This document shows positions 1 through 64,000 of a stretch of DNA of 64,000 nucleotides, in pieces. The stretch covers positions 176,016 to 240,015 of the IMG/VR virus record IMGVR_UViG_3300047499_000113. One strand, 5' to 3'. The notes beneath the pieces are model-generated. The model saw only the letters and a program-made list of their open reading frames with translations. It ran no database searches and was not told the DNA's origin. A program made the translations under genes and the position numbers. How positions within the stretch are numbered: position 1 is the stretch's first letter; each line of letters starts with the position of its first letter.

Positions 1-971
1 CTGTCAAAGTTTATGTTCTCATCAAAGTCTGTTGCAGGAAACCCGTACGGACCCGATACGTCCTCGATCTCCTTGCCGGAAAGCCAGTTGCCGAGACTCT
101 GGAGAAAATCGTCCATCGTCTCTTCGTTCTTCATCACCGTGGGAAGCGCAGAATCGGAAACTTTTTCCTTTTGACTTGTGTAGGCGCCGCTGTCCTGGGT
201 GGGCGCCACATAGTCAGTGAAAAGAGCCCGCCTGCTCGACCCGGTATGACCGGGGTGCATATAATCGTAGTAGTCAGTCCGCGCCGCAGGATTATCACCA
301 TCGACAGGAAGCTCCGAGTGCTCTTCGGAAACTTTCTTGCCTTTGGGCCTGATGGCGCCAGGATCACGACCGTCGACGCCCTGCTCCTGCGGAAGCGTCG
401 TAGCTTCCGCTACGGTCTCCACTCGAGCGTCGTAGACGTCGGTCTTCGGATGGAAGTGCTGGATGTTGGCGTCCTGGTCGCCCGGAACGAGGCCCACAGC
501 AATGAAGCCGCGGTGCATGAGGGTCCCGAGACGTCCATCGTCACCGTCCGGATAGATTAGACTCCGGTCTGGATTGAAGACGTTGGCCGGCTGAGCATCT
601 CCAATGGGAGGCTCGTGCTCGCAGTCCTCGTCGCAGACGTGGTCCGGCGGCAGAACGCCATTCGGAAGAGGTCCGAGGCGCATTGTCATCTCGGACACTG
701 GTGATGTGTCGACCGACACTGGATAGCTGACAGTGCGGCTCTCCGGCTCGTTCGGATACGAGAGCCACTCCTCATCACCGGCCCCGTTGCCGGGGACCTC
801 GATCTGCGATGACTTGGTGGCGTCGTCTGGCAGCGTGCGGCCTGCAGGCTCGTGCGCCTCAGAGTTCTCCCCGTGATCCCCTTCTTCGTCTCGCTGGGAA
901 TCGTAGGTCCCGATGCCCCAAGTATCGACTTGCTTGGGGAGGGTGCTCTCTGTGGGGAGTGTAGACGGCAT
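1..971 (-). CDS. Acidic low-complexity hypothetical protein, partial (runs off the window start)
   Basis: Not in the ORF track. ATG at 971-969 overlaps the upstream TGA (TGATG). Hand translation reads MPSTLPTESTLP...TDFDENINFD to base 1 with no stop found. Confidence 0.7.
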   Translation of the reverse strand, partial: MPSTLPTESTLPKQVDTWGIGTYDSQRDEEGDHGENSEAHEPAGRTLPDDATKSSQIEVPGNGAGDEEWLSYPNEPESRTVSYPVSVDTSPVSEMTMRLGPLPNGVLPPDHVCDEDCEHEPPIGDAQPANVFNPDRSLIYPDGDDGRLGTLMHRGFIAVGLVPGDQDANIQHFHPKTDVYDARVETVAEATTLPQEQGVDGRDPGAIRPKGKKVSEEHSELPVDGDNPAARTDYYDYMHPGHTGSSRRALFTDYVAPTQDSGAYTSQKEKVSDSALPTVMKNEETMDDFLQSLGNWLSGKEIEDVSGPYGFPATDFDENINFD

Positions 972-2323
972 CAGAACTGCGTCTCCCACAGGTTCGGAAT
1001 TTCGAGCTTCGGCTTCTTGGGATTCAGGCCCGGCGGCGGGTCAGGCTGCGAATGCTCGCGCAGCCACTTGAGGTCTTCCTCGTTCATTCCAAGCGCGTAG
1101 TAATCGAGATTTTTGCTGTTGTCGGCGCCCGGGAGCCACGAGTAGGTCTGCGGGAGAGCGGCCACCTTCGTGGCTACCGAGTTCAGGTCGACGCTCTCTG
1201 CGCTCTCCGTGTACGGGTCGCCGAGTCCCGTAGTGCCATCGAGCATCGCATCGTAGCCTTCCGGGAGCTGCTTCTCGGTGTTGACGCCGCTGTCGAGTGC
1301 TTCCCCAGTGGGATCGTCCGAACCGTATTGCTCGTCGCCATTGAAGCCACCCTCACCCGGACCGATGTGCTCGATGCGGGGACCAGGCAGGCTGTCCGGA
1401 TCCACCGATGAGTCCGCGACGCGAGTCGACGCCGTACGCATCTCGTACGCGCGCATTAGATGGGCAATGGCCGAAGCGTAATTGCCCTGCTCCGGCGTCG
1501 TGGTGTGCATCACCATTTCGACGGGGCTTTGGCCCTCGTGCTGTTCGCCCGTACCGCCCGGGAGTTGCGAGCCCTGCTCGCCGGGCTCCTCGGACTTCTT
1601 CTTTTTCTCGAGGATCTTCTTGTCGCGCTTGGCCGTGTCAGCGTAGCTGGAGAGCTGCATCTGGCCGTCGCCGCTGGCGTCGTTGTCCTCGGACGAACCC
1701 TCGTCACCCCAGCCATCGTTGTCGCCGTTGTCGGTCTCGTCGCTCTCGACCTGCGGGTTCATCTCGTCGGCGTTCGGGTTCTCGACAGGCTCGTCGAAGG
1801 TTTCCTCGGGGTTCTCCTCCTGGAATTCCTCCTCGACAAAGCCGGCCGGATTCTGCTTGACCTCTTCGGTCTGGTCCAGAATCTCCTCGGCGGGCCCGGA
1901 CTCTCCGGCGCCCTGCCAATGCGGAGCGTTGATTTCGTCGTCGACAGTATCGGTGAAGGACGAAAGCACCTCCGCCGCCTGCGCGAGCGACTGGCGCATG
2001 TCCTTGATGTTCTGGATATAACCACGGCCACCGAGCAGTCCGTCCGGGCTGATCTGCGCGGACGGCATCTTGGAGAAGAGCCGGAAGGCCGCCATGGCGT
2101 AGCTCTGAGCACGCTGGCTGGCCCACAAGATCTTGGCAAGTTCTCGCAGCGCCTCGGGAGTCCACTGGAAGTCCTGAACGCGGATGTCGCGCCGGATCGG
2201 ACCGGTGTCCTTGACGAACTCGATCTTGCCGGCCGTCCTGACTTGCGGCTTGCCGCGCACTCCGGCCACACGCATGGCGTGGCGAATGAGGACACCAGCG
2301 GCGATTCGAGAAAGGCGGTCCAT
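971..2323 (-). CDS. Acidic hypothetical protein, possible virion/internal head protein
   Basis: 450 aa ORF; N-terminal RLSRIAA motif; long D/E-rich disordered C-half. Confidence 0.6.
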   Translation of the reverse strand: MDRLSRIAAGVLIRHAMRVAGVRGKPQVRTAGKIEFVKDTGPIRRDIRVQDFQWTPEALRELAKILWASQRAQSYAMAAFRLFSKMPSAQISPDGLLGGRGYIQNIKDMRQSLAQAAEVLSSFTDTVDDEINAPHWQGAGESGPAEEILDQTEEVKQNPAGFVEEEFQEENPEETFDEPVENPNADEMNPQVESDETDNGDNDGWGDEGSSEDNDASGDGQMQLSSYADTAKRDKKILEKKKKSEEPGEQGSQLPGGTGEQHEGQSPVEMVMHTTTPEQGNYASAIAHLMRAYEMRTASTRVADSSVDPDSLPGPRIEHIGPGEGGFNGDEQYGSDDPTGEALDSGVNTEKQLPEGYDAMLDGTTGLGDPYTESAESVDLNSVATKVAALPQTYSWLPGADNSKNLDYYALGMNEEDLKWLREHSQPDPPPGLNPKKPKLEIPNLWETQF

Positions 2324-2332
2324 GGAGACCTC

Positions 2333-2602
2333 TCAGCCCTTCACAGGACCGTTGTCGTCGTCGACCAGGCGCTCGATGTAGAAGCCCTTGTCGTCCTTGC
2401 CCAGGTGCCAAAAGTCCTGTTGCGACAAGTGCACCAATTGGTCTTCGGCGACGAGTTGGAAACCGGCCAGCTGACCGGCATTGGCGATGCGAATCCTGCC
2501 GACAGGCGCCGCGCTCGCCTTCCGCACCACGGGCTTCGAGGTGAAGAAGTCGTCGATTGAGCTGGAGGAGAAACGCAGGTCTTCGATCTTAGGCGCAGGC
2601 AT
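2333..2602 (-). CDS. Hypothetical protein
   Basis: 89 aa ORF tightly packed in the minus-strand operon. Confidence 0.65.
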   Translation of the reverse strand: MPAPKIEDLRFSSSSIDDFFTSKPVVRKASAAPVGRIRIANAGQLAGFQLVAEDQLVHLSQQDFWHLGKDDKGFYIERLVDDDNGPVKG

Positions 2603-2653
2603 GTCTCACCCTTTGCAAGGCATGCCAATGAACAGCCTAGGAGTGTCCGAGGG

Positions 2654-3568
2654 TCAGCTGACGACCAACTGCACCTGGACGTTGACCGGAGTAACCGTGG
2701 GGTTCGGGGACGAGATTTGAAGTATCTCGAAGTAGGTTCCCGGCACCTGAGGTATCCCCGCCGACCAGAGCGAGAGAGTGACGATAGTCGACTGGCCCCC
2801 AGCCAGGCCGCTGACGGTGGGCGGGTTGAAGGCGAGCCAGGGGCTGTTGTTCTGCACCTTGGCAACCGTCGCGTTCAGGATAGACGACGTCGGCCCGGTG
2901 TTCGTGATCGTCAGCTGCTGCGATCCGCTGTTCGCGGCCGTCAGCAGGGTCCAGGTGAGCTGGATGACGGCAGGCTGGGCCGAGATGACCGGCGGCGGAA
3001 GCACCGTGACGTTGACAGTCAGCGGAATGACCGTCGGCGTGGCGCGATTATCCTGCAGGTTGACCGTGCCGACGTAAGGCGCCTGCTGGGCGACCAGAAT
3101 CGTCGGATCCAGAATGACAGAAAACTGTCCCGTCTGGTTCTGACCAATCCCCGGGATAGTCACCGGGGAGGCCGAAAGCCAAGGCACTGTTGGGGTCGCC
3201 GTGGCAGTCATAAAAGACCCGAAGGCGCCGGCGTTGATGATATTGACCGCCCCAACGAGAGACGCCGCGTCGCCTTGCGTGACAGTGATATTGAACGATG
3301 TCTGCTGACCCGCGACGAGCGCCAGAAGAGGCGCGAGCTGCTGCTGCAGCTGCGTCATTGAACCGGCCATCTCTTGGACGACGTCGCCGGGGATCGGAAC
3401 GTCGACGCCATCCGTGTAGCGGCCAAACGGCGTCTGGATGTCGCAGACGTAGTATTGCTGCGAAGCTCCTTGAACGTTGCTGGCCGAAACAGTCCAGTAC
3501 CAAGTCCCGCCAACCGAGATCTTGCTGAACCGGAAGCCGCCCGAGGCTACGTTGGAGCCCATCGCCAA
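2654..3568 (-). CDS. BACON/Ig-like domain protein, probably structural
   Basis: Two beta-rich repeats with 'PWLS/A...P', 'LTITNTG' and 'IPLTVNV/VQVQLVV' patterns typical of BACON domains. Confidence 0.6.
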   Translation of the reverse strand: MAMGSNVASGGFRFSKISVGGTWYWTVSASNVQGASQQYYVCDIQTPFGRYTDGVDVPIPGDVVQEMAGSMTQLQQQLAPLLALVAGQQTSFNITVTQGDAASLVGAVNIINAGAFGSFMTATATPTVPWLSASPVTIPGIGQNQTGQFSVILDPTILVAQQAPYVGTVNLQDNRATPTVIPLTVNVTVLPPPVISAQPAVIQLTWTLLTAANSGSQQLTITNTGPTSSILNATVAKVQNNSPWLAFNPPTVSGLAGGQSTIVTLSLWSAGIPQVPGTYFEILQISSPNPTVTPVNVQVQLVVS

Positions 3569-3586
3569 GGAGCGACCATGGGAAGC

Positions 3587-3802
3587 CTACCAAATGTCTC
3601 GGCCGCTCATCGACGGAGCGTCGAACACCTCGGAATAGAAGCGCTCGAGGTCGTGAAGAAACCCTCGAGTGGCGCGGTTGAGAGATCGCCGGTATCGGCG
3701 GTTGGCGATCCTTTTGTCTTGGCGTTTGGAAAGGATGCTGTAGTTCACCCAGCGACGAGCCCGTTTGCAGCTGTACTGCACAGCAGGTAGGACGGTGATC
3801 AT
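3587..3802 (-). CDS. Small basic hypothetical protein
   Basis: 71 aa; AGGAGG ribosome-binding site upstream; 'DKRIANRRYRR'. Confidence 0.6.
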   Translation of the reverse strand: MITVLPAVQYSCKRARRWVNYSILSKRQDKRIANRRYRRSLNRATRGFLHDLERFYSEVFDAPSMSGRDIW

Positions 3803-3858
3803 GGTCAGAACCTCCTAAAGTCCTGACATGATCGCCTCCTTTCGCGCGTCGAAGTGCA

Positions 3859-4314
3859 TCAGCTCTCCATTACCTCAAAGACTTCTTCGTGAACTTGTCT
3901 CAAAAGAAGGCCCTTGCAGGCCCAGGTCCCGAACTTCTTCCACTTCGGCCGGTGCGTGTAGCCATGCATCCAGCGTTTCTTGGCGTTGAACGGAACCTCT
4001 ATGCTCTTGACAGTAATGCAAAGATGTTTCGGACTCACCTCAACGGTCAACTTCCCGTGCCGATGGCTCGTGCCGCGGTTCACAGCTATCAGGTCGAATG
4101 TGATTTCGACGGCACCAGGCAAGTAATTGCTGCTGAGGGTGCCTGGCTGAACTTGGAAATATCGAGAAAGATAGAACGCCCCAATCACAGACACGATGGA
4201 TGGACGAGCCCACTCGCAAGCCGCAGGCAATTCCTTTGGTAGCAGGTCCGCAGGCTGGAGCACTTGCTCCGTCATCTGCTGAGCCTCATCCACTGTGAAA
4301 AGGTGGGTCTTCAC
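3859..4314 (-). CDS. Hypothetical protein with C-terminal VMES motif
   Basis: 151 aa ending EVFEVMES-stop. Confidence 0.6.
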   Translation of the reverse strand: MKTHLFTVDEAQQMTEQVLQPADLLPKELPAACEWARPSIVSVIGAFYLSRYFQVQPGTLSSNYLPGAVEITFDLIAVNRGTSHRHGKLTVEVSPKHLCITVKSIEVPFNAKKRWMHGYTHRPKWKKFGTWACKGLLLRQVHEEVFEVMES

Positions 4315-4354
4315 GCCGCTATTCTTGGGGTCAAGTTGCCGCTATTCTTGGGGT
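4315..4354. repeat. Perfect 17-bp direct repeat GCCGCTATTCTTGGGGT x2
   Basis: Copies at 4315-4331 and 4338-4354, directly upstream of the GTG at 4314. Confidence 0.9.
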
Positions 4355-4495
4355 ATTAGGTCGCTCCCGCAGCCTGAGCCCGGGAATAGAGAGTCGTAAC
4401 GACTCTTAGCAACATCCCTTTGGATTGATGTCGTCATCGCGGCTTCACGTGCACGGTGCCTCGGGACAGTGAGATTACACCGTCGTCGGGCAGAC

Positions 4496-4687
4496 CTACG
4501 ATTCGTGGACTTGGCGGGCGACGCGAACGATGTATTCTTCCGTAGGTGGCGGGCCTGCGAGTGGTCCCATCCTCGCACCGCACCTCTTGCAGACGCGGAC
4601 GAGCGCGGCCATCGAAGGGTTGCCGGACTTGCGGCGCTCCGTTTTGGGGAGCTTCTGCCACTCGTGGCCAAAGTTACGCGCCGTCAC
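4496..4687 (-). CDS. Small HxW-CxxC protein ending VHES
   Basis: GTG at 4687 with GGGGAG 7 nt upstream; GHEW...CKRCG...VARQVHES. Confidence 0.6.
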   Translation of the reverse strand: MTARNFGHEWQKLPKTERRKSGNPSMAALVRVCKRCGARMGPLAGPPPTEEYIVRVARQVHES

Positions 4688-5576
4688 TGGGTAGCTCCCC
4701 GGCAAGCACTCGTTCGAACCGTTCCCGATTGTAGTTGATGGCAATGAAAGTGCTCGAGTCGTCTGATAGGCGACTGCCCCACTCACCCTTATCTCGGTAG
4801 AGCTGGACTCGAGCAAATTCGCAGATTCCGGGATCGATGGTGGACATGGCGGCGAGTGGGTCGTGGAACGCTTTGCCTTTCGGGTTTTTCCCAAGATATT
4901 TCGCCATCCCTTCTCGCATGAGAGCAAAGCCCGGGTTCGGATTCTCGACTCGCATCATGCGCTCGTGTGTCGCCGGATCGTAGATGACGCCGTGGCACAC
5001 GTTCTTGGAGACCAGGTGTCGCTTGAGCACAGACGGGCTCTCGAGCACGTGTTTGGCCGCCGGGACGTCGCCGTTGAGGTTGTAAGTCGCACACGTCTCT
5101 CGGCCACGGAACTTCTCGAGTCTGTACTGCTCAGGCACGACGCTATCGCCGGCGAAACCGCCTTGAATGAACATGCTCGGAATGATGACGCCGGCGCCGA
5201 GCGCCGCCGAGATGTTGCTCAAAGCCGCTCCCGTGATGACTGTCGTGTTGGGGTGACTGTGGAAGACGTCCTGCAGCACGCAGGATCCGGTCCCATCAGG
5301 AGACTTGGGAGGGATAGGCCCAAGCCAGTCGTAATGGAAGCTCGAGACGCAGTCCTTCGGATGGTTCGGGCGCGCGGAACCAATAGAGGTGTTCTTGTGA
5401 TCGAGCCGGTCGAGAACGTACCGGACAAGTCCAACCTGCGCTCTCGAACCTGGAGTGACAGTCACCGCGCGCAGAATGACCCCGGGATGCGTGCACAGCA
5501 GGCACAGAGCCATCACATCATCAGGGTCACTTGTTTCCATATCAAAAGCTATGTTCAAGCGCATCGGAAACTCCAA
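4674..5576 (-). CDS. Nucleoside hydrolase (IUNH family)
   Basis: N-terminal DMETSDPDD Asp cluster, 'TGAALSN', 'TYNLNGD', 'HDPLAA'. Confidence 0.8.
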   Translation of the reverse strand: MEFPMRLNIAFDMETSDPDDVMALCLLCTHPGVILRAVTVTPGSRAQVGLVRYVLDRLDHKNTSIGSARPNHPKDCVSSFHYDWLGPIPPKSPDGTGSCVLQDVFHSHPNTTVITGAALSNISAALGAGVIIPSMFIQGGFAGDSVVPEQYRLEKFRGRETCATYNLNGDVPAAKHVLESPSVLKRHLVSKNVCHGVIYDPATHERMMRVENPNPGFALMREGMAKYLGKNPKGKAFHDPLAAMSTIDPGICEFARVQLYRDKGEWGSRLSDDSSTFIAINYNRERFERVLAGELPSDGA

Positions 5577-5599
5577 TAGTTCGAGCGTACAATACGTGC

Positions 5600-5851
5600 A
5601 TGCCCAACTACCAGATCGAAATGCTCTGGCGCTGCGTTTGCAACGCCAAACAAGTCAACAAGGGCTTGTCCCGGCATTGCAGTAGTTGTGGGCGTCCGAA
5701 GGGCCCCGACATGGAGGAGTTCTTCCCGGATGATATAAGTATCCGGGCTGCCCTCCGGCGTGGAAATCTTGCCGTAGTCACTCGATGGGGACGATTGCAG
5801 CGTCGCCGCGGTCACGAAACTGCGGAAGTGACACTTCGTGCAGGATGTTGA
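5600..5851 (+). CDS. Small zinc-ribbon protein, possibly truncated
   Basis: MPNYQIEMLWRCVC...CSSCG; TACAAT 6 nt before the ATG; 3' end overlaps the convergent gene. Confidence 0.4.
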   Translation: MPNYQIEMLWRCVCNAKQVNKGLSRHCSSCGRPKGPDMEEFFPDDISIRAALRRGNLAVVTRWGRLQRRRGHETAEVTLRAGC

Positions 5852-6551
5852 AGTGCTTGTCCGAAATGGCGAAGAACACGGTCCAATACTTGCCGTACTT
5901 GGAGTTCTTGACCGCGTCCTCGAGTTCGTGCTCGGCCGCTTCGACTTCGTCCTGAGAACGACCCTGCTTGCGCATCATCTGCACTTGGACCTGCTTCTCG
6001 CGAGCCTCCTCGGCGATGAGGTCCTTAATGCGTTGAAGAGCGCGGAAGAAACGATGACGGACCCGGCCTTGGGTCAGGTTCATCTGCTTGGCGATCTCTG
6101 ACTGGCATGTAGTCTCGTACATGCGCCAGAGAATCTCCCTGTCCTGATCACAGAACTTGGGCCCAAGTTCCAGCTCGAACAGCTCCTCGTCCAACTCGGG
6201 AATGGTGCGGAGGAATTGAATGCGCTTGATGCCGCGGTGAAGACGATAACTCACGGCCGCCTGGGTGATGCGGAACAACTTGGCTATCTGTTCCTGCTTC
6301 ATCTTGTCGTGGTGATACAGACGGATGAGATCCGCCTCGCGCGGCGGGATCCTATCCAGGTACGGCGCCACGGCGGCGAAATCGAGTGACCGGCTCTCGG
6401 CTTTCAGCTCCTCTTCGGGCTCCGGCGCGAGTTGCGCTTCGATCAGCTCGTCGAGGTCTTGTTCGGTGTCGGCGTCGTAGCCGAGCCTATCTTTGGTGCT
6501 GTAGCGAGAAGAGAGATTACTCGGATCCTGGATCAGGATATGGGATGACAT
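5778..6551 (-). CDS. Protein with two tandem sigma70 region-4-like HTH domains
   Basis: 'IPPREADLIRLY...QEQIAKLFRITQAAVSYRLHRG' and 'DQDREILW...QSEIAKQMNLTQGRVRHRFFRA'. Confidence 0.7.
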   Translation of the reverse strand: MSSHILIQDPSNLSSRYSTKDRLGYDADTEQDLDELIEAQLAPEPEEELKAESRSLDFAAVAPYLDRIPPREADLIRLYHHDKMKQEQIAKLFRITQAAVSYRLHRGIKRIQFLRTIPELDEELFELELGPKFCDQDREILWRMYETTCQSEIAKQMNLTQGRVRHRFFRALQRIKDLIAEEAREKQVQVQMMRKQGRSQDEVEAAEHELEDAVKNSKYGKYWTVFFAISDKHFNILHEVSLPQFRDRGDAAIVPIE

Positions 6552-6721
6552 TTGGCTCCGACCGTGGCGACCCGTGAGGATCGGCAGTTTCCCGAGTATG
6601 CGTATTTGTCTGAGGACCCGTGCGGGTCAACGGAGTATACGTATTGGTCTGCGTATAACGGCGGAGCCGGTGCTTCCCGGCACGCTAATGACACACTACC
6701 AGATGAATCTTTTGTCTGGAA

Positions 6722-7759
6722 TCAGATACCTTCGAGCCAGCTCTCGAGAGGCACCTGACCATCGCCAACGGCTGCCGGCGGGCGGAAGGGACCGAAGTCC
6801 AGACCCGAGATAAGTAGGTCTTCCCGACAGATGTCGACTGCCAATTGGTAGTCCTTCTTACCGGGTTGGAGGCTCGAGGAGAGGTCCAGGTCGTCCTGGA
6901 GACCCACGAGCCTCCAGTTCATCTCTATACGGGCTCGGTGCTCGAGGGTCTTGGTCCGTTCGCCGTTGCTGAAGCTGGTCAGGCCCGAGGCGAACACATC
7001 TTCCACGGTGGGAAGATGGCACACAGTCATAGCTGTCTTCTTGCGCAGTAGCGGTACGCCGGGGATGCTGTCCGAGTTGTCGCCGCAAAGCGACTTGAAC
7101 ATCCGCACCTGGCCGCAAGGGACCTTGGGGTGTTTCCCCTTGAGGAGTCGACCCCACACCTCGGCGGACGCCGCGGCATCAACGAACCGTTGCTCCTTCG
7201 AGCCCGGACGGAACATCACCACACGCGGATCTGTCAGGAGTTGGAAGAAGTCCTTGTCGTCCGACACGACGATGCGGACGGAGTCCGGATGCTGCTTGCA
7301 GAAGCTGGCGATGAGGTCGTCGGCTTCCTCCGCATGATTGTGGTAGACGTCGCACCCGAGGAGTTGCAAGATATGTGACAGGACGGCGATGTCACTCTCG
7401 GCCTCGAAACCGTCGCGGAGCCGGAGTGGGATCTTGACCGTCTCTTCACCGAAGAGCTTGAGATCGTGCTTGGTGTCCTCGCGCTTGATCTTGTACGTGG
7501 GATCGAGCGCTCGCCGGCGCACGGGTGCCCCGTCGAAGAAGATGGATACAGACGTGAACGGCTGCATCTCATAGAGCCAAGAACACAGGAACGTAAGGAA
7601 CCCGTAGATGATGCCGGTCGGATACCCTTTCGGGCCACTCATCAGCGGCCTGCCATCTTTGAGACGGCCTTCGACGAAGACGTAAAATGCTCGCTGCAGG
7701 ACGTTATTCCCGTCCACCACGACGTGGCGTTTGGTCTCCGCTCCTCCGATGTGCCTCAC
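6722..7759 (-). CDS. 5'-3' exonuclease / flap endonuclease (PolI N-terminal type)
   Basis: VVDGNN, EADD, SDDKDFFQL and GDNSDSIPGV motifs. Confidence 0.9.
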   Translation of the reverse strand: MRHIGGAETKRHVVVDGNNVLQRAFYVFVEGRLKDGRPLMSGPKGYPTGIIYGFLTFLCSWLYEMQPFTSVSIFFDGAPVRRRALDPTYKIKREDTKHDLKLFGEETVKIPLRLRDGFEAESDIAVLSHILQLLGCDVYHNHAEEADDLIASFCKQHPDSVRIVVSDDKDFFQLLTDPRVVMFRPGSKEQRFVDAAASAEVWGRLLKGKHPKVPCGQVRMFKSLCGDNSDSIPGVPLLRKKTAMTVCHLPTVEDVFASGLTSFSNGERTKTLEHRARIEMNWRLVGLQDDLDLSSSLQPGKKDYQLAVDICREDLLISGLDFGPFRPPAAVGDGQVPLESWLEGI

Positions 7760-8367
7760 GTGTCGTCCTTCTGCAAATACGAGGCTGGAAAGTCCATGAA
7801 GATGCCGCCTCCCTTGATGGAGCGCAGGTTCACGAATACCTGGACTTTCTCACCGTCGTCGTAGATCATCGCGACGCGACCGGGGAGTCCCTTGTAGCTA
7901 CCCTTGGTGATTTTGACGCGCTGGTCTTCCTTGAACCTCGAGGCCGTAACTTTCAGGTCCTGCATGCCGTTGCGCATGTGAGACAGGTCCTTGTCGGTCA
8001 AGAGTGAATAGACTCGCTTCTTCTCACCATTGACCGAGCTGAGACTGCTCAGCACCATGTTGAAGTAGTTGGTCTCGGCGAGTTTGTGGTAACTGACGCC
8101 AGGTTCGTACTGCACGAAGACGTAGCCTTCGGAGTACCAGGTAGTCAGAGAGTCATCAATCCCCTTCTGGTTGATGGCCGGGACGAAGACGTCCAGATCG
8201 TTTCGAGCAAGGATCTGATGAGCAGATCGAATGATCAGCTGGATATTCTTCTCCCGCTCCCCAAGGGCCGTCAGCTGCACGACCACCCACTGAGAGACGG
8301 GTGGCGGAGCAGCGGGCGGAATCGATGCTTTCTTATTCTTGACCTTTGATCCTTTGGAGGAAGCCAC
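7756..8367 (-). CDS. nusG: NusG-family transcription elongation/antitermination factor
   Basis: NGN-like 'WVVVQ', 'VFVP', 'GYVFV' and KOW 'VKITKGSYKGLPGRV'; GTG at 8367 has AAGGAG 7 nt upstream. Confidence 0.8.
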   Translation of the reverse strand: MASSKGSKVKNKKASIPPAAPPPVSQWVVVQLTALGEREKNIQLIIRSAHQILARNDLDVFVPAINQKGIDDSLTTWYSEGYVFVQYEPGVSYHKLAETNYFNMVLSSLSSVNGEKKRVYSLLTDKDLSHMRNGMQDLKVTASRFKEDQRVKITKGSYKGLPGRVAMIYDDGEKVQVFVNLRSIKGGGIFMDFPASYLQKDDT

Positions 8368-9754
8368 GCGCGAACTCCTTTGGCGCCATCGGATGGAGAT
8401 CCTTATCCAACCGTACGTCCGGAGCGCTGGTCGGACCCGTGGCAATCGGGGCCCCACGGCTTCCTTTCTCGAGCTTGTCGTCCACTGAGGTGAGCTTTTC
8501 GGCCGGAGTGAAGCTCACTCCGTCGATTTCGAGTGCTTTCGGCTTGACGATACGACGTGGAGGCTCCGCCTTGACCTCCGGTTTGGGCTCGGGAGCCTTC
8601 GGAGCCGGTGCAGGCTGGGGAGGGGCCTGCTGGACGGGCGCTGCCTGCGGAGGGGCAGCCTGGGGCGCCGGCGTAGGCGGCGTTGGAGGCGTTGAGAGCC
8701 GCTTCTCCCAGTCGGCCGGCAGAGGAGTGGTAGCGGCAGGAAGATTGGGGATGGCCTCAAACAAGATGGCCTCGACGTCGGCGGCGCCGGGTTTGTCGAG
8801 CTGACCGAGGGCTTTCGCCACAGCGAGCCACGCCGGTCCACGCGTCGCGTACAGCGATGCGGGCACCATCAGGGTCGGCTTCGCCCCGACACTCGCCCGC
8901 ACGGCGCTGGTGACCACTTGGATCGTGGTGTCGCGCACCCAGGACGGTCCTTCTGTGTCGAGAAGCTCAGAAATAGCGCTCAGCGCCACCTTCGGGTCGG
9001 ACGATAGTCCTTCGAGCGCGGCGACCAGCTTCTCTGTCGCCCCGAGCCTGAAGTATGTCCTGACGTCGTCGACTGTGATAGGCCCCGCCGACGACAGCAT
9101 CTCGAGGGCAGTTAGACACGTGCGCGGGCAGTTAGACTGCGCCTGCATGATCAGCTGAAGTGCGTCGTCAGGCGCTTGAATGGACTCGGCCTCGCAGACA
9201 CGATGCAGGTGTCCAAGCAAAACGTCCACGGGCGGCGCAGAGACGGGAAACTCCGTCATCCTGTCGCGCAACGGCCCCTGGATTTTGTGAGGCTCCGTAG
9301 TGCACAGGATGACGAGCATTCGCCGATCTTCGATGCTCTTGAGGAGAGCATCTTGGGCCTGCTTCGTCAGACGCTGCGCTTCGTCTAGGATGAAAACAGA
9401 CGGCTTGCCGTTGAGATTCCCGTAGTCGAGTTCCGACACGATGGTACGCATATGCTCGACCGAGCCCTGCGTAGCGGCATCGAATTCCTCGAAACTTTCC
9501 GCGCTTTCCTGACGCACGCCGAGACATGCGTTGCATACGCCGCAGGGCTCACCGTCCTGCAAATCGTTGCAGACTACAGCGCACGCCACAATGCGCGCGA
9601 GCGAGGTTTTGCCGCAGCCCTTCGGGCCCCCGAACATCAGTGACCGCTCGCCGAGCTTTCCGCCACGACTGAGCTGATGAAGGAGCTGTACGACAGCTTT
9701 GTTCCCCAAGATATCGGCGAACTTCTTGGGTCTGTACTTGAGGTCAAGAGCCAT
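8333..9754 (-). CDS. dnaX: DNA polymerase III gamma/tau clamp-loader subunit
   Basis: 'LKYRP..F', Walker A GPKGCGKTS, Zn motif PCGVCNAC, ILDEAQRL...ALLK; Pro-rich linker. Confidence 0.92.
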   Translation of the reverse strand: MALDLKYRPKKFADILGNKAVVQLLHQLSRGGKLGERSLMFGGPKGCGKTSLARIVACAVVCNDLQDGEPCGVCNACLGVRQESAESFEEFDAATQGSVEHMRTIVSELDYGNLNGKPSVFILDEAQRLTKQAQDALLKSIEDRRMLVILCTTEPHKIQGPLRDRMTEFPVSAPPVDVLLGHLHRVCEAESIQAPDDALQLIMQAQSNCPRTCLTALEMLSSAGPITVDDVRTYFRLGATEKLVAALEGLSSDPKVALSAISELLDTEGPSWVRDTTIQVVTSAVRASVGAKPTLMVPASLYATRGPAWLAVAKALGQLDKPGAADVEAILFEAIPNLPAATTPLPADWEKRLSTPPTPPTPAPQAAPPQAAPVQQAPPQPAPAPKAPEPKPEVKAEPPRRIVKPKALEIDGVSFTPAEKLTSVDDKLEKGSRGAPIATGPTSAPDVRLDKDLHPMAPKEFARGFLQRIKGQE

Positions 9755-9775
9755 CGCGCTTATATTACAGCGCGA

Positions 9776-9982
9776 CTAGTTCAACCCGTGCGGCCTCGCA
9801 GTTTGCATCGTTATGGACTGGCGCCAATAGGCTTCCGCCTCGGCTCGCTCGTTCTCACATAAGTCAGCCCAGGCTTCTTTGAGCTGCTCGTCGATGCTGT
9901 TGACCTTCGCTTCGGCGGAAGAGGGAGACAAGCCCCGTAGTTGGTCTACGAGGTCCTTGTACCGGCGAAGAGCTTCGGACAC
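9776..9982 (-). CDS. Hypothetical protein
   Basis: 68 aa in operon. Confidence 0.5.
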   Translation of the reverse strand: MSEALRRYKDLVDQLRGLSPSSAEAKVNSIDEQLKEAWADLCENERAEAEAYWRQSITMQTARPHGLN

Positions 9983-9983
9983 T

Positions 9984-10502
9984 TCATTTGCCCTTTAGAC
10001 TGTCGCCGAGTGCTGCCAGGTCTGTGTTCCACTTGCCGTGGCGTGCTGCAATTTCCGGGAATTCCTGCACTTGAGGTGGCCTCAATCGGTACTTGTACTC
10101 GCCCGTGGTCTCGTCCTCGATGGCGACGCATCTGGCAAGCAGATGGTCGACCAGGGCAGTACGTTGATTCGGCTGCAAGCCGTTCCAGACATCGAGGGCG
10201 ACCGTCAGTACGTAGTCAGCACCTTCATCTCCGGCCTTTTGAGCGAGGTGCTTTTCGGTGGGATTGGCCTTCCGGATAGTGCCCGGAACGGGAGTGCCTG
10301 CCGCTTTGGACGCACGATTGCGGCACAAGCAGAGGATGTGAGCGTTCACAAGCTCGTGGTAATACTTCGGCACGAGCTTTTGAACTATCTCGAAGACCGA
10401 CTCCGAGTCCGCGATGATGAGCGGTTCGGGGGCCGCCTTTTGCTTCTTGTCCCGTACGGCGTCGTTCTCATTGGATCGTTCTGCAGTTTGCACGGTCACC
10501 AT
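9984..10502 (-). CDS. Putative phage metallopeptidase-like protein (degenerate motif)
   Basis: 'DVWNGL..NQRTALVDHLL', 'QEFPEIAARHG.W' resembles the phage metallopeptidase family. Confidence 0.55.
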   Translation of the reverse strand: MVTVQTAERSNENDAVRDKKQKAAPEPLIIADSESVFEIVQKLVPKYYHELVNAHILCLCRNRASKAAGTPVPGTIRKANPTEKHLAQKAGDEGADYVLTVALDVWNGLQPNQRTALVDHLLARCVAIEDETTGEYKYRLRPPQVQEFPEIAARHGKWNTDLAALGDSLKGK

Positions 10503-11299
10503 CAGATCACTCCCGCGAGTGCCCGTTTGAAGTGAGCCCGGAACCGGTCGTCGCCGACTCGTTTCCAGTAGTCACCCGGGTCTTTGTCCTTGGGTTGTAG
10601 GCAGGGATATTTTACGTTTAAGACCTCGAATTCGTTGCTGAATCGCTCGGTGAAGCCAGTGACACCTTTCCTGCCTGCTTCATCCATATCGAGAATGAGG
10701 ACAATTCGACGGGCGAACCTCCGCAAGAAGCGCAATTGAGATTTGCTGACACCGCTGGTCGTAAGTCCAAGGATGTTCGGAGCGATAAGTCGCTCGCAGA
10801 TCTGATGGTCACCGGGCCCTTCCACAAGAATTGCAGTCCGCGTCGACCAAACCGCAGCTATGTTGGCGGGATTGCAGAAGAAGAAACCCTCGGGTCTGCG
10901 ATGCAGAGCGAACGTGTCGTATTCTTTGCGGTCCAAGTGGCGAATTTGGAAGCCAACATGGACACCCGAATACGAAGTCAGCGGGAAAACTACGCTGCCG
11001 CGAATGCGACGCCCTTGGAATTGCGTCTTCGGGCCGTTTTCTTCCACAGCCTCCCACGTCGAAGACCAGTTCCGGAAGTGGCACGAATCGCACCACAGGT
11101 GCTTCTTCTCGCGGTCAGAGCACTGCGCTCCATGGCCGCGATCTAATGACGAGTCCACCGCATAATCCTCGGCGGTGTAGCCGAGGCGATGCTCGAACAT
11201 CTGCGCTTCCGAAATCCCGCGGCCCTGGAGATAGCTCTTGGCATCATCGGACTGCATCAATCCGTGGTATGCCCAGTCCAGAAATGCGTCGACATCCAT
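10502..11299 (-). CDS. DnaG-type primase core / TOPRIM protein
   Basis: 'YLQGRGIS', 'VVFPL', VEGPGD, DMDEAGRKG, KDPGDY; no N-terminal CHC2 zinc domain. Confidence 0.85.
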   Translation of the reverse strand: MDVDAFLDWAYHGLMQSDDAKSYLQGRGISEAQMFEHRLGYTAEDYAVDSSLDRGHGAQCSDREKKHLWCDSCHFRNWSSTWEAVEENGPKTQFQGRRIRGSVVFPLTSYSGVHVGFQIRHLDRKEYDTFALHRRPEGFFFCNPANIAAVWSTRTAILVEGPGDHQICERLIAPNILGLTTSGVSKSQLRFLRRFARRIVLILDMDEAGRKGVTGFTERFSNEFEVLNVKYPCLQPKDKDPGDYWKRVGDDRFRAHFKRALAGVI

Positions 11300-11300
11300 C

Positions 11301-11900
11301 TCAGTCAGGCGGGCAGAAAGCCAACCCGTTCCGGACGTTATGTACCAGAATACTCGAGCGACCGCCCACGAACTGAGTGTACATGCCGACGAAGTCCGGC
11401 CGTGAGCAGAACACCGGAAACTCGACCTTGGACGGTGTCACGCGGCAGACTTTGCAGAACACGCCGTCCACCAGGTCCTTGCCGGCGGCCTTGTTGAAGG
11501 CCGTGACGGCTTTACCCTCAGGAGCTAGTACCATGTGCGGCTGGGACTTCATGCCTGATGCTTTCTGTACGTAGCTAAAAGCCGCATGAAGTTGTTTCTT
11601 GCCGCGAAAGATGTTCGGCCAGTTCTCCTTGACGGCAAGCTCGTACGCCGACTTCATCAGGTCGCCGATGAGTTCGTCGATTCTATCCGAGTCGTACTTG
11701 AAAACGCCGCTACGAAGCTTGCCGTCCTGCGTGAGCTTGCGCGACACGAGGAAGCGCTTCTCGGGCACATCCATGCCCGAGCCACTGATGACTGCAGGCA
11801 CAAATGCTGGCTTGGCTGGCGTCTCTATCCAAAGCGGGACTGCTTGGATGTTGGCGCGCGAGCGGTGCAGGTCATGGTCAAGAAGCCGGAGGAGAATCAT
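11301..11900 (-). CDS. Hypothetical protein
   Basis: 199 aa in operon. Confidence 0.6.
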   Translation of the reverse strand: MILLRLLDHDLHRSRANIQAVPLWIETPAKPAFVPAVISGSGMDVPEKRFLVSRKLTQDGKLRSGVFKYDSDRIDELIGDLMKSAYELAVKENWPNIFRGKKQLHAAFSYVQKASGMKSQPHMVLAPEGKAVTAFNKAAGKDLVDGVFCKVCRVTPSKVEFPVFCSRPDFVGMYTQFVGGRSSILVHNVRNGLAFCPPD

Positions 11901-12465
11901 CTTTCTGATCGTACCACAAATTCGACGTCAACTCGGGCGGCGGGAGTTGCGGGAGAGCAGGAATTGGCTTCCAGAATTTGGACTGGAGCCAGAACCAGAA
12001 CCGTTCGAGGAACGTCAGCGGGACTTCGTGAATGCGTTCCCCGAGGACCCACTGGAGCGTGGCGACGTCCCGGTAGTTGTTGAACACGTACTCGTCGTCC
12101 GAGAGCCTATCCAGAAAGTCCTTGCGAGCCTGCTCGAGTGTGACTCGTGGCTTGAACATCGGGCAGCGCTTCGCTTTGTCGTCCGAATCGCATGTGTCTC
12201 CCTGCCATGTCGCCGCATTGTCGGCGCCGTACATGCACAGGTGCACCGATTGGTCGTGTCCGACCACGACGAGCGTTTTCTGGATTCGAGGAGCCAGCTC
12301 CATTTCAGTCTCGAGCGAGGGCTTGTACTCGAGCTGCGCCGGCGCGTGCTCTTCATTGAAGACGCAGTTCTTGTAGCACCGAGCCTGCGTCGCTTCCACA
12401 TGTTTGTGGGCGTACCGAGACCGGAGCTTTTTGAGCCGCGACTCCACCTGAGCACGTGTCTTCAC
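11878..12465 (-). CDS. Cys-containing hypothetical protein
   Basis: 195 aa, overlapping its neighbours. Confidence 0.6.
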   Translation of the reverse strand: MKTRAQVESRLKKLRSRYAHKHVEATQARCYKNCVFNEEHAPAQLEYKPSLETEMELAPRIQKTLVVVGHDQSVHLCMYGADNAATWQGDTCDSDDKAKRCPMFKPRVTLEQARKDFLDRLSDDEYVFNNYRDVATLQWVLGERIHEVPLTFLERFWFWLQSKFWKPIPALPQLPPPELTSNLWYDQKDDSPPAS

Positions 12466-13121
12466 GGGGACATCTCCGCCGGCTGGAACCGAAGCCTGCG
12501 GAGCTTGAGCGCTCCGGTGCCAGTTCCCTCCTTGCGCCCATCATACGCGATGTGCGCCTGGTTCAGGAATTCCGGATTGTGGGTCACCATCAGAATGTTG
12601 ATCCCGGTCTCCTCGGACAGACGCCTCATGAAGGCGCCGGCGCCGGGGACGTACGAATTGGAAAGAGCGAGCATGGACTCGTCGAGGATGAGTAGGTTCG
12701 CCATCTTCATCCGAGCCATCACAGCGATGCGGAGCACGAACGAGATGACAACAGCAGCGCCACCGCCGTAGGACTGAATGGGGTCGCCCTCCACGCCATT
12801 GTCCTCGAGCACGAATCGCATCGCGAGACGGTTGTACTTGGGCTCCTGCTTGATCTGGAAGTTGAGTTTTTGATCGTGGATGATGTGTTGGAGCCCGGTC
12901 GTGGCAAGCTCCGCCATCGAGTCCACGTTTTTCTTCATCGAGTCTTCGAGCCAAGTCTTGAAGACCTCAGATGCCTTCTGATGCAGCTCGGCGCGATACG
13001 CGAGGGCGGTCTCCTCCCTCTCGAGACCGTTCACCTGCGACTGCAGGATGTCACGGTAAGTCGAGAGCTTGTGGATTCCATCCTTGAGTTGCTTGAGTCT
13101 CTCGCGCGCGGCGTCGTGCAT
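12462..13121 (-). CDS. Rad50/SbcC-like ABC ATPase, C-terminal half only
   Basis: Coiled coil, then signature SYGGG, Walker B LILDE and H-loop VTH; no Walker A. Confidence 0.8.
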   Translation of the reverse strand: MHDAARERLKQLKDGIHKLSTYRDILQSQVNGLEREETALAYRAELHQKASEVFKTWLEDSMKKNVDSMAELATTGLQHIIHDQKLNFQIKQEPKYNRLAMRFVLEDNGVEGDPIQSYGGGAAVVISFVLRIAVMARMKMANLLILDESMLALSNSYVPGAGAFMRRLSEETGINILMVTHNPEFLNQAHIAYDGRKEGTGTGALKLRRLRFQPAEMSP

Positions 13122-13124
13122 GCT

Positions 13125-14258
13125 TCAAGCCCTTTCCACCATCGCCTGGATGAAGTGTCTGGCCCGTGCCGTTCCTTCGGATGCCTGTTCGGCAATCTCG
13201 AGAACGGCAGGCGCGGACGGGTGCGAAAACTTCAGACAGGCGTTTCCTTCGCCGAGATACCGTACTATTCCGGCCAGGTACTTGACCGGAAAATCGGCGG
13301 AAAGGCGTTTACCGGCCTTGAACTCGACCGGCATCTTGGAGATTTCCTGCTTGCCGTTGATGAACTCCATGGTACCTGAGCCGTCAGGCTCGGCCAGGGC
13401 CAGGACGGTCACCCGTTGCGTCCCCTCGATGCACATCGCCGCCCAGCTGAGACATTTCGACAGCTGGTCGCGATCGATGTTGATGATGACTTGGTGCCCG
13501 TCTTCCGGCGGCAGAGCCAGCGGCGGCTTCTTGGAAGCCACGCGACTGAAGAGTAAGTGCGAACCGCTCTGAGGGTCGCAAACGAAGGTGTGCTTTTCGG
13601 TTTGGCCGACCTGAATCTGCCTCTCACCGAATTTGCCACAGAACGACTTCATCAGCGGGAGATCGGCGCTCACTATGGAAATGTCCATCTCGAGGCCGGG
13701 CATCGTGGCCGCCGTCGCGTAGAACCTCGCGTTGGCGACTGCGCACTGCTTCTCTGGATAGAAGTGCACCTGGTTGATGCGCATCGCCTCTTCGGTCTTG
13801 GTCTCGCGCACGAGTGCGGAGCACGACACCTGACGCAGAAGCTCCTCGAAGTCCTTCGCCGGAAGAGTGGCCGCCGCCGCGAGCGACGGCTTGGGAGGCA
13901 TCGGCGGCCTACGTGACAGTTCCGCGCGGCGCTTGATTGTCGCTTGGCGACTCTGCTTGCCGCCCTCGGCCTTGAGCAGCATTCCCTTGTCCGTGACGGT
14001 GATGGTGACGGCCGTCAGTTCGGACTCGAGAAAAGCTTGCCTGTCCGCCGGGAGAAAATGCTCGTCTGACGTGTAATCGTCGGGAGCGGCCTTCAGCGGA
14101 CGGATCTCAGCTCGTGCGCACCGGCGTTTGTCGTAGGAGTAGATGACGAGCTGCCCGCCGACTATCTTGAGAACATAGTCGTTCGTCATCGGCTTGACGA
14201 GCTTCGCGATGGAGAGCCCGTGCCGCAGTTCGGCCGGGTCGAACTCGAGCTTCATCAA
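13125..14258 (-). CDS. dnaN: Sliding clamp (DNA pol III beta-like)
   Basis: 377 aa; C-terminus 'ADFPVKYLAGIVRYL..NACLKFS..SAPAVL...FIQAM' parallels the DnaN third domain; clamp-loader genes nearby. Confidence 0.65.
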   Translation of the reverse strand: MMKLEFDPAELRHGLSIAKLVKPMTNDYVLKIVGGQLVIYSYDKRRCARAEIRPLKAAPDDYTSDEHFLPADRQAFLESELTAVTITVTDKGMLLKAEGGKQSRQATIKRRAELSRRPPMPPKPSLAAAATLPAKDFEELLRQVSCSALVRETKTEEAMRINQVHFYPEKQCAVANARFYATAATMPGLEMDISIVSADLPLMKSFCGKFGERQIQVGQTEKHTFVCDPQSGSHLLFSRVASKKPPLALPPEDGHQVIINIDRDQLSKCLSWAAMCIEGTQRVTVLALAEPDGSGTMEFINGKQEISKMPVEFKAGKRLSADFPVKYLAGIVRYLGEGNACLKFSHPSAPAVLEIAEQASEGTARARHFIQAMVERA

Positions 14259-14560
14259 CCGGCCTCACGGATTTCCTTGAGCATCGGGCGGATGATGTTC
14301 TCACCCTCCTCGAGTTCCGTCTTGAAGACTTCCATCTTGATCCGGACGACTTCTTCGGTCCGCTGAAGCTCTTCCTTGATCTTGTCCGGGTCGTAACCGG
14401 CCTCGCGAGTCTCGTCCATCACCTTCTTGAGGACACGCTTGCGAGCCGAGAACTCAGCATCGAGCTTCACTTTGTTCTGCTGAAGCGCGTCTCGCCTCGC
14501 GACGAGACCTTCGTACTGGGCGATGACGCCCTCGATGTCCTTGTCAGTGGTGGTGGCCAT
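14255..14560 (-). CDS. Coiled-coil hypothetical protein
   Basis: 101 aa; GAGG ribosome-binding site. Confidence 0.65.
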   Translation of the reverse strand: MATTTDKDIEGVIAQYEGLVARRDALQQNKVKLDAEFSARKRVLKKVMDETREAGYDPDKIKEELQRTEEVVRIKMEVFKTELEEGENIIRPMLKEIREAG

Positions 14561-14580
14561 AATACCTCGTAAGGCGTAGA

Positions 14581-15426
14581 TTACACCTGCTCGAGATCGA
14601 AGATGGAATTCTCGATCCGGCCGCCGGTTTCTACTTTCCGTTTGGCCAGATACTTCTGGCCGTCTTCACATTTGGTGATGAAGTCGCAGCGGTGACACTC
14701 GCCCGAAGGGGTGGCGTCGAACTGTTTGAGATGAATCTTCTTGGCGACCTCGAACGTCTTGTCGAGCGAGGCCCGCATCACGTTGTTGTCGTACGCGATC
14801 CACTTGACTGGGTCCTCTGGAAAACACCAGAAGATGAACCCGAGGCGTGATGGAGCGATGTGGTACTTGAGGTAGTGCTGGACCGCGTACCAGATGAGCT
14901 GCTCGGAATCGACGTACTTCTCTTTGTGCTTGCTGGCCTTCCCGTCGAGGAGCCAGATGTCTTTATCCCCTTTGACGTGCGTGAAGTCTGAGCGACCGCC
15001 GATTTTGAGGCTCAGACCGTGCTTGGGACTCGTGTACTCAATGGACAGATCCGCCTCGACGCGACTTTGCGCAGACAGAAGACCGTGCTTGCGGATGATC
15101 TCCACGCCCTCGGGGACGTACTTGCGGAGGTCCTGCTGCAGGAGGTTCACAAATGCCGGATCCGTGACAGGGTCGAAATCTTCCTTCTCGTAGACTGAGC
15201 GCGTCGCATCCTCGACATACGAGACCACCGTAGCCACGGGATCTGCGGTCGCCCAAGCCCGGCGTGAATAGAACCACTCGTAAACCTTGCCGATGATGGA
15301 GCCGAAGAACGTGTTGCGCCGGTCTCCTCGTGTCTTATCCTTCAGGATATACGAGAAGTGGTACTTCTTCGGGCACGTCATGTAGGACTTGCGGCCAGAG
15401 TAACTGAGGTAGAGGTCGTAGCCCAT
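14581..15426 (-). CDS. PD-(D/E)xK nuclease, Cas4/AddB-like with Fe-S cysteines
   Basis: LSYS...CPK at the N-terminus, GRSD...DGK core, QL.WY, C-terminal CHRC...C; start MGYDLY at 15426. Confidence 0.8.
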   Translation of the reverse strand: MGYDLYLSYSGRKSYMTCPKKYHFSYILKDKTRGDRRNTFFGSIIGKVYEWFYSRRAWATADPVATVVSYVEDATRSVYEKEDFDPVTDPAFVNLLQQDLRKYVPEGVEIIRKHGLLSAQSRVEADLSIEYTSPKHGLSLKIGGRSDFTHVKGDKDIWLLDGKASKHKEKYVDSEQLIWYAVQHYLKYHIAPSRLGFIFWCFPEDPVKWIAYDNNVMRASLDKTFEVAKKIHLKQFDATPSGECHRCDFITKCEDGQKYLAKRKVETGGRIENSIFDLEQV

Positions 15427-15439
15427 GAGGTTCTGCACC

Positions 15440-16432
15440 TTACTGCTCCTCAGTGACTCCTGCCTCAGCGGCCTCGAGTAGGCTAAGCGCAAGTACACGT
15501 AGATCCTCCGGGAACTTGTCCAGTTCCTTCTTGCGCGATTCGAGAGCGTCATCCGACGCCAGATTGGCGTTTTCGCGCAGCTGCGCGATGAATTCGTTGA
15601 GAGAGCGGCGCTCGTTGTCCAGCTTCTTCTTCAGTTCGAGGTCGAAGACGTGCGCGGCGTCCGCGTGGGGGACGACGTGCTCTTCGACTGAGAACCCTTG
15701 AGAGTTGAACTTGAGAGAAGCGCATTTGGGCTTGCGCTCCAGGTTCTCGAACGTGAGCGCCCCTCGAGAGATAGCGCCGAGGTTGACGAACTTCACACCC
15801 AGGTGGTCAACAATGCCTTGGTCCTTGTGGTAATGCCCGAAGATGTAGACGTCGGGGCAGCCTTCGAATACCAGGTCTCTATAGTCGAACACGCGCTCGT
15901 GGAAAAAGCTCTGGATTTTCTCCTCCGGAGCCATCGCGGCGAGTGCGTGCACAACGGCCACCGTGAAGTTCTCGTCTTTCTTCTTGACGAGGGAGTGGAG
16001 GCCATCGACGTCGATGTCAGTGGTATATTCGACACCGACCACACGCACTTTCAAACTCCCGTCTTCGAACGTCTGCTCTTGCAGGTGGTTGAAGACGTGG
16101 GACTCGAGGAGGACTCCGAGCGGCTGACCCGGAACCGTGCCCGGATCGTTGTTGCTCATGTCGTGATTGCCAGCCAGAGCCCATGTCGGACACGGGTAAC
16201 GGCGATGCAGTCGCGCTGCCATCGCCATGGTCCGCATGGTAGTCTTGTTGGCGGCCTTCACATGGAAGAAGTCGCCACCCCTGAGGAAAGCGTTGGCCCG
16301 GAAGCGCTCGGCGAATCCGCCCTGCCACTCTATCTTGGACAGGATAGCGGCCCGATAATCGTCTTTGCGAAAACCGGGGGCTAGATCTGCAAGATGCTCG
16401 TCCGATGACGAGACGAGGCGCACTTCGGACAT
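15440..16432 (-). CDS. Mre11/SbcD-like metallophosphoesterase nuclease
   Basis: SDEHL, GGDFFH, GNHD and GHYH motifs. Confidence 0.85.
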   Translation of the reverse strand: MSEVRLVSSSDEHLADLAPGFRKDDYRAAILSKIEWQGGFAERFRANAFLRGGDFFHVKAANKTTMRTMAMAARLHRRYPCPTWALAGNHDMSNNDPGTVPGQPLGVLLESHVFNHLQEQTFEDGSLKVRVVGVEYTTDIDVDGLHSLVKKKDENFTVAVVHALAAMAPEEKIQSFFHERVFDYRDLVFEGCPDVYIFGHYHKDQGIVDHLGVKFVNLGAISRGALTFENLERKPKCASLKFNSQGFSVEEHVVPHADAAHVFDLELKKKLDNERRSLNEFIAQLRENANLASDDALESRKKELDKFPEDLRVLALSLLEAAEAGVTEEQ

Positions 16433-16465
16433 ACCTGACGGTACACCGAGGACTTATTGGAAGGG

Positions 16466-18736
16466 TCAGGCGCTAGCGACTGCCCGTAGGATGCCGGAGA
16501 GACGCGGCCGGCTGTGCTGCTGCTCGACGTGCTCGTGGACGAGCTGCGCCAGATGGGAATTGCGTTGCGAGTCCCGTTCGTTACCCACCGCAATCCGGAA
16601 CGCCTCAGGATCGCCGAAGATGAATACCTTCTTCTTCGCGCGAGTGATGGCGGTATAGACGAGGTTGCGGTAGAGCATGACGCCGTACTGCTTGGTCATC
16701 GGCATCAGGACGTAGTCGAACTCCTGGCCTTGAACCTTGTGAGCCGTACAAGCGTACGCCACGCGCAGGACGCTCTTGGCCTCCTCGATCTTGAACGAGA
16801 AGACTTTGTCGACGTACGTCGGAACCGCGGCTTCCTGGTCGAACCAGTTGAAGATCTTGACCTCGAACTCGTCGTGTTTGAGCGAGATGCGTTGAATCTT
16901 CCCGACGTCGCCATTGAAGATCATGCGGTCGTAGTCATTGCGCACGACCATCACGCGGTCGCCTTCGAAGAAGTTCACGTCTCCGTGCTTGACGTAGGAC
17001 GCCTTCCTCGAAGCGTACTCGGAGTTGAGGACCTCCCGCAGCTCGAGGTTCAAGTTGTCGACTCCAAGGTCTCCCGCGTACGTCGGGGCGATGACCTGGA
17101 AGTTCAGGTCATTGGACTTGAGAACGCGAGCCATGTCGCGAACTTCGTCGAGCACCTTCTCCTGTGGGTAGGGCAGGAAAACGAAGTCCGACTTGCGGTT
17201 GAAGGTGGTGTCGACAGGCTTCCCGCTCAGGATCTTGTGAGCGACCTTGATGATATCGGACGCCTCCTCTTGACGGTAGATGCGAGTCAAAGAGACGTGC
17301 GGCACTTCCTCGCAGCCCATGAGGCTCCGCAAAATGTCGCCGGCGCCGACAGACGGAAGCTGATGCGAGTCGCCCACGAGTACCAGAATCGTCGTCGCGG
17401 GGAGGGCCGACACGAGATGGTAGAACGTGCTCGAGTCGATCATCGACATCTCGTCGACGATGACGGCGTCGCAGAAATACTTGTTGTGTTTGTTGTGTTC
17501 CCACTGGCCGTCGTGACCGTAACCGAGTGCACGGTGCACGGTGGAGGCCGGCTTACCAGTCATCTGCGAGAGACGCTTGGCCGCGATGCCGGTTGGCGAC
17601 AGTAGCTGGTAGTGGAGGTCGTTGGTCTCGAATAGGTGGACGAAAGCCGACGTCAGAAGCGTCTTTCCAGTGCCAGGAGCACCGGACACCACGCACACAC
17701 GACTGCGGTCGAGCATGAAGAAGGCGTCGCGCTGCTCGTCGGACAGTTGCAGCTGGTGATCGGCTTCGAACTCCTTGAGGATGGTCGTCAGGTCCCCAAG
17801 AGGCCGCGGAGATTGAGTCACCATCTCGGACAGGGCCTGAGCGGCGTCGTTCTCGCTCGTCCAGTTGTTGATCAGGTAGTTGCGGTTGTCGTCCGAGTAG
17901 ATGGCTCCAGCGTCGCGAAGCTCCATGAGCGACGCGTAGAAGTGAGACTCCGACATGTACTCGCCGTGCGTGAACGGCGAGACCGCGTGGCGCTTGAACA
18001 GCTTGTGCGTGATGTAGTGCAGGATCTGCTTGGACTCGCAGTACACGTGTCCGTCTGACTGCGCCAGTTCGTTCATCACGAACAGGATCATTGCCCGCAC
18101 ACGCCGGGCATCGTCGACACCCACACCGAGCTTTCGAGCTGCTGAATCTGCGGTGCTGAATCCGACGCCCGAGCAGTCATAAAGGCAGTACGGATTCTCC
18201 TTGATCTTGTCCCTCGTGGCCTGGCCGACTCCGAGCTTCGCTACCACTCCACGGACCTGGTAGGAGTTGAGGCCGAGGTCTGTCAGGAAGATGGCCGTCG
18301 TGCGACTCTCCGAAGCCTGCGACCACTCTTTGAGGATCGCGTCAGCCTGTCGCGCTTGCAGGAACTCGACCTGACGGATCTGCTCCGGGTCGTTGTTCAA
18401 GATTTCGACCAACCCGTCCCCAAAACGCTCGTAGAGCTTGTGGGCGGTCACATGCCCGATGGATGGGACGTTCGCCGTCAGGTATTGGATGATGCCAATT
18501 CTGCCCTTTTCCGGCAGAATTTCACAACTGTTGGCATGAAGACGCTTGCCATATTTCTGGTCTTCAATATACCGACCTACAAACTTCGCTTTCAGACCAA
18601 CTTGTACAGGAACACCAGGGAAGCTACCTTGGACAAATACTTCTCGCCCTGAGTCGAGAGTAGTCCGAAGCACGCAGAACCCGGTAGTCCGGTTGGAAAA
18701 AACAACTCCACTAATTTTAGTGATTACTTCTTCCAT
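16466..18736 (-). CDS. recD2: RecD2-like SF1B helicase
   Basis: N-terminal OB/HhH region, GAPGTGKT, PTGIAA, DEMSM, GDSHQLPSVG, YRQ, HKVQGQE, YTAITRA. Confidence 0.93.
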   Translation of the reverse strand: MEEVITKISGVVFSNRTTGFCVLRTTLDSGREVFVQGSFPGVPVQVGLKAKFVGRYIEDQKYGKRLHANSCEILPEKGRIGIIQYLTANVPSIGHVTAHKLYERFGDGLVEILNNDPEQIRQVEFLQARQADAILKEWSQASESRTTAIFLTDLGLNSYQVRGVVAKLGVGQATRDKIKENPYCLYDCSGVGFSTADSAARKLGVGVDDARRVRAMILFVMNELAQSDGHVYCESKQILHYITHKLFKRHAVSPFTHGEYMSESHFYASLMELRDAGAIYSDDNRNYLINNWTSENDAAQALSEMVTQSPRPLGDLTTILKEFEADHQLQLSDEQRDAFFMLDRSRVCVVSGAPGTGKTLLTSAFVHLFETNDLHYQLLSPTGIAAKRLSQMTGKPASTVHRALGYGHDGQWEHNKHNKYFCDAVIVDEMSMIDSSTFYHLVSALPATTILVLVGDSHQLPSVGAGDILRSLMGCEEVPHVSLTRIYRQEEASDIIKVAHKILSGKPVDTTFNRKSDFVFLPYPQEKVLDEVRDMARVLKSNDLNFQVIAPTYAGDLGVDNLNLELREVLNSEYASRKASYVKHGDVNFFEGDRVMVVRNDYDRMIFNGDVGKIQRISLKHDEFEVKIFNWFDQEAAVPTYVDKVFSFKIEEAKSVLRVAYACTAHKVQGQEFDYVLMPMTKQYGVMLYRNLVYTAITRAKKKVFIFGDPEAFRIAVGNERDSQRNSHLAQLVHEHVEQQHSRPRLSGILRAVASA

Positions 18737-18776
18737 AGGGAAACCGGTTTTAGTGCCTTTGTAAGATTCTCCCTAT

Positions 18777-19373
18777 ATGAGAGTTTGCAAAAGCTGCTCC
18801 AAAGATGAAAATACAACAAAGTTCAACGGAAGAAGCAGGTCTTGCATTGAATGTCACAAGGCAAGATGCGTCGAAAGAAGAGCTTTCATAAAGCTATCGA
18901 TCCTTGCCCACTACAGCAACGGGGAAACGAAGTGTGGTTGCCATGGGTGCGGGGAGTCGAGAGTCGAATTTCTCACTGTTGATCACATCGACGGAGACGG
19001 CCGCTCCCATCGAAAAAAGATAAGAATTCCGTTCTATGAGTGGCTCTGGCAGAACGAGTTCCCGCCAGGGTTTCGGGTTTTGTGTTTCAACTGCAACTGT
19101 TCGATTGGACAATGTGGTTATTGCCCTCATATTGAGAAGTCAAGGATTCCGAGCCTGGAACACTTGAAACATGTGAAGATACTTCCAAGTGGACGAGGTG
19201 GGAGGGCTTGGAACGCGAAGCTAACTCCAGATGCCGTGAGAAACATCAAGATAGGTAAAGAGAACGGCGTTCCGATCAAACAGTTGGCCCGACAGAATGG
19301 CGTAAGCCCGGCCGCCATACGAGGAATCCTTAGAGGCGAAACGTGGAAACACGTGACTACTGGACCTTCTTAG
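18777..19373 (+). CDS. Free-standing HNH-type endonuclease with C-terminal HTH
   Basis: CxxC clusters, TVDHIDG, LCFNCN, 'NAKLT...' HTH; AT-richer than and antisense to its neighbours. Confidence 0.8.
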   Translation: MRVCKSCSKDENTTKFNGRSRSCIECHKARCVERRAFIKLSILAHYSNGETKCGCHGCGESRVEFLTVDHIDGDGRSHRKKIRIPFYEWLWQNEFPPGFRVLCFNCNCSIGQCGYCPHIEKSRIPSLEHLKHVKILPSGRGGRAWNAKLTPDAVRNIKIGKENGVPIKQLARQNGVSPAAIRGILRGETWKHVTTGPS

Positions 19374-19418
19374 CGGCCTGCACAGTGTTAATCCGGGCAC
19401 GATTCGATTGTCGATCAG

Positions 19419-20225
19419 TCATTGCACGCTTTCCCCCATCATTTCGTACAGTCGAGCCTCAGAGATCACTTCAGTGCCATATTTCTTGGCATTCTGCATC
19501 TTCTTGGACGTGGTGTCCGTCTCGTTGGTCACCAGGTAGCTGAGCCCGGCGCCTACACTGTCCTTGACAATCCCGCCGGCGTCCATAATCAGCTTCTGCA
19601 CGGCTTTCCGGGGCTTGGAAGTTGCCCCCGTAATGCAGAATGACTTGCCGGAAAGTGGGCCGGCTCCAGGACCCCGGATGTCGAGGACCTCTGCAAGATC
19701 CATTATAGCACGTCGACGGTCTTGGAGCCCATCATAGACCTGCTGGGCGGTCACCGGGCCAATATTCGGGACCTCGCGGAGTTGTTCGACGGTCAAGGCC
19801 AGGACCTTCTCCACAGAGTCGTAACCGGCCTGAACGATGTCCGTTGCAGTCGCCACGGCCAGATTCGGGATGTTCAGTGAAGCGATCAGCAGCTCGAGCT
19901 TGATGCTCTTGTTGGAGTGCAGGATATCATGGCACTTCTTGGCCATCTTCAGGCCCGAAGTGCATTCGGCGATTTCCTCAGGCTCGAGCTTGTAGAGATC
20001 GGCCAACGACTGGATCTTTGGGCTGTCTGGATTGGTGAGCGCGTCGATGAGCGCGTCGCCCCAATGCAACAGACCTAGCCGCTTGACCCAAACCCGCACC
20101 GAGCCCGAAAGCTGGACTGGACAGGCGCGGTTCCGGCAGTAGAGGAACTGCCCCTCGACGCTCAGTGATCCTGAACAGGCGGGACAGTGATCGGGAATCG
20201 CGAAATAGTCGGGTGCCGCGTTCAT
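19419..20225 (-). CDS. ligA: NAD-dependent DNA ligase, C-terminal half (Zn finger, HhH, BRCT)
   Basis: CPAC...C...C Zn finger, 'VPNIGPVTA' HhH, 'GKSFCITG...KMQNAKKYGTEVISE' BRCT; ATG at 20225 preferred (own -10-like element), alternative GTG at 20249. Confidence 0.9.
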   Translation of the reverse strand: MNAAPDYFAIPDHCPACSGSLSVEGQFLYCRNRACPVQLSGSVRVWVKRLGLLHWGDALIDALTNPDSPKIQSLADLYKLEPEEIAECTSGLKMAKKCHDILHSNKSIKLELLIASLNIPNLAVATATDIVQAGYDSVEKVLALTVEQLREVPNIGPVTAQQVYDGLQDRRRAIMDLAEVLDIRGPGAGPLSGKSFCITGATSKPRKAVQKLIMDAGGIVKDSVGAGLSYLVTNETDTTSKKMQNAKKYGTEVISEARLYEMMGESVQ

Positions 20226-20263
20226 ACCCTGCCAGGATACATCCGCCACTCTGGAGCTTACGA

Positions 20264-20803
20264 CTACTGCGCGGCCTCTTGGGCCTGCTGCTCCTCTTCC
20301 TGCTCCTGACCGCCCTGCCCCTGACCCTCAGCCAGGGCCTCCTCGAGAGCGGCCTCCTCGTTGTCGCCACCCTCGCCGCCCATATCAACGAGCGGGGCTT
20401 CCGCCGGCTGAGGGGCGCCACCCTCTTCGCCGTAGGTGAAGTCGCTCTCGGCCATGCTGTACTTGCCCTCGTAGAAGGCTTTGGAGAAGGCCGACAGCTC
20501 GTTGCCGAGAGTCAGTACGGCTTCCGAGATCCGCTCGAGCCGCGAAAGTTCTTCACCCGCAAAGTCGCCCTCGAGGCGGGCAAGCTTCGCGTACAGGACG
20601 TGGGTGTCCTTGAGCACGTCCGCGATGTAGGAGTGAACTCGCTGCCACTCGGCCTCGCGGTCGACGGCAGCCGTCTGATGCCGGATGGTGCGGGATACTT
20701 CAGCAGCCAATGCAGCAAAGCGCGCCTGGCGGACCTTCACTTGAGGGGGCTGCCTGAGTGCTTGCGCGACTTCAGAGGCGGCCTTGGCGAGCTGCTGTGA
20801 CAT
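20264..20803 (-). CDS. Hypothetical protein with acidic tail
   Basis: 179 aa helical ORF. Confidence 0.65.
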   Translation of the reverse strand: MSQQLAKAASEVAQALRQPPQVKVRQARFAALAAEVSRTIRHQTAAVDREAEWQRVHSYIADVLKDTHVLYAKLARLEGDFAGEELSRLERISEAVLTLGNELSAFSKAFYEGKYSMAESDFTYGEEGGAPQPAEAPLVDMGGEGGDNEEAALEEALAEGQGQGGQEQEEEQQAQEAAQ

Positions 20804-20843
20804 GGTATGCCTTATCCCTTTCCTTCCAGGCGCAACAAAGGAT

Positions 20844-21278
20844 CTAGGAGGCCATCACCTTGGCCACCTCGATAAGTTCCAGGATGGTCTCGATGCTTTC
20901 GACCTGTGTGTAGAAGAAGTAGTCGTGCCTCTGACCCTTGAGATAGGTCGCGCGGATGATCCCCGAGTATTTCTCCTGCAGGATTCTCTCGACTGCTTCC
21001 TGACTTGGCATACCTGGAAGGTCGCCGATATCACGGATCCAAACCATTCGGACCTTCGCCATCTCGCCGACTCGCGGTGCACAATATCCGAGACCCGGAC
21101 GCTCGAGCTCGACGTAGCAGATGAAGCCGGCCGCGGCGAGCATGTCCCGCCCATGCTCGCGGAACAGATCTTCGACTGCTTTCAGGTACTGCTTGTAACT
21201 GGAAGAGTCACCCTCAGAGAAGTAGGTGATTCTCCGCTCAGGCGTAGCTTTCGATTTCTTGAGCGTACCCTTTGGCAT
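20844..21278 (-). CDS. Hypothetical protein ending VMAS
   Basis: 144 aa, divergent from the ligase N-half. Confidence 0.55.
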   Translation of the reverse strand: MPKGTLKKSKATPERRITYFSEGDSSSYKQYLKAVEDLFREHGRDMLAAAGFICYVELERPGLGYCAPRVGEMAKVRMVWIRDIGDLPGMPSQEAVERILQEKYSGIIRATYLKGQRHDYFFYTQVESIETILELIEVAKVMAS

Positions 21279-22389
21279 GCCTGAGGAGTCCCTGGAAGAA
21301 GCCCGAACCCGCCTCCGACGCTACCAGGAGGCTTATTACAACCTCGAGCCCCTCGTACCCGATTCCGAGTACGACGCGCTGGTCGAGTGGGTGCGGCAGC
21401 AGGATCCAAACGCGCCCGAACTCAAGAAGGTCGGGGCACCAGTCCCAACCCATTCAGTTTGGGAGAAGGTCGCGCACGACATCCCCATGGGTTCGCTCAG
21501 CAAGGCCAACAACGAGGCGGAGTTCCTCGAATGGGCCGGCAAACTCTCCGCCGAGACTTGGTTCATCACGCATAAAATCGACGGATCGTCGATGGAGCTG
21601 GTCTACAAGGCCGGCAAGCTCATCAGATGCGTGACTCGCGGCGACGGGATGATCGGCGAGGATGTGACCGCAAACATCGCCCAAGTTCCGTCAGTCCCCA
21701 AAGAACTGCCGGTGAAGGTCGATGTGACGGTCCGGGGCGAAATCGTCATGTTCAAGGACGTGTTCAAGGAAAAGTATGCCGAGGAATACGCCAATCCGCG
21801 CAACACGGCCGCCGGCAAGGTCCGACAGAAGAAGGATGGAGGCGAGTCATGCCAGGACCTCGAGTTCCTGGCCTACTGGATGAAGATGGGCAACCATCTC
21901 GACCAGCCCAAGACGATGCACGTCACTTTCATGTGGCTGCAAAATCACGGCTTCAAGACGCCGGCCGGTCTCGCATCCGCCGAACTCGACGCCATCAAAT
22001 CCCACTTCGCGCAGACGGCCAAAGAACGAGATGCGGTCCCGTACGAGATTGACGGGATGGTCGTATCCGTCAACAGTCTCGAGCTGATGGAGGAGTTGGG
22101 GGACCTCAACATGCGCCCGCGCGGTCAAATCGCGTGGAAATTCGAAGCCCTCATGGGCATCACGCGCATGGTCGCGGTCAAATGGCAGGTGGGCCCCTCC
22201 GGACGCGTCACTCCGGTCGCTGAGGTCGAGCCCGTCGAGGTCGGAGGGGTCACCATCACGAGTGTCAGCCTGCACAATCTTTCCATCTTCCGAGATCTCA
22301 AGCTCTGGAAGGGGTGCCGGGTCCTCGTGTCCCGGCGCAACGACGTCATCCCGTATATCGAGAAGAACCTCGACCTCGAAGCGGCATGA
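21277..22389 (+). CDS. ligA: NAD-dependent DNA ligase, N-terminal half (Ia, adenylation, OB)
   Basis: YY...DSEYD, PMGSL, KIDG (motif I), TRGDG, RGE, NPRN.AAG, IDG.V, AWKF, QVGPSG, RRNDVIP (motif VI), then stop. Confidence 0.92.
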   Translation: MPEESLEEARTRLRRYQEAYYNLEPLVPDSEYDALVEWVRQQDPNAPELKKVGAPVPTHSVWEKVAHDIPMGSLSKANNEAEFLEWAGKLSAETWFITHKIDGSSMELVYKAGKLIRCVTRGDGMIGEDVTANIAQVPSVPKELPVKVDVTVRGEIVMFKDVFKEKYAEEYANPRNTAAGKVRQKKDGGESCQDLEFLAYWMKMGNHLDQPKTMHVTFMWLQNHGFKTPAGLASAELDAIKSHFAQTAKERDAVPYEIDGMVVSVNSLELMEELGDLNMRPRGQIAWKFEALMGITRMVAVKWQVGPSGRVTPVAEVEPVEVGGVTITSVSLHNLSIFRDLKLWKGCRVLVSRRNDVIPYIEKNLDLEAA

Positions 22390-22616
22390 ACGCCCACAAA
22401 TGGGTAATGGGTGCGCCCGTCGCCAAGTATAATGACGACGGGTCGGTCTCGAAATACGTGATGAAGTTCGTATGCACCGTTTGCGGCACTGAGGTGAGAC
22501 TCGGAAGGCCGAACTCTCTTGTGAGCTTCGACTTGCCACTACCCGACGAGATGCGCGATAATCATATCGACGCAGATTGCGATATGACGCAAGTACGTCA
22601 GGTGATGGAGAGCTAG
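22386..22616 (+). CDS. Small HxW-CxxC protein ending VMES
   Basis: MNAHKW...CTVCG...CDMTQVRQVMES; ATGA overlap with the ligase stop. Confidence 0.7.
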   Translation: MNAHKWVMGAPVAKYNDDGSVSKYVMKFVCTVCGTEVRLGRPNSLVSFDLPLPDEMRDNHIDADCDMTQVRQVMES

Positions 22617-22820
22617 ATGCGCGAGCACAAGTGGGTTCCCGTCTCGTCCGACTGCACGGAATGGGAGTGTGAGCTTTGCGGCTTCGAAACCGTCAAAGCC
22701 GGAGTCCCGTGCCGGAACCTACCGCTCATCTACACCGTTCCTGAGACAGGCGAAGAGCTGAAGTTCTACTGCGACGACATCGCAGCCATCGTCTTCGTCA
22801 TCGACGTGCACGATTCCTAG
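22617..22820 (+). CDS. Small HxW-CxxC protein ending VHDS
   Basis: MREHKW...CELCG...CDD...VIDVHDS. Confidence 0.7.
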   Translation: MREHKWVPVSSDCTEWECELCGFETVKAGVPCRNLPLIYTVPETGEELKFYCDDIAAIVFVIDVHDS

Positions 22821-23065
22821 CCGTTGCGCTCTCGGGTCGCTTGAATCATCCGCTCGATGGTCGAGATGGTCTCGAACGATGCGCAGGTGAATCTGACCTG
22901 CTTGCCTTCGTTCAACTTGAACCACTCTTGAGAGGAAAACGCCACGCCATCTGAGTCAACGATGACGTACTCGCCCTTCTCAGGATCGTGCACGATCGTG
23001 CCGTCAAGGATTTGACCGCGGTCGTATCCGAACTTGAATTGGTCGCGGACGTTGTCGTACTTCAT
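22817..23065 (-). CDS. Hypothetical protein
   Basis: 82 aa. Confidence 0.6.
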   Translation of the reverse strand: MKYDNVRDQFKFGYDRGQILDGTIVHDPEKGEYVIVDSDGVAFSSQEWFKLNEGKQVRFTCASFETISTIERMIQATRERNG

Positions 23066-23203
23066 TCCGCGACACTACCGCTTGGCTCTTCGCCGTCCAG
23101 TCCCGCCGCACCAGATGCAAGTGCGAGGTCCGAAGTAGTCGGGCTCTTTGCCAGTGCCTCTGCAGGCAAAGCACACGACGTAGAGCACGTGGACAGGCTG
23201 CAT

Positions 23204-26200
23204 TCAGCTACAGCCGGTCGTTTGACCGCACGAAGTGCACAGGTAGCACGACCCATTGCGCTGCGTGATGCTGCCGCACCGAGCGCACGGAGGGCCACCG
23301 AGATTCTTGCGGGGAGGAACAGGCTCTTCCGCCGTAGCGACGGCCTGGATGCGTGTCGACGAATCGGGCTCCTTCGAGATTCCCTCGCGAACGTCCATTG
23401 CCGGCGGAGGAGCTTCAGACGCCTTCATCTGAGCGAGCTTCTCCTCGAGGCCCGAGTGCGAGCCGCCGTAGTAACGGACATCGAGCACCTTGAACAGGTA
23501 GTCGTACAGGCTCTTGGCGAACCTGATGTGCTTGTTCGAGGTGATGCCGGCGGGCTCGAACCTCGTATCGACGAAGCTTTGGATGAGCTTCGGCAGAGGC
23601 ACGCCATACTGAAGAGCGATGCTCATCAGCTGCGTGAATCCGTCGATGAGGCCCGAAATCGTGCTTCCTGGCTTTCCGAGCTTGAGGAATACCTCGCCCG
23701 GTCGCCCGTCCGCGTATTCGCCGACGATGATGTATCCCTTGTAGCCGTCGATCTCGAACTTGTGGCGCCAGCTGTTGACCTCGGCGGGCAGCTTCTCACG
23801 ACGTGCTCCAGCGGCCTTCGCTTCCGCGATGAGCTGGTCGACCGGAGGAGCCTTCGGCGCCGGCGCGGGCCTGATCCCTTCCTTGTCGCCGTCCTTCTTG
23901 GTAGAAAGAGGCTGCGAAGCCTTGCACCCGTCACGGTAGAGCGCGATGCACTTGAGCCCGAGCCGCCAGCTCTCCTCGTAGATCTTGGCGATTTCCTCGG
24001 CCGTGATCTCGCTCGGAAGATTGACGGTCTTGCTCATCGCGCACGTGATGAGCGGTTGTATGGCCGCCATCATCTTGATGTGCGCCATGGGCGAAAGGTA
24101 TCGACCGCCAGGTGCAGAAGGCATTGCGCAGTCGAATACTGGAAGGTGCTCGGGCTTGAGACCCGGAGCGCCTTCGATGGTGCCGTTGTCCTCGAGGGAC
24201 TTGCAGATGGTGTTGATCTGGTCTTCGGCGTAGCCGAGTCCGAGAAGCGCGTCACGTACGCCCGTGTTCACCAGGCGCAGAGAGCCTCCGCCCACCATGC
24301 TCTTGTAGCTCACGAGCGAGAACGCCGGCTCGATGCCGGTGGTGCTCATTCCCATGAGGAACGAGATGGTGCCGAGAGGCGCCTGGAGAGAAGCCTGCGA
24401 TACCGAGTAGCCGTACCTCTCACCAAGAGCGATTGCCTCGCGCCACACCTCGGCCGACGTCGGAACCACGTCGTCCCCGGTCGGAGACGACTCGAGATGC
24501 CAGCGCTTGATGATGGTCGCATCAGCTTCTTGATGCATCTTCATCACGCGGAGCATGTCCTCGCGGTTCAGCTCGAAATCCGGGAACGAGCCGACACGCG
24601 CCGCGAGCTTCGCCGCGGTGACGTAGACCATGCCCGTCATGAGCGATGCCATCTGCGCAGCTACCGCACGACCTTCGTCGGTGTCGTAACCGTAGCCGAG
24701 CTTCATCAACAGCGCTCCGAGGTCGCCGTAGTTCGTCCCGATGGGGCGCAGCTTGTGCGAGTTGTGCGCGATCTCTTCGGTCGGGTAATCCGCCTTGTCG
24801 ATGATCGCCATCTGCGAGGTCGAGAACAGGCGAACAGCCTGCTCGAAACGCGCCTTGACGAACTTGCGACCGTCGAAGAACTTCGTCAGGTTGATCGCGC
24901 ACAGGTTGCACGCCGTGTTGTCGACATGCAGGAACTCGCTGCAGTTGTGAGCCACCACCCCGTCAGCAATCAGAGAGCTCGTCTCCGGCTCCGTGATGTC
25001 ATAAACGAGGGTTTGCTCGCCTTTGTCGACGACCCTTACGACTTCATCGGTCCATTGATCACGGCCGTTGTTGTTCACGCCTTCCGGGATTTCGTCCAAA
25101 CGCGCCTGCTTGCGTGAGGAGAGGAGACCCACTTCGAGCATAAGAGATTTGAAGGTACGCAGACTCTGTCCAGTGATGACGAGATCGTTCGTTTTTTCCT
25201 TGGACGGGTAAGTCCGGACTTCCCCAGATTTGGTCGTATACGTGAACGACGGCTTATCGCCAGGACGCCGATCCTTATAAAGAGTGCTGTTGACGCCGAG
25301 GTTCAGAAGAAGAGCCTGCACTCCGCGCAGAAGTTCCAGGCTGGTGGAGCTGAAGCGAGCGTCGACGTTCTTCTTCGGCTGGATGTTGAAAGTCCCATCC
25401 GCAGAGAACAGGCCAGAGAGGAACGAGAGCTGCTCCAGTCGAGTGGAGCAAAAAACCGCGTCCATCACTTTCTTGACTGGAGCCTTCGTTCCCGGCTCGC
25501 AAGAAAGCGTGGACATTAGTTGCCAGACAGCCTTTCGGTGAATACGGACATAGTCCGGACTTTCACCCACAGAGCCGTCCTGACGCTTCAACGAGTATGG
25601 GATGTCGTTCCGTTCGAAGAACTTCGAGACGGTATCGAGGACGTCCTTGTCGTCACGACCGAACAGAAGGCCAACCTCGTGAGTGTTTCTGCAGGGGAGA
25701 GGTCGCAGAACCCAGCCGTCGCCGACGACCCAGCCGGCGAGCTTATGCCACATCAGGCGATCGTCGACAGCAGAGAAAGCTTTTTGAGCCTCCGTCGGGA
25801 GGCATGGCTCAGCACCCTTCTCAGAGAAGGCTCCCTGTCCGGCCTGAAGCATCAGGATGCTTTCATCCGTCAGATCGCGCGCTTCAACCCAGCCGTCCTT
25901 GGTCATGAGGCGATGATCATGGGTGACTTTGATGACACGGCCTCGACGCGTGTGAACCTCGACGAGGTGATGGACACCGGTCGGGAAGACGACCGCGTCC
26001 TTGAGCTGAGGACCGTCCGGAGTTTGGACGAGAGTGCGGAATGTCGGTTTATTCGAGTCAAAAGACTCGAACTCGGAGCAGAGATCCTCAATTCGCACGA
26101 GTCCATGCTCAGTGGCGATCCTAGTGTCCGGATGGAAGCACGGATTGCTCGCACGGATCGGACCACTCTTGGGAGTGGTGTGCCACCTGTTGATGGCGTC

Positions 26201-27289
26201 CGTGAACTGCACGCCAGGGTCTCCACAGACCCACGCGGCTTGAGCGATCTCGTTCCACAGCTCACGTGCCTTGTACTTGTGAACTGTCTTGCCCGAGCGG
26301 CGTTCCTTCGTTTCCCACTGCCCGTCGTCGAGCATGGCCTGCATGAAGGAGTCCGGCACCGACACTGAGTTGTTGGCCGCCTGGAATCGAATCCGCTTGT
26401 AGGCCCCATTCGGATCGTCGTACGCAGCCGAGTAGCCCGCCGCCACGAGCGCGTGAGCAAGCTTCTCCTCTTCCGCCTTGCAGCGGATGAAGCCCGGACG
26501 TCCATCGCGAGTCTGTAGCACGTCGGGATGGTCCATGTCCATCACGACCATCTTGGCCGCGTTGCGTGTGGCGCCGCCTGACTTCATCGCCTTGGCGTAG
26601 GCGTCGAGTCCTTCCATCCACGAGATTGGACCGGACGTGTACGAGCCAGACGAGATCTTCTCGTAAGAGGAACGGAGCTTCGAGATGTTGGCGCCGGAAC
26701 CAGATCCTGAACGGAAAATCTTCATCTCCGCGGTCTGATACTTCATGATGTCTTCGATGGAGTCGTTGACATCTTGGATGAAGCACGCCGAGGCCATCTG
26801 AGCGCGGCCGGCGATACCGAGATTGAACCACACAGGCGAGTTGAACGCGCCGTACTGGTGGAGAAGAGCGTAGCAAAGCTCCTCCTCGAACACCTGCGCG
26901 TCCCTGTCCGTGTTGAAGTATTTCTGCTCCTCGGCCCAGCGGCGGAGAGTCGAGCATACGCGCTGGAAGACTTGCTTGACGGAAGTCTCACGCACGCCGT
27001 TGATCACGCGGAAGTATTTATCCGCAACGACGTTGATGTTGTTCTGAGTCCACCACGCGGGCACCTCGATGTCCTTCTGAAAGAACACCACGTCGCCCTT
27101 GGCGTTGCGGATCTCAGCATCGGCACGACGCCACTCCACCTCGTCGAAAGGATGGACGCCGTCCTTCGTGAAAACACGGGGCCAGTGACCAGCTTCTTTG
27201 GCGATGCGCGCTTGCTCCGACGACAGATCAGCACGGGTCCCTTTCAGGATCGGTACCACTTGTGCTGACATTACGCTAGCGCTTGACAT
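23204..27289 (-). CDS. nrdJ: Class II (B12-dependent) ribonucleotide reductase with intein
   Basis: FNSPVW, SACF, NPC|SE, ACNLCAINL, APLGTIS, SKTVN, YRDG, C-terminal TSCPD-like region and Zn ribbon. Confidence 0.93.
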   Translation of the reverse strand: MSSASVMSAQVVPILKGTRADLSSEQARIAKEAGHWPRVFTKDGVHPFDEVEWRRADAEIRNAKGDVVFFQKDIEVPAWWTQNNINVVADKYFRVINGVRETSVKQVFQRVCSTLRRWAEEQKYFNTDRDAQVFEEELCYALLHQYGAFNSPVWFNLGIAGRAQMASACFIQDVNDSIEDIMKYQTAEMKIFRSGSGSGANISKLRSSYEKISSGSYTSGPISWMEGLDAYAKAMKSGGATRNAAKMVVMDMDHPDVLQTRDGRPGFIRCKAEEEKLAHALVAAGYSAAYDDPNGAYKRIRFQAANNSVSVPDSFMQAMLDDGQWETKERRSGKTVHKYKARELWNEIAQAAWVCGDPGVQFTDAINRWHTTPKSGPIRASNPCFHPDTRIATEHGLVRIEDLCSEFESFDSNKPTFRTLVQTPDGPQLKDAVVFPTGVHHLVEVHTRRGRVIKVTHDHRLMTKDGWVEARDLTDESILMLQAGQGAFSEKGAEPCLPTEAQKAFSAVDDRLMWHKLAGWVVGDGWVLRPLPCRNTHEVGLLFGRDDKDVLDTVSKFFERNDIPYSLKRQDGSVGESPDYVRIHRKAVWQLMSTLSCEPGTKAPVKKVMDAVFCSTRLEQLSFLSGLFSADGTFNIQPKKNVDARFSSTSLELLRGVQALLLNLGVNSTLYKDRRPGDKPSFTYTTKSGEVRTYPSKEKTNDLVITGQSLRTFKSLMLEVGLLSSRKQARLDEIPEGVNNNGRDQWTDEVVRVVDKGEQTLVYDITEPETSSLIADGVVAHNCSEFLHVDNTACNLCAINLTKFFDGRKFVKARFEQAVRLFSTSQMAIIDKADYPTEEIAHNSHKLRPIGTNYGDLGALLMKLGYGYDTDEGRAVAAQMASLMTGMVYVTAAKLAARVGSFPDFELNREDMLRVMKMHQEADATIIKRWHLESSPTGDDVVPTSAEVWREAIALGERYGYSVSQASLQAPLGTISFLMGMSTTGIEPAFSLVSYKSMVGGGSLRLVNTGVRDALLGLGYAEDQINTICKSLEDNGTIEGAPGLKPEHLPVFDCAMPSAPGGRYLSPMAHIKMMAAIQPLITCAMSKTVNLPSEITAEEIAKIYEESWRLGLKCIALYRDGCKASQPLSTKKDGDKEGIRPAPAPKAPPVDQLIAEAKAAGARREKLPAEVNSWRHKFEIDGYKGYIIVGEYADGRPGEVFLKLGKPGSTISGLIDGFTQLMSIALQYGVPLPKLIQSFVDTRFEPAGITSNKHIRFAKSLYDYLFKVLDVRYYGGSHSGLEEKLAQMKASEAPPPAMDVREGISKEPDSSTRIQAVATAEEPVPPRKNLGGPPCARCGSITQRNGSCYLCTSCGQTTGCS
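24944..26140 (-). mobile_element. 399-aa intein with LAGLIDADG homing endonuclease
   Basis: Starts CFHPDT after SNP; ends VYDI...VAHN before C-S-E; blocks LAGWVVGDG and FLSGLFSADG. Confidence 0.92.
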
Positions 27290-28190
27290 CCTTCGCCTCC
27301 TCAGACAACCGAATCACTTCCAACTCCAGACCAAAGCGCGCCCAAGGACTACCGCGTTTGTGCGCGATGTCCAGGTCGCAAAGCGTGTCGATGGACCGTT
27401 GTAGCGACTGCTTGGTCCATAGACCCTTGCGAGTTACGTACATCCGCTTGAGAACAAACGGATGGACCCCGAGAGTTATGGCGGCCCGGTCGTCGGGTGC
27501 CTTGCTCTCCGCCAGCAGCTCGAACCGCAGCTGCTGAAGTACATGACGCTGCATGTACGCGAGGACCCACCCAGTCTCATCGGTGCGCTCCTGGAGCTTG
27601 TCGAGAAAAGCGAGCGCTCTGGCGGTTTGTCCGTCGCATAACGAGTCAACAACTTCTTTCGGGGTCAGCTCGGCAGAGAAACAGAGGAGGGAGCGTGCTG
27701 CGTCCGGTGATACGACGCTACCTTTTGGCGTGACCAATGCAAGCTTGTCCACCTCTGTAGCGAGCTTACGAAGACTGCTTCCAGAGTTCACAAAAAGAGC
27801 ACCCGCTACTCTCGATAGATCTATGTTGTGCCTTTGACCCTCTTTTAGGATCCAGCCGAGCACTTCGTTGTTTTCCGGATATGACTTCAATTTTGGAAAT
27901 TTCAACGCGCGCTTGGCCTTCGGGTGCGTGAGTGGCTTCTTGCTGAGGACAATCAGCGTGTCATGCTCGTTGACGGGGAGCGCAGGCACCTCCTTAGCAT
28001 CCCAAATGACGTACGCGCGCTTTCCTCCGCCAAGGAGGCAGCACGACGACTCCTGCAGATATTCATCGAGCCCCGCTGAAGTGGCATCGAATTGCAGCAC
28101 TTCTTCAGCGAGACTGAGACGAGCCTCGTCCTGAGCGGCCCGCTCCATCAACAGCTCTTCCTCGCCACTGATGAGGACCAAGACCGGCAT
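27276..28190 (-). CDS. holA: DNA pol III delta subunit-like
   Basis: 'LISGEEELL', 'EVDKLAL', 'LGVHPF', 'LCDLDIAHKRG'; start uncertain. Confidence 0.75.
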   Translation of the reverse strand: MPVLVLISGEEELLMERAAQDEARLSLAEEVLQFDATSAGLDEYLQESSCCLLGGGKRAYVIWDAKEVPALPVNEHDTLIVLSKKPLTHPKAKRALKFPKLKSYPENNEVLGWILKEGQRHNIDLSRVAGALFVNSGSSLRKLATEVDKLALVTPKGSVVSPDAARSLLCFSAELTPKEVVDSLCDGQTARALAFLDKLQERTDETGWVLAYMQRHVLQQLRFELLAESKAPDDRAAITLGVHPFVLKRMYVTRKGLWTKQSLQRSIDTLCDLDIAHKRGSPWARFGLELEVIRLSEEAKDVKR

Positions 28191-28201
28191 GGACTGGTAG
28201 C

Positions 28202-29023
28202 TTACACCAGAGACACCAGATGGGTAGCCATTCTCAGCCAATGGATCTCGGCGCTCGCGGACGGCACGGAGAGTAGAGCGGAGCTGTATCTGAGAATCGT
28301 CACCAACTGATCGGTCGTGGCTTTCTTGAACTTCGCTGCGGTGAGCGCTGCTTCGCGACAAACGTGCGCTACGCACTCTCGTTGCAGGGGTTCTTTGGCC
28401 TCTTTGACGACCTCCGGTACGGAGTCAGTCAGTAGACTGGCCTTGCCCTCGCACGCACGCATGAGGATGTCGAACAACTCGGCGTGCTTGGTGCCGCCCT
28501 CGTTTTCGAACATAGCATGGAAGAGTCCGGGCCGTCCGCCACACAAGATGAGCGCTTTGCTGTCTTCGCCGGATCCGAAGGCGACGGCGAAGTTGCGCAT
28601 CTCCATGAGAGACAAGAGCTTCCATCGAATGGTGCAACGGAATCTCGAGCGGATCGCGGGCTGCAGGAGCCCATCGTCCGGCACCACAAACACGATGCAC
28701 GAATGATCGCCCGGCTGCTCGAGAAGCTTGAGATACGCGTCCTGCGCAGCCTCCGTCATCGTATGCGCATCATCAACGATGACGTACCTATTCGGTGACG
28801 AGAGCGGGTGCGTCTTGCAGAATTCGACCGCCTCGCGAGCCGAATCGATACTTTTGTCTGCCAGGAAGAGATCCGTCTCTGCCGTCAGCTCAGATAGGGT
28901 GTCCCTCAGGAACGTCGCTTTGCCCACGTGCGACGGACCCGTCAGGCACAGACTCCTGGCCGAGCTGTCCAGAGCCACCTTCAGCTTCGACTGCGCTGGG
29001 GAGTTGCCGAAGATTTGCGTCAA
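28202..29023 (-). CDS. holB: DNA pol III delta-prime subunit-like
   Basis: GPSHVGK, 'DDAHTMTEAAQDAYLKLLEQP', 'LQPAIRSR'. Confidence 0.8.
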   Translation of the reverse strand: MTQIFGNSPAQSKLKVALDSSARSLCLTGPSHVGKATFLRDTLSELTAETDLFLADKSIDSAREAVEFCKTHPLSSPNRYVIVDDAHTMTEAAQDAYLKLLEQPGDHSCIVFVVPDDGLLQPAIRSRFRCTIRWKLLSLMEMRNFAVAFGSGEDSKALILCGGRPGLFHAMFENEGGTKHAELFDILMRACEGKASLLTDSVPEVVKEAKEPLQRECVAHVCREAALTAAKFKKATTDQLVTILRYSSALLSVPSASAEIHWLRMATHLVSLV

Positions 29024-29149
29024 CGTCAGGACCTCGAAGCTCGATGAGTTCGAACTTCACCTGAAAGATACAACGACACTTCAGGCAGACGAGCTGGTTG
29101 ACGTAACCGCAAGCCTCCAGCGGGCTATTGCAGTGCAGACAGAAGAAGG

Positions 29150-29425
29150 TCACGCGCCAGAGAACTGACCGCCCATGTCGACCGACCACTGGAAATGGCA
29201 CTTGCAGCACTCGAAGGAGGCCACCTTGCCACCAGTTCCGGGATTGGGCGTCGTGTTGAACGCGCGCTTGCTGTCGCAGTATTGACCCTTGGTCTTGATG
29301 TCCTTGCCGCGCTGGCAGGGCATGTTGACTTCAGGTCCGGGGTTGTTCTTGCCCGGCCTCTTGCCGACGAACGAAACTGCCTTGGGACCACTTTCCTGGG
29401 CCGGAGCCTTATCTGTTTTGGGCAT
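29150..29425 (-). CDS. Small zinc-ribbon protein
   Basis: C...C...CCKC pattern. Confidence 0.55.
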   Translation of the reverse strand: MPKTDKAPAQESGPKAVSFVGKRPGKNNPGPEVNMPCQRGKDIKTKGQYCDSKRAFNTTPNPGTGGKVASFECCKCHFQWSVDMGGQFSGA

Positions 29426-29786
29426 CGAAGGTACCTCGTCCAGCGAACTGTACCTGCAGAGCCCCCGTGATGCGACTCAACCGGCTCGCCTGCGATTCCA
29501 TAGGGAATAGAGGCATGGGCAGAGTGTTGACGATCTGCATACAGATGAGGTAGTCTGCATAGAGCAGCCACAGCTGGCTCAGGGGTCCCGGCCCTCTTCC
29601 TCGAGAGAGGAAGACGATCTTGTTGCCGAGAGGGTCCGACTGGATGTCCGCCTGCACAAGCGGCGCAGTGCCGTTGTAGCTGAACATGTCGAGCACCCAC
29701 TGCGGAAGCACCGTCGTGGCGAAATAAGTCGACACCGGCGTGATGGCCCGGCCTTGAAGTCTCTTGCCGGCGAGCGACCCGTCCAT
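29409..29786 (-). CDS. Hypothetical protein
   Basis: 125 aa in operon. Confidence 0.5.
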   Translation of the reverse strand: MDGSLAGKRLQGRAITPVSTYFATTVLPQWVLDMFSYNGTAPLVQADIQSDPLGNKIVFLSRGRGPGPLSQLWLLYADYLICMQIVNTLPMPLFPMESQASRLSRITGALQVQFAGRGTFDAQNR

Positions 29787-29791
29787 GACGG

Positions 29792-30955
29792 CTACGACCA
29801 GTCGGGCTTCACCGACTTGGATGCAACCCGAGCTGCGATGCTGAGAGCGCGAGCCAACGGCAGCTCCGACGCCACCTGCTCTTCACCCTCCGCCTTGCCC
29901 TTGCCCGGGTTCTCCTCGGCCTTGATGGCGTCCACGTCGACGCCTTCCTTCTTCAGCTTCTTGGCGAGAGAGTCGTACGACTTCTTCTCGGATGGAGTGA
30001 GCGTGCCCTGCTCCTCCTTCCACTTGAAACGCGCGACCTTGCGCTCGTCGATGCCGCGCTGGTAGTCCAGCTTGTCCTGGACCTTCTTCTTCTCCATGCG
30101 GCGCACGGCGCTCGGATCGACGTCGCCGAAGAATGTTTCCTTCAGCTGATCGTAGGCCGCGGGCTCCATGTACTCATCGAGATACTTCCAGATCTCGTCG
30201 AGGAGCTTCTTGCGCAGGTCGCCCACGAAGCCCGACCAGCGCTTCTCGTGCTTCTTGTACAGCTCCGGGTGCTTGTCCTTGAGCGCCGAAGCCTGGCCCA
30301 TGTTCTCCTTGATGTCGGAGCCGAATGAGCCGATGTTGTCCTCGAAGATGAGGTCGAACAAAGCACGTGTCTCGGGCGAGAGAGTCGCCTTCAGGTCGTT
30401 GACATGCTCGTCGATGAGGTCGATGAATTCCTTGACGGCTGCCTTGTCATCCAGGGCCTTGCCAAGAGCGGACTCGGGGTCCGTAGGCATGCGGCCCTCG
30501 CCACCCTCCGGCGAGCCACCGCCCTCGGGGCGCTGACCGTAGGCTTCGTCCACGCCCTTCTCGCGCTTCTTCTGGCGCGTCTTGCCCATCGACTCCGAAA
30601 TCGCGCGCCGGCGCACGTTCGTGTAGATGGCGTCCAGGGCGTCCTGCCACTTGGGGAAGTCCTTCTTGAAATCCCAGTTCTTGCTGACCAAGTAGGTCAG
30701 AAAGTCCTGGATGACGTCCTGGGCGCGCGTCTCGTCCTGCTGAACTTGCTTCTTCGCAATGTTCATCAGCTTGGCGCCGACCGCCTGCGGGTCCAGGTCG
30801 ATCTTCTCGCCAGGATAGGACTTCTTCAGGACCTCGAGCAGGCCCTTGCCGATGCCGGTGTTGACGTCAGCGTAGAGGCGGAACATGGCCAGAAGCAGTC
30901 GGATGGAGGGTGCAATTCCATGCATGGGCGCGCTCGTGACCATCACCAAAAGCAC
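29792..30955 (-). CDS. Divergent sigma-factor-like protein
   Basis: 'RAQDVIQDFL...IYTNVRRRAI' (region 2-like) and 'LSPETRALFDL' (region 4 start-like); C-terminal IAARVA. Confidence 0.45.
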   Translation of the reverse strand: MLLVMVTSAPMHGIAPSIRLLLAMFRLYADVNTGIGKGLLEVLKKSYPGEKIDLDPQAVGAKLMNIAKKQVQQDETRAQDVIQDFLTYLVSKNWDFKKDFPKWQDALDAIYTNVRRRAISESMGKTRQKKREKGVDEAYGQRPEGGGSPEGGEGRMPTDPESALGKALDDKAAVKEFIDLIDEHVNDLKATLSPETRALFDLIFEDNIGSFGSDIKENMGQASALKDKHPELYKKHEKRWSGFVGDLRKKLLDEIWKYLDEYMEPAAYDQLKETFFGDVDPSAVRRMEKKKVQDKLDYQRGIDERKVARFKWKEEQGTLTPSEKKSYDSLAKKLKKEGVDVDAIKAEENPGKGKAEGEEQVASELPLARALSIAARVASKSVKPDWS

Positions 30956-30966
30956 CCACCAAAGCT

Positions 30967-32499
30967 CTAACCCGCATGGGCGACACGATTGTCGTTCGCG
31001 AGAGAGCGGTTGATAGCCGCCGTGACACGCTCTTCCGATACGTGGAACCGGGCCGAAATTCCGGGGATGCCCATGCCCATATCGAAGAGGGAGGAGAACA
31101 GTTCGGTCCTGGCCAGCACGACCGGCCCGAACAGGGCCGTGCCGGCGATGTCAGCCACGGTGCAACCGTGTTTGGAGGCGATGCGCTCGGCCATCTCGTC
31201 CGTGACGACGTCCGGCATGTCCTGCGCCTGAAGCTTGCGGTGCGCGCTCGCAATGAGGCGGTGGACCTTGGCCACCGGCAAGTCGGATTTCTCCGAGTAT
31301 TGCCGAACGCTCATGTCGCCGAGATCCACCGACACGAGGACGTCTGCCTCCTCGTCCGACAGATTGGCCGAGTCGACCAGGCGCTTGACGTCATGCCAGC
31401 CCTCGGCCTGCACGAACTTGCTGATGGCGCCGTTGTCGCGGATGACACGCTGGATGGTGGACGGGTCGTCGCTTTCCTTGTCGTCGGAGTCCCAGGCGAC
31501 CGTCTCCTTGTCGCTGAATTCGGGCGACATGCCCTTGTTGAGGACCATCGTCGAGAGGTCCTCTGCACGACCCATGCGCTTGAAGTCGTTGACGACTTCG
31601 TGGTCGATCACCATCTCGGCGTACTTGAGCAGGCCCGCATCGATCCCGTGCTTCGGATCGCGCCGCATGATGTAGAGCGGGGAGCTTTTCACGAGGTTCT
31701 GCCGGCGCCAGTCGCGCAGGAACGGCCGCAGTTGCGAGTCGTTCCAGCGGAGCTTGCGAACCGCGTCGACCACGTCCGCGCTGCTCCAGCGATGCGAGAG
31801 CGACAGCCCGCGCGAACGTAGCAGCTCGCGCCCGTGGTCGCAAACCGGGCACGCCTGCACACGAGAAAGGTGGTAGTGGTTGCTGCAGTAGCCCATCGCG
31901 TAGTGCTTGCGGTTGCAGTCGCCGTAGCCGCACAGGTCGCCACGCTTAGGGATGGACTCGATCTTCTCCTGGCACTCGTGCTCGGTCAGCTCCGAGGGCT
32001 TGAGCTTGCCCTGCCGGTAGAGCGACTCGAGCGCGCCGAAGTCGTTCGGCCCGTAGCCCAGCAGGCGCAGCACCTTCGTCGAGTCGATGGTGTGGCTCTG
32101 GATGGAGTAGAAGTAGCGCTCGTAGTCGAACTTCGCGTAGTCGAGAAGATCCGACACACGGAAGATGGACGTGTCGAGCGCGGGGTCGCTGCGACGCTTG
32201 CCGTAGACGGGGACGACCGCGCCCGTGTACGTGAGCATCACGCCGCCGAGGATGAGTTCGGCCTGCTTCTTGTCGACCAGCTCGTCGGTCAGGTGCTTGA
32301 AGAACCAGCGACCGATGAAGTTCTTGGACAGGAGGCGCAACCGCACGTTCTGCGCGGTGTCCTGGCAGCGCTCCTTATCGCGCTTGAAGTGCCGCGCCAC
32401 CTTGCCCGCAGTCCAGTGATACCACTGCTTGAGGAAAGACTGGTTGGTGGGAATGGCGATGGGGTGAAGCGCAGGCACAGACAGAGACGACCGGCTCAT
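30967..32499 (-). CDS. Sigma-like protein with inserted Zn finger and C-terminal DnaA-domain-IV-like HTH
   Basis: Region 2-like 'ERCQDTAQNVRLRLL'; CGYGDC...GYCSNHY; region 4 'LSDEEADVL...VHRLIASAHRKL'; 'IASKHGCTVADIAG...VVLAR...GISARF'. Confidence 0.6.
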   Translation of the reverse strand: MSRSSLSVPALHPIAIPTNQSFLKQWYHWTAGKVARHFKRDKERCQDTAQNVRLRLLSKNFIGRWFFKHLTDELVDKKQAELILGGVMLTYTGAVVPVYGKRRSDPALDTSIFRVSDLLDYAKFDYERYFYSIQSHTIDSTKVLRLLGYGPNDFGALESLYRQGKLKPSELTEHECQEKIESIPKRGDLCGYGDCNRKHYAMGYCSNHYHLSRVQACPVCDHGRELLRSRGLSLSHRWSSADVVDAVRKLRWNDSQLRPFLRDWRRQNLVKSSPLYIMRRDPKHGIDAGLLKYAEMVIDHEVVNDFKRMGRAEDLSTMVLNKGMSPEFSDKETVAWDSDDKESDDPSTIQRVIRDNGAISKFVQAEGWHDVKRLVDSANLSDEEADVLVSVDLGDMSVRQYSEKSDLPVAKVHRLIASAHRKLQAQDMPDVVTDEMAERIASKHGCTVADIAGTALFGPVVLARTELFSSLFDMGMGIPGISARFHVSEERVTAAINRSLANDNRVAHAG

Positions 32500-32669
32500 C
32501 TTTTCGCATCTCCGTGCGGCGGTTGTACCGCCGGCTGAGTGGAGGGTTGCTGCTACTCGAGAATGCCCGCCCTATGCGGACTGGGCGGAGAGTACAGAGC
32601 CTAGCATGGTGACTAGGCTGCCACAATCATTCGCGAACAAACTGGAAACCGCTTCGATAACTTACACTC

Positions 32670-32813
32670 TGTGGGTGAACTGTGGACGGATCTGTGGAAG
32701 ACTTGTGGATGTTGTAATTGTACGCCTCAAAAAGGCTCGAAAAACCCGGCTCCGAATGCGTCCACAGGCTGTGGACGCGAAGACCTGTGGACGAACACGT
32801 CAAATTATGAATA
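32670..32813. promoter_or_regulatory. Cluster of seven DnaA-box-like TGTGG(A) motifs; candidate replication origin
   Basis: Motifs at 32670, 32681, 32693, 32704, 32758 (reverse), 32770 and 32786 in a non-coding gap, followed by a short AT-rich stretch. Confidence 0.65.
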
Positions 32814-32878
32814 CGTTTCGGGGCCATCCGAACGGATGACCCCGATTCGCCGGTCCAGAATACCGCAGAAATACCCGA

Positions 32879-33739
32879 TCAGGGGTTCGCGGAAACCTGG
32901 GCCTCGGTGAAGTGGAAAGGATGCGCTCGGCTGTAGCGCTCCGCCCAGTCATAGCGAACGTCGCCTTTGGGGCAGTCACCCATCTCGCCCGTGAACTGGC
33001 ACAAGCGAGCGTGATTGCGGATGCTGCGGCGAGCGATGTGAAGGGCCACGCGACACGCCGACTGGCGATTGAGCATCCCTGCGGGCGTCACGAGCGTGCC
33101 GTCGTCGGGCTCCTGATCGGCGTACGTCCACTCTTGCTTGTTGATGTCGCGAGTGTCGTCGTCGTAGTTGGCTGGGATGGTGTAGATGCCGCCTCTGTCA
33201 GGATGGACTTGCCAGATGCTGTGAGCAAGCCCGCCATCGCAGAAGCCCGACCAGCCCATGGTCTTGCGCCCCTCCTCGGACGCGCGCCATACGCGGTCGT
33301 TGCATTTGCCCTCGTCCACGTAAGCGAGAAAGCTCGTCTCGTGGAAAGCGATGGACACCATCATAGTCGCCGTACGTGCCTTTGTGGAGTCGTCCCTCCA
33401 CATCGGAGGCTCGGTTGGGTCGAGAACCACCGTCGCGATGTCGCGAGAGATGTCCTCGTATGAGGCACTGCGACCGGGGATCGGAGTGACCGCCGATTTC
33501 ATTGCCGTCAAGAGGTAGTCAGCGAGTTGCCCAACCTTGGCATTGTCCTTCTTCTCGGAAGTTGCCTCCGGCTGTACAGGCACCTCTGTGGGGATGAGCA
33601 CGGCTGCACTGTTGACTGACTGCATCGAGGCCACTGCCACAGAAGCCTTCGGCTGTTCTGCCGAGGCCACTGCAACGATGACCACAAATGCGGCCAGGCC
33701 ACAGAGGGCCGCGGCGCACCGGATCAGAGTCTTGTACAT
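32879..33739 (-). CDS. Secreted/anchored lysozyme- or transglycosylase-like protein
   Basis: Hydrophobic N-terminus; 'IAFHETSF' and 'SIWQV' resemble SLT motifs; AGGAG ribosome-binding site. Confidence 0.45.
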   Translation of the reverse strand: MYKTLIRCAAALCGLAAFVVIVAVASAEQPKASVAVASMQSVNSAAVLIPTEVPVQPEATSEKKDNAKVGQLADYLLTAMKSAVTPIPGRSASYEDISRDIATVVLDPTEPPMWRDDSTKARTATMMVSIAFHETSFLAYVDEGKCNDRVWRASEEGRKTMGWSGFCDGGLAHSIWQVHPDRGGIYTIPANYDDDTRDINKQEWTYADQEPDDGTLVTPAGMLNRQSACRVALHIARRSIRNHARLCQFTGEMGDCPKGDVRYDWAERYSRAHPFHFTEAQVSANP

Positions 33740-33837
33740 CACGAATCTCCTTGTATGGGGTCTTGAAGGAAGAAAGAGGAGCCGGAGCAGTATACAATTG
33801 TACTGCTCAGACTTGAAACTGGCAAATAAAATTCGAG

Positions 33838-34152
33838 TTACGAGTCTACAGGCTTCCACTCCAGATACTGAGTGAGGCCCGCTAACCCAGGTCTGCCAGT
33901 CTCGTATTTCAATACCGCTCTGTGGACTTTGTAGGGACCCTCGATGTGCCGGCTCTTTCTAGAGTCACGCGGGTTCTTGAGCACGACACTGAATTCCACC
34001 ACGGTCCCTTGGCCAAGGAGCGGGAGTTCGCCCGCACGAAACTCCAGGTGCACGGGTAAATCCGTGAAAACGAAGATCGTTCGCACGTTCCCTCCGCCCG
34101 AAACGACTCCGGGCGTCTTCAGCACCATTGCTCCTTCTGCTTCACGATTCAC
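33838..34152 (-). CDS. Hypothetical protein
   Basis: 104 aa. Confidence 0.5.
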   Translation of the reverse strand: MNREAEGAMVLKTPGVVSGGGNVRTIFVFTDLPVHLEFRAGELPLLGQGTVVEFSVVLKNPRDSRKSRHIEGPYKVHRAVLKYETGRPGLAGLTQYLEWKPVDS

Positions 34153-34569
34153 CGTCTACGTCCGTATCTTCTGTACTTCCACCGTCTCCGTCACCGCTAG
34201 CTTCGCTACCGCCACACGCTCCTTCGGAGCTTCATCTTCCGTCGTCGTTGTTTGAGCAAGAAACTTGATCGAAGGATCAAGAAGAGAAGATCCTTTGGGG
34301 AAAGGATCTTTTTCACAAGGTTGCGGAATGGAACCGGTTGCTCGTGAAACGAGGACGTCCGTGAGCATTGGACGAACCGACTGCTTCTTGATGCAATCTT
34401 CCTGGGTCTGTGCCACCGCCCGAAGGCTAGGGACTTCTCCTCGTTGAACTGTGCTCCGAGGATCGGTCCCCACTGAGCATGTATTGTCATACATGGTCAC
34501 GGTCTTGCTCCCTGCAGCGAGGACTCTACAGCGCAGTGACGCGAGCGCGACCGAAGTATAATTGTCGAG

Positions 34570-35298
34570 ATGAAGAAGAACGGGCGAGGAAAGCCTCTGG
34601 ACCGGGAAGAAGTAGATCGTCACATCGACGACTGCCTCCGAAGGCTCCGGTGCGGCAAAGACGCTCCATACTTCCGCTCTCTGCTTGAGGGAATGGTTTA
34701 TCAGGGCGTAGTGCCTCTAGACCTGCTACGGAAGGTGCCCGCTCCTGCACAGGAAGCCGGCAAGACGCGCTTTGACCAGCTCTACGGGGCTGCGATGCAG
34801 CTCGTGTTCCCCGACTACAGAGAAGAGACGCTCCGGCGCTTTCTCGGTCCTGAGGCTCCCGTCACGGAGGACAAAATCTGGCGCGTCATGTTCCCCGAGA
34901 AATTCGGCATGACTCACGTGTTCATGCGCGCAGGAACTTTCCAGCAGGCGTTCGCTCTCGGATGCGACTACGCGTGTCGCGTTCACATGCGTGCGTTTGC
35001 GACGATCCCATCGGACCTCACCATTCGGGTGATGTTTGTCTCCGAGAGGGCCCTTCGTCGAATACTCGACATGCGTTGGGCGGCCAAGACTCACAAGCGA
35101 ATGCAGCTCAAGCTTGTGGGCAGGGAGTTCACGCCGCGGATGCTCAAAGGCGCGAGGCTCGCGGCGCTCGGTCATCCGGACAGCCCTATGCACTCGATAG
35201 CCAGGTACGCCGAGATGAAGGACCTCGAGAAGGTTCGAAAGTCCAAAGGACGAGTGCGTACGTCGCCGGTCGAATCGGAATCTTTTCGCAGAAAATGA
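34570..35298 (+). CDS. Hypothetical basic protein
   Basis: 242 aa; TATAAT 7 nt before the ATG. Confidence 0.65.
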   Translation: MKKNGRGKPLDREEVDRHIDDCLRRLRCGKDAPYFRSLLEGMVYQGVVPLDLLRKVPAPAQEAGKTRFDQLYGAAMQLVFPDYREETLRRFLGPEAPVTEDKIWRVMFPEKFGMTHVFMRAGTFQQAFALGCDYACRVHMRAFATIPSDLTIRVMFVSERALRRILDMRWAAKTHKRMQLKLVGREFTPRMLKGARLAALGHPDSPMHSIARYAEMKDLEKVRKSKGRVRTSPVESESFRRK

Positions 35299-35341
35299 GA
35301 TACGTTGCCGACATGATCATGCAGCGCTGTACGGTCCCTGC

Positions 35342-36517
35342 ATGCAAGACGGCAAGTTCAACGTCATCATTGACGCTTTTTGGGGTTCATCTGGCAAGGG
35401 CAAGACCTCGACGTGGTTGGCCGACAAGTTTTCGGTCACCCGTGTGTCGTCTTCGAACTTCCCGAACGCCGGCCACACAGCCGCTTTCGAGGACGGGACG
35501 AAGTTCGTGGCTAAGGCCATCCCCACTGCCGCCATTCTCAAGAAGACTCGAGGCATGGGCGTCGAGTGCTTTCTTTCACCGGGTTCCGGTTTCGCGTGGG
35601 CGCAGCTCGTCAAGGAGTGGAAGGAAGCCGGCAAGCCGACCATCCGCATCCACGAACGAGCCAGCATCGTCACCGACGACCACGCAAAGCGAGAGCGTGA
35701 AGGCGCGGAGTCGACGATGCACATAGCGTCGACGATGCAGGGTTCGGCTGCGGCAATCGTGGACAAGGTGCTTCGCAAGGCGGACTGCCAGCTCGCGTGG
35801 AACACCGTCGACGAAGTGATGCGCGGATTCGAGGGCACGATGAGCCCCGAGTTCGCCGAGTCGGTTCGCGTACTCAAGGCCGACGCTTTCCGCGCAATGT
35901 CGCAGGGCGCGGTCCTCGACGAGGGCCACACGTGGCTGCACGAGGGCTCTCAGGGCTTCTCGCTCTCCATCGACCATGGCTCTCACTACCCGCACTGCAC
36001 GAGTCGAAACTGCACGGTGCAAGCGGCGCTCGATCACATGGCGATGCCGCCGCAGGTCCTCGGCGACGTCTATCTCAATCTGCGCACTCGACCCATACGC
36101 GTAGGGAACGTCGTGGACAATGGCATCCAGAAGGGTTACTCGGGCGATTTCTACCCGGACTGCAAGGAGATGACCTGGGAGCAGGTCGCGGCAGAGTCCG
36201 GGATGCCGGCGGAGGAAGCGAAGATCCTGGCCGAGCGCGAGCGCACAACGGTGACCAAGCGCATCCGCCGCGTCTGCAACTTCACCTTCGTGGGCCTGCG
36301 CGACGCCGTGCGCACCAACGGCGCCACGAAACTCTGCCTCAACTTCATCCAGTACGTCAACTGGGAAGACCGTGGCCTCAAGGGAGGCCGGGACGCCTTC
36401 GACAAGCTCTCGAAGAAGAGCCGCGCGTTCATCGATAGGGTCGAGGAGGCCGCGCAAGTGCCGGTCGTGCTCGTGGGAACCGGCGCGCTTCATGATGAAA
36501 TGATAACTCTCTTGTAG
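35342..36517 (+). CDS. purZ: PurZ-type N6-succino-2-amino-deoxyadenylate synthase (PurA paralogue)
   Basis: WGSSGKGK (Ser where PurA has the Asp of GDEGKG), PNAGHT, EGSQG.SL, YPHCTSR, PIRVG, TTVTKRIRR, LNFIQY in place of the TKLD-type motif. Confidence 0.82.
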   Translation: MQDGKFNVIIDAFWGSSGKGKTSTWLADKFSVTRVSSSNFPNAGHTAAFEDGTKFVAKAIPTAAILKKTRGMGVECFLSPGSGFAWAQLVKEWKEAGKPTIRIHERASIVTDDHAKREREGAESTMHIASTMQGSAAAIVDKVLRKADCQLAWNTVDEVMRGFEGTMSPEFAESVRVLKADAFRAMSQGAVLDEGHTWLHEGSQGFSLSIDHGSHYPHCTSRNCTVQAALDHMAMPPQVLGDVYLNLRTRPIRVGNVVDNGIQKGYSGDFYPDCKEMTWEQVAAESGMPAEEAKILAERERTTVTKRIRRVCNFTFVGLRDAVRTNGATKLCLNFIQYVNWEDRGLKGGRDAFDKLSKKSRAFIDRVEEAAQVPVVLVGTGALHDEMITLL

Positions 36518-36538
36518 CAGCGGTAATTACCGTTGCTA
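36515..36538 (+). promoter_or_regulatory. Hairpin covering the whole purZ-HNH spacer
   Basis: TAGCAGCGGT-AATT-ACCGTTGCTA; 10-bp stem with one G-U pair, including the A of the ATG. Confidence 0.6.
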
Positions 36539-36990
36539 TGATTCAAAAGAAGCGCCGCTGCAACGTCTGTAAGAAGAAGAAGACTCTCGATGAGTTCTAC
36601 AGGAACTCAAAATTCCCACTGGGCCGTACATATACGTGCAAGCTTTGTATGAATGAAGCGGGCACGGCGAGGTACCAGCGGAACAAGGAAGAAATCAATC
36701 GGAAGAGGCGAGAGGAAACCAGACGCCTGAAACTTGAAGTGGTCGATGGGTATGGCGGGCACTGCGAGTGCTGCGGTGAAGACCGGTGGCAGTTTCTCAA
36801 CATCGACCATCGCAATGGGGGCGGGACAGCTGAACGACGAAATGCCAAGAACAAGAATCCACTTTTCTTTTACAAACGGCTCGTCGCCGAGGGTTTCCCT
36901 AAAGAAAAGTTCCGTTTGCTCTGTTGGAATTGCAATTTGAGCATTGGTCTATACGGGTCGTGTCCACACACAGAAGAGAAAGTCGCATGA
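36538..36990 (+). CDS. Free-standing HNH-type endonuclease
   Basis: CNVC, CKLC, CECCG, NIDHRNG, LCWNCN; same family as 18777-19373. Confidence 0.8.
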   Translation: MIQKKRRCNVCKKKKTLDEFYRNSKFPLGRTYTCKLCMNEAGTARYQRNKEEINRKRREETRRLKLEVVDGYGGHCECCGEDRWQFLNIDHRNGGGTAERRNAKNKNPLFFYKRLVAEGFPKEKFRLLCWNCNLSIGLYGSCPHTEEKVA

Positions 36991-37572
36991 CCGACGAAGA
37001 TCTCTTCTACGATCCTGAGTCGGTCTATAACTTCAAGGTGAAGAAAGTGGCGCGCGTTCCGTCGGGTGAGAAGATGCATGACCTCGTCGTCCGAGACGGC
37101 TACGCGCTCTTTTGGGGCGAGTGGCCGTCCAACTGGACGTGGGCGCCCTTCACTCTCGACGGCGTGCGGTATAACTGCACCGAACAGCACATGATGGCAG
37201 AGAAAGCTCGGCTCTTCAAGGATGAGCAGGCTCTCCGCCACATCATGAAGGCTACGGACCCGGCGAACCAGAAACGCTATGGTCGGCAGGTAAAGGGCTT
37301 TGACGAACGTAGATGGTCGTCAGTCTGCTACGACATCGTGCTTCGTGGGAATCTCGAGAAGTATCGGCAAAACCCGGAGCTTTGCGAGAAGCTCCTGGCG
37401 ACCGGGAATCTCCATTTTGTCGAGGCTAGCCCCAAGGATAAAGTGTGGGGCATCGGTATGGACAAACATCACCCCGACGCGACAAAACCCCGGCAAATGG
37501 CTCGGCAAAAATCTGCTCGGGAAAGTGCTCGACGAAACCAGGCGTATCATCAGGCAGGAGCGTGGGTTGTGA
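36987..37572 (+). CDS. NADAR family N-glycosidase, interrupted by a 1-bp frameshift near 37484-37491
   Basis: SNW, TEQHMMAEKARLF, GRQV, EASPKDKVWGIG in one frame; the conserved WLGKNLLGK end is in the next frame. Confidence 0.8.
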
Positions 37573-38057
37573 GCCAGCTCGTGGACTTCTACGCCGGCGC
37601 CGGCAAAGACCACGCGGGCCGCAAGATCGACGACATTTGGGCTTGGGATGAAGACAAGCTCGAGAACGTTCACGACTACATCCAGTGGCTCTTCCCGAAC
37701 AGGGCCCCGAGCCGCTTCAATCCGGAGGCTCCGCTACTGACCGACGAAGACGCACAAGCTTTCAAGGAAAGCACTTACCTGTCGTCGCGAGTTCTGCGCT
37801 CGTTCGACATGATGTGCGCGTTCTATCGCGTTGGCTCCATGCAGTGCAAGCGTGCAGGCGTGAACGAGGGCCCGCCGTACTGGTGGGACAGCTTCGCGCA
37901 TTCGCACAATTGGCTGCGGATGACCCGCATCATGCTCTGCATGACCGAGGTCGGCTACCAAGACAACGCAAAAACTTTTCTCGAGTGCATCGAGAAAGCG
38001 ACTCTTCCGGACAGCAAAACGCGGCTCTTTTGGCGAGCCGCAGCGGGCGTGAAATGA
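37569..38057 (+). CDS. OGFr N-terminal-like domain protein
   Basis: LENVHDYIQWLFP, HNWLRMTRI; GTGA overlap with the NADAR stop. Confidence 0.8.
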   Translation: MSQLVDFYAGAGKDHAGRKIDDIWAWDEDKLENVHDYIQWLFPNRAPSRFNPEAPLLTDEDAQAFKESTYLSSRVLRSFDMMCAFYRVGSMQCKRAGVNEGPPYWWDSFAHSHNWLRMTRIMLCMTEVGYQDNAKTFLECIEKATLPDSKTRLFWRAAAGVK

Positions 38058-38187
38058 AAATTCTCAAGCGTAATCGGGTTCTTCACCAGGGCAAGACGTG
38101 CTGCGGCCACGAGTTCAAGACGCTCTATGGACTCAAGATGCACGCACGCGATAAGCACGGGTCGAGGGTCCGACTCAAACGAGTGCG

Positions 38188-38460
38188 ATGAGCCGAGACA
38201 TGCAGAACGAGGCGCGTGTTTTTGGCGATGGGGACGTGACCATCGTCGTCAACATGACCTCGGCCAGCGCTCGCGTTTACGTGGGAACGCAGCAGGTGGG
38301 TTATCTGCAGAAGCTCAACCTATCGCTCGACCTCGAGAATCCGTCGCCGCAGCTCGAATTCGTCTTTCCGCAGTCATATGACTCCGGCGTCAACACACGC
38401 ATCGAGGAGCAGGTTCGCGCGGTTCGGCAACACGTGCCGTGGGCGAAGATTATTCGCTGA
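38188..38460 (+). CDS. Hypothetical protein
   Basis: 90 aa. Confidence 0.55.
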   Translation: MSRDMQNEARVFGDGDVTIVVNMTSASARVYVGTQQVGYLQKLNLSLDLENPSPQLEFVFPQSYDSGVNTRIEEQVRAVRQHVPWAKIIR

Positions 38461-39019
38461 CCTGGTCCTTCTTCTTACGCTTGAGATGAATACCGATTTG
38501 GTCAGGATTCTCGATCATGTAACGGTGGCACGACGCGAAATAACCGGGAAGCGGCTGCGCTGCGTCCCTTCGCATCAGCGCTTCGAGAATCGTCATTCCT
38601 CCGGCATCTGACCAAAGCCACTCTTCCGTAATGGGCACATCCGGCTTCTGCTGGCTCCAGACGTTCCCGTAAGGGAACATCATCAAAACGTATTCCTTCT
38701 TGTCAAAGTGCGGAGAGGGGCTAGGGACGAACTCCTCCTTGCGCTTGATGGACAAGTAGACTCCCGCCGGCAGGGTTACTTGAGCTTCTGGCGTCACCGT
38801 CACCCAACGCTTGATGCTCATCCACTTTGTCTCGGGCGTCTTGAGCTTTGCTCTCTTGCGGCAAGCGAGAGAGCAGTTGTAAAGAGCGGAAGGAGATAGT
38901 CCGCTTTCCCACGGACGAAAAGACTTCGGGACTTCCCGGAAAACGTGCAGTGCAGGGAAGAACGGAATCTGGATCGCCGCGACTGCGTGCTGTACTCTCG
39001 CCAACTCTTCAGAATTCAT
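38450..39019 (-). CDS. Hypothetical protein
   Basis: 189 aa. Confidence 0.55.
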   Translation of the reverse strand: MNSEELARVQHAVAAIQIPFFPALHVFREVPKSFRPWESGLSPSALYNCSLACRKRAKLKTPETKWMSIKRWVTVTPEAQVTLPAGVYLSIKRKEEFVPSPSPHFDKKEYVLMMFPYGNVWSQQKPDVPITEEWLWSDAGGMTILEALMRRDAAQPLPGYFASCHRYMIENPDQIGIHLKRKKKDQVSE

Positions 39020-39036
39020 AGGGAGACACTCCTAGG

Positions 39037-40371
39037 ATGAGCGACATCAAGACAGAAGTCTTTTGCCTCACAGCCCCGGACGGCCGTCTGTTGCCACCTG
39101 CTGTACAGGCAACGGTACTCGCCAAGTATTCCCGATCGCCACTGTCGGCGCGGCAAATCGTCGCGTCGCTGACGGAGGAAGAGGCGGACAAGTTCCAGGA
39201 GAAGTGGGTCATCGGGTACAACCACTCGAGCGTCGCTGAGTTGGCTGTTTTGCCGATTTGCTTCGAGGGCGTGTCCATCGTCGCTTCCAAATTCCTGGAA
39301 TCCTTCCAAAGGCCCGGGTACTCGGAAAAGAGTACACGTTACCAGGTCTTCTCTCGCGATTCCTTCGTCACGCCACCTGGTGCGCCGGCGACAATGCAGA
39401 AGTTTGCCGCCAGGTTCTACGACGCGTACGAAAGCCTGTATCCGAAGGTCCTGCAGCGTGTGGCCAAGCTCACCGGCAAGGACCCGGAAGACCGATTGGT
39501 CAAGGCTCGAACATTCGACAACGTCAGGTATCTGCTGCCCGCCGGGACCGGCACGAACCTAGCCTGGGTCGGCAATGCGAGAGACGCTCGCTACCTCATT
39601 TCCGCAGCTCGAGGTCACACCAACCCCGAGATCCGGATGCTCGGCGATATGGCAGCGAAAGCCGTGGCAGAGATGTGCCCGGTGTTCGTGCAGAAGGCCG
39701 ATGCGGACTCATTCGAACCGCCGATTCGGAGCCTCGGCAATCTCAGCCCGAAGTTCGACTTCTCCAACCCGAACTGGTACGTCGACTTGCATCGCAAGCA
39801 TCTATTGCCAGACTCGGCGCTCGTGCAGAAGTCCTTCGAGGCAGCGATAGCTGACCGCCACGGCATGAGTTGGTCTGCTTTCTCGAAGCTCATGGAGTCC
39901 CGTGGACCCCGAGCGGTACCCAGGGTGTTCCGCACAATCCAGCTCTCGTTCGACATCATGATGGACTACGGAGCGTATCGCGACCTGCAGCGGCACCGCA
40001 GGTGTGAGCAATACGCCGAGCCCCTGCACCCCAACTACGGATTCCTCGTCCCGGACGACATTCTCGGGACCGAACTCGAGCAGGAGTACCGGGCGGCAAT
40101 GCAAGCGGCCCACGCGTACGACGACGAAGCGGTCGTGCACGACCCCGACCTGATGCAGTACATGGTTCCACTCGGATACCTGCACCGGTCGGTCTTCGAC
40201 ATGGACGCTCAGGAGGTTTATTACCTGTCCGAGTTGAGGACGCAGCCTCAAGGCCACATCTCGTACCGGCGAGTGGCGTACGAACTGAGTCGTGTGGCGG
40301 CGGCCAGGCTCCCTCAGGTCTTCCAGTGGTGCCGGGCCATCAAGCCGGAGGCAATCGGCGAACACAAGTGA
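39037..40371 (+). CDS. thyX: Flavin-dependent thymidylate synthase, long two-domain type
   Basis: GYNHSSVAE, SEKSTRY, RYLLP, RDLQRHR, ELRT..QGH.SYR. Confidence 0.85.
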   Translation: MSDIKTEVFCLTAPDGRLLPPAVQATVLAKYSRSPLSARQIVASLTEEEADKFQEKWVIGYNHSSVAELAVLPICFEGVSIVASKFLESFQRPGYSEKSTRYQVFSRDSFVTPPGAPATMQKFAARFYDAYESLYPKVLQRVAKLTGKDPEDRLVKARTFDNVRYLLPAGTGTNLAWVGNARDARYLISAARGHTNPEIRMLGDMAAKAVAEMCPVFVQKADADSFEPPIRSLGNLSPKFDFSNPNWYVDLHRKHLLPDSALVQKSFEAAIADRHGMSWSAFSKLMESRGPRAVPRVFRTIQLSFDIMMDYGAYRDLQRHRRCEQYAEPLHPNYGFLVPDDILGTELEQEYRAAMQAAHAYDDEAVVHDPDLMQYMVPLGYLHRSVFDMDAQEVYYLSELRTQPQGHISYRRVAYELSRVAAARLPQVFQWCRAIKPEAIGEHK

Positions 40372-40602
40372 CTGTTCTGAAGATAGTCGAGCTGTTGGCG
40401 AAGATGGATCCGGACCGCAGAGATGCGGTCCGAGATGCCATACGCGGGCGTGTGCGCTCCGCTGTACAACAAGAAGTGCTCGACAAGATCTCCGAGGCTA
40501 TCGAGGCGGCCGGTCAAGCCGGCATGACGGACGAAGAGATCATGGAGTTCGTCCGCAAGACGCTGCGCAAGTTCGCTCAGAAACGAACGGTTGCGAATGC
40601 GC

Positions 40603-40962
40603 TCAAGTACCGCCGCCACCCTTCGGGTGGATCAAATTGATGTTGAATGGCACCGTCTCGCGTGGGTGCTTGATCGGCTGAGAGAACACCTTCACGAGAT
40701 CGATCTTCAACCGATTGTTTTCTTCATCCCAGCTCGGCACCTCGGCGAGAGTCAGACACGGCCCGTCCTTCTCCATCCGTTCGCGGGACTCGGCGCTCAG
40801 GATGTGAGGCTTGACTGGAGTCCGGCCATAGCCGCCGACGATTTGGCAGGTCACAACCCGTTTGAGAGCAGGGCGAGGCTGCATTGGACTCGCACCTTTC
40901 CTGGGGCAGGTTGCGGCGACTTTGCACTTGTCGCACGTCATCGGGAGCTTTCGAACTTCCAT
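40603..40962 (-). CDS. Cys-rich hypothetical protein
   Basis: 119 aa; TATCGT 5 nt before the ATG. Confidence 0.55.
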   Translation of the reverse strand: MEVRKLPMTCDKCKVAATCPRKGASPMQPRPALKRVVTCQIVGGYGRTPVKPHILSAESRERMEKDGPCLTLAEVPSWDEENNRLKIDLVKVFSQPIKHPRETVPFNINLIHPKGGGGT

Positions 40963-41000
40963 GATGAACGATACAGCTTTAGTTACTTCGCCTTGACGAG

Positions 41001-41921
41001 ATGCAGCCCAAGGGTCTCCCCTACGACTCGATCGTCATGCGCGAGCTTGGCCAGAGCTACGCGGACAAGGGTCTCTTCGAAGTCAACTTGATGTCAGGAG
41101 CGGTCGAGTGGGCAAACGAGTTCGCGCTATCTAAGTACGGGATGACCCTCGAACAGATCCAGGCGATGACAATCTACGACCTGGTTCCGGGCGAACATCA
41201 CGATGCCCTGGCGAGTTCAGTCGCAGATGAGTCGAAGGGTCGAACTCAAAAGTTCTCGATTTGGGCCGGCAAAGCCGCCAATGGGCAGCTTGTTTGGTGG
41301 TATATCACCAAAGTCAAGGCTGCTCATCCTTATCACTGGTACAAAGCCGAGTACCTCAACACCACAGCCAAGACGGGGCCTGAATTCACGGCGATGTTGG
41401 CTGCCATGAACACGGCCAACAGCTACAACGACCTGGCCGCACGGCTGCTCGACTACCAAGAGTGGACGCAGAGCGAAATCAAGAGAATCGATGACGCCAC
41501 TGCGGTCATCCGTCAGGGACAGTTCGAGATGCAAGAGCAGCTCAAGGGGTGTCTGTCCGCCGCGAATCGTGCCGCCAACGAGGCCGTTGAAGCGAATCAG
41601 CGGATGCAGAAGTTCGAGCAGAACGTCGAGAATCAGTTCGCGAAACAGACGACTGAGATCCTGCGGCTCATCAGCACTGACGTCGTGCACGAGCAGAGGA
41701 TGGCATCGTTCGAGTCAGCGATGAAGAAGGCTGCCTCTGACGCCGCTACGAACGCGATCAAGGAGATTGCGGCGTCGGCCGATAAAGCCGGCAAGGCCAT
41801 CACGACTCAAGCGAACAAAGCCGGTCAGGGCCTCGCACGCAAGGTCACGATTCCTGTCGGCGTGATCGCGACGGTCGCGACCATCATCCAGTGGATCATC
41901 ACGAACTGGCCGAAGAAGTAG
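41001..41921 (+). CDS. PAS domain + coiled coil + C-terminal transmembrane protein
   Basis: 'WANEFALSKYGMTLEQIQAMTIYDLVP', 'ANGQLVW'; long heptad region; terminal hydrophobic helix. Confidence 0.65.
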   Translation: MQPKGLPYDSIVMRELGQSYADKGLFEVNLMSGAVEWANEFALSKYGMTLEQIQAMTIYDLVPGEHHDALASSVADESKGRTQKFSIWAGKAANGQLVWWYITKVKAAHPYHWYKAEYLNTTAKTGPEFTAMLAAMNTANSYNDLAARLLDYQEWTQSEIKRIDDATAVIRQGQFEMQEQLKGCLSAANRAANEAVEANQRMQKFEQNVENQFAKQTTEILRLISTDVVHEQRMASFESAMKKAASDAATNAIKEIAASADKAGKAITTQANKAGQGLARKVTIPVGVIATVATIIQWIITNWPKK

Positions 41922-42488
41922 GCTTCGGATAGCCCTCGCGCACGAACCGATCCATTTCGGCCACGCGCTTGAGGGTCTCGGTCCGCCACCCTTGTTCGTC
42001 GGTGTTCCACGCCGCACGAAGGACAGCCTGCATGCGATCAGGTCGTTCGGCCTTCTCGGCCACGAACTTCTTGACGCGCTCATCTGTGGCGAACATTGCC
42101 TTGGCGAAACGCACGAGCGTCATCGACCTGTGTGGAAGCATCGTGTCTCCCTACCTCGAAGGTGTCGAGATTTCCGGCGTATCACTCGTCGTCATCGAGG
42201 AATTTATCTAGCTCCAATGCCATCTCTCCGGACTTTGTCCGTTGCTCGGAAGACCTCGCCGACATCCGGCGGGCGAGTTCCGCTATCTGGCGCAGAGTCG
42301 AGTGCATCATCCGTGGCATGTCATCGCACTCAGCAGCACAACGTATCAGCCATCGTGCTCCGCTCACTGCAGCGATTCGCCATGACTCGATACCGCGATA
42401 CTCTGCAACTACATCAGTCTCAAGCGCGATTCGAAGCAACTCCTCTCGCAGTCGAGCAGGAATTGTATACTTTGCGGGTCCATCAGAC

Positions 42489-43157
42489 ATGTCGTTAACA
42501 AGCCACTCCAAAAACGTCTTCGAGGCTACCATCGAAGATGGAAAGATCAGCGGGAAACGCCACGGCCGCGTTGCGATGGCTTCTCCGCAGGCCGCAGCTT
42601 ACTTCGACAAACTCAAAAGCGAGCTGAAACTCGCGAAGATCGAGGGCTACGAGATCCGAGCAGAAGAGAACACGCGTGACGCAATTGTGAAGGCGAAGAT
42701 CCGCGTGAGTTTCAACGGCAAGGAGTATGCGCAGAAAGTCCAGCTCTCGAGGTCCGGCGCTTACAAAGCAGAAACTCCGAAAGAGCCCATCGATGTCGGC
42801 AAGGACCCGGAGACTAAGAAGTTCTGCCTGCACATCGCTGAGGAAGCGCGCAGAGTGACCGGCCAGGCGACCTGGGATTACACGAAGGACGGGAATCCCA
42901 TCCCGCACGAAGACATCGTGCTCAGGCAGGTCCGCGAAGTGCTCAAGAACGACGTGCGCGATACGAACATGCGTCTCGTCCAGGAAATGCGGGACCTTCT
43001 CGAGCAGGACGACGTCAAACGCGAGGCTCTCATCGCTTTCGAAGACGTGATGCGAGACCGAGTGCACAACGCACTCGAAGAGTTCGAGAAACTGCCGCCC
43101 GAGACGATGCACAAGTTTCTTGACGAGATGTACTGCAAGAAAATCCACGACGCATGA
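42489..43157 (+). CDS. Hypothetical protein ending IHDA
   Basis: Probable start MSLTSH at 42489. Confidence 0.6.
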   Translation: MSLTSHSKNVFEATIEDGKISGKRHGRVAMASPQAAAYFDKLKSELKLAKIEGYEIRAEENTRDAIVKAKIRVSFNGKEYAQKVQLSRSGAYKAETPKEPIDVGKDPETKKFCLHIAEEARRVTGQATWDYTKDGNPIPHEDIVLRQVREVLKNDVRDTNMRLVQEMRDLLEQDDVKREALIAFEDVMRDRVHNALEEFEKLPPETMHKFLDEMYCKKIHDA

Positions 43158-43408
43158 GTAAACAAGCCGGCAACGGGCACGAGTGGCGAGACCTCTCGGA
43201 CAAAGAAGTCATCTTTCACAACCCGGAGCTTCGCGAGAAGGCAGCAAAGAGCGGGGAAGAGGGATCTCAGTGGATGAGCCGCAAGTCCTTGCCGTCTTGG
43301 TACAAAACACGTGAGTGCACCAGGTGTGGACTCTTGTCTCCAGATTACCTCGATCCGGAGAACTCATCCTGTAACATAGTCGTCGTGCGCGGCATCCACG
43401 AAAGTTGA
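43154..43408 (+). CDS. Small HxW-CxxC protein ending IHES
   Basis: GHEW...CTRCG...CNIVVVRGIHES. Confidence 0.7.
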   Translation: MSKQAGNGHEWRDLSDKEVIFHNPELREKAAKSGEEGSQWMSRKSLPSWYKTRECTRCGLLSPDYLDPENSSCNIVVVRGIHES

Positions 43409-43430
43409 ACCTTTTCTGCGCCGCGGGAAC

Positions 43431-43625
43431 GTGGATAGGGCTCGGTTGGAGAGGATTGCTGCACGAGTCGCCTGGGAACCGCCCAAGACGGATTCTGGCG
43501 AGACCATGACGCTCCTCGAATACGCCGGCCCTCTCGGACCGAACGACGAAGTCATAGAGCGCGACGGCAAGCAGTACGTCTTGCGCAAAGCTCCGAAAGC
43601 GCCGGCGAAGCCATACGAGTGGTGA
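43431..43625 (+). CDS. Small protein with RIAARVA motif
   Basis: MDRARLERIAARVA. Confidence 0.55.
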   Translation: MDRARLERIAARVAWEPPKTDSGETMTLLEYAGPLGPNDEVIERDGKQYVLRKAPKAPAKPYEW

Positions 43626-43640
43626 TGTAAGTTCCCCTCG

Positions 43641-43871
43641 TTGAGGAGGCACGTCTGGCCCGAAATGAAGCCCACCGAGATTCAAGGGCAGTGGAAAAGC
43701 GTGTGCCCTCGGTGTGGAACAGTCATTTGGGGCTCGATGGGCCACAAGCCAACGCCGGCGGACCTACAGTTCCAAGACATCCTGGAGATTGCGATGAGCA
43801 ACTTGCCCGGCGAGTCATGGAGTCCTAAGTGCACGATTGGGGATTCGTGTCAGAGCGTCGAAGACCGCTGA
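43641..43871 (+). CDS. Small HxW-CxxC protein
   Basis: RRHVW...CPRCG. Confidence 0.5.
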   Translation: MRRHVWPEMKPTEIQGQWKSVCPRCGTVIWGSMGHKPTPADLQFQDILEIAMSNLPGESWSPKCTIGDSCQSVEDR

Positions 43872-44017
43872 ACAGCTACGGGTCGGACAGAGAAGCGACC
43901 TGGAAGTGCAGCAAGTGTCTGAAGACGACGACTACAGACGACAAAGACGAGCGGCCGTATGTCGGACACGACGACAACTGCGACATGACCGCCGTCCGAG
44001 CAGTGATGGAGAGTTAG
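43829..44017 (+). CDS. Small CxxC protein ending VMES (start uncertain)
   Basis: WKCSKC...CDMTAVRAVMES. Confidence 0.55.
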   Translation: MHDWGFVSERRRPLNSYGSDREATWKCSKCLKTTTTDDKDERPYVGHDDNCDMTAVRAVMES

Positions 44018-44018
44018 C

Positions 44019-44690
44019 ATGCAAGACGACGACAAAGTGGCACTCATCGACCTGGACGGAACAATCGCCGACTACGACACGGCGATGAAGAAAGAGCTGG
44101 ACTTCCTGCGCTCTCCTGGAGAGCCTCCGGTGATCGACAGGTACATGGACAGGGAAGCCAACGAAGTGCGTGCTGCAAGAAGGGCTTCTACGCGAGCGGT
44201 GGCGCACGAGGCGCCTCATCTCGAGCGCCGACGCAAGCTCATCCAGCAAAAGCCCGGATTCTGGCGCGGACTCCCTCGTCATCCGCTCGGATTCCAGGTA
44301 ATCGAAGAGATACGCGCCCTGCGCTTCACGCTCGGCGTGCTCACGAAGGGTCCGGGCAAGACTCCGGGAGCGTGGACCGAGAAGTTCGAGTGGTGTCAGG
44401 CGAACATCCCCGACGCCGACGTGACCATCACGCAGAACAAGGCGCGCGTCTACGGGCGCGTCCTGTTCGATGACTGGCCCGACTACTACATCCCGTGGCT
44501 CGTCCACCGTCCGCGCGGACTCGTCATCTCGGTCGCTCAGCCGTGGAATGCGAACATGGACGAGATTCTTGCTGCGGCGAAGAAGGCGGGAGTCGAGACT
44601 CCGCGCATCATTCGCTACGATGGGACGAATCTCGAAGAGTTGAAAGCGCAGCTGCACTGGGCGTACAATCGTCCGTCACGGAGCGTCTGA
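44019..44690 (+). CDS. HAD-family 5'(3')-deoxyribonucleotidase-like
   Basis: IDLDGTIAD, FW..L, EK.EW, LFDD, QPWN. Confidence 0.8.
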   Translation: MQDDDKVALIDLDGTIADYDTAMKKELDFLRSPGEPPVIDRYMDREANEVRAARRASTRAVAHEAPHLERRRKLIQQKPGFWRGLPRHPLGFQVIEEIRALRFTLGVLTKGPGKTPGAWTEKFEWCQANIPDADVTITQNKARVYGRVLFDDWPDYYIPWLVHRPRGLVISVAQPWNANMDEILAAAKKAGVETPRIIRYDGTNLEELKAQLHWAYNRPSRSV

Positions 44691-45076
44691 TGGACTCCAC
44701 GGTGAAAGTCGGACCGATACCTGGTGAGTCTGATCCGAAAGACGCGGCGCAGGAACGGCTCACCAAACTGAAGGAGTCGTTCAAGCTGGGAACCTATCAG
44801 CACTACAAGGGCCCATACTACACGGTCTACGCGCTCTCCATCAAGGAGGACACATGCGACGTGCTCGTGCACTACTCGCATGATCACAAGACCCAGTGGA
44901 CAAGGACCTTCGAAGACTTCACGACTGCCGTCGAAGGACACGGCAAACGCTTCAAATACGTGCGAGAAGCGCACCCGATTCAGCTTCTGCGGGCTGCCGG
45001 TTTCGACAGCATGGTAGACGGCTTCCAGGCGCTCGGAGACGCGTGGCAGTTTCTGCGTGAGATTCGCGGCGCGTAA
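44690..45076 (+). CDS. DUF1653-like protein
   Basis: GTYQHYKG.YYTV...W.R..EDF...RF. Confidence 0.65.
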   Translation: MDSTVKVGPIPGESDPKDAAQERLTKLKESFKLGTYQHYKGPYYTVYALSIKEDTCDVLVHYSHDHKTQWTRTFEDFTTAVEGHGKRFKYVREAHPIQLLRAAGFDSMVDGFQALGDAWQFLREIRGA

Positions 45077-45084
45077 CGTCTGGT

Positions 45085-45381
45085 ATGTCGGATTACGTGC
45101 ACTTTCTCGGCGCCATCACGCGCTGCGATGGGCTCCTTGCATTCGGGAAGTTCATCCGAGATGACGGGCAAATCATCGACGAGATGGGTATGCCCCTCAA
45201 CGCCTTCAATGTTCCTCCGCCGCCGGCGACGGTCATCATCGCTCGGGCGAAGTTGAACGGGCCGGGCCCGATCGCCAAGCTGGATCTCAAGTTCCGGGCA
45301 GCCACGCTCGAGGAGATCCAGTTCTTCGACCGAGTCGAGATGGCCGAAGTCTTCCAATGGATGAAGACCGTCGAGATCTAG
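45085..45381 (+). CDS. Hypothetical protein
   Basis: 98 aa. Confidence 0.55.
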   Translation: MSDYVHFLGAITRCDGLLAFGKFIRDDGQIIDEMGMPLNAFNVPPPPATVIIARAKLNGPGPIAKLDLKFRAATLEEIQFFDRVEMAEVFQWMKTVEI

Positions 45382-45408
45382 GCTGCTTGTGAAGGGTAGC
45401 GTTTGACC

Positions 45409-47988
45409 ATGCCCACCTTCACCGTGTCCTTGATCGCGTCGATTCCGGTCAGCGCACAAGTGGTGGTCGAGGCTGACAACGAGCAGGATGCCGTCAAACT
45501 GGCAGCCCAGCTCCATTCACAAGCCCGCCTCGGGTGGCTCTACAATGGCCTCCCCATCCCGGCGTTCAACGGGCCGGTGGCCTCCATCTGGTCGAGTCCC
45601 GGGACGTTGCCCGGACCTGGGCCCAAGACGTCCAAGACGACCCTTCAGGTCAACTCCACAGTGGTGCCGTTCGGCACACCGGTCACAGCGGTCGCCACCA
45701 TTCAGCCAGGCGCTACCGGCCTGGTGACTTTCTACGACGGAGGCACGCTGCTGGGGTCGGCGGTGCCGAACGGTTTGGGAGTCGCCACTCTCGCCGACAT
45801 TAACTTGCCCATCGGGACCCAGCCGATTGTGGCGCAGTTCGCAGGCGATTTATATCTGGCACCAAGCACGTCGAACATCGTGGACGTTCTCGTGCAAGCA
45901 CCCGCGACGCAAACAGCGGTCGTGGCCGCGCCGAACCCGCAGAACTTCGGAAACAACGTCACCATCACGGCGACCGTCACATCGACCGCGGGCACCCCGG
46001 ATGGGCTCGTGTTCTTCTATGACGGGCTCACGCAAATCGGATCCGGACCGCTCAGTGGTGGTATGGCTTCCATGGTCACGAATGTGCTTGCCGCGGGCAA
46101 CCATTCGTTGACTGCTGCGTATCAAGGAAGTTCCAACTTCGCGCCAAGCACGTCTCCCGCATACATCGAGACCATTCTTACGACAGCGACAAACACCACG
46201 GTGATGTCGAACTTGCCGAGTTCGATCTTCGAACAACTCGTGGTCTTTACTGCAAGCGTCAGTTCTACGTTTGGTCCTCCAACCTCCGGAACTGTCCACT
46301 TCGTAGCTGTGCCGTCCAGCGGACCGTCGATCGATCTCGGGACTGTGGGTGTGGATGGAAGCGGCAACGCCGCGGTATCCAGTGCCACGTTGCCCGTTGG
46401 CACGTACACTATTCAGGCCACGTACAGCGGCAACGTCAACTTCCAGGGAAGCCAGGGCACCACCGGTCAACTCGTCGCCGCTGCTCCGACAAACACTGCG
46501 GTTGTTTCGAGCAATTCGAACGCGGCATTCGGTGTTCTTGTCACGTGGACCGCAACCGTCACGTCGACGTACGGAACAGTCAATGCGGGGTCAGTCACAT
46601 TCGTCGCTATCCCTACTGGAGAAGGCGTCCCTATCACGTTGGGAACTCAGAACGTCGACGGCACCGGACACGCATCGGTCAGCTCGTCCACGCTTCCGGC
46701 CGGGTCTTGGACGATTCAGGCGTCCTATAGCGGCACCATGAATTTCGGCGCCAGCGTCGGAACGACGGGCCAGACGATCTTCTTGAACACCGCTATGATC
46801 ACGGTGACGGACAACCCGACCTCGTTCAATACGCTATACTTGGACGGGCTCGTTTTGCGTGCCACTCTCAGCGGCAGTGGACCTACCCCGACCGGCACTG
46901 TGACATTCTATGCGGGATCAACCGTCGGGTGGCCAGGTGATGCGGCTGCAGTTCCCGGAGGGTCAAATATCACCATCGTGGGTGGTGTGGCCCAAGTCAC
47001 CATTCCTTCGACGAGTATCGGCGTCGGGGTCTATACGATTTCGTGCTCGTACAGCGGAGACAGCAATTACTCGCCGGTGACGTATACTGTCCCAACCACC
47101 TGCCAGCTCAACGTGGTCGATCCGTTCAATATCGTGAACTCGACGCACGCTACGACAGTGCTGAATGGGAATCTTACCGACAACACGGTCAATTTCCTGG
47201 CAGGAGGCGAGTACAGCGTTCAAGTCAACGACCAGCTCATCATGAACGGAACTGGCAACGTATACCAGATCCTTGCAGTGAGCACCAACACGCTAAGCGT
47301 GCTGTCCGTCATCAACTCGGATACCGGACCCAACAACAACGGCTTTACCAGCAGTGACGTTGGGTCAAATATGTCGTACACGATCGAAAGCTCGAACATC
47401 TCTCCAAATCAATTCTGGAGGCTGGCGAGCAGTCCATCCGGGACATACAACGATTGGACTGTCACTGTCCAACAAGGAACCGGAGCCGCTCCGACACCGA
47501 CAGGGACACTCTGGTTCTTCTACTTCCCGAGCGGCGAGTTCACTCAAGCGCCAGCGTGGACACAACTCGGGATTGTCAGCAACGTCACGAACAGCGGCGG
47601 TCTCATTCAGATCGTCACGACACAAGAGCACGGATACATCAGCGGACAGCAAGCAGTCATTAGTGGTGTCGTTGGAGTCCCGGCAAATGGTACATGGACT
47701 GTCACCATCGTCGACTCTCAGACATTCACCCTCAACGGGTCCGTGTTCTCAGGAAGCTATTCGAGCGGCGGAATTTGCGGTTTCTTGATGAGCGGGGGTT
47801 CTGCCACCTTCCACATGGACCAAGGTGGTGCCGACCCATTTGGAGGCGGCCTAGCGCAGAGCGCACCTCTTTCCGTGCAGTATAGCGGCGACTCGAATTA
47901 TGCCAACACTCCGAACCCGAACGGAGACTCCTCGCTCCCGCCAGGGGCTCCTCTCCTCGGAGGTGTGCAGCTCGAGGGAGCCGGTTAG
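45409..47988 (+). CDS. Large protein with about five bacterial Ig-like repeats (virion surface/adhesin)
   Basis: Repeated 'TATV...G.VTF...LG...G.A....L..G...I.A.YSGD.N' units. Confidence 0.8.
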   Translation: MPTFTVSLIASIPVSAQVVVEADNEQDAVKLAAQLHSQARLGWLYNGLPIPAFNGPVASIWSSPGTLPGPGPKTSKTTLQVNSTVVPFGTPVTAVATIQPGATGLVTFYDGGTLLGSAVPNGLGVATLADINLPIGTQPIVAQFAGDLYLAPSTSNIVDVLVQAPATQTAVVAAPNPQNFGNNVTITATVTSTAGTPDGLVFFYDGLTQIGSGPLSGGMASMVTNVLAAGNHSLTAAYQGSSNFAPSTSPAYIETILTTATNTTVMSNLPSSIFEQLVVFTASVSSTFGPPTSGTVHFVAVPSSGPSIDLGTVGVDGSGNAAVSSATLPVGTYTIQATYSGNVNFQGSQGTTGQLVAAAPTNTAVVSSNSNAAFGVLVTWTATVTSTYGTVNAGSVTFVAIPTGEGVPITLGTQNVDGTGHASVSSSTLPAGSWTIQASYSGTMNFGASVGTTGQTIFLNTAMITVTDNPTSFNTLYLDGLVLRATLSGSGPTPTGTVTFYAGSTVGWPGDAAAVPGGSNITIVGGVAQVTIPSTSIGVGVYTISCSYSGDSNYSPVTYTVPTTCQLNVVDPFNIVNSTHATTVLNGNLTDNTVNFLAGGEYSVQVNDQLIMNGTGNVYQILAVSTNTLSVLSVINSDTGPNNNGFTSSDVGSNMSYTIESSNISPNQFWRLASSPSGTYNDWTVTVQQGTGAAPTPTGTLWFFYFPSGEFTQAPAWTQLGIVSNVTNSGGLIQIVTTQEHGYISGQQAVISGVVGVPANGTWTVTIVDSQTFTLNGSVFSGSYSSGGICGFLMSGGSATFHMDQGGADPFGGGLAQSAPLSVQYSGDSNYANTPNPNGDSSLPPGAPLLGGVQLEGAG

Positions 47989-48497
47989 CGATGCGGATGC
48001 TCAGCGTTCCAGACCTTGAGAAGAGCAAGCCTTCTGTCGATAGGGCCGGCGCGGTCTAGGATGAGCACACCGTCAAGGTGATCGGTCTCGTGCTGCACGC
48101 ACGCGCTCGCGAGCCCATTGCACACCATCTCCACTTTGGAGCCGCGGTAATCTAGAGCCCGTACCAATACCGAGGCCGGGCGAGACACCTCAATCGTGGC
48201 CCCTGGAAGACTCAGGCAGCCCTCTTCCAGTCTGGCAGTGCCTTCTCCCATGTCCTCCACTATCGGGTTGACGAAGGCTTTCCGACCCTGACCCGGCAAG
48301 TGCATGACGAACATGCGGAGTGCGATTCCGCATTGCGGGGCAGCCAGACCTATTCCTCCCCATTCGTCCATGCGGTCCATCATTTCGTCGATGGAGTGTT
48401 GGATCTCAGGGGAAAAGACCTCTACTGGCTTGCACTTTGTCCGAAGTCGAACATCGGGGTACAGCAGCAGGCTCATTTGCCTCGAGAGTCCATTCAA
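47985..48497 (-). CDS. def: Peptide deformylase
   Basis: GIGLAAPQ, EGCLS, QHETDHLDG; start may be 48476. Confidence 0.93.
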   Translation of the reverse strand: MNGLSRQMSLLLYPDVRLRTKCKPVEVFSPEIQHSIDEMMDRMDEWGGIGLAAPQCGIALRMFVMHLPGQGRKAFVNPIVEDMGEGTARLEEGCLSLPGATIEVSRPASVLVRALDYRGSKVEMVCNGLASACVQHETDHLDGVLILDRAGPIDRRLALLKVWNAEHPHR

Positions 48498-48546
48498 GCC
48501 CAGTGCGCCGGCCTCGTTGGGGCCTTATTTCCTTGTAAAGTTACAC

Positions 48547-49146
48547 ATGCCCGGCGAGCAGCAAGAAGGCCAGGTTGATGAAGCACAGCCCGCGGTTGAG
48601 GTCGCAGGAAAGGACCTCATCCTCCATCTCGGAGGCGGCGGAGGGAGCGATAGCACCCCACCGGATCCGAAGGCCCAGAGACTCAAGTCATGGGCGAACA
48701 TCATCGCAACGACGGCAGCGCTGGTCACGGCCGTTGGAGCACTCATCAGACCGCAAGACCAGACGGCGACGAAGAACGCGTACGAGCAGCTCAAGACGTC
48801 GATTGAACAGACCAATCAAAACGTGCAGAGCAATCACGACGATGTAGTCGCATTGCACAACTACTTGCAGGGGTACTTCGCTTCGAACGCACAGGTCTCT
48901 CTGCCGCCGCTCTCCGGCTCGAGCGGAGGTGGGTCGAGCGGGTTCAGCAGTGGCTCAGGCGGTCCTGCTCCTTCGACTTCGTCCACAGCCAGGAGACCAC
49001 CGCCGTACACCGCAGCGCCCACCACTACGGCGACGATGGCTTACGCGCCGTCACAGGCATCGCCAGCGTTCCCGCTGCCGCCCGTCGCGTCCAACGTCGC
49101 TCCGCCTCCCCTGCCGCCATTCGATTCAGTCGCGGCTAAGAAGTAG
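48547..49146 (+). CDS. Single-TM, coiled-coil, Pro/Ser-rich protein (possible lysis accessory)
   Basis: One hydrophobic helix; near the endolysin. Confidence 0.5.
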   Translation: MPGEQQEGQVDEAQPAVEVAGKDLILHLGGGGGSDSTPPDPKAQRLKSWANIIATTAALVTAVGALIRPQDQTATKNAYEQLKTSIEQTNQNVQSNHDDVVALHNYLQGYFASNAQVSLPPLSGSSGGGSSGFSSGSGGPAPSTSSTARRPPPYTAAPTTTATMAYAPSQASPAFPLPPVASNVAPPPLPPFDSVAAKK

Positions 49147-49713
49147 GTCCTGACCGCATCGGAGCGCGTGCACGATCTCGATGAGGCGTGGCCATGTGTG
49201 AATCCGCTTGAACCCACGTGACGTCCTGTTGTATGTCATATCCCACAGGAGTGCGTGGGACTTCGGGTGCCACTCTTCCCATTTCTGAATCGTCTTGGGA
49301 CGATCATCGACGAGAAGGTCGCCACGTACGTGGTGCTTCTTGAACGCATGCACAATGTCGTCGTGCGCCGCGGTGTAGAATCTGTGCAGCCACTCTTGGC
49401 GCTCACGCATCCATGTCGGATTGTGAGGATGAGGAGTCGTAACGAACACGACTTCACAAATCTGTTTCAGCTCGCGCACCGCTTCCACGGATCCGGGCTG
49501 GGGGAGGATCCGCGATGCGAAGCCAGGCTTGGCGATCGCAGCATTTAGAGCGTCCTTCATCTCCTGAGTCGGCAGGATGTCGGTCACGTCCCACGTGACG
49601 AAGTCCTCGAGCTTGAGGTTGAGGCCGAACATCTCATTCGCTACGTTCCGAGCCTCGGAATGGAAATCGCCCAGCGGTCCGTCAACATCGAGTAGGAGAA
49701 CTACGTCGCGCAT
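49126..49713 (-). CDS. HAD-family 5'(3')-deoxyribonucleotidase-like
   Basis: LDVDGPLGDF, VTTP, WL, LVDDRP, YN. Confidence 0.8.
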   Translation of the reverse strand: MRDVVLLLDVDGPLGDFHSEARNVANEMFGLNLKLEDFVTWDVTDILPTQEMKDALNAAIAKPGFASRILPQPGSVEAVRELKQICEVVFVTTPHPHNPTWMRERQEWLHRFYTAAHDDIVHAFKKHHVRGDLLVDDRPKTIQKWEEWHPKSHALLWDMTYNRTSRGFKRIHTWPRLIEIVHALRCGQDLLLSRD

Positions 49714-49735
49714 TTGACGAAAAGTACAGTCCTGT

Positions 49736-50845
49736 ATGACTACGCCCGCAGAAATTGGCTGGTCAGCCTATCAGAACTTCGAAGGTCCGTTCTACATCGG
49801 ATCTGTGCCGTATGTTCCGCCGGCGAATCCGGACTTCTTGGATTCGTGCATCAGCGTCGTGACGGCCACCGAAGGCGGGCACTACGATGCCATCAACATG
49901 TACGACTCGTGCATGCTTTCGGTCGGGATCATCCAGCTCTGCGGAAGACTCGGCGAACTAACGAACATGCTCGGAGCTTGTGCAGCGTACGACCTCGGAA
50001 CGATGAGGACAGCGTTCGCGCAGTTCCCAATTCCGGCCGATTTGAGACAAAACGGGGCCACGTGGCAGTTCTACATGCTCGACGGCCGCGGATTCGTAAC
50101 AACCGCGCAGCAGATGCAAACGCTCTGGCTCGGAGGGTCAACGGGCGCTCTTGGCGCATGGACGCCTACGCAAAAAGCGCAGGCCCGCCAAGTCGCAGCC
50201 ACGATGGCAAGCATCTGGACGAGCCCGGGGCTGCAGACGGGGCAGCGCGAGTTCATCAAGCCGAGTCTCATGACTTACGTGATGCCTCGAGCTAAGGCAA
50301 CTCTGTTCTCAAACCCCGACCAAACCGGATATGCGGGTGCGCTCAAGGCGGCTTTCATTTCATACGCGGCGAATCTGCCCGCGGTTGCGGACAAATACCT
50401 GGCCCTTGCTGCCGCAGACCCGACTTGGACTACGGCGTCTGACCAAGACAAATTCATGATGGCGATGGAGAAGATAGTCCCGGGGCCCGGCATCGCCATA
50501 TGGCCAGAGCGATACGCAACCATTCAGCCCGTGCTCGAGAAGCTATTCGGAGTGAGCCTGCCCACCCTGCAAGAAGTTTTGCAGGGTCACCCGAATCCTC
50601 CGCCGCACCCGAACGGTTTGCTGCTCACGACGACGAAGAGTATCCAGGAGTTCCTCATCGCGCATGGGTATGACTGCGGTCCGACCGGCGCCGATGGGCT
50701 TTGGGGTCCGCGCACAGAAGCTGCAGTCAAGAAGTTCCAACAGGATCACAAACTCACGATAGATGGCGTCGTCGACGCACCAACACGTGCAGCGATGCTA
50801 GCTATCTTGAACAGCCCGGGCGGTCCCACCGGGGCCCAGCCCTGA
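49736..50845 (+). CDS. Putative endolysin with C-terminal peptidoglycan-binding domain
   Basis: 'DGLWGPRTEAAVKKFQ...IDGVV' PG-binding motif; N-terminal 'TEGGHYDAINMYD...VGIIQ'. Confidence 0.7.
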   Translation: MTTPAEIGWSAYQNFEGPFYIGSVPYVPPANPDFLDSCISVVTATEGGHYDAINMYDSCMLSVGIIQLCGRLGELTNMLGACAAYDLGTMRTAFAQFPIPADLRQNGATWQFYMLDGRGFVTTAQQMQTLWLGGSTGALGAWTPTQKAQARQVAATMASIWTSPGLQTGQREFIKPSLMTYVMPRAKATLFSNPDQTGYAGALKAAFISYAANLPAVADKYLALAAADPTWTTASDQDKFMMAMEKIVPGPGIAIWPERYATIQPVLEKLFGVSLPTLQEVLQGHPNPPPHPNGLLLTTTKSIQEFLIAHGYDCGPTGADGLWGPRTEAAVKKFQQDHKLTIDGVVDAPTRAAMLAILNSPGGPTGAQP

Positions 50846-51283
50846 TCCGTAGACCTCTCCGAGGTACTCCATGGCCTGCTCGTACTCGAGCACGCGCTTG
50901 GGATCAAGCCTGCGCAGGTAGCGACGAAAGAGTGTCATCTCCCACGCTTCTCGGAGCGCTTCCTCATTGAGTTGCTTCTCGGCGATCTTGCCGAACTCAT
51001 CGGATAGCGCACGCCCAGCACACTCAGACACAAAATCGACAGCGGGTTTGATGTCATGGTACTCGCTGGGTCGATGCGTCTGGAGTTTCTTGTCGAGCGT
51101 ATCACCGATGTCCTGGACTGGCATGCCAGGTAGAATGTCGGCCGTCAGCCGCAGTCCCATCTTGAACATCACATCCACGATGTAATGCGGACCGGTGGGG
51201 CTCTTGACGATCTTCAGGTAGCGCAGTCCAAAGAGCCCGTCCTGCACGTTCAGGATAGGCTGGATGACGGGCGGCTGGGTCAT
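50798..51283 (-). CDS. Hypothetical protein ending VQDS
   Basis: Start MTQPP via ATGA overlap. Confidence 0.55.
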   Translation of the reverse strand: MTQPPVIQPILNVQDGLFGLRYLKIVKSPTGPHYIVDVMFKMGLRLTADILPGMPVQDIGDTLDKKLQTHRPSEYHDIKPAVDFVSECAGRALSDEFGKIAEKQLNEEALREAWEMTLFRRYLRRLDPKRVLEYEQAMEYLGEVYGSGLGPGGTARAVQDS

Positions 51284-51507
51284 GACTCCATAATACGCTT
51301 GACGACCTCGAGGTCGCAAGACAGGTAGCCGAATGACTCGTCGTTGTCGACTGTCTCTTCGTGAACGATGCGACCGTCGTAGCGCTTGCGGATAGTCTTC
51401 TTCTCGTCGAGCTTGAAGACACCACACCTTTTGCACTTGTACGTGAAGCTGATGCCGCGTTCTTCAGTTCCCCACTCGCCGTACTTTTCCCACTCGTGCT
51501 CGGTCAC
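51280..51507 (-). CDS. Small HxW-CxxC protein ending IMES
   Basis: MTEHEW...CKRCG...CDLEVVKRIMES. Confidence 0.7.
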   Translation of the reverse strand: MTEHEWEKYGEWGTEERGISFTYKCKRCGVFKLDEKKTIRKRYDGRIVHEETVDNDESFGYLSCDLEVVKRIMES

Positions 51508-51923
51508 GATTCCATGATCGGTTCGACCACGTAGTGCTCCTGGAGCACGAGCGTGGCTTGCTCGAGGGTCAGCCGGTTGGTGATGCCGTACGCGCGCAGA
51601 GCCGCGGAGAACGCCTTGCGTTTCCAGAGCAGCTCGAATTCGGCGATGTGCTTGTCGAGATCCTGGATGTGCCAGTCCAATGCACCGTCCTTGCCGACGC
51701 TCTCGACGAGGCTATGGGCCACCTCGTCGAGAATCCTCTGCCTGTTGCCTTGTGGCTTCGGAGACCACTGGAACTGGTCCGGCTTCTCGTAGCCGTAGAG
51801 ATCCACGGTGAAGTTGGTCTCGGTGTTGTCAGACGACATCACCTTGACTTTGAGCACCTTGGCTACGCTCTTGGCGGTCGGGTGGCGCTCGAGTGATACG
51901 TCAGCGACGTGGTAGGTGCGCAC
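51504..51923 (-). CDS. Hypothetical protein ending IMES
   Basis: 139 aa ending VVEPIMES. Confidence 0.65.
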   Translation of the reverse strand: MRTYHVADVSLERHPTAKSVAKVLKVKVMSSDNTETNFTVDLYGYEKPDQFQWSPKPQGNRQRILDEVAHSLVESVGKDGALDWHIQDLDKHIAEFELLWKRKAFSAALRAYGITNRLTLEQATLVLQEHYVVEPIMES

Positions 51924-51974
51924 AACGAATAATACAGGAATCGAGGCGAAATTTCCGTTGTAGGGTTCTCCCCT

Positions 51975-52187
51975 ATGGGCCTCGAAGACATCCGCAGTCA
52001 GTTGCAGCAGTTGAGCGACACGGATCTCATTACCCTTCTGAATGACGTCTCCGACGAAGTAAAGCGCCGGAACACCATCATGAAGGGGATATTGGGAGAC
52101 CAGGGGCCGGAAGTCCGAAAAGAGACAGTTCAGCAGGGTTTGCGAACCATCTTCGATGCGCTGAGCGGCGGGAAGACGAAAGGCTGA
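51975..52187 (+). CDS. Hypothetical protein
   Basis: 70 aa helical ORF. Confidence 0.6.
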   Translation: MGLEDIRSQLQQLSDTDLITLLNDVSDEVKRRNTIMKGILGDQGPEVRKETVQQGLRTIFDALSGGKTKG

Positions 52188-52288
52188 CGCGTCGTCGTCA
52201 CGAAACCTTCACGCAACGCGTTCGAAGCGCCCCAGCCAAACCTATCAAAAAGCGACCGTAAAACGCGGTTGCGCTCTTTTCGACACTC

Positions 52289-52561
52289 ATGTTTGAGATA
52301 ATGACACACATCTTGTGGAGCCCAGAGGAGGGCGTCTGCAGTCAGTGCGGGGTCCCTCACACGCACGTCCGCAGATGTACCAGCGGCAACTCGCAGACCA
52401 AGTTCTGCAAAGGCTGTTGGCGAGATTTCGTCAACGAGTGTAACGTCGCCCCAGGACAGTGGAAGGACGACGTCGCCAAGGATTGGTGCTCCAACGTCGA
52501 CCTCAGACTGGTATTTGAGGGAGACGATGGAACCACACAAGTCGCTCGATTCCTCAATTGA
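52289..52561 (+). CDS. Small Zn-finger protein
   Basis: CSQC...CKGC. Confidence 0.5.
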   Translation: MFEIMTHILWSPEEGVCSQCGVPHTHVRRCTSGNSQTKFCKGCWRDFVNECNVAPGQWKDDVAKDWCSNVDLRLVFEGDDGTTQVARFLN

Positions 52562-53213
52562 GGCGTTTCGCCCGTCACTCGACGACCCGAAAGTCTACTT
52601 CCAAAAGGCACTCGGTTTCGCCCGCACGCACTACGCGGACGAAATGGAACAAATCGCGTCGGTCAAACACGAACTAGTTGACCCAACGCATTTCTTCCGC
52701 GAGTACACGTGGGTTGTACACGCCACGGGGTTCTCGGCCAAGGCAGTAGGCAAGTTCATGCCTCGTTTGGTCGAGGCTTACGGCCCATACAACGAGCTTG
52801 CCGAGCGGAGTCTCGAGGATGCCATCGGGCGCGTCAAGGTGGTATGCAACAATCCGCAGAAAATAAAGGCAGTACATACTACATCCCGCCTACTTCGCGA
52901 TGGCATCAAAGTCCACGGATGGGACGAGTTCAAGAAGCAGAAGCTCTCGACTCCCGACCTGCTCAAGAAGCTGCCCTATGTTGGTCCGGTGACGTGCTTC
53001 CATCTCGCACGCAACATCGGGCTCCTCGACTGCGTGAAGCCCGACCTGCACCTCATTCGGCTCGCTGAGCATTGGAAATTCAAGGACTGCACAGCGATGT
53101 GCAAGGCCATGGGCGAAGGATCGGGACTGCCGCTGGGCATCGTCGACCTGGTGGTATGGTACGCCGCGTCCACCTTCGGAACTCTTGAGGTGCGCAAGGA
53201 AGGGCAGCGCTAA
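52527..53213 (+). CDS. HhH-GPD superfamily DNA glycosylase-like
   Basis: HhH 'LKKLPYVGPVT' followed by 'VKPDLHLIR'. Confidence 0.7.
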   Translation: MEPHKSLDSSIEAFRPSLDDPKVYFQKALGFARTHYADEMEQIASVKHELVDPTHFFREYTWVVHATGFSAKAVGKFMPRLVEAYGPYNELAERSLEDAIGRVKVVCNNPQKIKAVHTTSRLLRDGIKVHGWDEFKKQKLSTPDLLKKLPYVGPVTCFHLARNIGLLDCVKPDLHLIRLAEHWKFKDCTAMCKAMGEGSGLPLGIVDLVVWYAASTFGTLEVRKEGQR

Positions 53214-54157
53214 TGCACTACATCGTTTGCATCAGTGGATTCGCAGGGGCGGGCAAAGACGAATGCGCGAGCCAGCTCGTCAGAGGGCATTCTGCAGTGC
53301 AAACGGGTCTTGCGGATCCGGGCAAACGCCACATGGCCGATGCTTACGGATTTACCGAGAAACAGCTTTTCGGACCGAGCCAGTTCCGTAACGCCGGCGA
53401 CGTGCGCATCCCGAAGAATGCCTTCTATGAGCGTGGCCTCGAGCACGTCCTCGAGTTCCCGGATGGAATGGTCGACGCCGCCGATGATAAGTACAAGCTG
53501 GACACGAGCCAGAAGTATTGGGTCTATACGAACGTGATGTTCGACGGCAAAAGGCCCTGGCATCGCGCGGGCAGCGGCCACTACAACATTTTCGTCCGCG
53601 AAGGGGACCCGGAGTTCTGGCTCTCCCCTCGAGAAGCGCTGCAGCAGTATCTCGAGAAGATGAATCAGCTCGACGTCTACACCTGGATCCGCAAGGGCAT
53701 CGAGGACCAGCTGCTCCTCGCAACGGGCCGTTGGAGCTACAACCGCATGCGCGGCCTCATCCGTGCAGACGACCCGGAAGCTGACTCTCGCACCATGATA
53801 GATAGGTCGAGTCAGCACACGGTCACCTGCTTCGCCGACTTCAGACACATCCCCGAAGTGCAGTATATTCGGGATCTCGCTGATCGGAGCCTCGTGCCCT
53901 TCAAGCCGGTGCTCATCCGAGTAAAGCGACCGAGCGTGCCTGTGCCGCCCTATAATCATAGGTCGGAGACCGAACAGGTCAAAATCCGCGACGCAGCGTT
54001 CGATGCCGTCGTTCACAACGACAAAGACCTTCCTCACTTGTATGCTCAGGTTGACGACGTAGTGCGCCGAGCAATGGCAGGAGACCTGCCGCCCAACTCA
54101 TGGCGCGAAGAGTACGTCATCGCCGACCGCAAGCCGGAGGAAGGGTACGCACCGTGA
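53213..54157 (+). CDS. Deoxynucleoside monophosphate kinase (phage type)
   Basis: GFAGAGKD, LADPGK, PREALQ, DFRH..E, HRSE. Confidence 0.8.
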   Translation: MHYIVCISGFAGAGKDECASQLVRGHSAVQTGLADPGKRHMADAYGFTEKQLFGPSQFRNAGDVRIPKNAFYERGLEHVLEFPDGMVDAADDKYKLDTSQKYWVYTNVMFDGKRPWHRAGSGHYNIFVREGDPEFWLSPREALQQYLEKMNQLDVYTWIRKGIEDQLLLATGRWSYNRMRGLIRADDPEADSRTMIDRSSQHTVTCFADFRHIPEVQYIRDLADRSLVPFKPVLIRVKRPSVPVPPYNHRSETEQVKIRDAAFDAVVHNDKDLPHLYAQVDDVVRRAMAGDLPPNSWREEYVIADRKPEEGYAP

Positions 54158-55134
54158 CCGACGCGAAATTCTGCAAGAACCGCCTGATGCACGTCACCGA
54201 CGTGTATTTCCACGAGTCGTGCCCGGACGGAACGGCTGCGGCTCTCATCTGTGCAGCGGCTTTTCAGTCCATCGGTATGAGGCCGAGGTTCTATCCGTTG
54301 CAGTACAACACGGATCTCATGCGCAAGCTCGAGCCACGTACCGGACAGCTCTTCGTCGACATCACACCTCCCAAGGAGAGATGGGAGGAATGGAAGCAAG
54401 TCCAGCCCATCGTTCTCGATCACCACGAGACCGTGGAGGTCGTGACCAAGGGACTCGATGGCGTATACGAGACGAACGATGCGCACTCAGGAGCCAAGAT
54501 CGCGTACGAGCAAGTCTTCCAAGTGCTCGTGCCAGAGGGCGACGACCCGATCTTGCGCGACTGGCGCGGGTTGAGCGAGCTGGCCATGATTCGCGACACG
54601 TGGAAGAAGACGCACTCGGCGTGGCGTGACGCATGCGCACTCGCCATGGCACTTCTCTTCGAAGGGTCGCGGGGTCTCGTCGACAAGGCGCAGGAAAAGG
54701 GCATTCAGGCTCTCGACCTGACGCACCTGCTGACTCTCGGGACCAAGCTCGTCGAGAGCAACGACAGGCGGGTCAAGAAGCTCGCTGAGAGTGCGTATCG
54801 CGAGACCTACAACTTCGACAGGGAGTATAAGGCGGCGTATTTCAACTGCACCGAGAAGATCGTCTCGGACGTTGCGAACTTCATGATCGACAACGGGTGC
54901 AACATCGCTGTCGGTTATTTCTATCTGTTCGAGGATGGTGCCACGAGGTGCCAGGTGTCCCTGCGAACAGACGGCACGCTCTCAGCACGCAAAATTGCCG
55001 AACGATTCCCTGGAGGCGGAGGGCACGAGCGGGCAGCCGGTTTCCGTCTACCCGAAGGAGATCAGACCTCGCCGTACAAGCTCTACTCCGTCGTCTCCGA
55101 GACCATCGTGGAAATGCTCACGAGCCAGGCGTAA
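54154..55134 (+). CDS. DHH/DHHA1 phosphoesterase
   Basis: FH..CPDG, VD, LDHHET, SGA, SLR, GGGGHERAAGF. Confidence 0.85.
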   Translation: MTDAKFCKNRLMHVTDVYFHESCPDGTAAALICAAAFQSIGMRPRFYPLQYNTDLMRKLEPRTGQLFVDITPPKERWEEWKQVQPIVLDHHETVEVVTKGLDGVYETNDAHSGAKIAYEQVFQVLVPEGDDPILRDWRGLSELAMIRDTWKKTHSAWRDACALAMALLFEGSRGLVDKAQEKGIQALDLTHLLTLGTKLVESNDRRVKKLAESAYRETYNFDREYKAAYFNCTEKIVSDVANFMIDNGCNIAVGYFYLFEDGATRCQVSLRTDGTLSARKIAERFPGGGGHERAAGFRLPEGDQTSPYKLYSVVSETIVEMLTSQA

Positions 55135-55627
55135 AAAGCGCCATGAGCCTCGACACGCGCTCGTCGAAAGAAGGCGACGAGCTGGGCATCTGGATTACTG
55201 GCATGGTCGTAGGACTACCGCGCCAAGGTCGTAGGACACCCGAACGACATGGTGGCACTGCCGTCTTGGAGATTCTGGACCCCGAAACGGGACAACCCCA
55301 CCCGAAGTGGAGCGGCTGGAAGCTCAAGGGCGAAGACTATATCGCCCGTGGGCCATGGGCCGAGCATGGCGCAGAGGGCTGACGGGCTCTCTGTTGGTCA
55401 TCAGTTCTTCGTCACGCTCCTTTACGACAAGGACGGGTACTACACGTCTGTCGTCGGGCTGTGCAAGGATTCGGTGGTTTGCAAAGCCTACGCAAGGACG
55501 CAGAAAGTGCCGGGACTTGTTGCGTGCTCCCTCATCTTCGAAGGGAAGTGGAACGGGCAGACGCCTGATGTGAGCCCACCCGAAGACATGAAGGCCGCGC
55601 TCGCTCCGCTCGAGAAAGGAAGAGACG

Positions 55628-56113
55628 ATGACTAATGCTGATGAAGACGACGAGGCCCGACTGCCGTACGAGCGCGATGTGCTCAAGGTCCGGGTCGTAG
55701 CGCATGAGGGCATGATCGTCATCGTGCCTTTCGAGCCCGAGAAGGACATCAAGCACCAGTGGTGGCCGACCGGAGGCAAAAACGGCAACAACCTCGGGTG
55801 CGTCATCGGCGACAGCAAGAAGATGCTCGGATGCTCGCGTGAGGCACTCGATCTAATGCGTCGTGTGAAAAAGAATCACGACGCCGTAGGGGATCTCGGA
55901 TGGTGGCGCTGCAACGACGGGCAGTACGCATTCTCGTGGTGGGGACCGATCTTCCGCATCGTGGATCCGGCCCATTCGGAGGCCGACCGCGACTTCCACG
56001 TGCATGAAGACCAGTGCACGATCATCCCGAACGACGTTCCGGAAGAGGCCAAGAAAGCCATCGCGGCGACGGCCACGGCCAAGAAGAAGGCCGTTTCCTG
56101 GAAACAAGCCTGA
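55628..56113 (+). CDS. Hypothetical protein
   Basis: 161 aa with ribosome-binding site. Confidence 0.6.
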   Translation: MTNADEDDEARLPYERDVLKVRVVAHEGMIVIVPFEPEKDIKHQWWPTGGKNGNNLGCVIGDSKKMLGCSREALDLMRRVKKNHDAVGDLGWWRCNDGQYAFSWWGPIFRIVDPAHSEADRDFHVHEDQCTIIPNDVPEEAKKAIAATATAKKKAVSWKQA

Positions 56114-56149
56114 CTCACTCGAGTGGGACGGCCCCTAGTAAGGTAGGGC

Positions 56150-56581
56150 ATGACATGCCCTGCAGGACCGCTTCCGTCAAACGAGTGGACAGTCTGGCTC
56201 GGCCCCGTGCCGTCGCAGCTTACGCAGTTTGCTGTGAAGGACTTGGCGCAGGAAGCGCAAGAGCCGTATGGCTACGAGTGGACGACCACATACGACGGCC
56301 AACAAGTCATGGCCATCAAGCAGCACCACACGTGGACTTACCACAACGGGAAGCTAGTCACCGGAATCTGCATTCCGGGCATTACGCTCTACAGGCCCAA
56401 GAAAGTCGGAGTCGAGGAGACTCCTGTTGACCTTGGAGTACCAAACAACGACGTCGCGTGGTTTGATGAGGGCCCTGGCGTGAGCTGGACGTCTGTTGCC
56501 TGGACGGCCGCAGCTGCAGCGATTGTCATTGCGCTCTTCTTCCTTGCGATCCGTAAAATGGGAAAGAAGCCCGTAAAGTAG
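56150..56581 (+). CDS. Hypothetical protein with C-terminal membrane anchor
   Basis: Hydrophobic helix followed by a basic tail. Confidence 0.6.
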   Translation: MTCPAGPLPSNEWTVWLGPVPSQLTQFAVKDLAQEAQEPYGYEWTTTYDGQQVMAIKQHHTWTYHNGKLVTGICIPGITLYRPKKVGVEETPVDLGVPNNDVAWFDEGPGVSWTSVAWTAAAAAIVIALFFLAIRKMGKKPVK

Positions 56582-56607
56582 CGCGCAAGTAGCGTACGCA
56601 AGATCGC

Positions 56608-57138
56608 ATGCAGCCAGTCCGTATTTCATCCAAAGTGAAGCGGGGCCACGTCCAGTTCTACACAGACAAGAATGGGAACGGCGCCCGTCGCTATTGGATC
56701 AATGACACGATTCTCTGCGGCGGGTCCATCCTCAATCACCAAGACTACCAGCATCTGCGCACGAATCTCGGCGTCACGGGCGTGATGAACTTCTGCAACA
56801 CGACCAAGGACCCGGACGGCATCGAACACTACATCCATCTGCCGTTCCCTGACACCGGCGCGGCGATCCCGCACAGCCTCATCCATACCGCACTCGCATT
56901 CGCAAAGCGACACATCGAGCGCGTCGGACCGGTGCTGTATGTGCACTGCGCTCTAGGCGGATCTCGGGGACCCTCCATGTCCTACGCGGTCTGCAGAGGG
57001 GTCCTGGGTATGGAGCCACAGGAAATCTTCGATGCTATCGCTGCCGGCCACCCGCTCTACCTTCAGTGGAAGGAGACGGGCAACCCAAAGCAGTATCTCA
57101 AGGACATCGAAGAGGCGTTGCTCACCTGGGTTGGATGA
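56608..57138 (+). CDS. Dual-specificity protein phosphatase-like
   Basis: HCALGGSRG (CX5R) and FPD acid loop. Confidence 0.85.
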   Translation: MQPVRISSKVKRGHVQFYTDKNGNGARRYWINDTILCGGSILNHQDYQHLRTNLGVTGVMNFCNTTKDPDGIEHYIHLPFPDTGAAIPHSLIHTALAFAKRHIERVGPVLYVHCALGGSRGPSMSYAVCRGVLGMEPQEIFDAIAAGHPLYLQWKETGNPKQYLKDIEEALLTWVG

Positions 57139-57198
57139 CGCCCATGCTCCACCACTCGTTGGAGTCTGTTAGTACGAGCGTCATCAAGTCGCAATTCC

Positions 57199-57456
57199 CT
57201 ATCGGGAATCCTGCGGAAACTGAAAATACTCCTTCATGGGCAGGTTCCCGCGAAGGACGTAGTAAAGCACCGCCTGCATGAAGGCTCCGTGCGTGAATAT
57301 GATGATGTCTTGCGCGAAATGCGAACGCGCGCGTTGCAAACAGGAAAGCACCCGAGCCCTGAACGCGGCGAATGACTCTGCGTCCGGCCGCCTGGCTCTC
57401 TCGGAGATCAAGGACACGCTGGCCGCGCAGAGCCAGAACGGGCCCGCGGGCCGCAA
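57199..57456 (-). pseudogene. Histidine phosphatase (PGM family) C-terminal fragment
   Basis: 'ESFAAFRARV...IIIFTHG' present; N-terminal RHG motif absent. Confidence 0.5.
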
Positions 57457-57486
57457 GAGCTGACCAGCAGTCAGGGTCGCATCAGG

Positions 57487-57527
57487 CGGGCGGCCTCCTT
57501 CACGGGAGTGCCGCCCGTTTGTTTATT
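57487..57527 (+). terminator. Intrinsic terminator-like hairpin
   Basis: CGGGCGGC-CTCC-loop-GGAG-T-GCCGCCCG followed by TTTGTTTATT. Confidence 0.7.
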
Positions 57528-57922
57528 CAGCTCGTCATGATGTCGTCGATGCTTTTGGCGACGTGGTCAGCGATGACGATGGAGCAGTCGGTGTGGCGGA
57601 GGTGGTCGCGCCAATCGTTGAAGACCTTGAACACCCACTCGAAGTCGGCATCTTGAGGGGCCTCGTAGAGGAGCTGGCCGTCCATCTTGTCGATGTTCGT
57701 GATCCGGTCGTGCTCCAGGACCTCGAAGCACATCCGCGACAGGCGGTGGACCTTCACGAGGTCCTGAGCTTCGGGCTTCTCTCGCCGGACGAGCGACTTG
57801 ATGCTCGAGCGAAGAAACTCGACCAGAGGATAGGTCTGGTGAGGCCGCAGCTGCACGTCCAGCAGGCCGTGGTGCAGACTGTATTCGACGCCGCAGACTC
57901 CGCCCTTCACATCTACCATCAA
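57527..57922 (-). CDS. Hypothetical protein ending IMTS
   Basis: 131 aa. Confidence 0.6.
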   Translation of the reverse strand: MMVDVKGGVCGVEYSLHHGLLDVQLRPHQTYPLVEFLRSSIKSLVRREKPEAQDLVKVHRLSRMCFEVLEHDRITNIDKMDGQLLYEAPQDADFEWVFKVFNDWRDHLRHTDCSIVIADHVAKSIDDIMTS

Positions 57923-57949
57923 CCCTGCCTACAATGTACCCCGTATAAT

Positions 57950-58834
57950 TTACGGGGGTCCCCCGGATTCATATTCGCCGTGCGGTTCCTCAGGCGGCTT
58001 GCGCTTCTTGGTAGAAGGCGCCACGGTGCCCTCCTGCTCGGCCTGCTCGCGCTTCTCCTTGTGCACGGCCTTGAGGTCTCCCTTGGCCGTCTGCACGACG
58101 TCGGACTTGTAGAACTTGCGGAACTCGACGATGGGATCGTCGGTCACGCCCTCGACCCTCGTGTCCGGATGCTCGTGAACCTCGAAAGAGTAGTGCCACG
58201 GGATATGGTCTATCTCTATCTTGGCTTCGTAGACGCCGGCGATGTCCACGGTCAGCTCCGGCAGACCGCGATCATTCTTTCCCGCTTTGACTCGCCAACC
58301 CTTCTCGGTCATCTTGTTGGCCAAGTCCTGCATCTCCTTGGTCTCTACCTCCTCACGCCCGGCCATGCGGATTACCGCATGGAGCAATCTCGCCGCTTGA
58401 GGGAGACTCGGAAGCACAGTCGCGTGCCGCAACAGACGGGCAAGGGTGCGAGGGCCGATTCTCTGAGCTTCGGCATCTGCAGCCCAGGCCCGAAGAAGGT
58501 TCGACAGCACTGGAGGAGGCATGTAGTTGTGCATCGAGGGCTCGAGCGCGGCGGCCATCTTCTGCAAAGCCTCATCGCCGGCGGTGCCCGTCTTGAGGAA
58601 GTCGACCAGGAACTTCATCGGCTCGTCGGTGACGGCCTCGTCCTTGTCCGATTCGTCCTCGTAGGCATGGACGCTGACCGCGAACTGCGGACTGGACGTG
58701 GGCTTCAGCTCTACGTAGTAGCTGTCGCTCCGAGCCTCGAAGACTCCATCGCGGAAGCTCGAACGCCAGTGTTCGCCCTTGAAGTAGGTCTTCAAGTCGT
58801 CTACTGTAACCGTAGCAGCAACAAGCCTCTTCAT
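57950..58834 (-). CDS. Hypothetical protein with internal domain duplication
   Basis: Start MKRLVAA at 58834; two 'W(R)...VH...VTD(E/D)P' units. Confidence 0.6.
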   Translation of the reverse strand: MKRLVAATVTVDDLKTYFKGEHWRSSFRDGVFEARSDSYYVELKPTSSPQFAVSVHAYEDESDKDEAVTDEPMKFLVDFLKTGTAGDEALQKMAAALEPSMHNYMPPPVLSNLLRAWAADAEAQRIGPRTLARLLRHATVLPSLPQAARLLHAVIRMAGREEVETKEMQDLANKMTEKGWRVKAGKNDRGLPELTVDIAGVYEAKIEIDHIPWHYSFEVHEHPDTRVEGVTDDPIVEFRKFYKSDVVQTAKGDLKAVHKEKREQAEQEGTVAPSTKKRKPPEEPHGEYESGGPP

Positions 58835-58860
58835 CTCGGTAGAAAGTACCAAATAGAGGC

Positions 58861-59601
58861 TCAGTCGTTTTCGAACTCCTGATCGACGAAGGCGTGGTAA
58901 TCGTCGACGACGTCCTGCGGAATCTCCTCGAACTTGGCGATGTTGACCTCGAGGTCCCACATCTGGCCGTAGGTGTTCATCAGGAGCAGGTTGACGCCGT
59001 CGCGCTCCTTGAGCTTGCCGTCCCAATATTGGGCGAAGCGCGGGAAGTTCCGCAGGGTTTTGGCGACCTCGCGCAGGTATTCGGAGTCGCCGAGGATGTG
59101 CTCGCGCTTGACGCTGCGCGACAGCACGAGATTGAAGGTCTTGAGGAACTGGATGCCGAACTCGCGCGGCGTGTACTTGCCGAGCTTGACGCGGAAGCCC
59201 GCAGTGCACGAACGCAGCGCGCCATCGATTGGCGTCCAGAGAAGGTGGAATCCCCACGGCGGATCGCTCTTGAGCAAGATGAAGCTCGAGCTGTAACCCG
59301 GCGTGTCCTCGTCGACAGTCATGACGACTTCGTACTTGAACTTGTGCTTCTCCGTGCGCACGATGGCGGCTGGAATCTTGACCGTGCTCGGGTGCGCGCC
59401 GGACAAGAGCTGCGGAATCGTCAGCAGGCGGGGATTGAGGACTGACCTCACACCACCTGGTACAATTGTACCCTTCGGATTTTCAGCACAGGACGGTGAC
59501 GAATTTAGGACAACCGATCCTATGTTGAATCCCTCCGAGCGAAGCTGCTCCGCCAAAACCTCGCTCATCGGCTTCTGTGTGGGAGGTCTCCGTTTTCTCA
59601 T
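58861..59601 (-). CDS. Hypothetical protein
   Basis: 246 aa; start uncertain. Confidence 0.5.
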   Translation of the reverse strand: MRKRRPPTQKPMSEVLAEQLRSEGFNIGSVVLNSSPSCAENPKGTIVPGGVRSVLNPRLLTIPQLLSGAHPSTVKIPAAIVRTEKHKFKYEVVMTVDEDTPGYSSSFILLKSDPPWGFHLLWTPIDGALRSCTAGFRVKLGKYTPREFGIQFLKTFNLVLSRSVKREHILGDSEYLREVAKTLRNFPRFAQYWDGKLKERDGVNLLLMNTYGQMWDLEVNIAKFEEIPQDVVDDYHAFVDQEFEND

Positions 59602-60025
59602 GGCAGTAGCCGCACTCGGTTACTACTACCGTGGTGCGACCTTCGCGGCGGACCGAGACCTGGTCCTTCTTGTACTTGGGGCAGTTCTCGGCGTGTACGG
59701 CCGAACCGCACCAGCGGCAGCCGAGCTTGCGGGCGATGTTGGCGGCGTTCTTGGAGCGCTGGTCCTCGCACCGCTCTTTGGAGTGCTCGCCATCGATACC
59801 GCAGAGCTGACACTCGGATGCTGGAGGAGGCGGGATACGAGTCTGCTCGCGAATGAAGTCGGTGCGGCGCGAGTGCTCGCGCTTGAGATACGCGCCGTCG
59901 ACCGGGTGCGGCATCCCGGCGACGTTGAACTTCGCGGTGTCGCCGGCCGGGCAGTCGCACGGCAGGTCGTTGTTGCCGGTCTCTATGACTCCTGTGCCTC
60001 GGCACTTGGGGCAGCTCATGCCCAA
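59483..60025 (-). CDS. Cys-rich multi-zinc-finger hypothetical protein
   Basis: Several CxxC pairs. Confidence 0.45.
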   Translation of the reverse strand: MGMSCPKCRGTGVIETGNNDLPCDCPAGDTAKFNVAGMPHPVDGAYLKREHSRRTDFIREQTRIPPPPASECQLCGIDGEHSKERCEDQRSKNAANIARKLGCRWCGSAVHAENCPKYKKDQVSVRREGRTTVVVTECGYCHEKTETSHTEADERGFGGAASLGGIQHRIGCPKFVTVLC

Positions 60026-60040
60026 GATTACACGGGCCGA

Positions 60041-60430
60041 TCAGCTGCCGTGGACTGCTGCCACCTGGAAGTCCTCTTGCTCGAGGACGAGCAGGGGCTC
60101 GGTGCCATCGGCTTCGTGCTCGCCGGTCCAGCCGAAACCGACCCACTCCTTGCGCACGCGCGCGAGCTTGCGCCGGCGGCCGTTGCCGATCATGCAGCGG
60201 AACTCGGCGGGCATGGGCAGCTTGTCGACCGATTCGACCATCATCGACTGCAAGGTCTTGAACGAGATGGTCTCCCGGTCTTTCCCGGTCAGCTCGTCTC
60301 GCAGCATCTTGGTGCGCGAAGGTTTCGGCGCGGACTTTCTGGCTCGTGACTTCACGCAAGGTCGGTACGGGACAGGACTGCAATTTACAGAATGTTGGTC
60401 CGCGCCGAAGGCGCGGACAAGCTCGGGCAT
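60041..60430 (-). CDS. Hypothetical protein
   Basis: 129 aa; start uncertain. Confidence 0.45.
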   Translation of the reverse strand: MPELVRAFGADQHSVNCSPVPYRPCVKSRARKSAPKPSRTKMLRDELTGKDRETISFKTLQSMMVESVDKLPMPAEFRCMIGNGRRRKLARVRKEWVGFGWTGEHEADGTEPLLVLEQEDFQVAAVHGS

Positions 60431-60461
60431 CTTCCTATGTGTGTCAGACGGGTGACGACTC

Positions 60462-60782
60462 CTAGTCAGCCTCGTCCTGCTCTTTCCACCACTCGATGAA
60501 CCACTTCGTCAGGTGGTAGTAGTGAATCATGGCAGCGACGAAAGTGACGGTCATCACTATCTCGCACCATAGCGGGACGGGCTTGCCTATCATCCAAATG
60601 AAGAAGTGGTCCACGAACTTCACGACGTCATTACGTAGTGCACCGTGCACCGTGTACTCTTCGCAGTTGAATTTCTTGCCGTCCTGCTCGACCTTGGCGG
60701 TGGCCGCAGGCACGTAATCGGGCGGCACGCGGATACGCTCGAATACGCCGCCGCAGCGCTCGCACTTGTAGCGACGGCGCAC
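60462..60782 (-). CDS. Zn-ribbon + TM small protein
   Basis: CERC and a hydrophobic segment. Confidence 0.5.
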   Translation of the reverse strand: MRRRYKCERCGGVFERIRVPPDYVPAATAKVEQDGKKFNCEEYTVHGALRNDVVKFVDHFFIWMIGKPVPLWCEIVMTVTFVAAMIHYYHLTKWFIEWWKEQDEAD

Positions 60783-61875
60783 GGCGCGACCTGACGAAAT
60801 CGTGAACCTTCCGCGGCCCCGCGGCCGCGGGCGGGGCGCCTACGCTCTGGCCGTGACCGAACTTCTTGCAGATGTGACTAGTGGGCAGCACCCACTAATT
60901 GTACATCAGTTCCAGCGGTTGCCGTCCGGCGATCTCGTGCGGGTCTTGCCGGCGGCGGGCTGCGGACCGGACTCGTCCGCATCGGCGTCGCCAATCTCCA
61001 CTTCGTCCTTGTCGCCGGTGACGCCCGCGCATTGAAGCGACTGCGTTTCGACCAGGGCGCCTTCTGCCTTGGGCGGAGGTGGCGATGGTGCAAGTCACGT
61101 AGCCGTCGTTGTCCGAATCGATTTGGGCGCAGTTTGGGCTTGCCCTGAACCTTGATGCCCAGGTCGTCGGCCCACTTCTGCGCGGCCTGCTCGGGCGGAA
61201 CGGTGTTGTGGCGCTCGTCGCAGGCGACCTGCAACCCATCCAGCACAGGGTGAGAATGATGGCTTTCTTCATTTGCACGAGCTGTGCAGCTCGAACGGTC
61301 CAATTTACAGCAGTGGTCAGCGCCGGGCGATGATGCTTTTGGGAATGCGCGCCAGACGCTCTTTTGCGGGCAGCTCGGACTTGTACCAGACGTCGACCAG
61401 CCGGAACATGTTCTTGGTGCAGATTTTGCGGCACATGTTGTCGACTTTCCGGCTCGGACGACCGGGCGAGATGTTCAGGTCCCACATGGACTCGTAGACC
61501 TTGTTCATCAGCTCCATGATTTGGTGCTGGGTCCAGTCCTGCATATGCGCCAGGACGCGCTCTTTCTCACTGATGCGGTTGCAGGAAGACTCGAACTGGC
61601 GAAGGAACTGCTGGCCGAACGCGCCCAGGTCGGCCGGCTCTTTCGTGACGACGATGGGGCTCGACCATGTACTGCGACTTGTCCCGCCAGGCGTACGCCA
61701 GGTAGTGGTGCAGCCACAGGGTGCCGGCGTCGCGGATGAAGATGACGGACGAAATGGACCCGTGTCCGTCTTCGTCGGAAAAGACTGTCCGGGTGGGCGC
61801 TCACTGTTCGAGACTGCTACACTGGCGCGGGATTCATTTGCGAAAATGCCGCTGCCGTAGGCGTACGCTCCCCAG

Positions 61876-62420
61876 GTGAAGCCGAAAAAGTTCGACGTGC
61901 GGGATTTTCCGCTGGAAATCGTGCGGCGTGCGCTGGAAACGGGGCGCCCGGTGTCCCGGTTGGAGACCGTGGGCTACTGCATCCCGGCGCTACTGCTCAT
62001 CTACTACACGTGCTGGTCGGTCTACCGGCAGGGCTACTGGCACTGGGTGGACGCGCTGGAACTCGCCGCCGGCGCGGGCATCTTGTGGCTGTTCATCTAC
62101 AAACATCGGCTGGGCGGCAGGGACCGGCAACTTTTGGCGCGGGCCAAGCAGATGGTCAAAGGAAAGACGCAGTACGAGAGGGAGCGCTGCACGCTGGCCG
62201 AGCAGGCGGAGGTTGCCGAAGGCAGGTGCCCGGACTGCGGCGAAAGTCAGCTGATGGCGGGACCGACTGGCGGGTTCTCGACCAACGTCCAGTGCGGCGA
62301 CGTCGAATGCGGCGCTCTCGCTTCAACATCATGGGCCCGTTCGGCATAGAGCGAATCTCTCCGGCGTCGCCGCGCAAAAGTATCGACCTGTCGAGCCGCG
62401 AAACCCCGTTCAGGAACTAG
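61876..62420 (+). CDS. Membrane protein with C-terminal Zn ribbon; apparent frameshift near 62312
   Basis: Two TM helices, CPDC...C..EC; a plausible end SRFNIMGPFGIERI lies in another frame. Confidence 0.5.
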
Positions 62421-62422
62421 AC

Positions 62423-62686
62423 GTGAAGCCCGATGAGGCGGTTATCCGCTTTGCGAATGTGAACCCGCCGCCCGGACTTTGCTGGCATATGGTCCGGGTC
62501 GACCCGACGAGAATGAACTCGGACTGGAAGCAGTGCCGAGAGCCCGCCCGGCCGTACCTGGCCAGCAACGCGCACGGAGACCACATCTTGCAGTGGGTCT
62601 GCGACTCTTGCGCCCGGAGCGCCCAAATCTTCGGAACTGCACTGAGCGAGGAAGAGGTTGCAGTGGCCGAGGTCATGTGCTCGTGA
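62423..62686 (+). CDS. Small Cys protein ending VMCS
   Basis: ...VAVAEVMCS. Confidence 0.6.
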   Translation: MKPDEAVIRFANVNPPPGLCWHMVRVDPTRMNSDWKQCREPARPYLASNAHGDHILQWVCDSCARSAQIFGTALSEEEVAVAEVMCS

Positions 62687-62707
62687 CGGGATGTAAATTC
62701 CCCGGTA

Positions 62708-62797
62708 CGGACGGCCCCGCCGCGTAGCCGGCCTGGAGTGGACTTCCTCCGGCGGAGGCAGGTTGAAGCTCCCCTGGCGAAAGCGGGTGCCCGTCCG
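62708..62797 (+). ncRNA. Candidate structured non-coding RNA (long imperfect hairpin)
   Basis: Six nested complementary segments; TAAATT -10-like element at 62694-62699. Confidence 0.35.
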
Positions 62798-63121
62798 GTT
62801 GGTCCTCAGACGGTGTAGCTGCTCTGGACGTCGTCGCCCGGATGTCCGTCATCGTCATCGTAGACGGCGGTGACCGAATATTTTTCGGCGACCATCTTGG
62901 CCTCGTCGCCGTACTGGCCGGCTTCCATCGCGTGCAGGGCGTTGAGCATGTCCTGGCACTTGCTCTCCTGCACTTCAATCTCGAGCCAGTCGTCTTCCCA
63001 GTTCTCGATTCTGCCGCCCAGCTTGTCCACGACGGCGGAGAATCCCGCGGCGTACGTGCCGTCCGGGTCCTAATCCAAGTCGTCCGGGTCGCAGCTGATG
63101 TGGATGAAGCGCAGAGGGTCG

Positions 63122-63463
63122 CTACCTACCGCCCGTGCGCGCGTCATACTCCATCGATTCGTAGGCGTCCTCGGTGTGGAACGAATCGATGGCGTCCGAA
63201 GAGTAAACGACCTCGTCGTCCGACTCCCTCACGAGCGACACCGGGTCGTCCGCGTTCGGCACACCAGTCTTGCCGCCAGCATTCGGGTCGAAGTACATGT
63301 AGTAGCCGCCCGGGACCATGACTTTCTCGTCGGCATCGGGCCGGGCCTTCTTCCACTTCGCGATGGTCTGCTCGATGACCCGCATCGACTCCTCGCCGAT
63401 GGCGGGGTCGGGCGGAAGGGCAGCAATTCGGGCAGCGATACGCGCCAGGCGAGTCTCGTCCAT
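63122..63463 (-). CDS. Hypothetical protein with RIAARIA motif
   Basis: MDETRLARIAARIAA; GGAG ribosome-binding site. Confidence 0.65.
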   Translation of the reverse strand: MDETRLARIAARIAALPPDPAIGEESMRVIEQTIAKWKKARPDADEKVMVPGGYYMYFDPNAGGKTGVPNADDPVSLVRESDDEVVYSSDAIDSFHTEDAYESMEYDARTGGR

Positions 63464-63486
63464 GCTCCTGCCCAGCGATTAAAATC

Positions 63487-63816
63487 TCAGGGCGACGGAC
63501 GCAGGCGCTTCCAGACGTCCCAGGAGGCGTTGCACAGTAGGTCGCCCTCCTGGCACCGGCCGTCCGAACCCTTGGCCATCCGCTCGGTCACGTACTGCAT
63601 CGGGCAGTTCTGGTCTTTTCCGAACTTCTCCTTGGACGCCCAAAGCTGGATGGAGTCCTCGGGGCGCAAGACCACCTCGCCCGTCTTCTCGTCGTACGAC
63701 GAGACCACAAGGAACAGGCCGACCTCGACGAAGAACCAACGCTGGCCGTGAGCCAGCTGCATTTGCCCGATGGCTGACTCTACGAATAGCATAGCGCGGC
63801 CGTACGAGGGACCCAC
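63487..63816 (-). CDS. Hypothetical protein
   Basis: 109 aa; start may be 63792. Confidence 0.45.
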   Translation of the reverse strand: MGPSYGRAMLFVESAIGQMQLAHGQRWFFVEVGLFLVVSSYDEKTGEVVLRPEDSIQLWASKEKFGKDQNCPMQYVTERMAKGSDGRCQEGDLLCNASWDVWKRLRPSP

Positions 63817-63982
63817 GAAAACTTTCCCGCAGCAAGCCGGGTCCTCCCCGAAGGCTTTACCGCACAGTTGGCCGCGCGGCCCAGGGACCCGGAAAGAAGG
63901 CTTGCAGCAAGCCGGGAGGACCCAAAAGAAAGTTTCGCGACTGATATACCCCTCGAAAGAAAGTTCGCGACTAATACCCTCG
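63808..63982. repeat. Non-coding region with short direct repeats
   Basis: GCAGCAAGCCGGG at 63829 and 63904; imperfect tandem AAAGAAAGTT(T)CGCGACT..TACCC(C)TCG at 63925-63955 and 63956-63982. Confidence 0.75.
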
Positions 63983-64000
63983 CCCCGGCCCCGCCCGCGC

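What the first reader, a model, noticed from the sequence alone, without database searches (positions are those of the whole stretch)
32670..32813. Helically phased DnaA-box-like array near the coding-strand switch: oriC-like origin
Seen: TGTGGGTGA (32670), TGTGGACGG (32681), TGTGGAAGA (32693) and TGTGGATGT (32704), spaced 11, 12 and 11 bp; a perfect inverted pair GCGTCCACAG-g-CTGTGGACGC (32758-32778); TGTGGACGA (32786); then CAAATTATGAATA. Established: the DnaA box reads TGTGGATAA on one strand. Genes to the left are mostly minus strand and genes beyond about 34.5 kb mostly plus strand, as expected for bidirectional replication starting near here. Inference: a chromosome-like origin used by host DnaA or by an element-encoded initiator.
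Basis: partly seen in the sequence, partly recalled or inferred. Interest (0 to 1): 0.72.

Follow-up and report, generated by a model that had tools for sequence, protein, structure and literature searches.

The report
DnaA-box array before phage sigma gene
A huge phage from moss carries one conserved cluster of seven DnaA-box-like sites just upstream of the early promoter of a sigma-like gene whose product ends in a DnaA-type DNA-binding domain; it looks more like a control site for that promoter than a proven replication origin.

Summary
The window is the end of an incomplete huge-phage genome from a moss metagenome.

- **Location.** The array lies in a 379-bp gap between two minus-strand genes. 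It sits 42-170 bp upstream of the -35 of a conserved sigma70-type promoter for the 510-aa gene at 30967-32499.
- **Conservation.** Three clades of related huge phages keep the same boxes (consensus YCKTCCACAG) at the same place. The four proximal boxes keep 11/12/11-bp spacing while the spacers drift. At least three lineages lost the array, and most relatives never had it.
- **Resemblance to DnaA sites.** The core, the trailing G and the 2-3 bp spacers match the tandem DnaA-box arrays found in many unrelated phages and the "double DnaA box" of E. coli.
- **Possible binders.** No phage DnaA exists. However, the 510-aa protein combines a sigma region 4 with a C-terminal homologue of DnaA domain IV.
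- **Against an origin.** GC skew does not change here, no extended AT-rich unwinding element or DnaA-trio is present, and the strand switch is about 1.4-1.8 kb away.

Best reading: an operator for DnaA-type domains controlling the early replication operon. An origin role remains possible but is unproven.

The parts
32669..32712 (-). Proximal array. Four head-to-tail 10-mers, read on the minus (gene) strand as ACATCCACAA, TCTTCCACAG, CCGTCCACAG and TCACCCACAG. Starts are 11, 12 and 11 bp apart, and the array forms a 23-bp higher-order repeat.
   Evidence: D1. The same 11/12/11 spacing is kept in L020, L022, L024 and L025 while the spacers differ.
32758..32794 (.). Distal boxes. The palindrome GCGTCCACAG-g-CTGTGGACGC (32758-32778) consists of one box on each strand. 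A third box, CTGTGGACGA (32785-32794), is oriented like the proximal array.
   Evidence: I6, I7. The outermost box TCGTCCACAG is invariant in six aligned relatives, and an inverted partner is kept at variable distance.
32713..32724 (-). Conserved block GTACAATT(G/A) just upstream of the proximal array. No function assigned.
   Evidence: Alignment A2.
32655..32661 (-). Conserved block GTTATCG between the last box and the promoter. No function assigned.
   Evidence: Alignment A2.
32798..32819 (.). Short AT-rich patch (75% A+T over 20 bp) between the upstream gene's terminator hairpin and the outermost box. It is too short for a classical unwinding element.
   Evidence: The ATAAnT core is conserved in relatives.
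32818..32845 (-). Stem-loop that probably terminates the upstream lytic-transglycosylase-like gene. The stem shows compensatory changes in relatives.
   Evidence: I1.
32598..32626 (-). Sigma70-type early promoter: -35 TTGTGG (32626-32621), a 17-bp spacer, then the extended -10 TGcTAGGCT (-10 hexamer at 32603-32598). The predicted transcription start is near 32591.
   Evidence: Read. The same layout (TTGnnn, N17, TGnTAnnnT) is found upstream of nearly all relatives. The simple scanner did not list it, because its -10 matches only 3 of 6 without the TG.
32500..32590 (-). Conserved 5' leader. It contains the hairpin GCCGGCGG-tacaa-CCGCCGC (32516-32535), directly followed by the GGAG ribosome-binding site (32513-32510). 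An upstream ACTCC-like box could pair with the GGAG.
   Evidence: RNAalifold predicts 7 pairs, 4 of them with compensatory changes. There is no Rfam match.
30967..32499 (-). Gene for the 510-aa sigma-like protein. The N-terminal about 350 aa may be sigma-region-2-like (weak leads only). Residues about 355-427 form sigma region 4. Residues about 427-509 form a DnaA-domain-IV homologue.
32879..33739 (-). Upstream gene with a signal-peptide-like N-terminus and a lytic-transglycosylase-like motif. It has its own promoter (TTGCCA-17-TACAAT, 33825-33797). The real start is probably the ATG of MYKTLIR, not the mechanical GTG at 33859.
   Evidence: Synteny is kept in the relatives.
34153..34569 (.). 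The actual divergent strand-switch gap, between the 104-aa minus-strand gene (33838-34152) and the 242-aa plus-strand gene (34570-35298). It carries no DnaA-box-like sites.

Best explanation
The array is a conserved cis-regulatory platform made of DnaA-box-like sites. Seven 10-mers (consensus YCKTCCACAG) lie 42-170 bp upstream of the -35 of a host-type (sigma70, extended -10) early promoter. That promoter drives the sigma-like gene and, behind it on the same strand, unknown genes, clamp-loader delta'/delta genes and a class II ribonucleotide reductase.

I propose that proteins with a DnaA-type helix-turn-helix assemble cooperatively on the head-to-tail boxes, which are spaced 2-3 bp apart, and so raise or lower firing of this promoter. 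DnaA boxes control bacterial dnaA and nrd promoters in the same way.

There are two candidate binders, and they may compete:
- host DnaA, since the phage has none of its own;
- the product of the adjacent gene, whose last 80 residues are a homologue of DnaA domain IV fused behind a sigma region 4. This would give autoregulation.

What is shown: the sites, their uniqueness, their conservation and fixed position relative to the promoter, and the fold and homology of the protein domain. What is inferred: that any of these proteins binds, the sign of the regulation, and that the downstream genes form one operon.
For: 1. The cluster is real and unique in 240 kb. The phased pair is also unique in a complete 393-kb relative.
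2. Phylogenetic footprint. In relatives with 68-77% protein identity the boxes and the 11/12/11 spacing are kept while the spacers change. Boxes occur at the same place in three clades down to about 43% identity.
3. The array is always just upstream of the conserved promoter. The gap from the last box to the -35 is about 30-50 bp.
4. The core, the trailing G and the 11-12 bp period equal those of canonical tandem TTATCCACAGG arrays. In 120 IMG/VR loci, 78 had at least 2 canonical boxes, G followed ACA in 201 of 393 boxes, and spacings were 11 (118 times) or 12 (144 times).
5. E. coli DnaA binds in vivo mainly to pairs of boxes 2-3 bp apart, largely at genes of nucleotide synthesis and replication (PMC11317965).
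6. No DnaA and no OmpR-type domain is encoded by the phage or by two relatives.
7. The adjacent protein carries a DnaA-domain-IV fold. VIA Z is 11.2 to 1j1v. In the domain-only model the top 8 PDB hits and the top 30 Swiss-Prot AFDB hits are all DnaA. There is also a sequence-profile bridge: E 1.5e-25 to P0124, which holds three PF08299 domains, and hhalign gives 95%.
8. The boxes conserve positions 4-10 but not 1-3. The phage domain lacks the arginine equivalent to E. coli R399 (L456 in its place). From memory, R399 reads the minor groove, so this point is a lead only.
Against: - No binding data exist.
- Box positions 1-3 read YCK, not TTA, and C at position 2 is itself conserved (38 of 46). 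Each box is therefore 2-3 mismatches from the E. coli consensus, and the host and its DnaA box are unknown.
- Array and protein domain are not tightly coupled. L197/L198 and L048 have arrays but their protein lacks the DnaA-IV domain. Most family members with the domain have no array. The recognition helix does not differ between the two groups.
- Only P423 (as P479) and the acidic residue at D433 (as E489) of DnaA's base-contact residues are kept.
- The array was lost in L023, L026 and L049 with the promoter intact, so it is not essential.
- RNA evidence for the promoter is lacking.
Confidence: 0.5

Rival explanations
1. This is an oriC-like replication origin. Host DnaA, or the phage DnaA-domain-IV protein, oligomerises on the phased boxes and opens nearby DNA, and replication proceeds in both directions. 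Transcription from the adjacent early promoter may assist, as at the lambda, T4 and T7 origins.
For: - A single-copy DnaA-box-like cluster with oriC-like 2-3 bp spacing.
- It lies 1.4-1.8 kb from the main divergent strand switch.
- In the complete relative G001 the convergent switch (about 95 kb) lies about half a genome away from the array at 293 kb.
- It is next to replication genes: delta', delta and the reductase.
- A short AT-rich patch adjoins the outermost box.
- The phage has a DnaB-like helicase but no initiator of its own.
Against: - GC skew is unchanged across the site in both genomes. The detrended extremes in G001 lie elsewhere.
- There is no AT-rich stretch beyond 20 bp, and I saw no DnaA-trio run downstream of the boxes (definition from PMC8235120).
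- The strand switch and synteny are the same in relatives that lack the array, and four complete relatives have no such array anywhere.
- The adjacent protein has no AAA+ module.
- T5 shows that conserved paired DnaA boxes in a phage need not be an origin (10.1101/866236).
Confidence: 0.2
2. The sites are bound by an unrelated factor, such as a host OmpR/PhoB-type response regulator (these bind 7-bp direct repeats with an 11-bp period) or an unidentified phage protein. The likeness to DnaA boxes would then be coincidental.
For: - Eleven-bp phased direct repeats upstream of a promoter are typical of that regulator class (own knowledge).
- The 5' half of each box is not DnaA-like, and it has its own conserved C at position 2.
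- The array is restricted to three clades, mostly of high G+C.
Against: - The phage encodes no winged-helix Trans_reg_C domain.
- The seven conserved letters TCCACAG equal the 3' part plus flank of canonical DnaA-box arrays, including the 12-bp alternative spacing.
- Inverted boxes at variable distance (9, 16 or 17 bp start to start) fit monomeric readers such as DnaA better than obligate tandem dimers.
Confidence: 0.15
3. The array is a DnaA sink or tether rather than a regulator of the adjacent promoter. It would titrate host DnaA as phage copies accumulate, shutting off host initiation, or hold the entering DNA as proposed for the T5 injection-stop region.
For: - Tandem DnaA-box arrays are common in unrelated phages, in intergenic regions near terminase, recombinase or Rep genes.
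- The T5 proposal offers a precedent.
- Titration of DnaA by chromosomal sites has been described (PMC12371093, listed, abstract only).
Against: - The fixed distance to the promoter in three clades would not be needed for a sink.
- The boxes are weaker matches than the perfect TTATCCACA arrays of other phages.
- The array lies far from the contig ends.
Confidence: 0.1

Closest known systems
Double DnaA boxes and the low-affinity DnaA arrays of E. coli oriC (PMC11317965)
   Same: Head-to-tail 9-mers separated by 2 or 3 bp, so an 11-12 bp period. The CCACA core is shared. Individual sites are weak and would need cooperative binding. The sites lie upstream of genes for nucleotide synthesis and replication.
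   Different: Positions 1-3 read YCK instead of TTA. The host and its DnaA are unknown, and binding is untested. The setting is a huge phage, upstream of a sigma-like gene.
The dnaA promoter / oriC region of bacteria, where DnaA boxes lie upstream of the gene for the protein that binds them (own knowledge)
   Same: A box cluster sits directly upstream of a gene whose product contains a DnaA domain IV. Replication genes follow.
   Different: The protein has no AAA+ domain III and no domains I-II. Instead it carries a sigma-like body. No unwinding element and no skew switch are present. Array and domain are not strictly co-inherited.
Conserved paired DnaA boxes in the T5 first-step-transfer region (bioRxiv 10.1101/866236)
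   Same: A virulent phage with conserved DnaA boxes in pairs 3 bp apart, mixed with inverted repeats, at a place that is not the mapped origin.
   Different: The T5 boxes are close to consensus and lie in the terminal repeat. Here the boxes are degenerate in the 5' half and promoter-proximal.
Tandem TTATCCACAGG arrays in many IMG/VR phage contigs (found here)
   Same: Same core, trailing G, orientation and 11-12 bp period. Mostly intergenic.
   Different: Those arrays are mostly perfect DnaA boxes in small unrelated phages, next to other genes (terminase, YqaJ, Rep).
Iteron origins of plasmids and P1, with direct repeats plus an inverted repeat beside the rep gene (own knowledge)
   Same: Direct repeats plus an inverted pair sit upstream of a gene for a DNA-binding protein. 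The element is single-copy.
   Different: Iterons are 17-22 bp at a period of about 22 bp and are bound by winged-helix Rep proteins. Here the units are 10-mers at 11-12 bp, and the neighbour is sigma-like.

Membership tests
oriC-type replication origin | Cluster of DnaA boxes | tested here: met
   Seven boxes with an exact (T/C)CCACA core lie within 126 bp, and the cluster is unique in the contig. The 5' halves deviate from consensus.
oriC-type replication origin | Adjacent AT-rich unwinding element and/or a DnaA-trio run | tested here: not met
   There is only a 20-bp patch at 75% A+T. Nothing stands out at 40 or 80 bp. I saw no in-phase trinucleotide run after the last box (read by eye against the definition).
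oriC-type replication origin | GC-skew change at the site | tested here: not met
   The right-minus-left skew difference is -0.010 in G000 and 0.017 in G001. Larger differences occur at 73% and 52% of positions respectively. The extremes lie elsewhere.
oriC-type replication origin | Supports initiation (autonomous replication, replication bubbles) | not testable with these tools
   This needs wet-lab mapping or deep read-depth profiles. Read laying is limited to 6 kb and gave only sparse contigs.
DnaA box | 9-mer close to TTATCCACA / TT(A/T)TNCACA | tested here: inconclusive
   Positions 4-9 are exact in 6 of 7 boxes. Positions 1-3 give 2-3 mismatches per box, and the consensus is YCKTCCACAG. 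The host's DnaA-box variant is unknown.
DnaA box | Head-to-tail pairs 2-3 bp apart (cooperative binding geometry) | tested here: met
   Spacings are 11/12/11 bp here and in the relatives. The reference geometry is in PMC11317965.
DnaA domain IV (PF08299), for residues 427-509 of the adjacent protein | Fold | tested here: met
   VIA Z is 11.2 to 1j1v_A over 77 residues. In the domain-only model the top 8 PDB hits and top 30 Swiss-Prot AFDB hits are all DnaA, with TM by query 0.65-0.78.
DnaA domain IV (PF08299), for residues 427-509 of the adjacent protein | Match to the Pfam model | tested here: not met
   There is no PF08299 match in the contig or among 23 family members. hhalign against E. 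coli DnaA gives only 3-5% probability, although over the right region.
DnaA domain IV (PF08299), for residues 427-509 of the adjacent protein | Sequence-profile link to proteins that do match PF08299 | tested here: met
   Profile A4 hits P0124 at E 1.5e-25. P0124 matches PF08299 at E 1.1e-29 with 3 copies. hhalign of A4 against P0124 gives 95.3%.
DnaA domain IV (PF08299), for residues 427-509 of the adjacent protein | Base-contact residues of E. coli DnaA (R399, P423, D433, H434, T435, H439; list from memory) | tested here: not met
   Only P423 (P479) is kept, plus an acidic residue at D433 (E489). R399 becomes L456, H434 becomes E490, T435 becomes R491 and H439 becomes A495.
Sigma-70 family, for the adjacent protein | Region 4 helix-turn-helix | tested here: met
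   PF04545 matches 14 of 23 members, best E 7.8e-8. The PDB profile search finds sigma factors. VIA Z is 8.5-9.6 to region 4 of many sigma factors, over residues 355-427.
Sigma-70 family, for the adjacent protein | Region 2 (core binding, -10 recognition) | tested here: inconclusive
   There is no Pfam region-2 hit for this protein. Weak leads only: Foldseek alignments to ECF sigma factors over about 150 columns, Atlas neighbours named Sigma70_r2 at score 0.88, and a relative with PF04542 at E 0.004.
Iteron-type origin | 17-22 bp iterons at a period of about 22 bp, next to a gene for a winged-helix Rep protein | tested here: not met
   The units are 10-mers at 11-12 bp, although two double boxes form a 23-bp repeat. 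The neighbour is sigma-like, not Rep.
OmpR/PhoB-type regulator site | Direct repeats with an 11-bp period and a cognate winged-helix regulator | tested here: inconclusive
   The period fits. No Trans_reg_C domain is found in the phage or in two relatives. A host regulator cannot be tested because the host is unknown.

The most novel reading that the evidence does not exclude
The 510-aa protein is a new kind of phage factor: a sigma-like subunit carrying a DnaA-type DNA-binding domain. It would read DnaA-box-like sites itself. By docking on this array it would bring host RNA polymerase to one defined place and so both autoregulate and start transcription-primed replication there. That would be an origin licensed by a sigma/DnaA-domain fusion instead of an AAA+ initiator. 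The same domain could also occupy host DnaA boxes and interfere with host initiation.
Probability: 0.15. Interest if true: 0.85.

Novelty: new variant of a known kind. Interest (0 to 1): 0.62.

Why it matters
Almost nothing is known about how phages of 400 kb start replication or time their early genes. This locus offers a concrete, testable cis element: seven sites, conserved in three clades, single-copy. It also offers two defined candidate binders.

The neighbouring protein family has more than 190 members on contigs up to 436 kb. It joins a sigma region 4 to a homologue of the DnaA DNA-binding domain. I found no description of this architecture in the searched literature. If that domain reads DnaA boxes, huge phages would have a direct handle on the host's replication-control sites.

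The side result could be followed up on its own: perfect tandem DnaA-box arrays are common in many unrelated phages.

Tried and rejected
- **BLAST against deposited phages.** No match.
- **General phage promoter motif.** Rejected. TCCACA(G) is not enriched in the genome or in upstream regions.
- **Lineage-specific arrays of other sequence upstream of the same gene in array-less relatives.** None is significant, except a 74-bp tandem duplication in L023.
- **Phage-encoded DnaA or OmpR-type regulator.** Absent.
- **Second cluster elsewhere in the genome.** None. The one extra 'pair' in G001 is a weak hit inside an ORF.
- **Covariation of the P423-equivalent proline with array presence.** It looked promising: the proline is present in all array-bearing proteins of the first set and replaced by Q in L023/L026. 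It broke down with more data, because L175 has Q and L196 has A with arrays, while L049 and L018 have P without.
- **Protein-DNA complex prediction.** The job was not folded by the tool, so it is no evidence either way.
- **Sequencing runs.** The DNA contigs are identical, and the RNA contigs are too sparse to show a transcription start.
- **Host inference.** The only hit in genome contigs is a distant copy in a Lentisphaeria MAG.
- **Literature search by box sequence.** It returned only primer matches.
- **MraZ/AbrB-type GTGG repeats and CRP-like half-sites.** Considered from memory and dropped, because period and orientation do not fit.
- **Rfam.** Nothing.

Full report
**Source of the window.** The window is the last 64 kb (176016-240015) of a 240,015-bp IMG/VR virus record. 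CheckV rates the record 56% complete, which implies a phage of roughly 430 kb at 59% G+C. Public runs that hold it are moss metagenomes. It has no match among deposited phages.

Genes near the finding are typical of a huge phage with its own replication set:
- a class II ribonucleotide reductase with an intein, at 23204-27289;
- clamp-loader delta' and delta, at 28202-29023 and 27276-28376;
- a PurZ-like adenylosuccinate synthetase, at 35342-36517;
- ThyX.

**The observation.** There are six TGTGGA in 150 bp, against a contig-wide 0.44 per kb and a maximum of two in any other window. A weight-matrix scan gives seven sites here, at most three in any other 300 bp, and no other phased pair. The cluster is therefore real, non-random and single-copy in the 240 kb available.

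**Anatomy.** The array lies in a 379-bp gap between two minus-strand genes. Read on the gene strand, the order is as follows.
1. The stem-loop that ends the upstream lytic-transglycosylase-like gene.
2. A short AT-rich patch.
3. Box TCGTCCACAG.
4. Box GCGTCCACAG overlapping an inverted copy.
5. About 60 bp that end in GTACAATT.
6. Four head-to-tail boxes.
7. The block GTTATCG.
8. A sigma70-type promoter, 42 bp after the last box (TTGTGG, N17, TGcTAGGCT).
9. A leader of about 90 nt with a hairpin next to the ribosome-binding site.
10. The ATG of the 510-aa gene.

The 'extra' TTGTGG at 32621-32626 is the -35 of that promoter, not an array member.

**Comparison with relatives.** The 510-aa protein has more than 190 homologues on huge-phage contigs up to 436 kb. 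I collected about 70 loci.
- Nearly all carry the promoter and the leader hairpin, and the hairpin shows compensatory changes.
- The boxes are found in only three clades:
  - the window's own group plus L003 and L048;
  - L017, L047, L186, L191, L196 and L217;
  - L175, L197/198 and L216.
- In those clades the boxes are always in the same orientation and about 30-50 bp upstream of the -35.
- In the closest relatives the 11/12/11 spacing and the outermost box are invariant while the spacers differ.
- Forty-six sites give the consensus Y-C-K-T-C-C-A-C-A-G.
- The array was lost in L023 and L026 inside the first clade. It is also missing in L049 and absent from four complete relatives.
- In the complete 393-kb relative, the phased pair occurs only at this locus.

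This is the signature of a functional but dispensable protein-binding element tied to the promoter.

- In 78 of them at least two boxes are canonical. TTATCCACA is by far the commonest 9-mer, with TTTTCCACA and TTGTCCACA variants.
- G follows ACA in 201 of 393 boxes.
- The spacings are 11 or 12 bp.
- In the 18 loci I checked, most arrays are intergenic. They sit next to varied genes.

E. coli DnaA binds in vivo almost only to pairs of boxes 2-3 bp apart, largely at replication and nucleotide-synthesis genes (PMC11317965). T5-like phages keep eight paired boxes at a place that is not their origin (10.1101/866236). The array here shares the core, the trailing G, the orientation and the period. 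It differs in positions 1-3.

**Who could bind.** The phage and two relatives encode no DnaA and no OmpR-type regulator, but each has a DnaB-like helicase.

The unexpected result concerns the adjacent gene. Its AlphaFold model has pLDDT 88.6. Residues 355-427 form sigma region 4, with Z about 9, and PF04545 matches 14 of 23 members. Residues 427-509 form a DnaA domain IV:
- Z is 11.2 to the E. coli domain-DNA complex.
- Folded alone, the domain's top 8 PDB hits and top 30 Swiss-Prot AFDB hits are all DnaA.
- Pfam's model does not match it.
- However, a profile of the domain finds P0124, a protein with three bona fide PF08299 copies, at E 1.5e-25, and hhalign gives 95%.

So it is a divergent homologue, present once per genome. 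It keeps the proline equivalent to P423 and an acid at D433, but not R399, H434, T435 or H439. The N-terminal 350 residues are only weakly sigma-region-2-like.

**Is the adjacent protein the binder?** Adjacency and fold suggest it. So does the fact that the boxes conserve exactly the part that, as I recall it, the DnaA helix-turn-helix reads in the major groove.

The coupling is loose, however. L197/198 and L048 have arrays but no such domain within reach. Most proteins with the domain have no array. The recognition helix is the same in both groups. Host DnaA therefore remains at least as good a candidate, and both may compete. The complex-prediction tool did not fold the protein-DNA job, so it says nothing.

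**Origin or operator?** These points favour an origin:
- the array is single-copy;
- its geometry is oriC-like;
- replication genes are nearby;
- a divergent strand switch lies 1.4-1.8 kb away;
- in the complete relative, the convergent switch lies about half a genome away.

These points count against an origin:
- GC skew does not change at the site in either genome, and its extremes lie elsewhere;
- there is no AT-rich stretch beyond 20 bp and no trio run;
- synteny and the strand switch are the same in relatives without the array;
- the array has been lost repeatedly.

The constant position just upstream of a conserved early promoter is best explained by transcriptional control. I therefore rank an operator for DnaA-type domains first (0.5), an origin second (0.2), an unrelated binder third (0.15) and a DnaA sink or tether fourth (0.1).

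**Limits.** The host is unknown. The contig is incomplete. The RNA data are too sparse to confirm the promoter. Skew is a weak guide in phages. All binding and regulation steps are inferred.

Noticed in passing
window 32500-32590 (minus strand); same place in L003-L025 and others: A conserved 5' leader precedes the sigma-like gene across the whole family. It reads ACTCC-n-AGYCGGCGG-loop-CCGCCGCAYGGAGG, a hairpin abutting the ribosome-binding site. Four of its 7 pairs show compensatory changes, and ACTCC could pair with GGAG. It may be a translational control element. There is no Rfam match.
   Followed up: partly
window 32598-32626 (minus strand) and relatives: Nearly every relative has the same host-type promoter upstream of this gene (TTGACx, 17 bp, TGnTAnnnT). 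This marks the gene as an early gene read by host sigma70 polymerase.
   Followed up: partly
IMG/VR loci L051-L170: Perfect head-to-tail DnaA-box arrays (TTATCCACAGG, also TTTTCCACAGG and TTGTCCACAGG) with an 11-12 bp period occur in at least 120 unrelated phage contigs. Of the 18 loci whose context I checked, most arrays are intergenic. They lie next to terminase, YqaJ, Rep or DUF932 genes. Their role in these phages is unexplained.
   Followed up: partly
P0124 and other hits: The profile of the C-terminal domain finds 872 proteins. They include short stand-alone versions, a 299-aa protein made of three tandem DnaA_C domains, and long proteins with 4-14 repeated helix-turn-helix units.
   Followed up: partly
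window 35342-36517 (+): A PurZ-like adenylosuccinate synthetase (phrog_1211, E 6.8e-55) hints that the phage may replace adenine with 2-aminoadenine. That would alter how proteins read A-containing sites such as DnaA boxes and -10 elements. The partner genes (DatZ, MazZ) were not searched for.
   Followed up: no
window 23204-27289 (-): A class II ribonucleotide reductase is interrupted by an intein with a LAGLIDADG endonuclease domain.
   Followed up: no
L023:2709-2860: In this relative, a tandem duplication of about 74 bp occupies the place of the box array.
   Followed up: no
G001 (complete 393-kb relative), 0-160 kb: GC skew is strongly positive over the first 160 kb whatever the gene strand, and near zero over the rest. 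G000 shows the same over its first 65-115 kb. Neither transcription direction nor a simple two-replichore model explains this.
   Followed up: partly
window 36924-38057 (+) and 39037-40371 (+): A NADAR plus OGFr_N fusion protein, and a ThyX thymidylate synthase.
   Followed up: no
window 32879-33859 (-): The mechanical ORF start is probably too early. A promoter (TTGCCA-17-TACAAT, 33825-33797) and the ATG of MYKTLIR fit a secreted lytic-transglycosylase-like protein of about 286 aa.
   Followed up: no

What the first reader, a model, noticed from the sequence alone, without database searches (positions are those of the whole stretch)
35342..36517. PurZ signature suggests a 2-aminoadenine (Z) genome in a jumbo-type replicon
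Seen: WGSSGKGK, PIRVG, TTVTKRIRR, LNFIQY. Established: PurZ has Ser in place of the catalytic Asp of PurA (GDEGKG) and makes the dZMP precursor from dGMP. Characterised Z phages (S-2L, phiVC8) pair it with DatZ, MazZ-type and often DpoZ genes. Here the neighbours are an unknown gene, an HNH nuclease and NADAR. No DatZ, MazZ or family-A polymerase is recognisable in 64 kb, while Pol III-type accessory subunits are present. Inference: Z-DNA made by a different replisome, partial substitution, or a new PurZ role.
Basis: partly seen in the sequence, partly recalled or inferred. Interest (0 to 1): 0.85.

Follow-up and report, generated by a model that had tools for sequence, protein, structure and literature searches.

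The report
PurZ-type gene in huge phages
A 240-kb phage genome carries a real, divergent version of the enzyme that makes the DNA base 2-aminoadenine (Z). It is a conserved gene of a large uncultured lineage of 240–445 kb phages that has none of the usual helper genes, so these may be the first giant phages with Z-DNA, made by an undescribed route.

Summary
ORF 35342–36517 (+, 391 aa) is intact and carries all four motifs. Its best matches are PurZ by PHROG, NCBIfam, PDB sequence and predicted fold. It has Ser at the PurA Asp13 position and keeps 14 of 17 S-2L PurZ pocket residues, including the ATP-type N-F-x-Q-Y motif. In a tree it sits on the PurZ side, not with PurZ0 or PurA, in its own well-supported subclade.

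It is at most 35% identical to any deposited phage PurZ and scores below NCBI's PurZ cut-off (188 against 300 bits).

The window is the last 64 kb of a 240,015-bp IMG/VR phage contig. More than 120 close homologue clusters exist, many on 200–445 kb contigs.

No DatZ, MazZ/DUF550, DutZ/DmtZ, DpoZ, PrimPol or DnaE was found in the window, in 96% of the contig, or within ±10 kb of PurZ in 88 related loci. An orphan ORF (34570–35298) lies directly upstream in 45 of 50 close loci. ThyX, RNR, clamp-loader subunits, a dNMP-kinase-like gene and a DHH gene recur nearby.

PurZ chemistry is likely. Whether the DNA contains Z, fully or partly, remains untested. This is a new variant of a known kind, with high interest.

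The parts
35342..36517 (+). PurZ-type succino-amino-deoxyadenylate synthase, new huge-phage subclade (391 aa)
   Evidence: Family and structure matches. Discriminating residues. Tree. AF2 pLDDT 88 with nearest folds 6FM1 and 7ODX.
34570..35298 (+). Orphan ORF (242 aa) conserved directly upstream of PurZ; candidate new pathway partner
   Evidence: It is adjacent in 45/50 loci at >=60% PurZ identity, and in 33/38 of those with enough flank. It is 59% and 50% identical in the 393-kb and 274-kb relatives. The family has 131 clusters, found on huge-phage contigs up to 439 kb and on many short contigs, with no Pfam domain. There is no match in deposited phages. AF2 pTM is 0.70, with no fold match in PDB or BFVD.
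33838..34152 (-). Conserved small ORF (104 aa) upstream of the pair
   Evidence: Present in 38/50 close loci at about -1.1 kb. No family hit.
38450..39019 (-). Conserved 189-aa ORF between PurZ and ThyX, function unknown
   Evidence: Present in 37/50 close loci. No Pfam, PHROG or NCBIfam hit. The atlas search gave nothing useful.
39037..40371 (+). ThyX flavin-dependent thymidylate synthase
   Evidence: Pfam Thy1 3.8e-32. Present in 34/50 close loci about 1 kb downstream.
53213..54157 (+). dNMP-kinase-like P-loop protein (weak call); candidate dZMP/dNMP kinase
   Evidence: Pfam DNMK E=0.003, N-terminal P-loop only. No PDB sequence match. Homologues lie within 10 kb of PurZ in 21/50 close loci.
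54154..55134 (+). DHH/DHHA1 phosphoesterase (RecJ/NrnA-like)
   Evidence: Pfam DHHA1 4e-08. Weak NCBIfam RecJ/NrnA hits. Within 10 kb of PurZ in 16/50 close loci.
49126..49713 (-). NT5C-family 5'(3')-deoxyribonucleotidase
   Evidence: Pfam NT5C 8.1e-27. PDB 3BWV 6e-10. Near PurZ in only 6/50 loci.
44019..44690 (+). Second, weak NT5C-like protein
   Evidence: Precomputed faint NT5C hit. Present in 4/50 loci.
4674..5576 (-). Inosine-uridine-type nucleoside hydrolase
   Evidence: Pfam IU_nuc_hydro 1.3e-13. Not seen near PurZ in any related locus.
23204..27271 (-). Class II ribonucleotide reductase with LAGLIDADG intein
   Evidence: Pfam hits. Present in 25/50 close loci.
27276..29023 (-). Pol III delta and delta' clamp-loader subunits
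   Evidence: Present in 25-26/50 close loci.
8333..9754 (-). Pol III gamma/tau-like clamp-loader ATPase
   Evidence: Pfam DNA_pol3_delta2 3.3e-20 plus AAA. At most 34% identical to any deposited phage.
36538..38057 (+). HNH endonuclease and NADAR-OGFr_N gene: variable insert, not part of the conserved module
   Evidence: HNH is present in 1/50 and NADAR in 11/50 close loci.

Best explanation
The ORF encodes a functional PurZ-type enzyme of a previously undescribed subclade. It most likely condenses dGMP with aspartate, using ATP (or dATP) as phosphate donor, to give N6-succino-2-amino-2'-deoxyadenylate. Host PurB would convert this to dZMP. A kinase would then take it to dZTP; the recurrent phage dNMP-kinase-like gene is a candidate, together with host Gmk/Ndk. 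The phage replisome would incorporate it; only the bacterial-type clamp loader and clamp are identified, not the polymerase. The gene is a conserved core gene of a lineage of huge uncultured phages (240-445 kb). That lineage lacks every known dATP/dGTP-clearing partner (DatZ, MazZ/DUF550, DutZ/DmtZ, DUF5664-like) and every known Z polymerase (DpoZ, PrimPol). Instead it keeps an orphan ORF directly upstream. Shown: PurZ identity, pocket residues, fold, clade, synteny, and absence of known partners. Inferred: substrate use, that Z enters the DNA, and that the upstream orphan or the NT5C/DHH/kinase genes supply the missing pool-control steps.
For: PurZ models are the best hit in every library: PHROG 1211 at 6.8e-55, NCBIfam NF038379 at 1.8e-55, and PDB phiVC8/S-2L PurZ at 8e-34 and 8e-28. 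Ser replaces PurA Asp13 in the query and in 134/134 metagenomic relatives, and T262, F295 and Y298 (phiVC8 numbering) are kept. These are the residues that bioRxiv 10.1101/2025.10.22.683976 names as discriminating dZ contigs. Of the 17 S-2L pocket residues listed in PMC8342488, 14 are kept. These include the PurZ-unique S23/T273/Q308, V241, and the loop insertion that excludes a ribose 2'-OH. The AF2 model has pLDDT 88 and pTM 0.90, with nearest folds 6FM1 and 7ODX (TM 0.84) ahead of PurZ0 7VF6 (0.78) and bacterial PurA (about 0.65). In the tree, PurZ0 branches first and the query clade (SH-aLRT 99) lies on the PurZ side (90). Near-sister members sit with classic Z accessories: S-2L-type PrimPol plus a Wayne gp50-like gene in L110, and a DutZ/DmtZ-like gene abutting PurZ in L136, L145 and L146. 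This supports Z chemistry for the wider clade. The gene is conserved at 64-92% identity in more than 120 clusters on contigs up to 445 kb, so it is under selection. S-2L PurZ itself consumes dATP (PMC8342488), which offers partial dATP depletion without DatZ.
Against: The score is below NCBI's curated PurZ cut-off (188 against 300 bits). No dATPase or dGTP pyrophosphatase of any known Z type is present in the window, in 96% of the contig, or in 88 neighbourhoods. In known systems dATP exclusion is needed for full replacement. No DNA polymerase was identified at all. The pocket variants A129, H218 and A382 and W at position 12 (as in E. coli PurA) are untested. The tree used a single PurA outgroup and a quick search. 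There is no direct evidence on DNA composition.
Confidence: 0.55

Rival explanations
1. The enzyme does PurZ chemistry but the genome is only partly substituted. Alternatively, dZ nucleotides serve mainly to perturb pools (consuming dGMP and dATP) or as transient anti-defence molecules, without complete A-to-Z replacement.
For: No DatZ, MazZ, DutZ or DmtZ analogue was detected anywhere examined. In E. coli, PurZ-containing clusters without a matching replisome give only 7-50% dZ (PMC12944874, Table 3). A/T-containing hexamers are strongly purged from 230 kb of the contig: GAGCTC 4 against 120 expected, AGGCCT 1 against 45, AGTACT 0 against 28.5. This shows the DNA still faces restriction at such sites.
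Against: True Z phages also purge A-containing sites, for example phiVC8 GATC 4 against 152, so avoidance does not discriminate. An orphan partner gene is tightly conserved and could supply dATP exclusion. NT5C, DHH and kinase genes are available.
Confidence: 0.3
2. It is an auxiliary purine-metabolism gene that works like archaeal short PurA (IMP + Asp to adenylosuccinate) and boosts AMP/dATP supply for a very large genome.
For: The fold and sequence are also close to P. horikoshii PurA: 5K7X at 2e-26 with TM 0.86. Trp at phiVC8 position 12 matches E. coli PurA. The gene lies in a general nucleotide-supply module with RNR and ThyX.
Against: Ser, not Asp, sits at the catalytic base position in all 134 relatives. 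Thr replaces the PurA Gly at 262. The GTP-specifying K331/D333 are replaced by F and Q. All PurA equivalog models score far below their cut-offs. The tree places it with PurZ.
Confidence: 0.07
3. It is a PurZ-like enzyme with a new substrate or role, for example making a precursor for another DNA hypermodification together with the sugar, radical-SAM and methyltransferase genes elsewhere on the contig.
For: The contig carries a cluster with glycosyltransferases, an epimerase, UDP-glucose dehydrogenase, a B12 radical-SAM enzyme and a methyltransferase at record positions about 95-113 kb. The orphan partner has unknown function. The protein has subclade-specific insertions at residues 156-169, 286-298 and 345-361.
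Against: That cluster lies about 100 kb from PurZ and could equally serve virion or host glycan modification. The dGMP, Asp and ATP pocket residues are almost all conserved.
Confidence: 0.08

Closest known systems
PurZ of Vibrio phage phiVC8 and cyanophage S-2L (PDB 6FM1, 7ODX)
   Same: Same fold (TM 0.84). Ser in place of PurA Asp13, the T262/T273 contact, the N-F-x-N/Q-Y adenine pocket, V241 with the following loop insertion, and the same side of the tree.
   Different: Only 31-32% identical. About 40-50 residues longer, with insertions at residues 69-72, 156-169, 286-298 and 345-361. W instead of F/Y at position 12. Below the NCBIfam PurZ cut-off. No adjacent datZ/mazZ, no DpoZ or PrimPol, and a genome 5-10 times larger.
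PurZ0 of Arthrobacter phage Wayne and Gordonia phages (PDB 7VF6)
   Same: Ser at the catalytic position; adenylosuccinate synthetase fold.
   Different: PurZ0 has GSE(A)KG and lacks the F/Y adenine motif. It is only 26-27% identical, branches outside the clade, and has TM 0.78. PurZ0 genomes always carry dutZ (PMC12884076); none is present here.
PurA (E. coli; short archaeal form of P. horikoshii, PDB 5K7X)
   Same: Common fold, P-loop, IMP/dGMP phosphate-binding Arg143 and aspartate-binding Arg305 equivalents.
   Different: Asp13 becomes Ser, Gly298 becomes Thr, and K331/D333 become Phe/Gln. All PurA equivalog HMMs score far below their cut-offs.
Flavobacterium phage MaF61 ORF141 (168 kb, cultured)
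   Same: This is the largest deposited phage I found with the same GSSGKGK and NF..Y signature. It falls on the PurZ side of the tree.
   Different: 27.5% identical, 447 aa, on a long unresolved branch. It sits between scaffold and terminase genes. The paper describing it does not mention the gene or DNA modification.

Membership tests
PurZ (succino-amino-deoxyadenylate synthase) | Adenylosuccinate-synthetase fold and domain | tested here: met
   PF00709 4.7e-31. AF2 model TM 0.84 to 6FM1 and 7ODX.
PurZ (succino-amino-deoxyadenylate synthase) | Ser replaces the catalytic Asp13 of PurA | tested here: met
   S16 lies in WGSSGKG. Ser is present in 134/134 relatives.
PurZ (succino-amino-deoxyadenylate synthase) | Pocket for the 2-amino group and deoxyribose of dGMP (S-2L S23, T273, R280, V241 plus loop insertion) | tested here: met
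   S16, T302, R309, V254 and the NVVDNGIQK insertion are present. 14/17 pocket residues are identical. This is by alignment only.
PurZ (succino-amino-deoxyadenylate synthase) | ATP-type base pocket (N305, F306, Q308/N297, Y298) instead of PurA's K331/D333 | tested here: met
   N334, F335, Q337 and Y338 are present.
PurZ (succino-amino-deoxyadenylate synthase) | Phylogenetic placement with characterised PurZ, apart from PurZ0 and PurA | tested here: met
   PurZ-side bipartition SH-aLRT 90; own subclade 99. Quick search with a single PurA outgroup.
PurZ (succino-amino-deoxyadenylate synthase) | Score above NCBIfam NF038379 curated cut-off (300 bits) | tested here: not met
   188.3 bits. It is the best model but sub-threshold.
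PurZ (succino-amino-deoxyadenylate synthase) | Z-cluster synteny: datZ and mazZ/DUF550 within about 3 kb | tested here: not met
   None in the window, in 96% of the contig, or in 88 loci at ±10 kb.
PurZ (succino-amino-deoxyadenylate synthase) | Catalyses dGMP + Asp + ATP to dSMP; dZ present in virion DNA | not testable with these tools
   This needs an enzyme assay and LC-MS or nanopore analysis of the DNA.
PurZ0 | GSE(A/G)KG P-loop, a divergent NTP-base motif lacking the PurZ Tyr298 equivalent, dutZ/dmtZ in the genome, and clade membership | tested here: not met
   The motifs differ. PurZ0 branches outside. No dUTPase or NDT homologue was found.
PurA (adenylosuccinate synthetase) | Catalytic Asp13 and the GTP-specifying (S/T)KxD motif; equivalog HMM cut-offs | tested here: not met
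   Ser16 and LNFIQY are present instead. TIGR00184 scores 121 against a cut-off of 395, and NF003295 scores 163 against 368.

The most novel reading that the evidence does not exclude
A widespread lineage of huge phages (240-445 kb) has fully Z-substituted genomes made by a pathway that shares only PurZ with known Z phages. In this reading the orphan upstream ORF is a new kind of dATP-excluding or dGMP-supplying enzyme. A polymerase that works with a bacterial-type clamp and clamp loader, and is neither PolA nor PrimPol, incorporates dZTP.
Probability: 0.3. Interest if true: 0.9.

Novelty: new variant of a known kind. Interest (0 to 1): 0.7.

Why it matters
All characterised Z-genome phages are sipho- or podoviruses; the reference genomes fetched here (S-2L, phiVC8, Wayne, Ghobes) are 39-45 kb. 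They share PurZ plus a dATPase or dGTPase and usually DpoZ or PrimPol (PMC12884076; PMC8599892). If this lineage makes Z-DNA, three things would follow:

- The base would be extended to giant phages.
- At least one new enzyme for keeping adenine out of DNA would be revealed.
- A clamp-dependent replisome able to copy Z-DNA would be identified, which is useful for synthetic biology.

If the lineage does not make Z-DNA, it would show that PurZ chemistry has a second biological use. Either way, the more than 120 homologue clusters and the orphan partner gene give a concrete test set. A cultured 168-kb Flavobacterium phage (MaF61) with the same signature offers an immediate experimental handle.

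Tried and rejected
1. Direct homology search for Z partners. I ran phmmer with S-2L DatZ, MazZ and PrimPol, with phiVC8 DatZ, p26, DpoZ and neighbours, with Wayne DutZ-DmtZ, gp50, gp51, DpoZ and PrimPol, and with E. coli DnaE. Targets were six-frame translations of the window (DnaE was not in that run), of every walked locus and of 88 related loci. Only PurZ hit, apart from a few distant loci.

2. Walking the contig. This took 11 encoding-contig look-ups and 7 IMG/VR scans and covered record positions 9,713-240,015. No polymerase, HD, MazG, dUTPase or NDT domain was found. The first 9.7 kb were not reached. Small ORFs in 9.7-75 kb were tested only by phmmer, not Pfam.

3. Large ORFs without Pfam hits next to the replication module were searched against PDB sequences. 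Only an intein signal came back.

4. The fold of the upstream orphan has no match in PDB (best E 0.74) or BFVD (best E 0.31). The ESM atlas gave nothing useful.

5. Restriction-site avoidance as a proxy for unmodified A. The contig strongly purges GAGCTC, AGGCCT and AGTACT. However, phiVC8 and S-2L also purge A-containing sites. Per-enzyme dZ sensitivity for SacI and StuI was not available in the papers. I rejected this test as non-discriminating.

6. Megablast of 12 kb around the gene against deposited phages gave no match.

7. I considered NT5C plus nucleoside hydrolase as a DmtZ-like dAMP-destroying route. They are rarely or never near PurZ in relatives (6/50, 4/50 and 0/88), so this remains only a weak idea.

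8. The '-4 nt' median distance refers to stop-to-stop ORF segments, not to start codons. In the window the real gap between the orphan's stop and the PurZ ATG is 43 nt.

Full report
**Observation.** It matches Pfam Adenylsucc_synt at 4.7e-31 and PHROG 1211, '2-aminooxy adenylosuccinate synthetase', at 6.8e-55. Among solved structures its best sequence matches are phiVC8 PurZ (6FM1/6FKO, 8e-34) and S-2L PurZ (7ODX, 8e-28). The short archaeal PurA of P. horikoshii follows at 2e-26, with PurZ0 (7VF6) at 7.5e-11. The neighbours are as stated: an unknown ORF upstream, then an HNH/endonuclease VII gene and a NADAR-OGFr_N gene downstream.

**What the replicon is.** The protein is encoded on ENA ERZ12295052 scaffold_120_c1, which is IMGVR_UViG_3300047499_000113 and is 240,015 bp long. 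The window is its last 64 kb, record positions 176016-240015. A codon-usage-trained gene call plus Pfam shows the window is a replication and nucleotide-metabolism block. It contains:

- a nucleoside hydrolase, a sigma-like factor, a FEN exonuclease and a gamma/tau-like clamp loader;
- a DnaG-like primase, a PD-(D/E)XK nuclease, a metallophosphoesterase and RecD2;
- an NAD-ligase split across opposite strands, and a class II RNR with an intein;
- Pol III delta and delta', ThyX, two NT5C-like nucleotidases, a dNMP-kinase-like protein and a DHH phosphoesterase.

The rest of the contig holds baseplate J, Ig-like and giant structural ORFs. It is therefore a tailed jumbo phage. Megablast found no deposited relative, and its clamp loader is at most 34% identical to any deposited phage.

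**Is it PurZ?** Two recent papers define the discriminators. The metaGPA preprint (10.1101/2025.10.22.683976) lists phiVC8 F12, S14 and T262 for the dGMP 2-amino pocket, and F295 and Y298 for the ATP adenine. Czernecki et al. (PMC8342488) list the S-2L pocket. The query has W/S/T/F/Y at the five phiVC8 positions. Ser is present in 134 of 134 metagenomic relatives.

- Of 17 S-2L pocket residues, 14 are identical. These include the three PurZ-unique substrate contacts (S23, T273, Q308), R146, R240, R280, V241, and the loop insertion after V241 that pushes Val against C2' and excludes ribonucleotides.
- The differences are A129, H218 and A382.
- E. coli PurA has D, G, K and D at the key positions.
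- An AF2 model built on a clade alignment is confident (pLDDT 88, pTM 0.90). Its nearest solved folds are 6FM1 and 7ODX (TM 0.84), ahead of PurZ0 7VF6 (0.78) and bacterial PurA (about 0.65).
- In an IQ-TREE of 85 sequences rooted on E. coli PurA, PurZ0 (Wayne, Ghobes) branches first. The query's clade (SH-aLRT 99) lies on the PurZ side (90). It is separate from the characterised phiVC8/S-2L/Acinetobacter/ZP6/BCSR129 subclade (99).
- Against this, NCBIfam's dedicated PurZ model is the best hit but scores 188 bits against a curated cut-off of 300. All PurA equivalogs are much further below theirs.
- Identity to any deposited phage PurZ is at most 35%.

I therefore file it as a PurZ-type enzyme of a new subclade, not as a routine family member.

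**How widespread it is.** The word-indexed search returned 2665 homologues. The top 120 clusters are 63-92% identical to the query. Many lie on contigs of 200-445 kb, including 183, 302, 308, 330, 393, 399, 429, 436 and 445 kb. The exhaustive search of representatives clustered at 50% identity gave 2266 hits at E<=1e-3. All 150 listed scored higher than known PurZ does. Characterised PurZ is therefore a small corner of a large family in which the Ser residue is universal.

**Partners.** No homologue of DatZ, MazZ, phiVC8 p26, DpoZ, PrimPol, DutZ-DmtZ or Wayne gp50/gp51 exists in any frame of the window. Bulk Pfam and PHROG scans of 32 further unknown ORFs found only a peptide deformylase, an SbcC-like ATPase and a clamp-like PHROG. 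I then walked the contig leftward with 11 look-ups and 7 IMG/VR scans to record position 9,713, which is 96% coverage. No DNA polymerase of any family turned up, and no HD, MazG/DUF550, dUTPase or NDT domain (with precomputed Pfam; with phmmer and Pfam on large ORFs). Relatives sit on 274-445 kb contigs, so this contig may be partial and absence from the whole genome is not proven.

**Neighbourhoods.** Scans of IMG/VR, JGI metagenomes and GTDB genomes gave 88 loci, some redundant. None has a DatZ-, MazZ-, DpoZ- or DnaE-like gene within ±10 kb. Among the 50 loci whose PurZ is at least 60% identical to the query:

| Neighbour | Loci out of 50 |
|---|---|
| Upstream orphan ORF (34570-35298), directly upstream | 45 (33 of 38 with enough flank) |
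| 104-aa ORF | 38 |
| 189-aa ORF | 37 |
| 510-aa ORF | 35 |
| ThyX | 34 |
| Pol III delta' | 26 |
| Pol III delta | 25 |
| RNR | 25 |
| dNMP-kinase-like gene | 21 |
| DHH phosphoesterase | 16 |
| NADAR | 11 |
| HNH | 1 |

HNH and NADAR are variable inserts. The orphan family has 131 clusters, found on huge-phage contigs up to 439 kb and on many short contigs, with no Pfam domain. It has no match in deposited phages. It folds with pTM 0.70 but has no structural neighbour in PDB or BFVD. Its invariant Arg/Asp/Glu-rich columns are compatible with an enzyme, but that is inference.

More distant members of the wider clade do sit with classic Z accessories:

- L110 (58% identical) has an S-2L-type PrimPol (7e-29) and a Wayne gp50-like gene.
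- L136 and the myxobacterial chromosomes L145 (Sorangium sp. So ce131) and L146 (Chondromyces apiculatus) have a DutZ/DmtZ-like gene abutting the PurZ-like gene.

This supports Z chemistry for the wider clade. It suggests the huge-phage lineage lost or replaced its partners.

**Mechanism.** The most likely scheme is as follows.

1. PurZ converts dGMP + Asp + ATP/dATP to dSMP.
2. Host PurB gives dZMP.
3. The phage dNMP-kinase-like protein, or host Gmk/Ndk, gives dZTP.
4. A clamp-dependent replisome incorporates it.

dGMP could come from host DNA breakdown, since nucleases and a DHH exonuclease are present. dATP could be lowered by PurZ's own use of dATP, which was shown for S-2L PurZ (PMC8342488), by NT5C-type nucleotidases, or by the orphan. 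Steps after the PurZ reaction are inferred. I put PurZ chemistry at about 0.8, substantial Z in the DNA at about 0.5, and complete replacement at about 0.3.

**A test that failed to discriminate.** In 230 kb of the contig, GAGCTC (4 against 120 expected), AGGCCT (1 against 45) and AGTACT (0 against 28.5) are almost purged. Known Z phages also purge A-containing sites: phiVC8 GATC is 4 against 152, and S-2L AGGCCT is 15 against 36. In addition, 47% of restriction enzymes still cut dZ-DNA (PMC12944874). This result therefore says nothing either way.

**Novelty.** Full-text searches for PurZ or 2-aminoadenine combined with jumbo, huge phages or DnaE found no report of such a system. The 2026 NAR survey of NCBI viruses describes seven groups of PurZ/PurZ0 phages, all with DatZ/MazZ/DUF550 or DutZ/DmtZ/DUF5664. 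The searchable library lacks many subscription papers, so prior mention elsewhere cannot be excluded. I rate this a new variant of a known kind, with interest 0.7.

Noticed in passing
window 19419-20099 (-) and 21226-22389 (+): The NAD-dependent DNA ligase is split into two genes on opposite strands. HhH+BRCT lies on the minus strand, and adenylation+OB on the plus strand about 1.1 kb away.
   Followed up: no
P0121, P0122, P0124, P0129, P0132 (homologues of the query): Several PurZ-type homologues are 750-1197 aa long because of one or two intein-like insertions at the conserved NAGH and HEGSQG motifs. Junctions end in ...HN.
   Followed up: partly
L145 (Sorangium sp. So ce131 chromosome, NZ_CP150455.1, about 9.77 Mb) and L146 (Chondromyces apiculatus DSM 436): Myxobacterial chromosomes carry a PurZ-signature gene (42-44% identical, LNFA[NQ]Y) with a DutZ/DmtZ-like gene directly downstream. 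This could be a prophage or a bacterial Z-type cluster.
   Followed up: partly
contig record 9,713-240,015 (window plus L016-L061): GAGCTC (4 against 120 expected), AGGCCT (1 against 45) and AGTACT (0 against 28.5) are almost absent. This implies strong restriction pressure at these sites. The 274-kb relative instead purges CTCGAG (0 against 30.5).
   Followed up: partly
L027/L028, contig record about 95-113 kb: A cluster of three large glycosyltransferases, an NAD-epimerase, UDP-glucose dehydrogenase, a B12-binding radical-SAM enzyme and a Methyltransf_21 protein. It may act on the virion, on a glycan or on DNA.
   Followed up: no
L008:5983-7326 (Flavobacterium phage MaF61, PQ858689.1, 168 kb): A cultured large phage has a 447-aa gene with the PurZ signature (GSSGKGK, T, NF..Y) between scaffold and terminase genes. 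The paper that describes the phage does not mention it.
   Followed up: partly
window 36987-38057 (+): A NADAR domain is fused to an OGFr_N-like domain. It is present in only 11/50 related loci, so it is a variable insert next to PurZ.
   Followed up: no
window 23204-27271 (-) and L021:17642-20446: The class II RNR carries a LAGLIDADG intein. A second 934-aa ORF outside the window also has an intein/LAGLIDADG signal in an otherwise unidentifiable host protein.
   Followed up: no
one of the 32 ORFs of alignment A2 (window): A phage-encoded peptide deformylase is present (Pfam 1.6e-44, PHROG 2890). I did not determine which ORF it is.
   Followed up: no
L023:9428-9964 and L023:5523-6017 (contig record about 145-150 kb): An RNA 2'-phosphotransferase (PTS_2-RNA) gene and a faint Acb1-like hit, possibly for RNA repair or anti-defence.
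   Followed up: no
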